Position numbers and translations under genes: made by a program. This document shows, in pieces, positions 1 through 64,000 of a stretch of 64,000 nt of DNA. The DNA is taken from the NCBI GenBank assembly GCA_002633005.1, contig NMRA01000066.1, positions 248,001-312,000 of the forward strand. The letters run 5' to 3'. The notes beneath the pieces were generated by a model. That model was not told the DNA's origin. It was given only the letters and a program-made list of their open reading frames with translations, and did no database searches. The DNA comes from Phoronis australis (lineage: Eukaryota; Animalia; Phoronida). The stretch's first letter is position 1, and every line of letters begins with the position of its first letter.

Positions 1-1564
1 GGGAATAGTTTTAACTTTGGTACATTTTAAATATTACAAAATGACTAAAACAGTTAATTTGTGTTTATCTTGATGAAGGACCGCTTCCCAAAGGAACGAT
101 GGTTTTAAATATGTTTCATACCGGTTTTCGTTATTTCGTTTTTAATACCCCTGTCTACGGTGTTTTTTTTTTCTTACCGGGAACGGGTTGATATGTTTAA
201 TGTTATTTTTAAAACTATAGTGGTAGATTTTGATCGCCAGCGAAGTTTAATTAAAATAGTTAATTGGGAACCCATCCCTGAAATTTCCAGACTACAGATA
301 CACGTAACATTTCACAGCTAACAAAACTACACGTGTCATTAGTTCAAGTTTAATCTTTATTAGAACTCAAATAATAAAGTATACAAAAGTGCAAATATGG
401 TGATAGTCAAACTGAAGATTTGGAATCTAGAGACAATTTCGGTTGCACTGGCTGAATGACTATTCTAGCTTTTTGTCAGTCATAAATGAATGATAAGTGG
501 GCACAAGTTAAATACAACTGTTTCCCAGTCAAAAAATGAGTGAAATGAGATTGAAAGAATAATTCATGTGATACTGTCAACTGATCAGAGTTAGTAAATC
601 CACCCAGTACATCAATACGCACGGTCGTTTATCTTGCGTAACAAATGTTTGTTGTTTTTAGCTTATTAGTTCATCGATTTTTTTGAAAATTGAAAACCTT
701 ACTTGGTTGTTTTTTCCAGCTGAATACCGCCGTGGTGTTCGTTTTTAACGAAAATTATTGGTCATTGCAATTTGAAAATTCGCCATTATGTACAGGCAGA
801 GATGTTTACTACAGTTTACGGTCGGGTAATTACACTTAATTGTGTCTTGCTCGCTCCGGAGAATGAGGTCATCACAACCATCCGACTCCGGCGCCGTAAC
901 TTCCTTGTAAGTGTATTATCCATGGTATGATCTGTTTTATTCCACAAATATAGCACAATAGCCGAACTTAGGCTACGATTGTTTCCGCGCCGATAACCAA
1001 GAAAATTTACTTAAAATGATACCAAACTTGGTTTTGGCCTATTAATAGCTAGGTATTGAAGCTGGCGCTCCCATCTAGTTCTCGGAAACAAGGTAATGCG
1101 CTGTAGCCCTCGACAACCCTGAAATGGTTCGAACGCAGACTATATGGTTCGAACACAATCTCAATGAAAATTGTGCCAATGGCAAGCGTGACATTGCTTT
1201 GGCGAGTTGTAAACGACAACCGTAGAGAAGTCGAATCCTACTCAGAGTGGGACGCCATGCTCGCATCCAGCTTGAAATGTGGGGGGCTCGGATTTTTGGG
1301 ATGTAGACCTTTAACTAAAAAAAAAAGCGAGGTACGTTCTGAGCTGTAAAATTGTGCGTTAGCCGAATTTTGGTAGTTCCTGCCTCTTTAGTGGACTTTT
1401 GTCTCGATCGTTATCTCAGACATTTTGTTTCTCCGAGGCAGGCCTTTTTGCCCACTTCGCCAGATGGGGGGGGGGCTCGAATGGTTGCGTGCTTGCCAAT
1501 GATGCATCATCAGGTGCGGACAGAACGAGCCGGTTGAAATTATATAAAACACTGAGGTATCCTT

Positions 1565-1940
1565 TTAAAGTGGAACTTCGCGCTAATTAAGTAGTCTGTG
1601 ATTGCTTGGTCAAATTAGTCAGTAGAAACACAACATATGCAGCGACGATGTGATTAGTATGAAGTAGGTTGAAAATTGCCAAATGTTTTTAAGAACGAGT
1701 TTTGTGTCGCAAATGACGCGCCGTAAACCAACCGTCAGTGTGTCCAATAAGTATCGTGACGTGTTGGGGAATGACACTGCATGTGATGATGCGGGCTATG
1801 TGAGCCCCCGAGGTACGTCATTCGTACAAAGGTCACCTATTTGCAGACATTTTTTGTGATTGTTCAAATACTGCCGGCATTGTCGTTTTGTTCCTGCTGT
1901 ACATTAGCATATAGTTAGGAGCATGCAAATTAACCTTTAA
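1565..1940. mobile_element. Non-autonomous TTAA-flanked element (Kolobok-like), copy 1
   Basis: Aligns along its length with 28142-28550; begins TTAA-AGTGGAACTT and ends CT-TTAA; TIRs degenerate. Confidence 0.65.
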
Positions 1941-2269
1941 GACGGAAGAATGTAGTTAGTCATGATATTCACGATATATTTTTACTAACATAGTGATGTT
2001 TATATTAATATCATCATTAATTTTACGGTGCTTACAAATCCTTGATGTTTGTTTTGGAGTCATTACTTCCGCTGCATCCCGACATTGCTTTTAGATAGTA
2101 AACTAGATTGCATAATGGTCATCTTCACAGAGTAATAGCTTAGTGGGAGACAACCAGCCGACCATTATACGGTGTTTGGCAAACACTATAATTGTGAATT
2201 TCTTGCACAGCTGTTGCTGTGTGGTGTAATGTTGCGTGTTGCGGGCCGGACATGGAAATTGAAAGAGTT

Positions 2270-3121
2270 CGTTCTTTCAATTTACTTGGTGTTACCATGG
2301 TCTACGAAAACTTGTTATGGAGTCCACACATAAAAAATTGTTGAGAAAGATAAGCAGATTCTGTGGTGTTCTTAAAAACCTAAAACATTTCTTCCCCTTT
2401 TAAACTTTGTAAACTTTACAGCATATAATGGTCTTGTCCTTCCTCGTTTAAATTATGGCATTCTGCTATGGGGGTGAACATAATATTCAAATTACAGAAA
2501 AAGGTTATTCGCGATATTACCTCTAGTTATTTTAATTCCCATACAGATCCTTTATTTAAGACTACACAGATTCTCAAAATTAAAGACTTGTGTGTTGTTG
2601 CTATTTTTATTAAATTTTCTAGAAATATATCCATAATTACTTAACCTCATTTTAACACGTTCAATTTTATAACCTGTCGGCCTGTTCATGAACATTACAC
2701 TAGGCAACGACATCTTCTACAAACTCCTCGTTGTACTAACTCATTTGCCGAATATTCAGTTCGCAATGCCCTACCTCATGTCATTAATAATCTTCCTGAA
2801 AGTGTCTCCCAAAACCTGTTTACCCATTCGTTATCCTCTGTTATGAATTACTTTAAAAATGTTTGTTTTGAAAATTATGAACTTGAGTGCACTGTTCCCA
2901 ACTGCTTTGTGTGTAACTATCTTCGATAATCTCTCCTCGTCCTTTCAAGCTTTGTAATTCTGATTATCTGTAACACTGTATTTTTTATTCTCTGGTGGCT
3001 CCGTGGTCAGGGGACTCTATGGGTCCTTCACGGCGGAGTCTTCATAAGCGTAAATCTGTATCAAGTGTATTTTTGTCTTTTAACGTGAATTAAGTGTATT
3101 ACCACTACTACTACTACTACA
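2270..3121 (+). mobile_element. 5'-truncated LINE (CR1/L2/Crack group), ORF2 3' end with (CTA)n tail
   Basis: Frameshifted LQKKVIRDITSSYFNSHTDPLFK...HYTRQ...INNLPESV...CTVPNCFVCN-stop at about 2929, short 3' UTR, then ctactactactactac at about 3104-3120. Confidence 0.8.
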
Positions 3122-3414
3122 CTGTGACCACACACAACGCTGTTATCTACATATACGTTTTACTCTTCCTATATTACATAGCATTGATTTAGAATTCCAT
3201 TAATTATGTACCAGAATGGATTTTAGACCTACATCGGTCGTTCCGAACTTGACCACCGTCGAGATGTACATCTTAACTGAGTGTCGTGTTGTATGATTGA
3301 GTTACATGTGCCTAACTGTCTAGCCAATGAAGCAACTCCAATGAAACCGTGAGTGACAATGAAACGCCTCGTGTGGAGATCTACATGGTTAACTGACCTG
3401 TCCCCTCGTCGTGT

Positions 3415-6400
3415 GTGTCATCATTAATTTTGTTTCACATTCCTGAGCCCTAACCTCACCTCGGCATCTGGTATTAATAAATAAGACGTGCTGATGTGAT
3501 CTATGTAAGGCTTGGTCCAGGCTTCCGTTTCACATCACATGTGTCAGTCAGTCAACCGACCTTTTGCATCTCAAACAGTTGTAAGAGTAAGTAGTAGTTA
3601 TTTATAACTACCGAAAATTTCACCCCGACAGCGGCCGACATGTTTTATCAGAAGCATGCACAGGGAAAATTGAAAAATCTTTCCGTGGACCGATCCCGAA
3701 TGCAGCAGCTCTCTTTGTAAACACTCCTGGTTATGTAGTAAATAGTGTATACAGCGTTACTGTGCAGTTATGATTCCTGTAGATTGTGAGTACTTACATG
3801 TGAACCTATTATTGTTTATAATCATTCCTTTGTGGCTCTAGACTCTAGTAATTATAGCCACTTAACTTTTATTTACACATATATTATCTCTGTGTAATTC
3901 TTCATCTTTATAGCTTAAGTTCCATTTTCCTCATGTTTCTGTTAAATTTAATGTCGTAGAAATAACCCGCCTAGCTAATGTTAATCTGTTCTCCGAACCA
4001 CGTTAAATAAAAATTCTCGTTTCTTCTTGATTCTTGTCATGGTAGCTCTAGTCTCTATGTTTCGAAGAGACGACGCTTTTAGTAAATTTGTTTGGTTTCA
4101 AGTTAAATCCACATGCATCGACAATATCTTTAGTTGTCACTCGGCCGGTCACAAGTGCCAACTTTTAAATCCGTAATAGGCCTAAGTCCACCGACCTTGC
4201 GGCGACGAAGTATCTCATTAGTCGCATTCTCATTAATATCGTTTGCGCATAGAGGAACACCCTTCGATGTTTCTTCCCAACTTGAACAAATACTCCCAGA
4301 ATCGAACAGTCCTTGGTTCAGTTGTCCAAATCGGCAATATGGCCATTTTTACACTACTCGCACCATATTGTGCAAAGCTTCCTACGTATGAAGGGCTTAC
4401 TACAGGACGTTGAGACGGTGGTACTACCTATCCCACATTGTGATCAAACTGTTGCCGCGTCGCGGCCTCCTGGGATAGAATTAGAAGAGTACAACGAACA
4501 GGCGAGGCGCCGATCAGGGCCTGGTCCTCGACTTTTCGTACCTTAGGTCCACCAAATAAGAACGACGTTTTAGACGAAATTGCATACTCAAGGTCTATTG
4601 AATGCCAACTACTGTTCTGTGGTGGGGAATTATTGAAGCAAATGTCAATATAAACCTTCACAGTTTGTCTTAGTATATTGTGTCATTTGTGTAACTGACG
4701 AGTATGCTTGTAGGGGGTAAAATCTCACTGGTTTAGCTCAAAAATAATTGTAAAATTGTTCTTGTTCGTTTTTCGAATTCTTATAACATTGTTAATTATT
4801 CACAATTTCTCAATGTCATTTTCTGACGGTAGCTACAATATACACTGTAGAACGTTAAAAACGATATATAGCATTTAAGTGGTGTTGCTTATCTTTCAAG
4901 AAAAGAATGTAAAATTGAGAATTTTTCATTTGACGGCCACATTGCGTCCTAAATTGGTTAGATTTTACCGTAATAATTTACTTTCGTTTTATTCAGCAAC
5001 CCGTCGAGTCAGTGCTTTTTCGGGTGTACGCTCTGTACGGAGATCCTGCTAACTATAGGGGCCATTTCAAAATCTTTGTGGAAGATTGACACCTGAGTTG
5101 CTAATGCCGGGGTGCCCGAATTTTATCATCAACGTCAACATTTACAGAAACACCAATTTCTTAAAGGGTTGATTTCAAGGAGATAGGCAATCAGTTAGCA
5201 CACTCTGCTGTTTGCAATAGGATGACAGTTTTTCCGAATTTCAGCCAGCATAGAAGTAACTGAAGCATCGCCAGCCTCTAAAAGAGTATCTGGTGAATAA
5301 TATTTGAACCAGTCGTGATTGATGCTGTCTGTTCGTTTCACAAATTTAGCACAGCGTTAACAGCCGGACCAACGATATTTCCCTGGCCGGAAAGCAAGTT
5401 AATTTAACTAAAATGATACCAAACCCTGAAACAAAATAATGCACTGAAACCCTTGACAACCCACAATTGTTTCGAACACAATCTTAAAATTCTTTTGGAG
5501 GGGGCTGAACGGGCTAAGCGTGACCTACGCTTTAGGCAAGTTACACAACTGTGGGTAGACCACAGTTTTTGATCGAATCCTACTTTTATCACTCAAATGG
5601 GACACTAACGATGTGTTAGCAGGAGGCAGAACGCGGAAGTCGGATTGGTCGAAATCACAAATCATCGCCTGAGGCCTGTGTGGGGATCTGGATACCTAAC
5701 CTGTTCCTAGATCGTCAGTTGTGTCATTTTGTTTGCATTCCTGAGCCCTACCTTCACCTCTATAAGCTTGCCTTTGTCATCTATAATGCTTGGCTCAGCT
5801 TTCAGTTTCACAGAATGTGTTTCAATCACTGCTTGTTACTCAAACAGTTGAAAGGGTAAGTAGTATTTACCCATAACTGCCTGCAAATTTCAACCCAACA
5901 CCGGTCGACATTTTTTATCAGCATTGCATACCGTGTATGGAAAATTGAAAAATCTTGCTTTGGAGATCTAGTCTCGGTATATCGAAGAGAGGACGTTTTT
6001 AGTATATTTTTGGTTTCAAATTAAATCCACATGCATCGAAAGTATATTTATTTGTCACTCGGCCGGTCAAAATTGTCAATTTTAATCTACAATAAATCTG
6101 GGAGTAATACTCCATTATAGTCCTAGAATGAATCCAGCATCTACATGTATTTGCTGCGCTCATTTAGACAGTCGTCTAGACAACTGGCCGTGCTAGAGAT
6201 GGTACATGTATGCCATGCCATAGGCCTTGCGTATGTTGCAAGCTTTTCGGAGAATTATTCCTTCTGTCACACTGATTAAACTATCAATGCCACCTTTTGC
6301 GTATAGAGGGACACGTACTTAAGAGGCCGTCGATCTCTTTAACTCTTTTCAGCTCCAACAAATACTCGCACAATCAAACTTTTTTTGAACAGTCCATCGG

Positions 6401-6445
6401 CAGTTGCTCAAATCGGCAACTGGTCATTTTTACACTCCTCGCGCC
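3415..6445 (+). repeat. Local diverged duplication upstream of gene A (about 3415-4370 and 5720-6445); candidate duplicated promoter and non-coding first exon
   Basis: Colinear blocks cattcctgagcccta, ctcaaacagttg...gtaagtagta, ggaaaattgaaaaatctt, ttaaatccacatgcatcga, ttgtcactcggccggtca, aaatcggcaa...catttttacact. Confidence 0.75.
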
Positions 6446-6619
6446 AGAAGGCTGACATAATATCCCGAAAACCTTCCGACGGAGGGAGGGCCTATGAAAC
6501 GGACTACCGCCGTCTCTACTTGTCGCAGAATGTGTTATTGTGTTTTGACATCATGTTGGTTTAGTCGTTGTATTACATAACTTTGTGTTGTTGTTAACCA
6601 CCACCTCCTTTTACCACTT

Positions 6620-7765
6620 TCTTGGATGTTTTTTATGTAAGTCTCATCTCTTATCTGATAGTGTACGTGACACTATCTCTGCCTCCATTTTTCTCTTGTG
6701 GCTTGTTTCAAAGAGTTGTCTTTGTGGGTGTCAAAAACCAGACTGATATCGTCATAACCTCTAGTAAAGAAAATCACTTTCATACTATCCACACTTGCAG
6801 TTTTGTGGCTTGGGTGAACACACTTATTGGATGGTGTTTACATGTTTTCTGGGTCTAAAACCTCTCTTGCAGCTTAAGGACTGTCCTGTTCTACGACGTC
6901 TGCATCGGAAAGTTTCTGCAGAAAGTGTATGCGATTCAATTTCTCTGTGCATGACGGCATTGCCCCACTGGCAGCAAAGATTGCTCTTGGTGTTTGGGTG
7001 AATTCAAAGTGGCCGATAGCAAGTTTCTGATCGATTTGCCCAGCAGGCTACAACTCCTGTTGTTCTCATCATTGATCCTCAGCCTGGTTACTGCCAAACT
7101 TATCTGCCATCCGACTGCCAAATACAAAATGTATTTCCATTGAGTAGAGGAGAACTGGATTCCAAAGTGAACAGTGAAAACAATAACGAAATCTTCAAAA
7201 GATATGTCTCAAATGTCTTTTCAAAAAGAAATAGGTATATACACTGTAAATATAGGTTAATCTGCGTTTCTGTGATTCCCTTAAATATTCTGGGGGTTTG
7301 TATGTGCTATTAAAATCATTTAGATTATATATAAGATCATTTTAGAAATAGTGTTTTTCAATTCCTTACCCCACAAACTGTGGGTGCAGCCATTAAAACT
7401 AACATTCTAAGCGACCTAAGAGCAGCTGAGCAAAATGTATTTTACGGGCGCCATTTTTGAAATTTTAAGATGGCCACCAAGATGACCGCAAAAAAATTAA
7501 AATTTTTAATTCACTGACCTCAGAACTGCAGGTATAGCCATGAAAGCTAACATTCTCAGTGACCTAAGTGCGGATATTTTGGACAAAATCCATTTTACCG
7601 GCGCCATTTTTGAAAATCCAAGATGGCCTCCAAGATGGCCACCGAAAAAATGGAATCAATTATTTTCTGATTCGTCATTCCATGGGGTTTCCAAAAATTT
7701 ATAGTTTTCACTTTCCCCAAAAAAATCCTACGAATGTCAAAATTTGGACATAGTGAACCTGACTA
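6620..7765 (-). mobile_element. Academ-like DNA transposon relic 1
   Basis: Minus-strand fragments IDQKLAIGHFEFTQTPRAIFAASGAMPSCTEK and GYDDISLVFDTHKDNSLKQATREK...YQIRDET; candidate terminus starting TAGTCAGG at 7765; repeated subterminal ggcgccatttttgaaa. Confidence 0.62.
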
Positions 7766-8417
7766 TGCCCCGGCAAATTACGATTTTCGTTCATCCAAAA
7801 CATAAAGAGCAGTTTCCGCTTTTCTAGTCGTCGGCAACGCCGCGGCTAGAAACCAATTTACGGCGAAAGTTTTATGGCCAATCCGATTTTTTCCGCGGAA
7901 ATATAACAAAAATGCGAGGAGGGAATAAGAGAAAAAAGCGGACAATTCCAATCCTTCTAATAGACAACTAATAGATATTAAAGTGACACCGCTAAATCAT
8001 TCTTGGCTGATTGCCCACAATGAATGAAAACGATTTGAATTTTCACGTGACTATCCTGACAACTCAAGTAAGCCATAAATCAAGTTAATTTGTTTTCCTT
8101 CGCCCAAGCGACCCGGTAAAACAAGCGCGCTGCTCAACACGCGTGCTCGTGTACATAGGCTCGAAAGATCTTTAATCATACAGTCGAACTAATTTTGTAA
8201 CAAAAATTGAGCTTATCCCGACAATGAAAAGTGGAATAATAAACATTTTATGACCTACTTTCTCAACCCTGGGTAGTGAATGTAGGGCACGGACAGACGA
8301 ACAATATTATTATGGGTGTGACGTCATTTGATTGGCGTTGTTTAAATTGTAAAAGTTCATAATAGTGGCAATTGAGTAAAAATTGTTCTTCAAGTTGTTC
8401 TCTTGTCTTGCATCGGA

Positions 8418-8560
8418 NNNNNNNNNNNNNNNNNNNNNNNNNNNNNNNNNNNNNNNNNNNNNNNNNNNNNNNNNNNNNNNNNNNNNNNNNNNNNNNNNNN
8501 NNNNNNNNNNNNNNNNNNNNNNNNNNNNNNNNNNNNNNNNNNNNNNNNNNNNNNNNNNNN
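8418..8560. other. Assembly gap
   Basis: N run. Confidence 0.99.
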
Positions 8561-8645
8561 GAGATATGCAGATATTATAGACCTCAAAATGTGATCGATT
8601 GCCCGCGGAGACTAAATTCCATTGATATTCATTTCAGTTGCAACC

Positions 8646-8715
8646 ATGTTCCGTCCGTGTTGTCTGGTAGTACTGTGGTCACTATTTCTCTTCGTCGGAT
8701 TGTCAACTACACAAA
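8646..8715 (+). CDS. Gene A exon 1: signal peptide MFRPCCLVVLWSLFLFVGLSTTQ
   Basis: Acceptor atttcag ends at 8637; ATG in ACCATG context; hydrophobic core; donor gtaagt at 8716, phase 1. Confidence 0.75.
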
Positions 8716-11700
8716 GTAAGTAATAGCGCGTTGTGAAAATTGATGTTTTACACACAGATGTCTACTTCTAGTCGAGAATTATCAAATTCTTGACACGTCC
8801 AGTAACGCTTCTTGTTCACAGCTGAAAGCTAGTGAAATCACGTGCTCCGTTATTAAGTTTATTGACTAACCCCGGTAATTAACATTCGGTTGAAACCAGA
8901 TATAACAATGTGTCCAGTTTTATTTTTGTGTGCATGTGTGTGGGGGAGAGGCTCAAACCAGATTGCAACTGTCCAAGTCAGATCACCGGCGCAATCGGTG
9001 TCCCGTTTTTTTTTGTTTTTTCCGACCCTCTTATATTTTAGGCTGGGTGCTCCCACGCAATCGTGCTTTGTGCGATTCCCGGAGACAAAATGTTGGGCCC
9101 TCCCCCTTGTGAAATCCAGGATCCGCCACTAAAATTTCAGTTCAACTTGTTTCAAGGTTGAGGGGAAGTTCATGAAATTACCCGAGGCATTCAATGGGAT
9201 CTCTTTGAGCTAAAGCTGACAAAAAAATAACTTCATGCATATTTTAGGAATCCAATGGTTTGTGGGAGTGTCTCCTTTCCAGCTGATCATCTTATCCGTC
9301 TTGTAAACAACTAATAATCAAGCTCTGTACAATTATAAACTTAGCTAAAACAAAACGAGTTAATAACTAGATTCACATGCGGGTATTAAAGTCATCGAGG
9401 CATTTTTAAACAATTATAAAAAGTATGCGGTGTGATTTGTAAACCGGCAAGAGATCCCAGGCCATAACGGCCGCGATTCCCGGTCAAGTAATTGGGGAAT
9501 TATGTCTTTTCACGGTCTTATAATGACCGTTTAAGCACTTCATGGGTCACATGTTTACATTGCTTTACGTTACCAATATTTTAACACCTCGATAGTATTT
9601 AAAGTTTCACATTTTCTTCTGAAAATTCCCCGGCTTCCATAAAGCCGTCGTGCTTTTGTTCACATTATCGTTCATCATCAATATGGCGGACCGCGTGTCA
9701 CGCGCTGTCTGGCTTGCGAGTACAGTCGTGTTACGTCTATGTATATAGCTCATCGATTATGAGCACATCGCAGTCTAGCATCAACTTATAGAAAGCATGT
9801 TAGTAAGCAGTTCTGTGCATATTCTCAGAAAGTACATTTGAACAAGTGAGATTTAGTTATATTTCGGAGCGCAAGGCCAAATTTCACTGCTCATGAAGCA
9901 GGCTCGCAAAGGTTACAGGTTCCGTAGAGCCAAGATAATAGCAAGGAGTGTAGTATTACACTCCTTGATATTAGCAAAAAAGCAATATCATGCAACAGTC
10001 TTTGTGAGGCATAGCCATGCATTGCAGGGTTCATTTAACAAAATTTGTCTACGCAAAGCAATGGGCCACTCTAGCTTTACTTGCAGTTGTCTTGCGTCTA
10101 GTTGCGGAACGCGCACCAGGAGGCGAAATCAGTTTTGGCGAATAAAAAAACAATGTTTAGTATTAATAGTAACATCATAATGTTTTGAGCATAAAAGTTG
10201 CTTAAAGTGCGTACACCTCCGAGTCAATTTATTATAAATGTCACATGCCTTTTTCAGCTGTATGCAACTGTCCTAACATCACCTCATTGACTGATCGTTG
10301 CCCTTCGACGTACATGTATTACTCTCGGCCGGTGACTGTGAAGACATTTGGTGACCGATGCAGCTGTTCAAGACTGTGGTGCCGTCGTAGATATGGTATT
10401 TTATATGCGTGATGACTACTTTTTGCTTGAATTTAAAGAAAATGGTTAGATTTGGCAGAAATGAGAGAATAAATATTGTGCGTTCTTAAAACGATGATAA
10501 TTTATCACAGGATTCGTTAATTTTGTTACGGGAAAGAGCGTCTAGGACCCGTATCGGTTGTTTCGTTGAACATTTGTCGATCAAGGATTTTAAGAACAAT
10601 TGCCAATGCTTTCAGTTCAACAAACAGAATGTCTGCCTGGATGGAACGTCACTGAGATAAATTCCTATACAAAGATTTGCTCTAAGAAATTAAAGGGATT
10701 ATACACATGGCAGACCGGAAAACAAAAATGCGGTGCAGCATTCATGGCATGGGCACTTCGTAGGTATGATGGTGCCAACATTATGAGAGAAGTTATGGGT
10801 AAGTGCGCAAACGTAATGTGTATTTCCGTTGTTTATTTTACCCTGTATTCATACGCGTAGCTATTTTGGGATAGCCTAACAAAGAGAGGGTGAAGAAGGA
10901 AGGCGAGAATGGAGAGTGGGTGTGAGAAAGAGAGAGANNNNNNNNNNNNNNNNNNNNNNNNNNNNNNNNNNNNNNNNNNNNNNNNNNNNNNNNNNNNNNN
11001 NNNNNNNNNNNNNNNNNNNNNNNNNNNNNNNNNNNNNNNNNNNNNNNNNNNNNNNNNNNNNNNNNNNNNNNNNNNNNNNNNNNNNNNNNNNNNNNNNNNN
11101 NNNNNNNNNNNNNNNNNNNNNNNNNNNNNNNNNNNNNNNNNNNNNNNNNNNNNNNNNNNNNNNNNNNNNNNNNNNNNNNNNNNNNNNNNNNNNNNNNNNN
11201 NNNNNNNNNNNNNNNNNNNNNNNNNNNNNNNNNNNNNNNNNNNNNNNNNNNNNNNNNNNNNNNNNNNNNNNNNNNNNNNNNNNNNNNNNNNNNNNNNNNN
11301 NNNNNNNNNNNNNNNNNNNNNNNNNNNNNNNNNNNNNNNNNNNNNNNNNNNNNNNNNNNNNNNNNNNNNNNNNNNNNNNNNNNNNNNNNNNNNNNNNNNN
11401 NNNNNNNNNNNNNNNNNNNNNNNNNNNNNNNNNNNNNNNNNNNNNNNNNNNNNNNNNNNNNNNNNNNNNNNNNNNNNNNNNNNNNNNNNNNNNNNNNNNN
11501 NNNNNNNNNNNNNNNNNNNNNNNNNNNNNNNNNNNNNNNNNNNNNNNNNNNNNNNNNNNNNNNNNNNNNNNNNNNNNNNNNNNNNNNNNNNNNNNNNNNN
11601 NNNNNNNNNNNNNNNNNNNNNNNNNNNNNNNNNNNNNNNNNNNNNNNNNNNNNNNNNNNNNNNNNNNNNNNNNNNNNNNNNNNNNNNNNNNNNNNNNNNN

Positions 11701-14700
11701 NNNNNNNNNNNNNNNNNNNNNNNNNNNNNNNNNNNNNNNNNNNNNNNNNNNNNNNNNNNNNNNNNNNNCAGGCCCCCTGGGCCCCCCCTAAATCCGCCTA
11801 TGTGTATGAGTGATTCATGCGTGATCGACTGTATGACTGGGCCTTAAAACACTTATTTTGGTACTTCCTATCGTGTGATCTCCACGTCAAATAAATTTAC
11901 TTTCAGATTCCGGTGATTTCTGGACTGGAGGTCATCTGGATGGCGAAAGTGGCAAATTTTACCTGGATGGGATTCCTTTGTGGAATATGGATTCGATGTA
12001 AGGGATCTTTGCTTACATCTGCCTTCCTTCACTTAAAGCTGTTTTACCCAATCTTTGGCGCGTGTTTCTTCCTCAGTTACGTGAGCGACTTTATTACACC
12101 ATTCTGTGTTCCGATGCACAATACGATAAACGTGAAGTCCGATAAGGGGTGAGTATGCCCTTACGCAGATTTCGTTGGGCGGACTGCCTGGAGGCACAGG
12201 TGATCCCTATTGTGTAAACGTTGTGAATGAAATATTTGTGGCATGGTTGTTGTTTGAATGGAAATGAGTTATTATTACACCACAATTTATATCTGGCTTT
12301 TGATTGACCGAAACGGGGCGCAACGTCCGATATCGCGTAATATCGACCAGCTCAGTGCCCCAATGTCAGAGGTTGCTATTCGGTATCTGGACAATCAAAC
12401 GCTTTAGAAACATTAAGTCCTGACCACAAAGTAAGCAGATGATGTCAGAACACCAAATCAGGCAAGTATACGCTAATCTAATACGAAATGACGAAATCAG
12501 AGGAAAAATGCATCAATGGTCAGGTTCAATTTCTTGATCGATCTCTCGGGCGTACATGTATCAGGCCACATGGATCTTTGGAGAGCGATATTGCTCTGGG
12601 CCATTGACCTTGGGCAACATTGCACTCCCGAGGTCCACGTGACATCATATCACCTCGGGATCGGTCCATATTTGTCAAATATACAGTATATCAAATTCTT
12701 CTTGTTCACGAAAGACTATGTGTGTTATGTCACCCGAGTTTCTGAACGTTTACACTGCACTGTGTTACTTCACTGATATAATTTCTTGCCAGCAACTCTC
12801 CAGTCTATCAATGGTCTCCTAAACCATTCCCAAAGAAAGGTGATTGCGTATCTGCAAAGCTAGACAGGCAAACCGCTCTGAATGTTTCAACAAGACCTTG
12901 TGGTGATCAGCTACAAGTCATTTGCCAATCTGAGGGATTTTCTCAAACATTAAATGAAGGTATGTTTGCAGCGCAAAGGTCATTCATTTTGACACATGCC
13001 ACCACTGTCGAGTTCTTATCAAAGGGGTCTTGAAATAATTACATAATAGTTAAAAAATATAATTAATCTTACGTGGGTGGCAATGAGAATAAGGGGGTTC
13101 CTGCAGTCGTTTGGCTCAATGAGTCTACTTACGAATGTCACATTCACGTGATTCTAACTTTTTTCACTGTGAAAAGAAAACATTTCACTCTAGCACGATT
13201 TTTGAATGTCGTCATCATAAAGTGCCAGCAAACCTTGCTAACTGTGGCGAAGGACTGCGGAACTCAAGCAAATGGACACACTGGATTTCAAAGATTCATT
13301 GACCATTGACAGCATCTTGGTTTCGTCCACCATCATGAATATTTTATCATAAGGATACAATTTTGGCCAATTAATATGTATTAACAACGACTTGTCCAAC
13401 CAGCTCTCTAAAAAGTAATGCTCTGGTGGTCCTCGTCAACCCGAAAACAATCGCGCAAATTTGGAAACTGCTCACTAAGTCTGCTAACCCGGTAAGCGTT
13501 ACCTACGCGTTAGGTACGCTTTTGAGCAGTGTGAGAAATATGACGATTTTCCAACAACCATGCTTTCCATTCAGTGAGTGTATTGTTATTTGAATCCTGC
13601 TTTTACCTCGCAAGTGAAACACCAATGGTGCATACGCCGAGGAAAGAACGAGAATTGTTTGAAATTACTAAAACAGAGTTTGGTATTCTCTTAATGAAAT
13701 CTTTTGTACAGGCATGGGTTTAAATTTTGTCAATGACAGTCATTCCTTAAAACAAACACTGGGGGTGGCGGGGGTAGCCTACTTATTTCTAGCCACATCT
13801 TCACAGAACCCCAAACGCGGTCCCCGATTCAATTGAGATCTTCAAAAACATATTGCAAACCTGTCACGAAGTAACCTCGAACAACACAAGAAATGTCGAT
13901 GTTAGTTTCTATTTATGTTCGGACCGACAAACACAGCATGGCCGCTGATTTTGACACGGATGTGATGCCTTAATACGGTTGTTGTTGAATGGTGCTTTTA
14001 TGACGTAAGATAGACACCGGGTGCGTAAACTAAGATTGGTTGAAATACCTCAAATAGACTTTAGTATCAATTCAAGTGTGTTTATCAGGTAAGTGAACGA
14101 GCAAAACTCTGAAAATCAATCTTTTTCGAAACATGTCGACTAAACAGTAAAAGACTGCGATATTATGCCATTTCCAAAATATTCAGGATTGTCAGGCACT
14201 CGTACGAGCAATTTTTTTAATTTAAATGCGGATGATGTTTATGTGCCAACCTGGCCGGTTTTGACGTATTCCACCCCAGGATCAGTATTCACGCAGTTAA
14301 TTTGTCCTGGCTCGAGACAAATAAAAAACAAGTCTTCAAATTATTGCAGTTGAAACCTATACGTATATTCGCAAAATTATTAGCAATCACCAGAGCACAG
14401 GCTGACGAGTGAAGCTGAGATCCGAGAAATAAAAGCAAACTCTATGGATCTGAAAGTTTCTTTGTCCAAACAACGCAGCAAGTCCAGTTAATTATATTGT
14501 CAAACAATATTTTCACCATTTGCTCAATATTTTAAGAGAAATTTGTATTCCATTTGTTCCTGTAGAGCGCGAAAAGTAAATATCAGTTCTATCAAGTTCT
14601 CTACCAAGCTAATGCGCATGCGTTGTAGAAGCCTAACTCGAAACAGTCGACAAGAGTATTCAGTAGAAGCATACTTTTTTGATGAATGTGGGGGTTTCGA

Positions 14701-17700
14701 CGCCACTACACGTTCTGTGTATTGGACTTGGTGACAGAATATTATGTCAAGATTTGTTGAATTGTCGCCTATAAGCCTGCAACTTTTGAAGTAGTTACTG
14801 TACACTGAAGTGGTTACGAACACGCCTTCCACAACAAAAACAACTTTTAATTGAATCCAGTTACCATTGGTCTCAAACCGTTGAGGTGATTTCAGATATT
14901 CAAAGAGCCGATAGTTATTGTTTGAAACCAGACTCTTATAAGTTGGCTTGTCACAGTGTGTCATTTTATGAGCATGATCTCAAGGAATAACAAATTGTTA
15001 ATTCTCTGCAACCCAGAAATTATTTCACATCTTAGAAAGAAACAAGTTCTTACTATAGCGGTTAGTAGTCTAAGAAAAAAAAGTCGTTTTTTGGCTTTCT
15101 GGACGGTACGCGGGTTAATAGCCGCTTATATATTGTTTACGTTGGATTGATGCAGATCTGACCCGGGTATTTTTTACCGTTACACGTCCCACCTGGATGC
15201 AAAAAGTTCTAGCGAAGCGTATTCAGTAGATGCGGTGGAATGAATCCAGTGTCCTCAAAATGTGTATCTTGTAATATTTAATCATGGTCGTGTCTTCTTG
15301 ATTTCAGTTAGTAAGTGTGGAAGTGGTTGGTATGGCGCTGTTCATCTCGACGTCTGCTACAAATATCATGTCAAACAACGTTCATTTTCGGATGCTGAAG
15401 AACACTGCCAGCAACAGGGCGGCCATCTTGCTATGCCGTCTGACTTGTTCATATTGAGTCACGTAAGACAGGCCACCCCTAATGATCCCCAAAGGTTTAA
15501 TGGTTAGTGGCTTTTCTTGTCGTACCAGTATTAGAATTTATTTATTTTCTCAAGGACACAATTAATTCAACTTAGACACGGATTTGTTTCCTTTGCGGAG
15601 GTCACTATGGTATTGCTACATGTACACGATGACAAGTAAACAAAAGGGGGGTGCCGGATATCGCATTTGTCCTGGAGGTAGGAAAACGCGTAGTTCAATT
15701 TAACTCGTTTTAGTAATGTGGGGGGATTCTAAGAATCATGTCGGAAAATATCACATCCACACGGATGCTCATCAGGTTTATTCAACTTTTTTGCCACGTC
15801 GAAGTGACAGCCACACAGCAGTAAACCTCAATGGCACTAGAAGGTCGAACACAGTTCGTGCAGCCATGAAATAAAATGATTCCACGGCACTGACAAAACA
15901 TGCGAATGACGCCAATGACGCGAAAACGAGGCTAAAACACTGCTTGAGAAATGTCGCAACCTTGTGAGTAAATACTGCGATATTTAAGTGTTGGTGTGTA
16001 ATCCGGCACCGTCCTATTCATGGATCATAATTTTCTCGTGAACACGTTTTTGGCGTGGTTGGAACTACTGTATACAATTGCAACGTAGCGTTTCGGATGC
16101 AAATGTAATCGTTTTAATTCCTTAAAAATGGACCAGCTCGTGAACAGTGTAAGTTTTATTATAGACACCAGCTAGGCAGCAAGCAAGCTTGAAACGTTTG
16201 TTGTTAGTTAATGTGATCTAAAACGAATAAACTTACTATACCATTGGTCGAGACGTTAGTTACTCACGAGACACTTCATGCAACGAGAAACCTAGGCTGA
16301 TGGAACTGGAATAAGAAGTTTACATGTGCGTACACGCATTGTAGCTTATCGCTTTTTAGTCTAGCAACTTAACAATCTGGCCTGGTCGCCCATTCACTTT
16401 CGGTGGCGGCCATATAGCTAGTTCGCAAGTCCAACCCCGATTTTACGTGCTAAACCGTGAGAAAGATCTCGCGTTATAGTAACGAGATCTCTTGTAACCT
16501 TGCACAACTTTCAGTATCATGGCCTTACTGAACGCACACCCTGTCAAGGAGAGTGTTCCGAAGACCAATTCTTTCGTGCGAAAAATCGAGATCTCATAGG
16601 ACTTCGCAAAATTGCTCTAGTGAAAAGTGAGTGTCATACAACTATGATCGCGAGATTACTAGACTGGTTTGCGTTCAGTAACCCTAGGACCTACATGTAC
16701 CCTAGGATCTAGTTAAAATCTAGCTAAAGTCACGTGCTCTCGTTCAAAACAGACTGCAATATGTCACGTAATCTCGCAGTCTTGCTTTTTAGCGAGGTCC
16801 TAGTTTTACTGAAGAGGAGACTGTCCTATCAAATCACGGCTACTGAAGTGATTGGTCTCTGAAGTTCTGACTTTTGGAATTGAATTCAGTGCTTTCGTTG
16901 TAAAAATGAAGATTTGTCATCGCGATTACAAGCTTAAGGCTCGCGGTCTACGGAGCTCAACCCCTTTGTAAGGCGTCTGAGCGTTGGACCTTATATAGTG
17001 CGTTATCGTTACAGGTTCAGTCGCTGACAAGACGTTCATTGGATTATTTTACGAAGACGGTACCTTTAAATGGTCAAACAAAAGCACCGTACATTCGTCA
17101 TTTGACGTTGACAAACACTTTACTGCTAACAGGACAACGCTTCAAAAATATTGTTACGTCATGCTCAACCAGGATTTGTTGGTCAATCAAAAATATGGTT
17201 ACCGAAAAGTTCTCTGTTCGGAGTCGCACCCATTTCTTTGCCAGAAACGTGCTGACAATCCGTGTAAGTATGGTGAAATGTCATTGCGGCTTGTTTTAAA
17301 TACCACTGGTGGTCACTGCAGGTTTTTTTTTATTTTTTCATTAAGTTATATGTTATTTCGATCAAACTTTTGTCATGTGCAATACTTTTGAAAGTACATG
17401 TCGTGCGTGCTTTACTAATTGGTCGAAACTTCACGACTATGACTTAAAAACCCAAAACATGCATTTTGCCGTGTTTAGCTGACTCAAAACTACGCCTTTT
17501 TGCACTCACAAAATCGGTCTCAAAACTTCGCTTTCCGTGCTAAAACGTGTTTTATATTATTATAAAGAACACAAAAAACCTGAACAGGTCTAGAAACACG
17601 TCGGTCATTTTATTAGGGTTAGATAACCCAGTATCTTAAAAATGGCGCGCAGGGTACTAGATTAGTCAAATGACCATTTACCGTGAGACCAGATGTTGGA

Positions 17701-20700
17701 TTTGGCTCTTTTCGGTTAAAAAGAGCGGCTGAGCAGGTAAAATGCAGATTTAAGTTAAGGTTTCTCCACAAATAATAATTGGGAAAGGTCCTCTGAACTT
17801 CACAGATCTTCGTTAATCCCTTTATTCCCAAGAGAAGGAAATCTTGACTTAATAATTGGCAATTGTATGAGCAAGAGTTAGTTTCGTACGCGCACCCAAA
17901 GGGTTGAGGCTCGGAAGAGCCTCCCCTATTTGGCGAAGTGGGTAAAAAGTCCGCATCAGATAAACAAAACTCCGTGCAATGTAGAAAACGAGACAAAAGT
18001 CCACTAAAAAGGCAGGAACTACCAAAACAAAATCAGGGAATGCAGAATGTAGCTCAGAACGTACCCCGGGAGTATTAGTAAAAGGTCCACATACTCAAAA
18101 TTTCGATCCCCCCATTTGCTAGGCTGGGTGCTCGAATGAATTTTGCATTATATCATAGTTGTTAAAATGGTATTCATTAATAACTGCAGAAGTCAGTAAG
18201 TCCTTTCTTACCATTTGGTCTGTTTTAAAATTTGTGTTTACCGGAATCGCAGGTAGACTGTTTTTACTCAGAAATTCGCTTTGGTTTGATGACCTTTCCA
18301 CGTTTATCATTTAAGCGCCGGTCACCATCCTTAAGCCGCCGGTTGATACCGTTATTTATCGAATATCCGACTTAAGACCTCAGAAACGAGAAATCGAGTC
18401 CGGAAATGCAATGTATTCAGTCAAGTGTGTTCCTGGGGGCGATTACTTTGCCTTGACAAGCCGTGTAAATGGATTTCCTACCCAAAGGTAAGTAAACTTC
18501 GATCTATTACCTGTGTATGTATTACATAATTCGACAATTTTAATATAATGTAGTTCACCTAGTTAGATAATTTTAATGTCGGTGTCTTTGGTTGTGCTTG
18601 TTGTGCGGCGTCTGCAACACCTCAGGAATTTCCATAGCCTCAAATTTTGCATCTGCGCATGTCTGCTATCTTCCATCCTTTCAGCAAGTCATGTGACTCT
18701 CAAACTGTCGAGTGCGTCGGGATACCGTGATAACAGGTTTAAAATGGAGGCAGATTAAGAATAATATTGCGAATGACGTTGTGTACGACTTATGAGGTCT
18801 AATAGGCTGACGCCATTATTGTAACCATCTCTTGGTCGAATCCGTTTTGTTAAGATTGCACACTGGGATACGAATCACTTCGAGTATTTTCTGGCGTAGC
18901 CTCAAAATTCCCTTCGAATGTGAACGTGATCGGCGCATTGCGACCAATCGAAGGTCTTTCCATTCAAAGTTCATCCATTTCCGAGTCGGACGTTGTCGTG
19001 TACTTTACTACGAACAGTAATGTCAGCTTGTGCAATGAAATTCATGCGGATTGGGCAAACCATATTTTGGAATAAACTGAAAGATTCATACTATCCCGTA
19101 AAACTCTGTTATTTGTCTTCTACAACTACTAACCAATCTACATGTACTCCTATGTTTTACATGACAATTTATAATTACTTCACCTTCACCTGGAGATGGT
19201 CAATAACCACCCATATCGGTAGGTTGTGTTTGTAAGTCAACACTGCTGTCTCTCGTGTTTCTGCCTTTACTTCATCCTTCCACAACCCTGTCTCAAGGAG
19301 ATGTTGACATATTTCTTCGAAGGCGGTCACCATAATTGCGTACGGTACCTGCGCTGGTGTTGCAGTTTTCAAAATAAACCGAACAACGTGGAAATTCTTT
19401 TCGACTAGAATACGATAGCGCCTCCATTTACGTTGTCTTAATTTTCAAAATTTGCACGTACCTCCATTCATAGCTGCCTGACAGATTTCTTTCGAAGTTT
19501 ATATTGAAGTTTGCTGTGTGTGGAGCAAGTGTCCAATAATGTCAAAAAAGTTCCACTTGAAGCTGCGTGCAGCTGTCAACACTTGGATGACAAGACTGTA
19601 GTACCAGCTGACTAATTCGAAGAACAGGCATACTGTACGAGTAAAAGGTTCTGGGATAATAAGGGTCATTTTAATGAGAGTTCAGCAATTAAGTGGCCAT
19701 GTGGTTAAAGAGTTTCAGTGGGTTTGCCCACCTTGATACTGCCATGGAGAAAATAAGTCATGTCGAATGAAGGTTGTGAAGAGCAAACGTCACGTAGTTG
19801 AGTAACAGGAAAAGACTAAGAAGGCAGGAGTGGGCGTGGACGATGATGACTAGAGAAAGATTATTGAAGAGATAGAGAAGCACAGACACCCGCTCACTGA
19901 CCACCAGTCATATCTCCGAGTAGTAACTGATTGTTAAGAAGAACCTGGTCATTGGGCATGAGTAGAGCAGCCACTTTTTAGTTTCAGTAAGCAGTGAATG
20001 TTACAAAGCAATTAAGAAAAAGTCAAAATGCCGGAGTTGCTGAAGAAGCCTGTACTGTCGAGTGAAGGCCACGGCGTTGAGACGTTGTTCAGTTGCCTGT
20101 TAATAGAAAGGCAGCAATGTATATCTTTCAAGAACTTATTGAGTCCACTCCCTACAGCCCCGATCGAAAAATACGTCAGTCTGAGGAAGGGTAACAAAGC
20201 CATTTTGGTCAACTCTCTTCGCCTTATGTCCCAAATCATTCTGCTCCAAAGATACTGGTTGCTGTTTGTAGCAGGTCGTTTGGAGTGTTTCCGGAACTAC
20301 AGAAGATTTAGGTAAAGCCTCGGCACTCTACTAGCGCCCTATCCTCCCGCTTGTGAAACGATTATTCGCTTTGAAAAATATGACCACAAAAGACCATGAG
20401 ACGATAACATGAGGAAAAGTTGAGCAAGTCATGCTAACCCCTTTTCCCAAACACCCCATTTGCCGCTAAACTATGTTAAACAACCTTCTGTGTGTATGAA
20501 GCTATTCCCTTCTATTCAACATCGAGCGGGTCGAGAAGAGCCACTGAGTAATTACTCATGCTGAAGCAGACGTTGTATAGGTACATGTAAATGTTGAAAG
20601 TGGTGGAAGAAGGCAAGCACACACCATTAGAATAACTTGTGACAACACTGACGTCTCCGAGCTCTTGATTTATGTGACGTCTAATATGCCAGTTGACGCC

Positions 20701-23700
20701 AAAACTCAAATGGAGAAGTGGAATGGCAGTATTTCGGAAATAATGGAACATTTCAGAGATTTGACCTTTACAAGTGCCGCCAACATGAGAAGTCACAGAC
20801 GTGGGGGTACAGGACAGACAAATGTTTTTGGTTTGAACGAACTGTCAGAGACGCCAATAACCCCTCTCTGACTAGACACGGAGGTGTCAAGTTGAACTTA
20901 TCTCAGTCAGTGACTCGTGTTCCATTGCCTTAAAGCTGTTCTCTATGAACACCGACGCAGGGGGGTTGGAGGGGGGGGGGATTNNNNNNNNNNNNNNNNN
21001 NNNNNNNNTTTTCTTGAGAACTAGTGACTCATCAATCCCCAGTAGGAGAAGGCAAGCAGCTACGCAAAGTCGGGAAGGATTTACTTTATAGTAAGTTTCA
21101 GAAGTCATAGTTTATGACCCTGGATTAATAATAGTGCCCGTCCTAGTCTATGTACATATAACCTTCACGGATTACGCGTGATCTTTACACATACCTCTAT
21201 TCACGAGGAGGCAGTGTGACTTAGTATCCTTCCTCTACTCAAGATTGTGTGTTCACACAGGGCACAGTGCTGGTCGCTTGAGCCAAGTTCTTAGCTCCAT
21301 AGCGCTGTTACAACTAATGGAGCATAAAGATGGTCCAAGATGATCAGTGCGAAGGACGTTCCTGAGCGGCAACAATATTTTAAACTACTTATTGAGATGC
21401 TGGGAGGATATCTTATTCCAGTATTTAGCTATCCTCATTCTTGATATACAGTAATGCAATCACACAAATGATAATTCAGCATTTCCCTTAAGTTTAACAT
21501 TTCGTCGGCCAAAAGAGATGAATTTTCCTTGTTTCAGTTCAACGTAACCTTTGTCCTCTTATTTGATCTTGACTTTGACCTTGTATCCAGAAAAAACCCA
21601 AATTTACTCTCCGTCCCCAAAAACATTGGAAATCATATATTGCAAGACCCTACATCTTGAATTATCAAAATGGTCAAAGTGCAACCATTTCCAAAAGAAA
21701 ACTTTACTGTAAACAAAATTGCAGGGTCAACTTTTTGGCACCTAGACTATTATTATGAATGCCACCAACACAGGAAGTGTCCATGATTTTTAATAGGTCT
21801 TCATAGGATGCTACTCCTTCTTATCGATACCCTTGGTCTCCTTTCCTCTTTGTCTACCCCTTGGTCATCAAGTGTCTCTCCCTCAGAAGATGCTTCCCTA
21901 ATGGCACATTCTTTAGCAGTACGTCAGGCACATAGAGACTGTGGTCGTTTCGGTCAGCATCCTGGACCACTTCTTCCCCCGTCTCACCAGATAGCTCTGA
22001 GCACTGTACCGCCGTTGCCTCTAGCCGACACACCATTTTCTTTGATAAATCTTCTACACCCTCTGGTACTTGCAACAGATTTCTCCACATTGGCAGGAAA
22101 CACCGAAGGGCGGGTCTGCAGTTGTGTAGGTCCTTCTATTCGGTTGGGCTTTGTTGCGCGTATCTGGCCTGTTAATGCCGCAAAGTTCAATCTAGTGGTA
22201 GGTCTCATTCTTGGAATTTAAATCATTGCCTGTATCATCGTCCTTGTTCAGTCTGTTGTCAACGTCGTCTCAACCTGGTCATTGCGCTGCTCATTCTCCC
22301 CTCACTCTCTTCCAGCCCTGGGAATACTCCTCTGTATATCTGTCTATATATACATTGGTTAAAAGTTTTTGAACCGGTTAACTTGGGGTGTGAACTTTGC
22401 ATTAGATGCCTGAACGTTAACTACCCATTATGGTGTTCAAGCCTCGTTACAGAGAGAAATTGATATTGATGATTTTCATGCTAAGAATGACCTACATGTA
22501 TTTGTAATAAACAGGGCTTTATATCTTGCGCGTTTCCTATTATCGCCTGAGTTTAATAGTAACGTTCAGACTTTGGCTTTTGGCAAATTCCAATGAAAGC
22601 ATATTTACGTGAACATCGAAGTTTCACTGCTCTGAGGGCTCACTTCGAACTCCGGTGTAGTTTTTATATTCATATAACCACATGGAAATACATGGTACTT
22701 CGGTTACTCGACGCAGTGGTGTGCCTACTGACACTAACACCCTGGTAATGAAACAATTTGTTTGGAACTCTAGTGTTTGCGAAATTGTGATTTTAAGGTG
22801 CGTCTTCTAGCAAACGAAAAATAAGTACGTACTTGCATTTTTAAAGATACCCTTTCACTTCATTTTACTTCAAAATTTCATAAAAATGATTTAAACGTAA
22901 GTTAGTTTAGTTTAAGCGTAAGCCCAAATAATGCTCATTCAGTACAACTCCAACTGAACTTAATGTTATTTTTGAGTTTATTTTTTATTTTTGGTGGTGC
23001 ACCATCTCCTAAAATGGCAGCGTACAATATGGGTACTCTCTCGGGTCAAAACTACATGTATCACGGGTTGTGAAAATAGGAAACAATTAATTAAAACTAC
23101 ATGTAGCGGGCTACCTTTGCCCCAAACAGTCTTACCACTTCACAGAGCCTCACCCAGTCGTCTAAAATTTAAAGCTGCCCGTTGGTTGTCATTAAGCAGA
23201 ATGGCTGATGTTTGCACATGCGCAGATAACGTTCACTTACGAGGGATAATTTTAGGCCACAAAAATATCCGGGATGCTCCGAACGGTTCTCGGATGTGTA
23301 TGAATACTTAAAGTTCACCTTCATATGTTTTGGCACTTTTGAGTTCCGGCACATTTGCTTAGATGCATCATTAAAAACGTCCCCGTATTTTATTTTTCCG
23401 CAGTGCTCAGTCGGGTCACAATGGACGTGTTGAGGGAGACGCTTTCGGTATTCTTACATGTGAAGCTTGGAGCTACTCACCTTTTGCTAAAGTCAGTTCT
23501 CAACCAGTCCTGGTTAGAAGATTCGGTAATTGTTATTACTTTTCAAATAAATTCAGTCCTCTAATGGCTCAATATGAAATATATATTATCAAGAATTTCT
23601 TATTAACTGGTAACTTCGGTCCACATTTGTAGGTATACAATTTTAAGATAAAATTTGTACCACTCTGAAAAAAAATTGACAAAATCATGCAATTGAAAAC

Positions 23701-26700
23701 CAAAACTAATAAGTGTGACCTTAGGCATGTAGTATATTTTCAGAAATCACACGCGTCGACTTTTAAGTGGTACATGTATCGATCGTGTAAAGCGTCACAT
23801 TTGACGAATTTACTGTTTCTGAAATAAACTGCTATGCAATCACGAGGCAACATGTACTTTGCTAAATGTTTCTAGATTAGGTTTTCATTTGGTTGTTGAG
23901 TTCTAAGTTGCTACCAAACCACACATACATGTAGAAAAATCATAGAAGCATAGACTTATCACCCTGCTTATTCGATTACCGGAGATAATGCTTGAATGGG
24001 GCCATGGCATAACATTGCCGCGAAGAATATTTTAAATCAACAGTCTTTTGATAAATTGAGGCAAAAGTTACCACTCCTTAACGATATTTAATGAACTGCT
24101 ATGGATATTGTAAGGGTAACGGATACGTACCTAAAGTGACTTCATGACTTGATAACGCTCAGTCCGCAAATTTACCATAACAGTTTTTGGGGAAATACCA
24201 ATCATTCAGGGCTCATTTACTTTTTATTTTTCCATTCAGGCGAAAGATACTTTGTTGGGTGGTTTCTAATGCCTAACGCAAGGTTTGAAGAAAGTCACGT
24301 CTTATATAACTGGTTTGATGGGAATAAAGCCAGACCTCAAGAAGAACAAGAAGCAGAAGGAATTATAAGGAGTATTACTAATCAGGCTCTGATCAAGGCA
24401 TACCCACGGATGGTCTCCTTTTTTAGAGACACAGTTACATTATTCGATAACACGTGAGTACTGGACTCGGCAACTCGCGGCAAGGTCGAGATACATGCAA
24501 TTGTCACTAGGGCTTTCTAATTTTCACTGCTTTCATGACGGAGAAGAATAATTGTACATTTGGTGTTATTCTATGGCAATTGTTTCAGTACATTTAACGC
24601 GTTTTTCTACATGCCTTCCAGTAGTACAGTGTATGTTCTTGTCCTAACTGGTTGCTGTCTAAATATTTTGGTAAAAGGAGACAAATGTCAGTCTAAGTGA
24701 TTTCATCTAACTTGAGGGTGTGGGCTCTGTCCCGTAGTGTTGCAACGCATGCAAATATGTTTCTAACTTTGCCGTTAGTGTTCCCGATAAATCTCGCCTC
24801 AAATACTTCCTCGTTTAGTGTGTTACAAATTTCACGCTGTGATTAGTTAGTGATGTTTGCCCGCAGAGTACAATATTTACCTACTCTCCGAATTTGCTTT
24901 GCGTTGACGAGGTTCGACATATGTCCCGAAAATGAATGGGTACTCGAAATCTCGAGTTTTTACTCCAGTCAGCAGCTTGAGTCAAGTGCAAACTTGGACA
25001 AAACACAAGTATGCCATAACCATAATTTAGTTGGGTTCGAATTAAATAATTACAGTTCCCTTGATATCGTATTAACATAAAACGGAAAGTGTCAAAAATA
25101 ATTTCGAGTTCGTTTCGAATACGAAAACCAGGCCTCGGACCCAGTTCAAAACTAGGTGAGAGTATTTTATAGGTTCAAGAAAAGAAACTTTGAAACGGCT
25201 TCACCGCAGCAGCGGTCTAGATTGCGATTTATGGACTTGGAAATACTCGTTTCGAACTCAGATACACCTTGTAAATCTTGATATTTCACGTTGCAGAACA
25301 TTAGGTCTTGGAGTACACTTCAATTTTACTCTTCGCTTGAACTTACTCCACGAGCCAGCTGATCTGTCTGGTCTGTTAGACACGCTCCAAAGTGCCATGT
25401 GGTCATACGGTGGACAAAGCATAGACACTCAAACTATTCGCCTCCTTTCGGCAGGTACGGCAATGAACAACACTAAAAAAGCAGGGCTGGCGAGCGTCCA
25501 GTAGACCTAGTTCTTTGCCAGAAAAGCAAGATCTCGCAAAATCATGCGAGTGAAAAGCGAATGTTTCGCGAGTATGCTCCTAAGCTTACTACCATGTCGT
25601 GGCAAAATGACGGCTACTGAAGCGACTTGGTTGTTGGGTTATAAAGCGTTTGGAGCGTTGAATTGTGGGATTGAAATCAGTGTTTCCTTTCCATAAGCAG
25701 AAACTGATGTGATTCGCCATAGGTGCAAGCTAACGTTTTTAAGTCTACGGAACGCAGACCTAAATTTAAGGACGGTTTGTGTCGGTACATGTACATACAT
25801 GTAGAACATTTCTTAATAATGGTGCCTGTTCGGCACCTCCACACGACATGATCTATTCAGAAAATGTCAAGAAGCCTTGATTGACTCCTATTTAATATTA
25901 CACAAGACTGCTGGAGACAGAGGAGCAGTCCTTTATGCAGCGTACGTCCTGGGCGTCCAAATGGACGCCCTAGCACTTATCTGGATGCCCTGGCAAGGAT
26001 GCCCAATGTATCATTTGGACGCCCACTGTCAATAGGAACCTTTCAAGTTTGGACTTGCACATTGTAATGAATACTAGGAATCCTCTGAAGGCTCACAGTG
26101 GGGGCTCTTTTTTCAAAGCAGGAAGAAATACATGCATACAATGCATATACAAAGTATATGCATTGTTGCTATTTTGACACTTGATTGACAGCATTATAAA
26201 AGTCTTGGTCTACACGTTTTTTTTAGTAAAAACGCTCACCATAGAAGGCTGTTTTATAAACTTAGACGTAAAAACCTTGATCTATGCATTTTTTGTAAAA
26301 AAATCTGTGTGTTACTGTGTTTGGGGTATTGCTGTGGGTGGGGGGTTACGCGTCAGAATCATGGACGCCCTGGAATATTGGGAACCCCATTTGGGACACC
26401 CTATTTTCAAAATCCTGGATAAAGGCCTGCAGAGGAGGTCAGTTGTATTTCTATAGCAATGCTGTTACGCCGAGACTGCGTAGATTTGCTTTACATCGCA
26501 TGCCGGGTACCCAGAAATTAAGTTACCAGGCGCTCATGGAAAAAGTGTTGCTGCGCGCTGGATCGGGGTAGTCCCTGATAAGTTTAGGTCGACGTCATCG
26601 TTGGACTGACACACTTGTAGGGTAGGTTTCTATTGCGTGATCACGGTGCGAACTCTTAGCGTAGTATTGCGCGGATTTGTGTGAGATTGTTTATTCAGGA

Positions 26701-29700
26701 TAAAACCTATTCATTTATGCAACTAATCACCAATAGGGTTAGGATAAAATTAATTAAAGATGGCATAAGAAGAACGAATGCATACAATTAAAACACTAAA
26801 AAGAAATTTGGTCTTCCTCCACACTTTACTATTTTAGAAGAAAAAACATAAATCTCACTTGCGCAAAAGTGCAAGTTAGTAAAAAAAGTATTATCAACTA
26901 TTTCTAGACTGTGATGCGTCCGTAATTACTTGACAAAGCCTTTTCAGCAATTGTGAAGTAAGAATGTAAGATCAACATTCTGCCTCAAGTACGTTTTAGT
27001 CACTTTCATGATTCAGGACATCAGAATCGAGATTGTTCCATAGCAAATCACCAGAGTAGAAAAGGATTGTTTACCAATGCTTGGTTTACTTCACTTTTTA
27101 TCTTGCAAACTGAAATGACTGTGGGGTATTTTGTTATGTGAAAAATATGAACGCTCAAAAGCCAAGCCAGTGACCCAATTAGACGATTTGCTCTAAGGTT
27201 ATACCCGGAGTAACTGTGTGGACCAGACTGATATTTTCAGTGTCAACAATTTTTGATAGACTTGCACCATATCTCGTATAAGACTCAGGTTTGGCGTGTT
27301 AAAATGAGTCTAGGTTAAGAAAATTCATGGTAGTTAGTTTCACGAGTCGAGCTAATCTTAAAATAATTATTTCCAGAATATTGCTATCCCAAAATGATGA
27401 CTGTTGATGGACAAATTATGACCTTTCCAACGTCGTATGCTGGTACCGTGGCGAGTGAACAGATTTGCGGCACAAGTAAGAATTGTCTCAAATTGTTGTA
27501 TTGACTTACAAAGGTAACATGCGTAGACAGTGCTACGTGTTTAATTCATGTAGGCTAGGAACCACCGTATTGTTTTCAGCGCCTGCTTGTAGCTCCATTG
27601 GTCACTTAACACCGCCAAGCCACTTGCCGTCACATCGCACTTGTGAACGTTCTGGTGAGTTCGTTCTCTCGTTACAAGATTAATTGGATATCGTGTTAAA
27701 CAAGCGGCAAACAATCCGTCTGATCAACGTTCTCGCGCTTCACTACCTTGCGCTGAACTTTCGGGAACGGGTTCATTGCTAATTAACCTATCGCCAGGAT
27801 TTTGAGTGACGGCTTAACTGACCAATCAGAACGCAGCATTCTTGACACACCCTCGTTCTCAAGCCGACATTTTACCCGACAAACAACACATTGCCGGGTA
27901 AAACTTGTTCTTTCTTTATCGACTTTTCGCAAGGGGCGGAGCTTGCTATAGGCCAAGTGTTGCGTACACGAGTCCACGGTTTCGAGTTGGGCACCAATTG
28001 GATAATTTTTACCGTCATGACACTGCAGGACTGCTTGGACACACAAACGTTCAGATTATTAATGGAGTTAGCTTTTCATCCGTGGTACCTCGGCTTCTGT
28101 TGTCAACCGATGGCGTTGACATAGTTGCCGGTGTGTTGGTATTAAAGTGGAACTTGCACGCTAATTCCTTATCTATGTGATTGTTGGTTAAATTAGCTAG
28201 TTAAACGCAACTGATAGCGACGAGGTGAATATGTTTGAAAAATGCCAAATATTTTTATGAACGAGTTTTGTGTCGAAAATAATCCACCGTAAACCACTCA
28301 ACCGTATCCAGTAAGTATCGTGACGTGATGGTGGGGAATAACACTGCGTGATGTGGCTATATGAGCCCCCAAGGTACGTCATTAGTCCAAACGTCACCTG
28401 ATTGCAGATTTTTTTGTTTTCACATTTACAAGTTGTCAATGAATACAACTGCACTTCACTTTTTTCAGCGTAGGTGACATTCAAATAGCGTAGTCGTTTA
28501 GTTCCTTCTATACATTAGCGTAATAAAGGAGCATGTAAATACATCTTTAAAGGAGAATGTCACCCGCTTTAATTAGTCGTTTTTGCCGTCTTAATCGGTC
28601 TATATCCACATCGCCTCGCATACGGTCGACCTTACCTTGCCAAGAGGTGTTGCGTTAACCTGTGAGGAAGGTGAGAAACGACGCTAGCGACGTCAGTGGT
28701 TCATATACAGAGTGAATGCCGCTATGTTGCGGTGCATCGTTCCCGCTTGTCCGAACTAAGCAGCTCCGAGGAAAGTGGGTATATCGTTTTTTACTTCCTC
28801 GAGAGTCCGAAATGGTTAGGAAGTGGCTCATGGTAATGAAGAATGAAATGTACGCTGTAAATAGCAAGTATGAGGCCGTGAAACATCTCCGTGTCTGTGG
28901 CCTGTAGACGTCTCGACAGTGCCTGACGAATGAATGCCGGCTTACCAAATAACTCCCTACGTTCCGTTGTCTGAGCTTCTTCACGGCGCCTCTCTAGTAT
29001 TTCTTCATCACTGTATTCCTGTTCGAATTGATAGCCTGTAAAACTTAACGATCCACCTGCGAAGTCGGGACTGATGAGCTCTAGCTCGTCCTAAGTCGGG
29101 ATTGCGAGTTGCCATCGTTGGCGTTTATTACTGAGCGATCTGTTTCAAAATTGTTCTCACCCTAACCAATACTTATGTAAAACTGAAACAAAGTCTGTCT
29201 CATTAGACGCAATTTGTAATGCCTTTGGAGTGTTCGTGAGTGCAAATGATTTGAGAAGCCAGCAATGAATAAATCACTGCGTTACATGGGACACCTAGGC
29301 CGTGTGAGCTCATACTAATTTAGTTTTTGCTGACAGAAACTGTTGTGAAACAACTCGATTTCCATCCCAAGGCCAGGTGTTAAGGGAATCTTTGTTTACA
29401 TTTACATTACTCAAATAATGATTGTCAATGTACGACTTCTGCCCTGACGGTGCTGTGGCCAAGAAAGCGGAACCTGACTTCGCGGTCCCCGACGAGTAAG
29501 TAGATTTGCAGTTTCGTGGCTAATTCACCAACCAACATAATCAGGTGCACATTACTTTGGGTCACTATTTTAGTATTTTCTTGGCTGGAAGTTTAGTTTC
29601 CACTGAACTTTGGGTGGTTTATGTTTGTGGCGTCTGATCAGTTTCCGAGCCACTGGCGGGGATAACGCGGAGTCAATCCGGCCGGCCGCGACGGACCTGA

Positions 29701-32700
29701 TCGGGCTCCGAGCCACTGCCTGGCCAGGCTAACAAGCGTTTTGTGTTTAGAACTCAAAAAATCACAAGTCTAAACAACACAGATCTAGGTTCTCCTGTCT
29801 GTATCTCACGGAAAATACTTTGAAATTAGCTCCGAACAGACCCCAAACTCCTGCTACGGACCTTATTGGCCTGCCGAACCGTTGTAGGCTACGGTGTGTC
29901 CAAATACCAATAAATCCGTAAGAGCGAAATAAAACAACACGTTTTTATAAGAACTCGGTGTATTTGTAAGGGTTTTACATCGAAGTTTGATGACTTATTG
30001 GTGTTAAACGATGACTTCAAGCGATAAGCTGACACCAGTAACCCGTGTTGTAAACTGCTGAACAGACTGCGTGTGAAACCGATGACGTCATTGGATAATT
30101 TCAACACCTCCGTCTGCCGTCAGGTGTCAGGTAACGCAACCGTACGTGTCGTTATGGAGTAGAACTACTCGATCTAAATTGATACAAATTAGTTTGCTTT
30201 TTGTGTGGCATGCTCCTTTAAGGCTTTAAAATTTTTTATTAAACCTGCAAAAGTGGGCGGAACCATATCAAATCTTCAAAGGGCATGCAGTTGTAATGGG
30301 GATATCACCCCATTATCAAACATTATACAATGAAATTCCAAAAAAAATATCTGCGGGATTCCTGGGCCGAACTGTGCGGTTTTGGATGGTGAAATGAAGC
30401 TATGCTTTAGAAATGGTACAATTTAAAAAATTCACAATACAAATAGCAAGAAACTGTTTAACCAAAGTATGTACAACAATAAGATAGGCGAAGCAGTTCT
30501 TACCTTTACATGTAGACATGTGGATGAATGAGATATCTATGAGTACCATCTAATAAAATTGTCCCCGTTTGTTGGACTTAGAAGCTGAAGAAGAGCTCTC
30601 CTGTGTCATTTGGTAAGATTTAGATAAATACTTCCGTACGTCCCTCACGGTTTTCACAACTTGCACAGCAGGTACTTCTCTAACGCGTGCGTGTACGCGT
30701 ACAGCGTAGAGAAACTATGCGCGATAATCTACAATGTGCTCGATCATTGGACTAAATATGTTAAAATGAGACATTTATCAAACATAGTTCAAATTGTAAA
30801 AAAGAAACTAATAAATTTTCAGAAAACCGAAATTAAATCCGTTAGACAGACACTACTTTTTGTGTGTGAAACGCTAGAAAATTACTTTGTTTACTCATCC
30901 TAATTGAAAATTCATACGAAGTCACTGTTTCAAGTTGAGCATGCGCAGCGCTTGCGCAGTCACACTGTTAAGACCTAGGTAGAATAAACGATTCGATTTT
31001 TGAATGTGCGCTTAATCGGGACACAGAGGTACAACCGGCAACAATTGATTTTCAAATGGATTGGATTTCTGCAGCACTCTCTAGTGGTTATTTTGGTCTC
31101 GACAAGTCGTCCCACTCTTTTTGAGAAGCGTTTCCAGATGTCTAGAGAACAAATTAGCAAATTACAATGAATTTGGACACAAAGTTTTGTGACAACAATG
31201 TGCTGGGGCGGAATTTTCTCCTGCAGCACCCCCTAGTAATCATTTTGTTTGGTGATCCTGCTGTAGAGAATTCCTTGTCGTGTTTTGCCCAAAATTTGTC
31301 TAGGGCGATGAATACCACTTTTCAATCCACCCCTACTTCGGGACCAGGGTCTGGTATTTTCAATATAGGATATTTAATCTCAGGGCTCTTCCACTAATCA
31401 ATTTTGAGCACATTTGCCCTCTCTCTATGCCACAACTAAAGAAAGAAAGTTTTTCCGTGTGATATATAGAAAAGCGATTGACGGATCTCAGTGGAACCTT
31501 GACACAGCGGTAAATGCATGTGGCGGCAATGTGTTTGTACCACTCAATTTTCAGGCCGATATAAATACTACAGCATCCTCTTATGGACGATTCATTTCGA
31601 AGATAAAGGCAGATACCAGCTTGAAGTGATTTCTTTATGAATAAAATAGACTAGATCTGCTGCTCTCTGGGTGTCCTGTGCTGTGCCCCTTTCTGGTGTG
31701 TTTTATTTCTGTACTGCAAATGTTGAAAACTGCATGTTTTATAGTATTTCATTAGATGTAAGTTTTACAACGTGATATAGGTTAGCAATACCCCTTTTCT
31801 AAGTTCTGACTATTACAAGTACCCCTTGTGGTCACATTTTAGTCTCTTTGTACCTTACATGTAAGCCCTCTGGTTAGAAACATATCGTTTTCGGTGTACA
31901 GTGCGCACATATCATCGCGTCACGTCCATGGTCTTGTTACATTACAGTATATCCTTTCAGCTGGTCAACCATTGGGCCTGTTGAAATGTGTGGGTAACTT
32001 CACCACAGGGCTGTCTTGGGTCGGTAGTCCACAAGTCATTCCTTGCGATGAACAAGAATCAGCCGTTACCGATCGTCTTAGAATATTGTCGCAGGTGATT
32101 AATAGACCCAGACATTATACTGATCCTGTCGTTCTATAGCGTCAGTCTGAGGGTATAGTTTGCAATTACACATGTGTAATGCTTTCCGATTTGCATGCCA
32201 GTCAGCGCCATTTTTTGTTAATGCGCGATTGAAAACTGCGAGACATTTCATTGAAGAAGAAAGAATGTACAACTTAGAGTACACGAACAAATTACACCAG
32301 GCCTCAGTTAAGACGGTTGCATATTTAAGGGTGCTTCAAAGTGGTTTACAAAAGCAGAGATTAAATGTTATCAATGACTTTGGTTTCTTGTGGTGAGTGT
32401 AACAGGGCACTGAAGTTTTTTAGATATATTAGCACACCGCTTTTGCATTATATCCAGCTTTTCATTCTCTCCCTTTGGTCCATCTTCATTAAGACCGAAC
32501 TCAGTAGACGGGTAAGAAACACGTATGCACATTGCTCGGGTGGGTGTCAGTAATGTAAGGACTTGGTCTATCAAATCGGAGTCCGAAGTCCAAACCAGTG
32601 ATCTACACGTACACACTTGCTAATTTTACGTCTAGTTCTTCACAGAACCCAAATGACGGTCCCATTTTAAGATTTTGAAATAGAAATCAGCCAACCTGTC

Positions 32701-35700
32701 ACGAACTTACGTGCAAACAACAATAATTTATTTATGTTTACGAAGGCAATCATAACAGAACGAGTAGATTCTCATTAAAATGTGGTGCCTACTCAAGTGG
32801 TTCCTATTCTGGGTTTTGACCAAAACACCTCATCGTGAGATTGTGGGTAACATAGGTGTTGGTCTCTGTATATCTGCTTGGTCTTTTTTAAAAATGTACA
32901 TTGTCAACGTTTACTGAATTTGCTAATTAACTGAATTTTTTGCTTTTGATATTTGGACATATAGAATTAATGATCCTTGGCATGCGAACTGAAGTCGAGA
33001 ACTGTGTGCACTGAATAAGTAGAGTGCAGTTATTGATAATCTTTCAGTTTCAAATTTTAATCGCCCTTAGGCCAGTTTAGGCCTTGATAAAACATGTCCC
33101 TCGTCTAGAAAGTGCTTCCTTTTCTTCTTGCATTGTAGTATCATGCGTCACATATACCTTATGGTTCAACTTAGTATTTTAGCTTTCTAGAGAACTCTTA
33201 TTACGACTCCTACTTGGAATTTAAGAGCTGAGGGCAGGGTGTACTGGTGTAACCAAGCATTCAATTTATTTCAGTAGAAGCTTTTTACACAACTCTCCTG
33301 ATTTTTGTTCAACCATCCTTTACAGTATGTAATAGTAAGAGCTTACGGTAAATATAATAGCTTGTAAAACGGATTATGAAATGCGCTTTTGTGTGTCTTT
33401 TAGGTTGCTATCAATTTTTCGAATGTGGAGTCCGTGACAAAGGAAGCTGCGGATTTAACATCGAATGCAACAGAGTTAAACTCGGCTGACATCGTATATG
33501 TGTCGATAATAATTGACCACGTTTCCCGGTTGACTAGTATCTCTCAGAAGGTAGGTATCGGTGCTCCAGGTGGAGCTTTTTTGCTCTGTGGTAAAGTGTC
33601 GTCGAGCGTCATTGTTTTGTATTGCTCTCGACGTTTACCCACTCACGTGGAGCGAGGCTTACTTGGAGGTAATGGTTGGGTTTGTGAACATGCACTACCT
33701 ACATGTAGCTGTGAACCCAATCGGTTAGTTCTTCCGAACAGGTTTGGTGATTTCGGAACGACCCATTCTCTCCAGTATTTGCACAGGGTCCTTCAGGATT
33801 TAAGGGACTCCATGTGTGGTTTGATTGAAGGTTCTGCGGTTGTTCTAAGGGTGAAGTAATACTCAACGGGGAATGGACCGACAGGGACTCATTTAGCATT
33901 TGAAAAGTGGGGTCCAAATATGTGAGATTGGCACTCGTCAAATGCAGGGATTCCGTGTGAGGTCATGCTGATATCACAGTAAAGAAAGGTATTCTCCCGA
34001 AAAACATGGCTGCCAGCATGTGCCGATAGTGTGTCATTTATGGTAAAAATAGGCGGTAATGGTTTGTGATCTTGATTTATGTCTGAATATTTATGGCATT
34101 AAACAACGAATTGTAGGTTTCGATAATTTTTTTATCAGAAATGTTTTGTTTCCTTGTTTAGCAGTCATTTTGGCTTAGCTTAACTTGAAACTGGCCTCTT
34201 TTTTTTCTCTTGGCCGTGCTGTCCGAGCTGTCATTGTTTAAAATTTACTTCCCCGTGGATGGCCATAATGGGAGCTAGATGAGTCCCTGTGGACCGATAC
34301 AGTCGAAAAATTCATAGTATTTGTGTAGAAGAAACGTTAAAGGTTTTTCACCTCACTGTGATCGTCTAGACGTGTTTCCAGCGTGTACTGTGTTGTGTGG
34401 TCTTTTAGTTGAATAGGAGGATTGAATTGAGTGTTTCCGTTCCAGTAGCGGATAGTTTTTGTCGCAAGTGAAAGCTGATGTCTTGTGGTTTGCGCGACAC
34501 AGTGGACCTGGGTGTTCACGAGAAATCGCCAAAACATGACTGTGATCCTGCTGGTTTCATGCATGTCCCCTAGGGGGAGGCGGACACGCAAATATCGCTT
34601 ATTTTCCTCGGGAAATTTTTTTACACCGAGGCTGATTAACTTGTCGAATTGTCAACACGTCGTGCTTTTTACGTAAACAAAGGGGCATGACTGGTGGAGG
34701 AAGTGTAAATGTGGATGTAGTTTCTCATATCTTGTACAGTAATGTAGACCAAAATTGCCACAATATGCCGTTAGTTTTCATTTTTATATTATACTGCAGA
34801 AAATTTCAAAGTTGATGTTACTCGTGATATTCCGGTGACTTCCGTAAAAACGTGTCAGAATTCTGACACATTTCATTTCCCGCAACCAAGCCTCAAATGG
34901 TTTTAAAAAACGATCAGCGCCATCGGCTTGGGGACGCGGCTGAGCGTACCGCGCGATCACACCACCTTCATTTGTGGGTGTTTTGCTTCTAGTCAAGTAG
35001 TACACGAGATTACGTCATTTAGCCCTTTGAAAACAACCAGATTTCATCGGATATATGTTTTAACCTGTCTTGCCGAGACAGGTGCATGTCTGGACACAAG
35101 TAGTACTAGTAATTATATTTTTTACAAACTTAGTTTACACCTGAGAGAGAACGAAACGCATTTGGCGCCTATATCTCGTTTCAGATGTCGATCGACTCAC
35201 TAATTCCCACAGCGGTATCGAGTGTATATTTTGACGTAGTCAAACACATTGTTAGGCTACCTGGACTGAGAGCAGTGCAAGTTTCTTATTGTACTATGAC
35301 TGATATGCCTCCAACCCAGTCCTCACAAGGTGATCGTAATGCTTCTATAGAATACACTTAGCCAGTCTGCGTTCCGTAGACTCCAGAAAGTCGCGGAAAG
35401 GCAAAATGTTGCAACTGACGTAAGTCCTTGCGATTATACCGCCGGGAATTACAAGCGAAGCACATGATCACACTAACTTTTATCGTCTTGTTTCTGCGAA
35501 CCCACTCCAGGTTGACTTGACTACAAGTGACTCATCCAGCTAGTGAACCATACGCAGCGTACATGTAATTGTACAAGTTTCCCTCTGTGTTGCAGGTAAC
35601 TAAATACGTCCTGTTGACCTATAACAATGTTATGGACTCTGACACGCTTGTCGTTGGAAGTTCCCAGAGAGTTTACAATGCATCGTCAAGGTATGATATT

Positions 35701-38700
35701 CGCTGAATGTATTTTATATTTCTTGTACCGCCCTTGTTCCTAGGTACAAAACCATGGAATAGGAATATTATTTGTGAAGATACTTTTGCAGAGGTCAAGT
35801 GTGAAAGATTTCTAAACGAGTGACCATTTTCTTTTAAACTACATGTACAACCTCTGATGTGTTTGCTTACTAAATGTTCCTGCATTTTGCTTATTTCAAA
35901 AATTCATGATAGAAAACGTGCTAATGTAATTGGCACGAAAGACCCAAGTAAATGGAAAGTTTAACAAGTAACGTTTTTTGCGACTTGCCGAAGAAATATA
36001 TAATTGACTAATTTTGACATTACAACCTTTTCAGATTAACAAAAGTTTTGGAATACGTTAGTAGCAAGATACCCCTCGGTGATAATTCGAGCTTTGTAGA
36101 GGTTCTGCCCAATGTTGCCTTAGCTATTTTTGACCAGGGTGTGAACACGACTGCCCTCATCCGTGGTGTCCAGCTCGTCAGCAGCAGACACGGCAACGGG
36201 ATGAACGAAACCTTGGTACAGCCATTGTTTAATGCTCGTGCAAATCGAGACATCGACTCTTCAGATATAACCATCGCTCTTCCCGCATCTGCAGTTGAAC
36301 CAAAAGGTTTGCTAATTTTTTAAATTGTGCTTTTTGACTCAATGTGCCTTGATTTATAATAAGGATCTGCGAAACACTTGCAGCGAAAAGTTTTTGCTCA
36401 GGGAACGGAAGCAGCAAATTTGCTACCAAAACATTCAACATCCCAGCCTTGCCAATCCGATTATTTTAGAGATAGATATTTTGATTTATACCACAATATT
36501 AGCGTCAAATGGCAGATACAACCGTGTAATAACCCATAAAGTTATCTCACTAGGGAGATAACGATTTAGCGGGAAACCGAGGACAGGGTCGAACCCGAGA
36601 CCCTAATATTGCTGGTCGCCGACTTTACCACTACACCATGCAGCGACTGACGTCATCAAGAGTGAAAATAGAATACTAAATGAGCACGCGCAATAATCGC
36701 ACGTTCAACAAACCGCATTGTACTGTACTTATACGCTACGAAAAATAAGACACATAGTTTCCATAAAAATGATATCTTAATACGGTGTCCTCTAACTTGT
36801 AAATCACCGTTCTCTAGTTTGAATGCGGGTATCGTGTCGTCAGGATCTTTGACTTGAGAATTACATTCAGTTACCAGTAGTAACCTACTTTAGCAGACGA
36901 TAATTTCCCGGTCGAAGCTTAGCGTGAAAAAAAACGTGTTATAAGCTATAATAGTTGGTAAACCTTAATTTATAAATTCAATATATTTCTATAATATTTA
37001 AGTTTTCAATTGGTTTTGAGTAAAGCATTATTTGACAAAAATAGCCGGGCTTTTCTTAAAAGGTCACGACCTCCGACCCCGGGCCTCTGACATAGAAAGT
37101 AGTTACAAAGCCATGGAGAGTCAGAAAAGGTAAATCGATTCATTGCAATGTTTCTCGTTTAGTATGTGGCTAACGCTTCTCGGGCGATAATTCTCCAAAA
37201 TCCACTCGGGCTCTAGATAACGGGGGATAACGACTTCGCCATGTAATAATCTATATTTATATGCTAGCAAGGTACCGAGAAACATTGACGTTTAACTGTC
37301 GTGATTTTGCGTGACTTTGCCACTTAATCTCCTTCCGAGAGGCTTGCTCTACGGAAAGCACCCCAAGTAATTGAGAACTGTGTTGTGCAACTTCTGAATA
37401 CAAGGCTTGACTAAATGCAAGCATGTATGGATCACAAATCTCATCTTTAGAAATAAATAGAAATGTCTTTTTCCGCTCAAGTATCAATGTGAGATTAGTT
37501 TCTTTTGTTTCACTTCGATAAAAAAGTTGTTGCTGTGTGTAAAATATTCACATTAACGTGTTTAACAGTTATCCTTTCCGGTATGCGGAACATGGGCCAT
37601 TTTGTCAAGGTTGTAAGTCCGACCTTATCTAAAACAGACGTGACTTCGATTATGATTTGCAAGCAGTTCCTTTGCGAGGATCAAATATCAACGTAACGCC
37701 AGTTGCAACCTTTCTCTAGGATAAAAAACGCAGCTTCTCGTTAGCAATAAAGAACCTACAACCGTCTGAGCTACATCAGGACTTGAACGACCTTTGACAA
37801 AACGGAGCCTAGGTAGTTACACGCAATGCACTGAATCTCAAAAACTGTTAACGCGACAATAGACACAACATACGTGAATAATTTCGTTGTCTTGTGAAAA
37901 ATAAAAGAACTCCAGAATTGGATTCGATTTTGAAGCGAATCGCATTGCCAAATGTCGAATGAGCGGATTGGCTGAAGATGGCAAATTATAACTAAGGCCT
38001 CTTATGATATATAGGACTGTTTCTGGCGTACCAATTCACTAAGTAAATTTCGGATATTGAGTTTATTTCCTGATTTGTTTGTGTGTTTTATCTTAGGTAT
38101 TTTGCATCTGTTCAACGAAACTAAAAACAGCAGGATCGTGTTTTCCCGGAAGTTATTCAGCGTCGATGCTTCGAAGGTCTCGAGTCGAGAGGATTGTGCT
38201 TCTTTGTGTGCTGGAAAGCGGTTTGATGTTTGTGCCAGTTTCAACTTTCATGAGGTATCAAAGGCCTGTGAACTGTTTAACTCATTCTCACAGTATGCAA
38301 ACCTGGAACCTTTGGACGGGTGGTCCGCAAACGTTTATGTCCCAGGTAGGTCCAAGTTTAGTTATGGTCAATTGAAGGACACAGGTCTTTTGCAAAGAAA
38401 TAAAAGCTATAGGTACAACAGATATAGGAAACGTATTCATACAGTTTATTTGCGCCTAAATGTATTTGCGTAGCAGCGCTCATATCCTGTGAAAAACCGA
38501 TGAGCGTCTTTAAATATATTATGCGGGTTATACAAGATATATCGACAACAAAATAATATTCGTTAACATGTAAATTTCCCACTAACCACTGAATTTAATG
38601 TACTAATGATGAACAGACACGATAATCTCCCAGTTCAATGCACGCACACATACAAGTAGTTTGGACAAAGAAAGAGGGAAATCGTCGGCAATTCCGGAAG

Positions 38701-41700
38701 TTCCCAGGAGCAAACTAGCACTCCTAGTGGCTTCATTGGTAGAAAGCGCGAAAACATGTCGTCTGCCGGAAAGTCCATTGGCCTGACGTTAACCTTGCCT
38801 CTCTAGGTTTGGTCATGCTTATCTCAGTTTCGAGTTAACGAAATTGACACGATGTAAATTTATTTCTGATGTGATGCTGGGTCTTTGGAGTTATGCTTAT
38901 AGCCATACAGTGTGAGTTCTCCTCTTGAAATATGGCTGGTGTCGAGCGATTAAAGACGACTTTAACAAGTTTCCTGAACCCATTCACTACAAGGTGTACT
39001 TGCACGAATACCCCATTATGTTTGAAAACGAGGTGTTGCGTCCAAACTACAGTGGCTATGCTTGTTTGGAAAACGGGCGCTTTCTCGTTGGCGTTGTTAA
39101 AATTGATGCATACAAGAGGCATTGTGTCCTAAACAACAATACGCAACAGTCATATTTGCAGCACCACCAAAGTGTGCAAGTTGTGAATAAATGTCAGTTC
39201 ATTCCTGCTTTCTTTAAGTTGCAAATTTACTGAGTAGTGTAACGGGAAATTGCATTTTTCTGCATCTTGATATTCATGTTTGGGCGCATCGTGCCACTCA
39301 GGGACTAAAACCAATAAGATGTCTAGTGTTTTGTTCATTTAAATTCTTAACATGTTTTAAGCTGCATTTTTGCGTGACTAGTGAGACGTAAAACCAAAAA
39401 AAAAAATGATTTTGTTGGGACCATTGACGGGAATGCCTAATTTGCGACAATATAATGTATTCCGCGTGTACGTGCTGGTGGCGAGTCAGTATTTTCCTCG
39501 CCCCATACTGCGGAGGCGTTCGCGTCTCCAACCTTTCTGACTTTAAACAACTTTCACCGACTGCAAACTATCATTTTATTTCACTTTACTTACCTTAGTC
39601 GGTAAAGGTCATCTCTTTAAAGTCACTATCTCCTTTACTTTCGCCTGCTTAGATCACAAATTGAGCTTTGCCAATCGAAAGATATCACTAAAATTATCTC
39701 TTTTCGTAAATTATAGCCATGTACATACTCTCGTTATTTTACTATTAATTGTTTTAAATTTATAAAAAGTGAGCGGACCTTCAGCCAAACCTCATTATTT
39801 ATGCGGGGTTGCCAGTGGAGAGATTACCCATAATGCACACGAATCAGCTGACGGAAGATAAACATGTCAAGCAGCGGTCGAGGTGAGTTAGGTGTTTTGG
39901 GACTTCTTGTCAGCTAAACAAGAAATCAGAATGTACAAATATTTGGAAATCACAGCTTAATTCTTACTAGTAAACAACAACATTAATTTGTTCTGAACCT
40001 CGGTTCTCTCATCTATTTCTGTCGCTATCCCGAGTCATTCGAAGTCGACGTATCCGTGTATTTGTCTATGCCTATTATTACATAATATACAGGCTACAGT
40101 CTCGTGAGTTGTGTTCAGTTTTAAACCTGCAATCGAGTCTTAGTGATTCATGACTTCGTCGAGCTTGGTTGTTAACGTTTCCTCTTCTGGGAGATTATGT
40201 ACAACTCGGAGATGCACGATATCAGTTGCTTACAAGTTTCCTGCGTGACACTGTGATGTTCAATTTCCAGGCCCTGGGACTGCATGGGCAAGTGTGGTTT
40301 ACGATTGAATGCGAGAACCCAGCCCGAAAAATTGGGATGCTCGAATTTCTGGTCCTCGTACTACAAAGCTAACAGTGGACTAAAAAAAACAAAAAAATGA
40401 GAAGGCGTTTACGCAGGTCCCCTGATACGATCGGGTCCGAGCCCCCCCCCCACAGCCACATGTTTTAACTTAAAAGTACTGAGATTAATTAGTGGACTCG
40501 ATATTTCCTCGCGCTCTCTTGCCGTTTTGCTTCTTTTGCGACAGCCAAGGGGGGGGGGGGCGGCCCCCTGTCCCCCCCTAAATCCACCTATGAATTAATC
40601 CAAAACCCAATCCTAAACCAGTAGATGATTTCCAATCTGATAGTCATACAGTGGTTGTCTTTGTACTTGTTGGCAAATAAATCCTACAACAATACAAACA
40701 AAAGTTATAAAAATTGTTCTCATTACTGTGAATGTTGTCACTGAATTACTCTCACTTTAGGGTCGAATCAGTCGCATGAATAAAAGAAGGAATTGAGAGA
40801 CCTAATGTTGGATGTCGCCAAGCAAGACCCCCGCGTCTAGAATTTAGGCTACCAGAGGTCACTTCACTGGATCATTACCCAGCACCATCAGAAGATGCAT
40901 CATGGTGCCCGTGTCACAGGTGTCAAGAAATGCCAACCAGAAATAAAAGTGTGCTGTGGGAAGCAATCTGCTAACTGCGTTTCATTATTACCTGTAAGTA
41001 TTCACTAAACCGTTGTCTAAAAATTTAATCACTACAAAGTTTTTAGTATTGACTACAGACTACATATATCAGTGGGAAACATTTTACAAAATTGTTTAGT
41101 ACTGTTTTGGTCTGCTCTTTTTCATTTTTAAGGTGATTCATATTAATGTCACCAGGACCTCGAAAGACTCCTATAGCTACTTTAGTTTTGAGTCTTCAAC
41201 TAATTTAAACAAATATACAGCCACACAATTCAAATCACTTTTTGAAGAAAAACAAATCTTTGGCCAAGAACTCAAATCAAATCTCAGTAGCAAATCCCAT
41301 CCAAAACCAACCAAATGTCAATTTACAAAAGTATTGGTGAGTTCAGTCTGCAATAATGAAAATAATTCTATACGTTTCGATTGTCCAATATAGGATGTCA
41401 ACCCCAATCAACCAGTTGCTGTTGTATATAATTCATTTACAAGAGACAAATGTTCCTTATCAAATCTACAGTAATGCGAAACCGCACGGTAATATATTTT
41501 ACCAATGCTTTCAGGATTTCCAAGTGTTTTGCCTGGAGAAGGTGTACTTGCCTTCGACAAGCTGCAACGAAATGTGATGACACTGAAGCCAGAGACTGAT
41601 CAGAATGCGTCTAACTGACATCAGGCATACAGAAACTTTATCTTGGGGCAACATGGACATCTTGGAAGACATGTGGACAGAGTTGCACAGTTGTGTTTGG

Positions 41701-44700
41701 ACAAAAATATTCACAGACTTTATTGGGACATACAGGCTACACAAAAATTGTAGCTGAGCACTGAAACCTGCTTGTGCACAATTGTTACTTTGTGAGATGA
41801 AAGCACAACTGTCAGAGTGAACTTTTTATTTCTTAGTCTAGTATAGAAAGTCCATTTGGATTTTAACTTGCAACAAGAACCTAGAGCATTCTTAAATTAG
41901 TTACGGTCATGTAGGGCAACGGCCCCAATTTCGAAAAACCAGTAATGGATTAACTTTTCAAAATAAAGTAAAATACTAAAATCGACTTCCCACCTAGTTC
42001 TCTGCAACAAATTAATGCTCTGTAACCATCGAAAACCCTCAAAACTTGGAGGAAAATTTTCAAAGTCTGCTAAACAGTAAAAGCATGACGTACGCTTTTA
42101 GCAAATTGCATGCAACTGTGGGAAAGGCCACCGACCAAGGAACATAATGTCTAATTTGTGAGATAGGGGTATGAGTTTTTAGTTGATTCCTGCTTTTGTC
42201 TTTCCTGATTAACACCAGTGATGCATTAGCAGGTGACAGAAAGATGATTGGACAAAATTAACAAAACAAGATATCCTTTCAACAGACATAGTCTCCTTGT
42301 TGTTTGGCCATGGCCCATAATCAGAAGTTGCAACATTTTCTGATTTAAAGTTCCATAGCTTTTGCAATGACCAATCACGAGTAATCTGCTACTCATGTAA
42401 CACACCTTACTTACAAGCACAACCTCTAACCCAACAGCATAGCCAGCCAAAATATATATTGTAATGTTCAACACCATCACTCACAAATTCAAGATTTCTA
42501 AATGCAGGTTTTAATATGAATGTGAATTGCCGAAGCAGTAAAACATCACTAAAAACATAATTTTACGTAACAGAGAAGCTTTATGGTGACCCTTGTATAC
42601 AAATATGCCCCTCTCTATGACCCACCTGAAGACAAACCACTGACTACACATTTGGCTGAGAAAATAGTTAAGAATCAAGAAAACTATCCAATGGTAATAC
42701 AAGTTTTAACTTGTAATACCAGTTTAAAAACTGGTATTACCAGTTGTATCTTACTCACCATGTAGAAAGTGTTTCTGTAAATTAAACGCTCCATAAAGAA
42801 ATTGTTTGCACAAAGTTAAGGTTCAGGGCTTGGAATGATCAATGACAGGTGATGTTAAAACTAGGGTCTTTCATAGAGATTTTTGGTATAGAAGTCAAAA
42901 TAATGATCAAAAAAGATACATAAAGAGGAAATTGGAAATACAATAAGAGGAAATCGAAACCAAAAGATAGTAAATCTTCTTAAAAGAGGAAAATAACAAG
43001 CCTTGACAGTTTCCAAATTGACACTACACAAACTGCTCATGGCAGAGTTTGAAGGTCGACGGCCTGACTGAACATGTTAACTTCTGCATAACTGGATGTA
43101 TCCTGACTATAAACCAAACTGTAGTACCAGATGATCCTCTGCAACAAACTAGGGCACATGACTGAATAACACCCAGTTGCCATATCATCTTAAATAACCT
43201 CTGTCAGGCAACTTCTTTCATTGACACATTGACTTCTACTAATGGCAGTCATTCGAAGACGGCAATGTTGTCAGACAACAAGCGGGAGTCATTTTGCTTT
43301 TATTTTCATGGGAGCAGTGCATGTCTGACATGTCTTTTAACCGGGTTTTCACAATCATCAGCTCGCCAGAGCTTTTAAAAGCCTTCACCAGAATAGACAA
43401 CCATCTCCTGCTCTTCTTGTTGAAGATAAGTTGCTCCCCTACAAAGAATAACAATTGTTTCAATGTCAGTGCCAGACACGAAAATGAATGCAGCAGCATT
43501 GATTTACCCTGGAACATGAAGAGTGTGAAACATATGAAACTCTACAAACAATAAGTACATTATGCACCTCTTTCAGTATTTTAGAAACTTTTTCGAAGTC
43601 GTTTCAAACACTGGATATCATGTTTTCGTTATTCAAAATATATAAATATACTACATATAGTTAATTAAGTGATTAGAGTTTCACACATTTCAAGAAGAGA
43701 AAACAATACAAAATAACAGCATTTGTCACAGGGTGGCTGAATTGTTCCCCACCACATATTAGCATTTAGCAGGTGGTTCATACACAATTGAAAGAATAGG
43801 GCGTTCAAAATGAGTTTTCTAATTAATGAAGGCATCCATGACCAATGACTCTTGACTATTTCTATGACCTTAAGTCAAATCGCTGTTATGGTGTGGAATG
43901 TTACTGTGGTCTGTAATAAAGTCTATCCCATCTTACACCATGTCTTAACTTTCTTATTCGGCCAGGACAGTTAGCTTCCAGGGCTGTTGTTAGCTAATAA
44001 AAAATGGTACACTTTACTTGGGCGTCCAAAAGCTAAATAGGGCAACCTACCTAATGTGTCTAAATTTATGTCAGGTTGCGTAGTTGGACACCCTAGATGC
44101 CACCTAGATGAAGGCCTGCACCTGGGGCTGCCGCCCAGGACCGAAGGCCACCCAATGTTCAAAGCTGTGCCACTGCTATGCCTATCAGGATGTGATAGTT
44201 TTNNNNNNNNNNNNNNNNNNNNNNNNNNNNNNNNNNNNNNNNNNNNNNNNNNNNNNNNNNNNNNNNNNNNNNNNNNNNNNNNNNNNNNNNNNNNNNNNNN
44301 NNNNNNNNNNNNNNNNNNNNNNNNNNNNNNNNNNNNNNNNNNNNNNNNNNNNNNNNNNNNNNNNNNNNNNNNNNNNNNNNNNNNNNNNNNNNNNNNNNNN
44401 NNNNNNNNNNNNNNNNNNNNNNNNNNNNNNNNNNNNNNNNNNNNNNNNNNNNNNNNNNNNNNNNNNNNNNNNNNNNNNNNNNNNNNNNNNNNNNNNNNNN
44501 NNNNNNNNNNNNNNNNNNNNNNNNNNNNNNNNNNNNNNNNNNNNNNNNNNNNNNNNNNNNNNNNNNNNNNNNNNNNNNNNNNNNNNNNNNNNNNNNNNNN
44601 NNNNNNNNNNNNNNNNNNNNNNNNNNNNNNNNNNNNNNNNNNNNNNNNNNNNNNNNNNNNNNNNNNNNNNNNNNNNNNNNNNNNNNNNNNNNNNNNNNNN

Positions 44701-47700
44701 NNNNNNNNNNNNNNNNNNNNNNNNNNNNNNNNNNNNNNNNNNNNNNNNNNNNNNNNNNNNNNNNNNNNNNNNNNNNNTAACAGGCTGTATAGACTGTCAG
44801 TCTCTATACACACTGCAAGATGACATGAATTCGGAAAAGAGAGGATTATTAAATGATTATTACTCAAGGATTGCTGTTATGCCTTAGATCACACAATGAC
44901 ACAACAAATCTTAATTGGTTTCAACATCCCTTACCTTGAGTCCCCTTACTTTTACATGAGAAACACTTGTAAATGTGGCTTCTTTGTTTGCTCAAATTAA
45001 TCCACGACACAAGTGGACGAAACCGAGCCCGAGGGCTAAACAAAACAAAAAAAAACAGTAAAATAACGCAAAAAATACTCAGTCAAAGACACCAAGGATT
45101 TTACTACAGGAATATTTTAATGTTGGTGTGCTCTATTATGTACTGTTAGGCAGTAAAATAAATCTACCATAACATTCTGAAAACTTTATGGTTAGCATTG
45201 CTGTAACAAGTGCGCCTCGGAATCCGTTGACGACTTACCTGTCGAGCAAATTCTTTCCTTACTGAGACCGTGCAACAGCCATCTGGGATCACAGATAAGT
45301 CCAGCACCCAAACTGATCTTCATTTCAAACTTTACGGCGGTAATAGTCAACTTGAGGACGATTAGCAAGCCTTTTCAACGGAGGACAACCTAACTTATAC
45401 CGAACGCCTGCCATTACTTGTTTGGTATGCGTGAACTTGAATTTTGCTTAATCTGAAGATCGCGTAAGCGTGAGCTCGTAATTAAACACATTAAAGAAAT
45501 CTTGTGAATATTTTGTCCAATGAGCAAATTTCTGTAATTATTGGTTCCAAAAGCACTTATTTCACCCGTTACCTAATTATAGTAGCTTGAACGTGATTAT
45601 TTGAGTAGGTATTCCGAGTTCACGAAGGCTTGTATACGATCTTGAGATCAACCGAAACTCCAAGTTCATATTCGACACTCGAATCTTCGATTGACACTTC
45701 GTCCAGCATCCATTTATTTCTTGGTGCACCACACAAAATGAAAAATTAAGCTAAAAAAAATCTGTATTAAATTCAGTTCATTATAAAAAAATTCGATGCC
45801 ATGGCGAAGGCTATTATTTGGGCTTAGGTTTCGAATAAAAGTGTTTGCGTAAAGATCCGTTTCATGAAGTTTTTAACAAAAATGAAGCGGAAATAGTGCC
45901 TTTAAATTCAGGAGCACTTAAAAATGCTCTTGGACTTGGTCATATAAAGGTACAACGAAAAATGTCAAAATTAACGAAATTGTTTGAAGGTCTTCACTTC
46001 TGACACTTAACTCTAACTCAGATTACAGCCAACTTAGGTCATGCGAAGAAGAGTGTAAATGTACATGAAATCTTCTAAAACTTAAACTAATATTTGTGAT
46101 TTGTCTGTTCACGTGGAGCATTTTGATCATTTTAGAATGGGAAGCTGGTCAGAAGATAAGTTTCATCCTTTACAACAACTGGAAGCTCTTCCAAACTCCT
46201 TACCAACTGTACGGTAGCTCATCTGGGGATAAACAATGGCTTACATACAGCAAAATTGTCTCGGCCAAAATCAACACAAGATCGGTGAAAGTCGTCCTCG
46301 AAGAACCTCTTGAAGCCACGTTCCTACCACTGAAACGTGTATGTGATAAACAAATGCCTCGTAATCTGTACTTATTCTTCTTTATGCAAGTAACATTTTA
46401 GGTTATTATTAAGTAGGCCGAAACTTCAAATTTTCGGAAATGAAACTTTCAGTAGTGGCGATCAATGATAGTGCAACGGGTAAATGCTGTTATCCCGTTC
46501 AGTTACAAACAGTAACTCGCCATATTAAGAAAAAGAACACCCAGATTCCACACGAACAATTGAATTAAGACCACGGTATTCAAGGATGGCGCTGCCTGAA
46601 ATTTTAAAGATTGTTGGTGGGTTGCTCATTGCACTTGACCAGGGCTCTGTTTCGTGAAAGATGACTTAATGAAATTTGGCCAGTTGGAAACGGAAAAAAG
46701 TTCTCAGCAGTCATATACTCACATCAATATGAAATAACTTTAAGAGGCTGTAAACCCAGATTCGGACGTCAAGTCAACAACTGGTCACAACGTGTTCCTT
46801 ATTGAATGATTTCTGAACTAGGGAAGAAATGGCAGATCGGTAGCGCTTGAGAAAATGCTTTGGGAATTCATCAATATACCAAATTGACCTGCCGTGACAA
46901 GCCAACTTATTGAGCATCATCTCAACCAATTATGAACAGTCAGTTCTTCCTGCATTTAAGGAAACATATTTAATTTTGACAGTTAAGACCAAATTTGTAG
47001 CAGCAAGTGCCTAAATCAAAAGGCGTTTTTTGACGAAAGACTGATTTAACGGTGCTTTAATTAAGAAGCGTTATTTTAAACGAACCACATCATAATTGCA
47101 ACAGTCGATGACAACGATGACCCACCAACGAAGACGATAAACATTACATATGGGGAGATACAGGTACGCTCTTTACTTTGACCGAAAGCTGGTTTGGCGC
47201 CAGTTGTTCTTCCTACAGTGTGAACAACGAGGAAAGGGGTCTTGACTAGACAAGGTGGGAAATTGAGCACTCGATGTTACAGTTATATGCCAGGAGTTTT
47301 AACGGATTGTTCTAAACCCCCTTTGACCCCACAGCCCATGACGAGCTCGTCCCTCGACCCACAGCCCAAACCCCTTTGACCCAGTCTACACAAGATCGAC
47401 TCAATCTGAACATCGAACAAACGCTGACTTGCAGGACCAAAGGGTGGGGCTGTGAGTTCGGGTCCTTTTTCCGTTTTTTGTATTTGCAACTGAGGGAGTC
47501 CATTTGGCAATTTTGAAAGCCAAAAACAAACAAACAAAAAACATCTCGACCAAATCAAATCAGAGACTAACGTTACAAATGTCGTTCCCGGCATATTGTA
47601 ATCTCGCCTGCCCTTCAGTGAATGGCAGATTCAAGCTTCTTTGGGAGAGTGCAAGGAACCGACGAATATGAAATTTCTTCAGTAAGTACAGTTTAAAAAA

Positions 47701-50700
47701 ACAAATTGTTTGCTAAAAAGTATCTCAAAGTTACTTGGAGTATATTGTAGACGACTAGAACAGAACGCAAATAATAAAAATGTGAAATTACACTGTATGT
47801 CCATTCACGTTAACGTAGTACTTTCTCCCTAAGTTTAGTTGAACAGTGACATTGGTAACAGCTCGTGGAACTGTTTTCGTGACAACGATAGCACGCCCAC
47901 AATTCGCGATTTCAAATCAGGTTCTTACGTCACTTTCTGTTTAACCACCTGACTTGAGTCAGAGCAGATTCGCGTGTAGGTAAGTCTTATGGGAAAGTCA
48001 TTAAGCGACGTAATATGTTCGTGGAATGTGTAAAAAGTGCAAAGATAATCTATTGCCTTAGGTGGGTCGTGGAGGTTGTGGGTAAAGGGTTTGTGGGTCG
48101 AGGGGTCGTGGGTCGAGGGGGTCGTATGATCTGGGGGTCGAAGGGGTTTTAGAACAATACAGTTTTAACGTCCAATATAATACATGTTACACATCTTTCC
48201 GTGGGAGCTCCACCATTTTCATGGATTTTTACACTCCGCTTTTAGAGAACCAGCGTGGGTAATATTCCTTTTTACGATAAACTGGCTGGTTTTGGAGTGG
48301 AAAAATAAATCACCCTCTTCAATTGAAATTTAATGACAAACCCTCGAAACTCTTCAAAAGAGGTCTGTTGCAATCCTTCTGTTGAGTCCATAATCCACTA
48401 AGCCAATCCTTTTGCATGAAATTCATAGTAATGTTACCCATACGAAGGAAATTTTGGCGTAAAAGGAACCACACCCAAAATTTCACCGATTATGGGAAGA
48501 TATGCCTTGTTCACTATTGTTAAGCTGACAATTGTTTCTTATTTATTTCTATGTAGCACAAATTTCGTAACGCCTCCATAGTATGCGGTTATTGGGACTA
48601 CGATATTGGAGACTTCAGTCAAGAAGGCTGTTGGTCCAACGGTACAGTAAATGGGCGACATGTTTGCTTGTGTGATCATCTCACAAACTTTGCAGTACTG
48701 TTGGTAAGTTGGCACTTTAAGGATTTGTAGTTTTGCAAGCTAATCTCCAATTAGTGAAAACAAGAATTTAGTCGCTCATCTGCAGCAAACATGTAGCCTA
48801 CTGGAGCTATGTCACTGTGATTGCCATATAGATGTACACTAACCCTGTCGGTTTCATTCTCTCAAGGATGTACACGGGACAACTATTGACGACAGCCACA
48901 AGCTCGCCCTGTCTATCATCAGTATCATCGGACTGTCATTGTCCATTGTAGGACTTCTCTGCACCATTATTACCTTCTTAGCTTTCAGGTGAGTTTGCAA
49001 TTAAAGCTGCATTTTGCTTCCTTTAGCAGGCTAAACATCGAAAATCGAATTGGGCCTTTTATTCCAATAAAATTGGTCTCATAATATTTCCGCTCATTCG
49101 GCAACAAATCAAAATTAAATGAGAATGGTGATGTTTTAAGTCCCAAACCGATTCCGTTAAGAATTCAACATAGCTAAATACGGCGAAATTTAGCTTTAAA
49201 TAACAAATGCCAATACAAAAAGTCCATGCTTGAATACTGATTGAAGCTTGCCAAACATGCCAATGTCAACAATCAACTGTACTGGTCTTGATCAAGGAAA
49301 TGTGCTACGTGGCACTGCATAGGAGATTGTTAAACGGTACTTGAGTGCACGGTACATTGCCCGTGTCTTGTACCAGAGTGTAAAGAGTTGGCGGTTCATG
49401 CTCTATAGTCTGCTACAGACTGATCTAATACATGTAAAACCCATAAGTGTGACAATTAGCAGATGCAAGGTGATGCCAACAACTTCAACTGTTTCCAGGA
49501 AACTTCGCAAAGGCCGTTCTCAGCAGACCCTGTTCAACCTCTCCTTGGCCCTCCTGCTGAGTATGATCGTGTTCTTGGCCGGAGTGGAACAGACAACCAT
49601 CAGAGAAGGCTGTATTACCGTGGCGGTTCTGCTTCATTACTTGATTCTCGTCTCCTTCGCCTGGATGCTGATCGAAGGAATCCTGCAGTATCTAAGATTT
49701 GTCAAGGTGCTCGGAACGTATATACCACGGTTTATGCTGAAGGCATGCCTCCTGGCATGGGGTGAGTAGTGGCGAATTGCCAGTTTCGACTGTTGGATTC
49801 TACGAGGCGAATTATTCAGTCATTGCGCTTCGAAGTTAGTTTCATGAAGAGTGTAGTACCGGTGACTTAATTGAGGGAAGTGGGCGTGGCTACCACAGGA
49901 ACAATCTCTATTCACAACTAAGGACTCAAGACTTATGGACTAGGAGGTAGAGTGTGTTTGTAAAGAGATTTTTTGACAACAAATACAGACGAAAAATACA
50001 TTTTTATCAGTTTCGTTTAAAAGTCTATGTTTTCACGCTAGTGGATATAGATAGGCCAGTTGCTTTGTATTTTGTTGGTGGACTATGTCCATGTACATGT
50101 ATAATTCTTATTTACAGGAATCCCATTGTTGTTCGTTGTAATTCCGGTGGCTGTGAACCCCGACCTGTACGGTGGCAAAGAGTAGTACGTCCTATGCTTT
50201 TAATTTATAATTTTCATTCATATTTTTTATTGATTATTGTCATAATCATTATGCTTCAAATGTTCCTGCGATCGGTGTTTAAACATTTTTAGGAGTTTCG
50301 ATGTGTACTTTATATTTGTTGTATAGCTCTTGTGACCTTGAATTTCGACGTTTTGTTGATTCTTGTCCGAGATATTGGTCTTATTGTTAAGTTGTGTGTA
50401 CATGTTTATTGGTATTGGTCCTCCTCACTTTTCGTTTTATGGTTTCTTCGTAAGTAGCTTGCTGACCAGAACTACGTATTAATACTTGAAATAATCTAAT
50501 CACGAGCGTTCACAAAAGAAGTTAAGTTCAAATTTCCATATGCATAGCTGATTGATTTCTTTCAGTTGTTGGCTCTCGCGTGACCTGTTCTACTACGGCT
50601 TCATGATACCCGTATGTGCCGCCATAGTGGTCAATGCTGTTTTCTTCGTTCTTGTTGTGCGCGCGCTCACCTGTGCTAGAGCCACTCACCTGCAGTCTAA

Positions 50701-51386
50701 TCAGGATGAACGCAAAGTCGCCATCTTACATTTATACGCCGGAATATCTACTTTGTTGTTGCTGGGTAAGTACTTAAAACTGCATTCCTGAGAAAGAGAA
50801 AGGTGGGTTGAAAGTAAAATCGTTTAGAAAAAATCGACAAGTCTGACAATGTTCAATTTCACCAATAAAATCGGATTTTGCGAACAAGGTTCCGCCAGTT
50901 CTAGCATTATCGGTGGAACGTGGTAACTACATGTAGTATATAATATTTATGTGCCGCAGTGAATGCATGTTTCCTTAAATGCGTGAAGATAGCAACTAGT
51001 AAAGACTTCGGTTTGGTTTGGTTTGCCTAGCATTTGATTTGATTTGTTTTAACTCTCCGTGATTGGTTGTTTTAGGAATCACTTGGGTGTTTGGATTCCT
51101 TGCCATCAACGAGGCTCGATTGGTGTTCCAGTACATTTTCTGCATTTGTAATTCGCTGCAAGGATTTTTCATTTTCATTTTCTTCAATGTCCGTGAGAAA
51201 AAGGTGCGCGATGCTTGGCGAGATCTGTTGTGTAAAACCAGGCAGAAACATGGCTTGTATTCAGAGAAGTCAGATACATCAAACCCACATGTCAGTCGGA
51301 CAGTAGAAGAACTAAAGAAAGAGAACAACTCTAATCATTCTACGGGCAACATGTATGTTGTGAACCCAGAATTCAAGGATAAGTAA
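8646..51386 (+). CDS. Adhesion GPCR gene A, full spliced model: SP-CTLD-CTLD-Ig-SEA-like-HormR-GAIN(+PAN insert)-GPS-7TM, about 1333 aa
   Basis: join(8646-8715,10616-10798,11907-11997,12077-12148,12793-12959,15308-15502,17015-17263,18316-18487,23404-23525,24240-24453,25297-25454,27377-27475,31961-32094,33404-33550,35596-35690,36035-36306,38097-38345,46136-46338,48557-48703,48867-48988,49499-49761,50118-50184,50566-50765,51076-51386). All introns are GT-AG with compatible phases; total 4002 nt. GPS motif CxCDHL/TNFAVLL and adhesion-type 7TM motifs (LHYLILVSFAWMLIEG, LGITWVFG, NSLQGFFIF). A small phase 2-2 exon could be missing between 18487 and 23404. Confidence 0.85.
10616..10798 (+). CDS. 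Gene A exon 2: C-type lectin domain 1, N-terminal part
   Basis: ttcag / gtaagt; ECLPGW...ICSK...TWQTGKQKC; phase 1-1. Confidence 0.85.
10938..11768. other. Assembly gap
   Basis: N run, preceded by (GA)n. Confidence 0.99.
11907..11997 (+). CDS. Gene A exon 3: CTLD1 WTG strand (SGDFWTGGHLDGESGKFYLDG)
   Basis: tttcag / gtaagg; WIG-equivalent motif; phase 1-2. Confidence 0.75.
12077..12148 (+). CDS. Gene A exon 4: 72-nt symmetric exon within CTLD1 loop
   Basis: ttcttcctcag / gtgagt; open in frame (YVSDFITPFCVPMHNTINVKSDK); phase 2-2. Confidence 0.55.
12793..12959 (+). CDS. Gene A exon 5: CTLD1 C-terminal part
   Basis: ttcttgccag / gtatgt; YQW...GDCV...RPCGDQLQVICQ; phase 2-1. Confidence 0.85.
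15308..15502 (+). CDS. Gene A exon 6: C-type lectin domain 2, N-terminal part
   Basis: atttcag / gttagt; CGSGW...CYKY...SFSDAEEHCQQQGGHLA; phase 1-1. Confidence 0.9.
17015..17263 (+). CDS. Gene A exon 7: CTLD2 C-terminal part
   Basis: ttacag / gtaagt; FIGL...FKWSN...YCYVM...LCSESHPFLCQK; phase 1-1. Confidence 0.88.
18316..18487 (+). CDS. Gene A exon 8: Ig-like domain, N-terminal half
   Basis: catttaag / gtaagt; PVTILKPPVDTVI...SVKC; phase 1-2. Confidence 0.7.
19600..21749 (+). mobile_element. Academ-like DNA transposon relic 2
   Basis: LSPLPTAPIEKYVSLRKGNKAIL; THAEAD and IRITCDNTDVSELL resemble XPG/PIN HEEAD...DTDV motifs; candidate terminus CCTAGACTA at 21741-49; many stops; left boundary approximate. 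Confidence 0.62.
20984..21008. other. Assembly gap
   Basis: N run. Confidence 0.99.
23404..23525 (+). CDS. Gene A exon 9: Ig-like domain, F/G strands
   Basis: ttttccgcag / gtaatt; GDAFGILTCEAWSYSPFAKVSSQPVLV resembles the Ig D-x-G-x-Y-x-C-x-A motif; phase 2-1. Confidence 0.72.
24240..24453 (+). CDS. Gene A exon 10: SEA-like domain, first half
   Basis: Strong polypyrimidine tract with cag / gtgagt; open frame ERYFVGWFLMPNARF...; phase 1-2. Confidence 0.72.
25297..25454 (+). CDS. Gene A exon 11: SEA-like domain, second half
   Basis: ttgcag / gtacgg; LGVHFNFTLRL...LDTLQSAM...SIDTQTIRL; phase 2-1. Confidence 0.72.
25926..26429. mobile_element. hAT-type MITE
   Basis: 8-bp TSD CAGAGGAG (25918-25, 26430-37); TIRs CAGTCCTTTATGCAG / CTGGATAAAGGCCTG; internal ggacgccc repeats. 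Confidence 0.82.
27377..27475 (+). CDS. Gene A exon 12: hormone-receptor (HormR) domain, N-terminal part
   Basis: ttccag / gtaaga; YCYP...TFPTSYAGTVASEQIC; phase 1-1. Confidence 0.8.
28142..28550. mobile_element. Non-autonomous TTAA-flanked element (Kolobok-like), copy 2
   Basis: Shares blocks gaacgagttttgtgtcg, taagtatcgtgacgtg and aggtacgtcatt with 1565-1940. Confidence 0.65.
28551..30217 (+). mobile_element. Kolobok-like DNA transposon relic with degenerate THAP domain
   Basis: TTAA on both sides (28547-50, 30218-21). TIRs AGGAGAATGTCAC / GTGGCATGCTCCT match 11 of 13. Frameshifted THAP CIVPACPN*...GISFF/LP...VRKW...LRVC at about 28716-28905. Confidence 0.75.
31961..32094 (+). CDS. Gene A exon 13: HormR C-terminal part and start of GAIN subdomain A
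   Basis: cctttcag / gtgatt; KCVGNFTTGLSW...PC...TDRLRILSQ; phase 1-0. Confidence 0.82.
33404..33550 (+). CDS. Gene A exon 14: GAIN subdomain A helices
   Basis: cttttag / gtaggt; ADLTSNATELNSADIVYVSIII; homologous to gene B exon 63892-64000. Confidence 0.9.
33882..34289. mobile_element. hAT-type MITE
   Basis: 8-bp TSD TGGACCGA (33874-81, 34290-97); TIRs CAGGGACTCATTTAGC / GCTAGATGAGTCCCTG match 15 of 16. Confidence 0.88.
35596..35690 (+). CDS. Gene A exon 15: GAIN subdomain A
   Basis: ttgcag / gtatga; VTKYVLLTYNNVMD...SQRVYNASSR; 95 nt, same length as gene B 63462-63556. Confidence 0.9.
36035..36306 (+). CDS. Gene A exon 16: GAIN A/B junction and first beta strands
   Basis: ttttcag / gtttgc; EVLPNVALAIFDQG...ITIALPASAVEPK; 272 nt, same length as gene B 61111-61382. 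Confidence 0.92.
36571..36644 (-). mobile_element. tRNA-derived sequence (SINE head or tRNA pseudogene)
   Basis: A box TGGTGTAGTGG and B box GGTTCGACCC with tRNA-like spacing; acceptor stem does not pair. Confidence 0.6.
38097..38345 (+). CDS. Gene A exon 17: PAN/apple domain inserted inside GAIN
   Basis: ttttatcttag / gtaggt; 249 nt, phase 1-1, no stops; SREDCASLC...CASFNF...KACELF is a four-Cys PAN pattern. Confidence 0.78.
41350..43620 (-). mobile_element. Possible heavily decayed Academ-like relic 3
   Basis: Minus-strand fragments LKQLLFFVGEQ, HCSHE...DSRLL, QFLCSLY, QNTWKS, DWG occur in the expected order; boundaries approximate. Confidence 0.4.
41995..42200. repeat. Dispersed 200-bp repeat family; other copies at about 1075-1270, 5420-5620, 13400-13630 (+) and 53850-54090, 55190-55350 (-)
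   Basis: Shared degenerate blocks taatgc-ctg...tcgacaaccc, agcgtgacctacgcttt and gaatcct-ctt. Confidence 0.6.
44203..44777. other. Assembly gap
   Basis: N run. Confidence 0.99.
46136..46338 (+). CDS. Gene A exon 18: GAIN subdomain B
   Basis: ttttag / gtatgt; KISFILYNNWKLF...SKIVSAKI...LEEPLEATF; homologous to gene B 60022-60215. Confidence 0.92.
47304..48160. mobile_element. MITE with 9-bp TSD (Mutator-like)
   Basis: Direct repeat AGTTTTAAC (47295-303, 48161-69); TIRs GGATTGTTCTAAACCCC / GGGGTTTTAGAACAATAC; inverted subterminal GACCC/GGGTC arrays. Confidence 0.78.
48557..48703 (+). CDS. Gene A exon 19: GPS motif
   Basis: ttctatgtag / gtaagt; CGYWD...FSQEGC...CLCDHLTNFAVLL. Confidence 0.96.
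48867..48988 (+). CDS. Gene A exon 20: TM1
   Basis: ctctcaag / gtgagt; ALSIISIIGLSLSIVGLLCTIITF. Confidence 0.95.
49499..49761 (+). CDS. Gene A exon 21: TM2, TM3 and start of TM4
   Basis: ttccag / gtgagt; LFNLSLALL...CITVAVLLHYLILVSFAWMLIEG...AWG. Confidence 0.96.
50118..50184 (+). CDS. Gene A exon 22: TM4 and ECL2
   Basis: tttacag / gtacgt; IPLLFVVIPVAVNPDLYGGKE. Confidence 0.92.
50566..50765 (+). CDS. Gene A exon 23: ECL2 CW motif, TM5, start of TM6
   Basis: tctttcag / gtaagt; CWLSRDLFYYGFMIP...LLLLG. Confidence 0.96.
51076..51386 (+). CDS. Gene A exon 24: TM6, TM7 and C-terminal tail
   Basis: gttttag; GITWVFGF...NSLQGFFIFIF...KVRDAW; stop TAA ends at 51386. Confidence 0.96.
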
Positions 51387-51801
51387 TCGAGTGGCGACAA
51401 CGGTGGGGACGCTTTCCAATGTGATACATTGTGACGGTAAGACATTCTTGCAGGCCCCGTTCCAGCTAAGCAAGCTACCCCTGATGGCAAGTAATTGAAG
51501 TCGTGTGCCTTGGTTGTAATGAATGACTGTATCTCCCAAAGATTTTCACGAACTTGCCAAACTCGCTAGTAGCTTGCCGTACGGAGCGCAACCATGAAAA
51601 ACTGAGGAAGTGCAAACTGCACACACAAAGGACACGTATAGTTGGCTGTCTCCTGTCATGTTGGCGTTCTTGTGGATATTCTATTGCGCACGTGTACATT
51701 GTAGCCGGAATAGGTTGGATGAAGCTGATGCATATTTTTGTACATTGCATTGAACCCCCAGTCTTTTTACTGGATTTGATGCCATACCCCTAAAGCACAA
51801 T

Positions 51802-51925
51802 AATAAACATGTATTAGACATATATACAATTTCACACAAACGAGTTTAGTGTACTGCTGCAATAATTACTTTTACATCGATCGTCTTCATACATGTATGT
51901 GTATCATATGCCATCTGCTAATAAA
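51802..51925 (+). promoter_or_regulatory. Candidate polyadenylation signals of gene A
   Basis: AATAAA at 51802-51807 and 51920-51925; the second is followed by a T/GT-rich tract. Confidence 0.4.
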
Positions 51926-52276
51926 TCAGAACGTAGATAAATACGTTTTTTGTTTCCTTTGATGTTTATGTTGACATTTAATGGGCAATTAAGTTAAATT
52001 TGCATTACATCCTGTTTAGCTGAGTAAAAAACAAAAAACAATTAAACCCTTTGCTCTAATAAAATCGGTCTCATAATATTCCTTACCATAATAGGATTTG
52101 GTTTCCGTTACCAGAAAAAGAACATCGAAACTATTAGTAACTCGGGAACACGTTTCAGAGTTCATTAGGGTCCGCCAACCCTAAGATTGCGAATTTGAAA
52201 ATGACGCATGTACGCATTATCCTGCTGCCTTTGGTGGTGACAGAAAAGGAATTCTATGACGGCAAGGGATATTACG

Positions 52277-52540
52277 AGCGCGCACCCAGCCTTTAATCTG
52301 AGGGGCTCGAATTTCTTTCGATGTGGACATTTTGCTAACAAAAAAGCGACAGGACTTAAAAAACAAAAAACGGGGTACCACCTTCAGAACTGTGACCTGT
52401 GCGTCTGCCCCTTTTTAGTGGACTTTTGTCTCGTTTTGTAGGATTTTTTGTTTCTCTGAGGCGGCCCTTTTTGCCCACTTCGCCAAATGGGGAGGAGGGC
52501 TAGTTCGAGCCCGCCGAGCCCCCGCCGGGTGCGTGCATGG
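52277..52540. repeat. Short interspersed MITE family; other copies at about 1283-1500 (+) and 17888-18135 (-)
   Basis: Shared tttagtggacttttgtctcg and tttttgcccacttcgcca; ends gcgcaccc / gggtgcgtgc. Confidence 0.7.
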
Positions 52541-55500
52541 AGAGTAAGGCCTAATTCGATTTTGTAAACAAGTAGAAATGTGAAAGTTGCGAGGGTTTTA
52601 GCCGAAATATATAATAAGGAAGAGACAAGCCAATAACCCTTGTTGACGGGCCAGACCTTCCTATTAGGCATTCTGGAAGGTTCCTTAAACACGTGATGTG
52701 GCACGTGTAATGAATTTATATTAGCCAGCGATGATACGTGTCTCGCAAATACAATCGGCAATGGTCTATTGTGGTGCTTACTAGAGCCTGTTTCGTGAAA
52801 AGTGACTTGAGACCCTAAATCAAGAAATTTCGGCTAATGGCCCCCACTTTACAATGATGTACAAAGTGTAATTGTTAACACATTTAGCAGGTGAGTGGTG
52901 AAACTTATCCGTTGCAAAATGGTGGATGTTAACCTGCATTTGATTAAAGATGTGAAAATTACGAAAAATAGACAAAAAACATAAAAATGCCCAACGACTG
53001 AAAAAATTATCATAGAAAAAAATTGTCTTTCTCGTAAGTTCAATTACATTTTGTTTAAGTGTAGTTATTCGTCCCGTGCGTACAATACTGTGAAGAATGC
53101 AGTTAGTGTCCGTGGTAAATTTAGAGCGTCCTAAATTTCCCATATTATGTTTCTCAACTACAAAAAAGTGTTTGCGACGTGATATAGTACATTTGCTATG
53201 TATTCGCTCATTGGTGTTTTCATTTTAGTATCTGCCATTCTCATCTACTTTAAGACTAGACCCGCTAAATTCCGGCATTATTGTTGGCAAATTTTGAGGT
53301 AAGCATAAAAATCAAAAGTGCCGCCAGGAGGTGTAGTACTGTAGTTAAAACTGTCCATAAATCTTCATAGCGATTCTTCAAACCCTTTAGCAGATAGACA
53401 GGCGGCTACCATAAATGGCGGACAAAGTACTAAAATTGAGGTTAGACGGCTCAGAACATGCAGGGGTTGTGATAAAAATATTAATGGAGGTGCTGTACAT
53501 GTTCTGTATGTGCATGGACGTATAGAAAGAGTTTGCCGCTGAGAGACAAATGTTGTCTGCTATACGGTCTGATCATTGAACGAGACTAACTTCAACAGAG
53601 GAGCTTCAACTTTTTGCCAAGCAGTAGCATCCAGACAATATATCGTCAGTTTTAATGGTTTAATTTTTGCTGAGTACATGTAGTTCCAACATGTCAGTTT
53701 AGTAGAAATGCGGTTCATTCATAAGGTAATGTAGGCCTCCGGCCCATATCACTCTTACAATGCTAAGAATTAACAAAGGTCAGATAAGTCATTTTAAAAG
53801 GATGACTAAACCCTCTTTGAGGCATCCAACGAGTCGTTCTGCGCCACTAGCATTGGCGTCTTACTTGAGTGATTCAACTAAAAATTCCATACCCTGTGCG
53901 TCACAGATAGGATATAATATATTATGGTTCTTGGGGGGGTGGTCCTTCCCTACAGTTGTGTAACTCGTCTAAAACGTAGGTCACGCTTGCCCGTTTTATT
54001 AGACTTCATCAGGAATTTCCAAATTTTGCTCGAAGCTTTTGAGGGTTGTCGAGGGATACAGAACATTATTTTGTTTCAGAGAACTAAATGGGACTGTCTT
54101 TGTTAATATCTGTTAGTAGGCCAAAAGCAGCTTGCATCCAGCTAGCCAGAGCAAGTGAAAATGTGAACACCGCGACACTTCTTTATCTTGACCACAAACA
54201 AGTTGTTAGTCAGAACAACAGAAATATGGTTTTCGATAAGACTGGCACACTTACATGTACTGAGCAGACCAACCGCTAACGGAGAAAAACTAAGACAAGA
54301 ACTCACGGAACATAAGATCGAAGAGGCGGTCGGCCTCACGATCAGCCGGACATATTCCCTGGCACGAACATATTCCACGACAAAATAATTACACCCAAAG
54401 TGAAATAACTTGAAATCCACCTTCCTAGAGTGTCGCAAATATTCCTTTGTCTTAGGATCTGTTGTGAATTAGGTCGTCAATAAAATATGAGGAGCGTATC
54501 TGGTTGACAGTGTACATGTACGTGAACTGGCCGACTCGCCAGACCTTGCTTTTCTAGTGAGGTACCAGTGTTACTGAGCTTTGCTCGAGAAATGGGTTGT
54601 TCTACATGCCATCCCAATGTAGCTAGTACTTTCAGTCAGTCATGGCGCGGCAACATGTGAACACTCTTGGCCAGTGGACATTCATTGCTCAAGAAAACAA
54701 AAAACGGTCTCTTGATGAGTTTGGGACACTAACAGTGGAGATCAACAATGTAAGTGCAATACCCATAACGCCTTGGTTCAGCCAAAGGCACAATGATTAT
54801 CAATGACAAACTTAACACAGCCCGTTATTGGCTCCTTACTAAACCATACTACGCGACAGTATTCGAAATTTTGCTTCGTTAAAGTGATGAAGAATACTGC
54901 TTGGCGATTTCAACCAATTCTGGTTCTGTTCTTTCTTGCTCCGCAATGCACCATCGGCTTTTAGGTGTCGTTAGCTTTAACTGATATTAAATCCCGCTGT
55001 TAAATAGAGATATCAGTCGAGCAATCCTCGAGCTACCTCTATCAGCGTTTTAGAACGACAAACGCAGGATTTAACTAAAACACATAATCAGCTAGTCACA
55101 GAAAGGATTATATCGGGTTCTTGGTGGGTGATCTTTCCCTACACTTGTAGAGTTGCCTAAAGTGAAGGACGCGCTTACTCATTTAACAGACTTGGAACCA
55201 ATGGCATCTCACTTTGAGTGATGTAAGCAGGATTCAAATAAAAACAGTCATACTCACTGTGTCACAGACGGGATGTCGCGGTTTTTGGTGGGTCGAAGTC
55301 CTTCTCACAGTAGTCACCAGCGAACTCGTCAAAGCGTAGGTCACGCTCAAAAGAGCATGGTGACACCTAGTGCATGACATCCTATCTTTCATCTGTATGA
55401 AGCTCAGCTTATGTGAATAGCCACGTATTCTTTGAATAGCATCGAAGACTTGGAATCGTGGATAGACCGCTGTGCGTAACTAGTTGTTTTTATTATTTTT

Positions 55501-56492
55501 GTAATACATATGCAATTGATTTACACCACATTTGGTTTGCGCTTGTAGGATGTGGTAACGGTCACTGTGGCGGACGTGGCCTACATGTCCGAAGCTCGAC
55601 CTTCAACCTGAACAATTCAATGCAACCATTCGAGTTGATTTGGGATTTTCAGCACAACTTTTTTCTCAAATCGATCTTCAAAATAAAATTGTCCCCTCCT
55701 TCGCCGCTGTCCAACTACAAGCCAACCTTTTACATTTATCGCCGAGAATGTCCGACACTGCATTCAAAACGTCACAAGTGACAATAAGGATCGACCAGGT
55801 TATGCGCAACCACTGGAAATCAACACCGTCCAGAGTAATGAAACCCATAGCCTATCCGACGTTCATGTCCAGGACTCATTCTCTGTTTGAGACATGCCTG
55901 GAACAGACCGATATGGTATTAATGGGTCTATTCCCCATAAATGTAGTTCGATGTCTCAAGGGCTATGGGGTGTCGCCTCTTTGAAATAAGCGGCACACGG
56001 AATGACACCTACGGTAACTGTATTTATACGCGAACAAGTTCCCTCAGCACATGTCATTTTGCAAGAGTCCTTCAGACAAACCTAGAGTCTTTGAATAATT
56101 ACGGACTCTCCTGGGCATGCAGCCATACCTTCTCAGATGGAATCCCGAACGTCAAGTGAAACCAAGTCGAGTTGACTGTATTACATGTATTGCAAATTGT
56201 TACAGACTTAGTTGATATTGTTTATATGTAAAGCAATCATTAAATATCACTTGTATGGTAATTTTCTCAAGGGTTTAGATAAAAAGGAAATTAGTGAAGT
56301 TAGTCTAACCAATTTGAGCTGTAATATTTTGATATACACGTAAACTACATTTGTCATACATGTAGTCTGTGTCCCGAATCTTACCGGTATGACAGCAAAT
56401 GATTAATTTTTTCCTAATATCCATTGACGTTGCCTAAACACAGTCCTAATTGTAACCTGGATTATGTGTTTCTAACTATTGGATCGAGGCAA

Positions 56493-56776
56493 TCACCATC
56501 GTCCTGGATTTAAATTTATAGGAATCTTGCCTTTACTTAGTTCTTCAGAAGACCGCCTGACATTCGAATTGTACGTTTCACAGTTAACAGAATACGGCCG
56601 ATCCCTTTGTTTGTTTTTGCAAAACAGGCCTCGCCAGGCATTTCGGACTTGTTTCTCACGTAGGTTGAAGAAAATGAAAATGAAGAACCCCTGCAACGAG
56701 TTGCAGACACAGAAAATATATTGGAAGGCTAATCGAGCCTCGTTGATGGCGAGGAATCCAAATACCCAAGTGATCC
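56493..56776 (-). CDS. Gene B last exon: TM6, TM7, tail
   Basis: gtttcag acceptor; GITWVFGFLAINEARL...NSLQGFFIFIFFNLREKQVRNAW; ends NPGRW-stop. Confidence 0.95.
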
Positions 56777-59700
56777 CTGAAACGAGGAAATAATGGCAGT
56801 CTTACCATGGCAATCGAATGATACTACAAATAACATTTCAATGGATCAAAGCTATCCCGTTGCCGTTTATTTTTATCATTTAGTCGTGAAATTAAGAATT
56901 GCTCAGCGGCACTACCTCAGAACAGTGCAAGTTAAATAGGTCACAAATACTTGATTATAGATATATGTCATTGACGTTTGTCTTCACACAGCTAATTGGA
57001 CGGCTATATTCTGCATGGGTAGATTTTGCAGACAAGTACACGATCTGTGTTATCGGTGTCAAACACTTACCCAAAAGCAGAAGAGTTGATACTCCGGCAT
57101 ATAGATGTAAGATGGCGATTTTGCGTTCGGACTGGTTGGTCTGTAGATGAGTGACTCTTGCGCAAGTGAGCGCGCGTACAACCAAAACAAAGAACGTTGT
57201 GTTGACCACAATGGCACTACATATCGGAATCATGAAGCCGTAATAGAACAGATCACGGGACAACCAACAACTGAAAGAGAATACCAAATGCAGGCATACA
57301 CACGGTGCAGGAGATATTTTAACTTCCAATAGCAAATTATGAAACCAATCCGGGCTTGGGTTCGGCAAACTTGAAAACATCACGAACACGCAAGATCACG
57401 CAAGATTTTGCGAAATATTGCCATGTACTACAAGAGAAGTACGTGGTCACAATAGTTTCCTTCGCGATGATTTTGTGTCTCCGGATTAGCAGTGTGTCAG
57501 TGGGCAGCGGTGAATCAACGGGGGTAAGGGTCTTCAATGCCTCTCAATAAATGGCCTCTAGTTAAAAGCCTGTTTCTCGTTCATGTTTCGGTGACGAGGA
57601 ACGTTGCTGGATTCGAAATGTCGCGGGAGGCCGACCACAATTTCCAAAGTATACACGACTGCAACTGTCATCAGCGATGCTGTGCTTCTCACAACGAGGC
57701 TTATTTAACCACTGGATCTGCCACGCGACTGCCACATAGTGTCTCTACTCCGATGGTTCAATTCAGCGCAAGTTCGCTATTCCGAATGTTCGTGTACATG
57801 TACTATTTTATTATTGGTGGACACTCGAAATGATGAACCTTAACCCCTTGTCACATGATTTGTTTTTCTATGTCATCTGGGCCTTCTGTGTTTATGCTAC
57901 TTTTCAAGAAATTCCGGGCCACATTCCTATGTTGAAGACAAATCTGAATCATCACTTTTCACCCACAGTACTTACTACTCTTTTCCACCGTAGAGGTCGG
58001 GATTTACAGCAACAGGGATTATAACGAAGAGTAACGGGATTCCTGTAAGTGGAAATTTGAAAACACCGGTTAGCCAACAGAGAATAATCCATTTTCAAAC
58101 TGTACGTGTTTACATTTAGTTCACTGGAAACTTAAATAACACGCGTCTTTTTGAGTGTTTTGCAGTACGGGTACTTTTGTTTAGAAATTATAATGTACAT
58201 GTAAATTTCAATTGACTTGCAGGTGAGTGCAAGGGTTACCAACATGATATTATACCCCCACGCGAAAATTTACCATTTCACATAACAATGTCGTCTGCCT
58301 TATCATACAGCATTTCCTGCACCTAAAGGGTTGGCATAGGCCTCTACCAATTTGCATGCACGCTGTCGCCATGTGGCCATCACCAATCACAGTTCCGAAT
58401 GTCGAACCTAGGAATGCGAACCAGTCGACCACCATCTACTCACCCCATGAGAGCAGACATGTTTTCAACATGAACCGCGGAATGTAGGTACCAAGCACCT
58501 TAACAAATCTCAAATACTGCACAACCCCTTCGACCACCATCCAAGCGAAGGAGACGAGAATCAAGTAATGAAGTAAAACCGCGACAGCAATACAACCAGC
58601 TCTGTTTGTCGTCTGCTTCACTCCCGCTAAGAACACGATCATACTCAGCAGGAGAGCCAGGGACAGGTTAAACAGTGTTTGTTGGGATCGGCCTTTGCGG
58701 AGTTTCCTGGAAGAAAACCACCTAAGATCTGAGAATTGGAATGACCAATGCTATTTCATTATATGTAATTTTATAACAAATTGTCTCAAAGACTCGTGAT
58801 CCAGTTGAACGAACATTTTTTCAAACAACAAGGATGGTAATTAGTGCTACATTGGTTCAGTCGGTCGTCTCGTAAAATCATCACTGCAACAATGAAATGC
58901 TACTTTGTAATTTACTGATTCATTCATGTTATCGCTTCATAAATGAACGCTCACCTGAAAACCAAGTACGTGATAATAGTGCAAAGGAGTCCGGTAATGG
59001 ACAAAGACAGACCAATGATACTGATGATCGACAGAGCAAGCCTGTTATCTTCGTCAATGGGTGTTCCGTGTATATCCTAGACAACATGAAAGCCTGAATG
59101 TACGGTACAAACAGTCACCCGCGTGATATTTACTGACATCCAAACAGGTGATATATTGCTTTTAATACCTCTGGATCATATTGACCGGACAGCTGAAAGG
59201 CAATAAGCAAAGACGCAAGCTCAAGGAGCCCCCACAGACATTTAAAAGAGGTTTGTCCTGTGCGCATTTTAAGTGTTTTTGTTGTTGAACGGCAGATTGC
59301 CCTAACTTGTGAAAGTCACGTGAGTGGACCAGGATATTTTTTTTTTATAATTCATGTACGTCCCGTAACAACTGTGACGGTAGCCAGAGAAATATGTTAC
59401 GCTTTTGTATGTGATTTTAGGTGAAGACCAACAACATCGGTCCCTGAAAGAGTGCCCATGAGGTGCTTTCTTAGTAGGTACTGTACTACGTCGGAAAAGC
59501 CCGGGGATCTGTTTTTAAGTATAATAATAGTACTTAATCAACATTTGCACTCACCAGCAATATTGCAAAGTTTGTGAGGTGATCACACGTACAAACATGC
59601 CGTCCATTCACAGTGCCGTTGGTCCAGCATCCTTCTTTACTGAAGTCTCCAATATTGTAGTCCCAGAAACCACAAACAATGGACGCATTGGGAAACTTGG

Positions 59701-62700
59701 CCTGTACAAAATTGAGCATAATCACAGGCCTAATAACATAACTTCACATGAGGCTAGTGTCTTAGGTATTTAGTGACATCATGTTAATTCTAGCAAGATG
59801 TTGACACCAAAACCTAGAGCGTGATATGGCCATACCAGGTGTACCTTTCATTCACTAGTTTACACACTCTCAACACACTTGCAACTACGTTTGGATTCTT
59901 TGTCATAACTTAAGAATGCACCCAACTCATCTGCAATACAACAACAACTGTTAAAACTTGTAGAAGACTCCTTACACAAAACTACATCTACCCAGTGCTT
60001 TGAACCTTACCCATTACTTACCAGTCTCACTGGTAGGAACGTTGCCTTGAGAGGAACGTTTGGGGAGAATTTCACTCTCCTTGTATTTATTTTGGCGGAT
60101 ACAACTTTGCTGTAGGTAAGCCATTTGGTGCTACTACCGTGGACTTCGTAGTACGTTTGGAACAGCTTCCAGTTGTTGTAAAGGACAAAGCTGGTTTTCT
60201 GACCTGTCTCCCTCTCTAATAATCAAATGTAAATACAATTATTGCGAGTACACAAGTCAAACAAAAGATTTCCTATGATGTGCCGTACGAAGAATGCCCG
60301 ACAATTAAGCATTCATAGACTGATTCTTCGCTGCGACAGCCCACATAACAGAGAGGGTGTATGTGGAGCTTAGCAACTTCAAAAAATAGATGGCAACGGT
60401 GGTCCTTAAACAGTGCCGTAGACGTTTGATCCGCGCAAATCCTTATGAACCGTGGCCATACCCCTTGATACAAGACCTCCCAAACATGAAGTATCCACGC
60501 TTCCCACACACACCCACGCGCGGGCGCGTGCACATACACACATGCACCCGCACAAACACACACACACGCACACGCACACACACGCAGGCACACGCACACA
60601 AGGCCAGTCAACTAACGGCTCACATGATATGATGCAAAGGAGCTTCACAAGTCTTTTAAAAATTGACGCTTCGTTGAAGTTGAAAACGTACATGCGCACG
60701 CTCCACACGACTTGGTGTTTTAACGAATGCCACTACCTAAAGAGGCACAAGCGTGGTAAACTCTTGAGATATTTGTCGTACCAGTAAATAACCTTTCCTC
60801 TTGTACAGTACAGCGATTTCTTGTTTAAAGAGAAGCAAACCACCGACGTGAAGAAACCGGAAACACGAAATTAGAATTCGATTTTCAACCCTGTTTGACA
60901 CAACTGCAAGCTTCGAGTGCGTCTCACATACACATTTTCTTCATAAAGCTACATTTCTATATAGAATGTCTGTAAATAATTCCCGCATGGTGTAGGCAGA
61001 AACAGCGGAAACGTTTTCCTGCACTAGGCATTTCTTCCTGGCTCCAAATTTTAAAACCATTTAAAATAACCCATACATGCATCGTTTCCAAAAGACGAAA
61101 AGTGACTAACCTTTTGGTTCAACAGCAAGCGCGGGCACATTGATGGTTAAGTCAGTTGCACTGATGTTTTGATTGGCTCCACCATTATACAATGGCTGCA
61201 CTAGGGTTTTTTCCAAACTGTCACCTTTCTCCTTGCTGATCAGCTGGATACCAGTAACTTTGTTGGTAGAATTCACGCCCTGGTCATAAACGGCCACTGC
61301 AATGTTGGGCAATACCTCAAAGAAGTTAGAGTTGCGCTCGAGATGAACTTTGCTGGTAATGGTGTCCAATGCTTCAGTTAGTCTGGAAACATGTCATTCA
61401 AAATGTGGCAATGGCGGTATATTATCATTCTTGCTGTTTGTTAAGAATGTAAGGCGTGCTCTCGTATATACTTGTGGCAAACAAAACGTGGTTTCGGGAT
61501 GCTTTGGCAAATGCTAGATGTCGCATTAATTTGATCAAGCGCAATTATCATGATAAAGGTTTGTCCTAACCAGTGCTATAGTGGGGCACGTAAGCGTAGC
61601 CAACCACCTTTTTGCAATTTAACGTAGCGCCTATGTACCGTAAGTTACGGTATAGTGAGACGTGGGCGCAGTGCTGGCGTAGGCGCAGCCAGCCACCTAT
61701 TTACGTTTTAACGTAGCCCCTGCGCACGTAATTTAATTGACGGTATAGTGGGCCGTAGTCTTCTTGATACGATAGCTTACGGTATCGATGCGCTGCTACG
61801 CTGACGACAGCGTTGTTGCCAAACGTTTTGGTGAGCTCATGATTGGCAAAACTCGGCTATAAGTCTTCAAATGTAAACAGCTCCATTTCATTGAACGCAC
61901 TACATCAACATTTCGAGTTAGCCAGTGAAGACAGAAACCCTGATTGGAAAGATCGGAGCATGTTTTTGGAATCACTGCCATACTTGGAAAGACCCACCTT
62001 GATTCAGAATCTTGCGTTGATACACGGTGTGCTAGAAGAGCTGTCAAGCCCGTGCAGAAACACAGCTATGCCATAAGCATGAAAGCTTATTCGTCGGATG
62101 GTTAGTGTCCTTAGTCTATGGTTGATAATACCGGGCAGGCATTAGCCACTGCACTGACACGCGCTCAAGAGAAGAGGTTTGGGTCACTAGAACCTAGGAA
62201 ACCCTTCAAGGAACAACCGTGAGCATGCGTCCTGCACAAGTTATTCAAAATGTTGTTATGAACTTGGAGCGGCGTTTACTTGACAATGATGAGCAGTCAT
62301 TTTGCTCTTTTCTGAGCATCTTGGACCCCAGAACGTGGCCGATGGGATCTGGGATAAGACATAGCGAGCACGAAATCAAGGATATTTGCGAGAGGTTTGG
62401 GCTGGTTGCCACAAGGGCAGTTGGAGGAATGCGTGAGTTCGTAGCAATGGAGGAGACGGTTAGAGTACACAACCTACCAAGTGCTCTGCGAGAACTGGAC
62501 CTCTGCGTTAAAATCTTTCTTGCAGTACAGGTGAATGTGAGCGAGGATTCAGCGAAATGAATCGGATTGTAACAGACGCTCGCTCTTGTTTGCTATTAGA
62601 AACCACCTTCAGCTTGCTGTTTGGCAAGATTAATGGTCTCCCGCTTTTCATGTTCGACTCAACCTGACGCCGAAACTTCGATTCGACAACATACATGTAG

Positions 62701-64000
62701 TACTGCTCAGTGATAGTTACCAGTTCAGGTCACGTAACTTGGAAAAGAACGAGACTGCCGACAAGAAAATTTGTGGAGGATTTTGTAACTAAACACTCTA
62801 TCTTTGGACAGGTCACTAGTACTCGGTATTTTACCAACTTTAAAAACTAAATGAAAAATAAGAACAGCTGCTTGCAAGAAAGCCTTACTTTGAGTTTAGG
62901 CATTATACATAATCGAGGGCACCTGTGCGCATTGTACATGGTGTTCACCTCATTTATGAAACGTCGGTGCTTGTGTAACATCGTTTCGTGTAATTAGTGC
63001 GTACAAAGTAACATATGCTCGCCGAGTTAAGAAATTTTAAATTAATGTTTCAGGATAAAATAACAATTATGGTGTTGTACTATAGGCAGATAAAGGGGAC
63101 TCGGAGGAACAAAAACACCATCAGCATAACGTTTCTGGGTGTTCCGGGCCTAATCTCCTTTATAGTTGTGTTTGGGCCCCCTCTTCTGATTGGATTGTAC
63201 GCAGATCTCTGCCTTCGAATAGGCCTATGTGTGGTTGGCCCCCCTTTTCTGCGACATCCTAGATACACTGCAGACTCGAAGTAAATATCCACTCGTGAGT
63301 CAAAAATAGGCCTACATGTTTGTGAGTCAGGTTTTTTCGAGTTAAATGGACTTTTGAAATTCATAGCTCAAGGCGATACTCTGGGCTTCAGGCGCCTATT
63401 TAGCTCTATTTTACCACTACAGCAATGGTCCTAACTAAAGCAAGTATGAAGGGATATTTACCGTGATGCAGCATTGAAGAACTTCTGAGACCTTGCGATT
63501 AGAGAAGCATTCATGTTCATTACATTGTTGACGATCTGCAGTACGTTTTTTGTTACCTGCAAAGTTTTAGTTGACAATTCCTTAGACTACAATACACGTG
63601 GTGCCGCTACAGTGCGTGACTACCTGTTTAACAATTGAAACAATCACGTGTCTCAATAATTGTCACTTGTTCAATATTTTTCAAAAAAACTATCATTGTA
63701 GCACAGGTTTTAGAAAAAGTTATTACCATCACATGCGGACGGGGTGCTTTTTCCGTTGTACCGGATTTGCACTTGTCGCACACCAAACGATGTTAAACAA
63801 AAGCTTCGTCATCGAAGCTTAGCCTTTTCATAAAAAGTCAGATATTGTAGTTGAAAAAATCAAGTCTGTGAAAAACTCAACACACATTTACCTGCTGTGA
63901 AATGTTTGTCCAAACTGATATACGATGGACTATGAAAGATACCAAGACGATGTCAACAGAGTTTAACTTGCTTGAGTTTTGCGTTAGGTCAGCAGTTTTG
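56493..64000 (-). CDS. Adhesion GPCR gene B, paralog of gene A; 3' ten exons (GAIN-GPS-7TM), 5' part outside window
   Basis: complement(join(56493-56776,57071-57270,57976-58042,58444-58706,58955-59076,59555-59701,60022-60215,61111-61382,63462-63556,63892->64000)); GT-AG introns, same phases as gene A, no stops in these exons. Confidence 0.9.
57071..57270 (-). CDS. Gene B exon: ECL2, TM5, TM6
   Basis: CWLSRDLFYYGFMIP...; 200 nt as in gene A. Confidence 0.95.
57976..58042 (-). CDS. Gene B exon: TM4 and ECL2
   Basis: ttacag / gtaagt; IPLLFVIIPVAVNPDLYGGKE; 67 nt. Confidence 0.92.
58444..58706 (-). CDS. Gene B exon: TM2 to TM4
   Basis: LLHYLILVSFAWMVVEG; 263 nt. Confidence 0.95.
58955..59076 (-). 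CDS. Gene B exon: TM1
   Basis: gtctag / gtgagc; DIHGTPIDEDNRLALSIISIIGLSLSITGLLCTII; 122 nt. Confidence 0.94.
59555..59701 (-). CDS. Gene B exon: GPS motif
   Basis: CGFWD...FSKEGC...CTCDHLTNFAILL; 147 nt. Confidence 0.96.
60022..60215 (-). CDS. Gene B exon: GAIN subdomain B
   Basis: ttattag / gtaagt; KTSFVLYNNWKLF...SKVVSAKI; 194 nt. Confidence 0.92.
60505..60600. repeat. Imperfect (CA)n microsatellite
   Basis: cacacacacccacgcgcg...acacacacacacgcacacgcacacacacgc. Confidence 0.85.
60601..60736 (-). pseudogene. Decayed PAN pseudo-exon in gene B, relic of gene A exon 17
   Basis: Acceptor ctctttag|gtagtggcattcgtt resembles gene A atcttag|gtattttgcatctgtt. FNFNEAS-(8 extra nt)-KTCE and EPLVDWP match FNFHEVSKACE and EPLDGWS. 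Early in-frame stop, frameshifts and internal deletion. Confidence 0.65.
61111..61382 (-). CDS. Gene B exon: GAIN A/B junction
   Basis: ttccag / gttagt; EVLPNIAVAVYDQG...LTINVPALAVEPK; 272 nt. Confidence 0.92.
61571..63427 (+). mobile_element. Internally deleted, degenerate hAT transposon (ZNF862/KIAA1586-like transposase relic) in a gene B intron
   Basis: Perfect 8-bp TSD GTCCTAAC (61563-70, 63428-35). TIRs CAGTGCTATAGTGG / CCACTACAGCAATG match 12 of 14. Frameshifted C-terminal hAT dimerization motif STGECERGFSEMNRIVTDARSCL near 62520-62590. Confidence 0.88.
63462..63556 (-). CDS. Gene B exon: GAIN subdomain A
   Basis: tttgcag / gtaaat; VTKNVLQIVNNVMNMNASLIARSQKFFNAASR; 95 nt. Confidence 0.9.
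63892..64000 (-). CDS. Gene B exon, cut by window edge: GAIN subdomain A
   Basis: KTADLTQNSSKLNSVDIVLVSFIVHRISVWTNISQQ then gtaaat donor; matches gene A exon 14. Confidence 0.88.

Follow-up and report, generated by a model that had tools for sequence, protein, structure and literature searches.

Architecture of gene A

The window, i.e. the whole 64,000-nt stretch of Phoronis australis DNA that was analyzed, carries two convergent paralogs, here termed gene A (forward strand) and gene B (56493–64000, reverse strand), which share the same exon plan. The exons of gene A from 33404 to 51386 give an open reading of a GAIN domain, a GPS and a seven-transmembrane region (7TM), both with and without an 83-codon exon encoding a PAN domain (38097–38345). 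Subdomain A of the GAIN domain is encoded by the exons 33404–33550 and 35596–35690, assigned by family profile matches in the correct order and by alignment. The following exon (36035–36306), which is 52% identical to its gene B counterpart, supplies the last helix of subdomain A, the first strands of subdomain B and a short helix just before the insert, and the subdomain B strands after the insert are encoded by 46136–46338, an exon found spliced to 48557 in RNA. The preliminary description of this DNA had placed the PAN exon between two GAIN exons of an adhesion GPCR, and GAIN was indeed found on both sides, with the start of the upstream exon corrected to 36035.

The GPS exon (48557–48703; Pfam GPS, E 8.7e-12) encodes an H-L↓T cleavage motif and the tethered-agonist strand, and also contains a tyrosine at the S10.49 position and a Gly-Cys motif; from these signs, gene A is predicted to be competent for autoproteolysis and tethered agonism. 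The Pfam scan was clear for the GPS, while the match of GPR128_GAIN_subdom_B (PF22261) to 46136–46338 fell below its cut-off (E 0.015). The 7TM region and C-terminal tail are encoded by 48867–48988, 49499–49761, 50118–50184, 50566–50765 and 51076–51386, an open model in which the RNA joints 49760/50117 and 50184/50566 were seen. All 46 proteins matched by exon 49500–49760 (53–79% identity) carry the 7tm_2 domain (PF00002).

Subdomains A and B of gene A are collinear with those of 29 relatives. The relative P0032 was modeled as a GAIN-7TM fold matching the structures 6V55, 8OEK and 4DLO, and a corresponding fold is expected for gene A from this relative's model. Gene A has the characters of an adhesion GPCR (class B2), with a secretin-family 7TM, a GPS of the H-X↓S/T type just before TM1 and both GAIN subdomains, and Lectin_C matches in the sequence point to adhesion modules N-terminal of the GAIN domain. 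It departs from a usual, though not defining, trait of the class, in that its GAIN domain is interrupted by another domain, the PAN insert. As for a possible placement in the ADGRG group, the best PDB sequence matches of the relative P0001 were ADGRG6 and ADGRG2, and in a GAIN+7TM tree the rows of fish ADGRG4 and latrophilin were unresolved at the root (support 26).

The N-terminal part (8646–17263) is a tentative model based on Lectin_C and the family profile, with exon boundaries drawn by eye from the sequence. It comprises a signal-peptide-like exon (8646–8715) and two C-type-lectin-like domains (approximately 10617–12959 and 15308–17263), with Lectin_C E values upstream of the GAIN domain of 0.075, 0.022 and 0.00017, one of the three above the cut-off. 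Between the lectins and the GAIN domain, several good-looking exons on the forward strand were tentatively assigned (23404–32094); they have no Pfam match, only 31843–32136 fits the family profile well (E 0.00023), and this part of the ectodomain is left unclassified. The window contains four assembly gaps (8418–8560, 10938–11768, 20984–21008 and 44203–44777), of which the second falls within the first lectin-like region, where an exon could be concealed, and the last lies in the intron that follows the PAN exon.

A PAN-domain exon within GAIN subdomain B

The exon at 38097–38345 (249 nt, forward strand) is a genuine PAN-domain exon. It is bounded by an acceptor (ttag/G) and a donor (CAG/GTAGGT) with crude splice scores of 6.7 and 7.0, which rank first or close to first among the 10 gene A exons scored, and its phase 1-1 frame is open throughout, so that the frame of gene A is kept with inclusion as well as with skipping. 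The PAN_1 profile (PF00024) matched it with 36.9 bits against a cut-off of 21.4 (E 3.2e-9), and the best ESM Atlas match was a PAN cluster (0.95). The description made from the letters alone, i.e. a stop-free, symmetric exon with good splice sites and a four-cysteine PAN pattern, therefore held in each of these respects: the exon contains exactly four cysteines in the predicted pattern, aligning with those of the HGF N domain. A disulfide joining the termini is a feature of six-cysteine apple domains, and this outer bridge is absent here. All 13 PDB sequence matches were HGF N-domain chains, although weak (best E 0.0085), and a fold predicted from the single sequence had a pLDDT of 42. PAN domains in general bind proteins or glycans, and the proximity of their two ends would facilitate insertion into another domain.

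A chance reading frame was ruled out as the identity of this exon by the PAN_1 score, the splice scores and the absence of any comparable symmetric open exon from 100 Markov resamples of the intron. The GC3 of the exon (0.51) resembles that of the neighboring exons (0.43–0.66), as expected of a resident coding exon. No second PAN exon was found in the window, nor were terminal or direct repeats marking a mobile element found around this one. The same interval also contains a second stop-free frame in phase 0-0; only phase 1-1 fits gene A. Just upstream lies a repeat (36355–37576) with high read depth on both strands.

Distribution of the insert among relatives

Gene B is 72% identical to gene A minus the insert over 571 residues, and the two are sisters in the tree (support 100). 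Its introns are much shorter than those of gene A, it has a phenylalanine at S10.49 together with H-L↓T, and its 5′ part extends outside the window. The gene B intron matching the insertion site (60216–61110, about 0.9 kb) contains no PAN exon. The loop between the flanking strands is accordingly 97 residues long in gene A and 14 in gene B, compared with 7–26 residues (median 14) in all 74 measurable relatives; these were obtained from 87 proteins, of which nine were dropped for lack of a GPS pattern (two of them unrelated matches) and four ended before the loop.

The closest database relatives of gene A were molluscan and brachiopod lectin-GAIN-7TM receptors, and such lophotrochozoan adhesion GPCRs (e.g. 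Lingula LOC106166554 and Pecten LOC117317366) are often automatically named ADGRG2-, G4- or G6-like. They share with gene A a collinear arrangement of GAIN, GPS and 7TM, with as much as 45% of 582 aligned residues identical once the insert is left out, and many also have C-type lectin heads. In contrast to gene A, none of the 85 distinct matches has PF00024 or PF14295 among its precomputed domains, in searches that were word-indexed and limited, and with gene predictors that may miss a PAN exon of this sort. When the PAN exon itself was used as query, none of 15 candidate proteins of 145–2000 amino acids had the insert, a weak negative. A HMMER search of 1.84 billion representatives, run with the GAIN exon upstream of the insertion site from both paralogs, returned two matches, both repeat proteins and apparently unrelated, indicating that no close orthologue is on record. 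As no insert-bearing orthologue was found, there is no evidence of conservation of the insert or of selection on it.

The difference in loop length marks the insert as lineage-specific, and its absence from the paralog and from every measurable relative agrees with the initial impression that the arrangement is unusual. The simplest reading of these sequences is that gene A gained the exon once, following the A/B duplication, the alternative being a gain before the duplication and subsequent loss in gene B.

Insertion site and comparison with known GAIN inserts

In the confident model of P0032 (mean pLDDT 80, 43 sequences), the insertion site lies after a four-residue helix (H237–240) and before a strand (E245–252). 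Via a second relative (P0066), the strand that follows the insert could be aligned with the chain of 8OEK from residue 304 onward, which corresponds to ADGRB2 residue 813 with the offset of 509 derived from S876 and H910 in the accessible parts of PMC13062082. By this two-step sequence alignment, the insertion point aligns with the end of the ADGRB2 loop 770–810, i.e. flap 1B; a strand count backwards from S10 suggests that it probably corresponds to the loop numbered s5s6 in PMC11697300. The preliminary description had placed the PAN module in a GAIN surface loop, a proposal that is supported here and sharpened to a loop predicted to lie beside the cleavage groove.

According to the accessible sections of PMC13062082, flap 1B of ADGRB2 is a disordered, poorly conserved insert of 41 residues that adjoins flap 1 at the cleavage groove and possibly adds to the flexibility of flap 1. 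The same sections report that flap exchanges alter cleavage, that flap 1B was swapped only together with flaps 1 and 1C so that its own effect was not isolated, and that F803Y keeps cleavage in L1 (PMC13062082). The alignment with flap 1B indicates that the site tolerates inserts, and judged by its position, the insertion site could influence cleavage or agonist exposure.

A close parallel is human ADGRB2/BAI2 (HormR-GAIN, 8OEK), with a long insert in the same loop adjoining flap 1. The ADGRB2 loop, however, lacks order and is little conserved, and cleavage of that receptor is minimal (PMC13062082), whereas the insert of gene A reads as a recognizable four-cysteine domain on its own exon, in a receptor whose sequence signs of cleavage appear intact. 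PKD1 and PKD1-like proteins also have a folded addition inside subdomain B; these are not GPCRs, and their addition is a family-wide β-sandwich between S9 and S10 (PMC11697300, accessible portion), unlike the mobile PAN module of gene A, which sits several strands earlier and in one gene. A PKD1-type GAIN extension was rejected for gene A, as about 80 residues separate the insert from the S10 strand downstream of it and the S9–S10 linker is short. Among solved PAN/apple modules, the HGF N domain (3HMR) is nearest and likewise has a PAN_1 match above the cut-off and a four-cysteine core; PAN/apple modules are strung in series, in contrast to the PAN domain of gene A, which is nested inside another domain.

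In agreement with the expectation that no such receptor had been described, no adhesion GPCR with a PAN domain in or beside GAIN was found in the literature searched, which included few subscription papers and may miss older invertebrate surveys; the survey in PMC11697300, judging from its accessible part, was built on orthologs of mammalian receptors. Inserts in GAIN domains therefore have precedent, and a mobile binding domain within the GAIN domain of an adhesion GPCR is, within that literature, apparently undescribed.

The same comparison raises the alternative that the PAN domain is a tolerated passenger or a plain adhesion site, spliced in and folded in a permissive loop and leaving the GAIN switch unaltered. 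The ADGRB2 insert described above suits this reading, as do the GAIN loops of more than 50 residues that are reported as frequent in the accessible portion of PMC11697300, and the fact that the insert is known from one gene only. On the other hand, the four cysteines, the frame and the strong splice sites have all been kept, the GC3 is that expected of a resident coding exon, and the insertion point is predicted to adjoin flap 1. We regard a passenger as unlikely, while giving it more weight than the two alternatives concerning splicing that are considered below.

Transcription and splicing of the PAN exon

RNA reads from four runs, three of them stranded, were analyzed at an identity threshold of 88%. 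The PAN exon is transcribed: the two bins that hold it contained sense-strand reads only in all three stranded runs, and its summed depth (9.2) was similar to that of the upstream GAIN exon (9.0). Cross-mapping of gene B reads was ruled out, as the paralogous exons are 67–82% identical, below the threshold, and gene B has no PAN exon.

With regard to the junctions, the downstream join could be deduced from the contig tables of run X1. One contig, number 7 (488 nt, depth 22.5), spans 46133–46338 and 48557–48704 and carries a further 133 nt at its 5′ end, and the sole X1 contig on 38256–38311 has the same depth of 22.5 and a piece of approximately 123 nt whose end falls near 38343. Since a different X1 contig (depth 23.2) is the only one at position 36197, contig 7 cannot represent the skip form. 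The PAN exon and 46136 are thus very probably joined in contig 7, across the assembly gap 44203–44777. Neither 36306/38097 nor 38345/46136 nor the skip junction 36306/46136 was among the 15 of 48 joints listed. Overall, the evidence strongly suggests splicing on both sides of the PAN exon, and we consider it very likely that the insert is present in the gene A protein. Two of five reads of run X4 that share the variants of X1 carry at least 16 other differences, and a divergent allele or a second copy is therefore possible.

The preliminary description had also raised an optional cassette. If such a cassette were regulated, the exon would be included in some tissues and skipped in others, yielding the receptor with and without its binding module. 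In favor of this, the exon is symmetric (phase 1-1), the reading is open whether or not it is included, and skipping recreates the ancestral GAIN domain; furthermore, the PAN exon was found at half the summed depth of the downstream GAIN exon (18.6), which fits 3′ bias but would also fit internal starts or some skipping. Skipping itself nevertheless found little support, as the ratios of PAN exon to upstream exon depth were about 1.3, 0.8 and 1.0 in the three stranded runs (at a low read depth of 2–7 per run), the splice scores are among the best of the gene, and the only listed X1 contig entering 46136 appears to come from the PAN exon. Regulated inclusion is thus rather improbable.

It is very improbable that the PAN exon and the upstream GAIN exon remain unjoined, either because an internal promoter yields a transcript of PAN, half a GAIN domain and 7TM or because pieces of two neighboring paralogs were mis-joined at the gap. 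In favor of such a reading, internal starts are common in human adhesion GPCR genes (PMC11039983, accessible part), 36306/38097 was missing from the joints listed, an N gap follows the exon, and X1 has holes at 36284–36306 and 38097–38218, with no contig on the latter. Against it, such holes occur on undisputed exons too, the phases match on both sides, read depth declines smoothly from 3′ to 5′ through the PAN and upstream GAIN exons, these two exons lie within one gap-free stretch, and RNA appears to link the PAN exon across the gap.

Two further observations concern the RNA of this locus. An intronic element downstream of the PAN exon (40640–43900, forward strand) attracts many reads, including a GT-AG joint at 40993/41515 (75–88 reads per run); it contains a broken cysteine-rich frame with a weak Transpos_assoc match (E 0.089) and probably represents a degenerate transposon copy to which reads from active copies map. 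In run X3, antisense reads cover the 3′ half of gene A (46131–51018; depth 2.5–6.3 per bin), possibly as read-through from the convergent gene B.

Possible role of the insert

The reading we favor, and hold to be somewhat probable as a whole, is that the PAN exon is mostly spliced in and places a binding domain on the flap 1B loop, where a bound protein or glycan tunes the GAIN switch. Exon shuffling into a phase-1 intron that was already present, later than the A/B duplication, is the probable origin of the exon, which is likely spliced in most of the time. The PAN domain would then fold as a small module in the loop predicted to correspond to flap 1B of ADGRB2, and the GAIN sandwich should still fold and self-cleave, because H-L↓T, the tyrosine at S10.49 and Gly-Cys are all present. 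A protein or glycan binding the PAN domain, or a pull on it, may shift flap 1 or the pose of GAIN relative to the 7TM, and the shift could in turn change cleavage, agonist exposure or signaling. The folding of the combined domain, the binding of a ligand and the coupling are each conjectural, and tuning of signaling by the insert is much less likely than its presence in the protein. By analogy, a PAN ligand might act on flap 1 or the GAIN-7TM pose in the manner of the GAIN-targeted antibodies that alter signaling of ADGRL3, according to the accessible part of PMC11615224.

A bolder form of this proposal, which we advance only tentatively and consider doubtful, is that the flap 1B loop has been turned into a ligand sensor, with a shuffled PAN domain on the lid of the cleavage groove and binding itself gating cleavage or agonist release. 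If so, the insert-free sister gene nearby would constitute a natural experiment on the coupling between GAIN and ligand.

For adhesion GPCRs it is not settled how binding outside the cell is passed on to the tethered agonist, and their binding modules are reported to sit N-terminally of the GAIN domain. The reach of the present case is so far a single gene of a single lineage. A naturally occurring receptor that has a predicted PAN module in subdomain B, beside the cleavage-modulating flaps, would suggest that this loop can carry a whole domain, a finding that would be both surprising to a specialist and testable. Gene A, in forms that include or lack the exon, and its paralog gene B make a matched pair for testing whether local binding gates the switch, and the flap 1B loop is a candidate site for engineered sensors or handles in human adhesion GPCRs.
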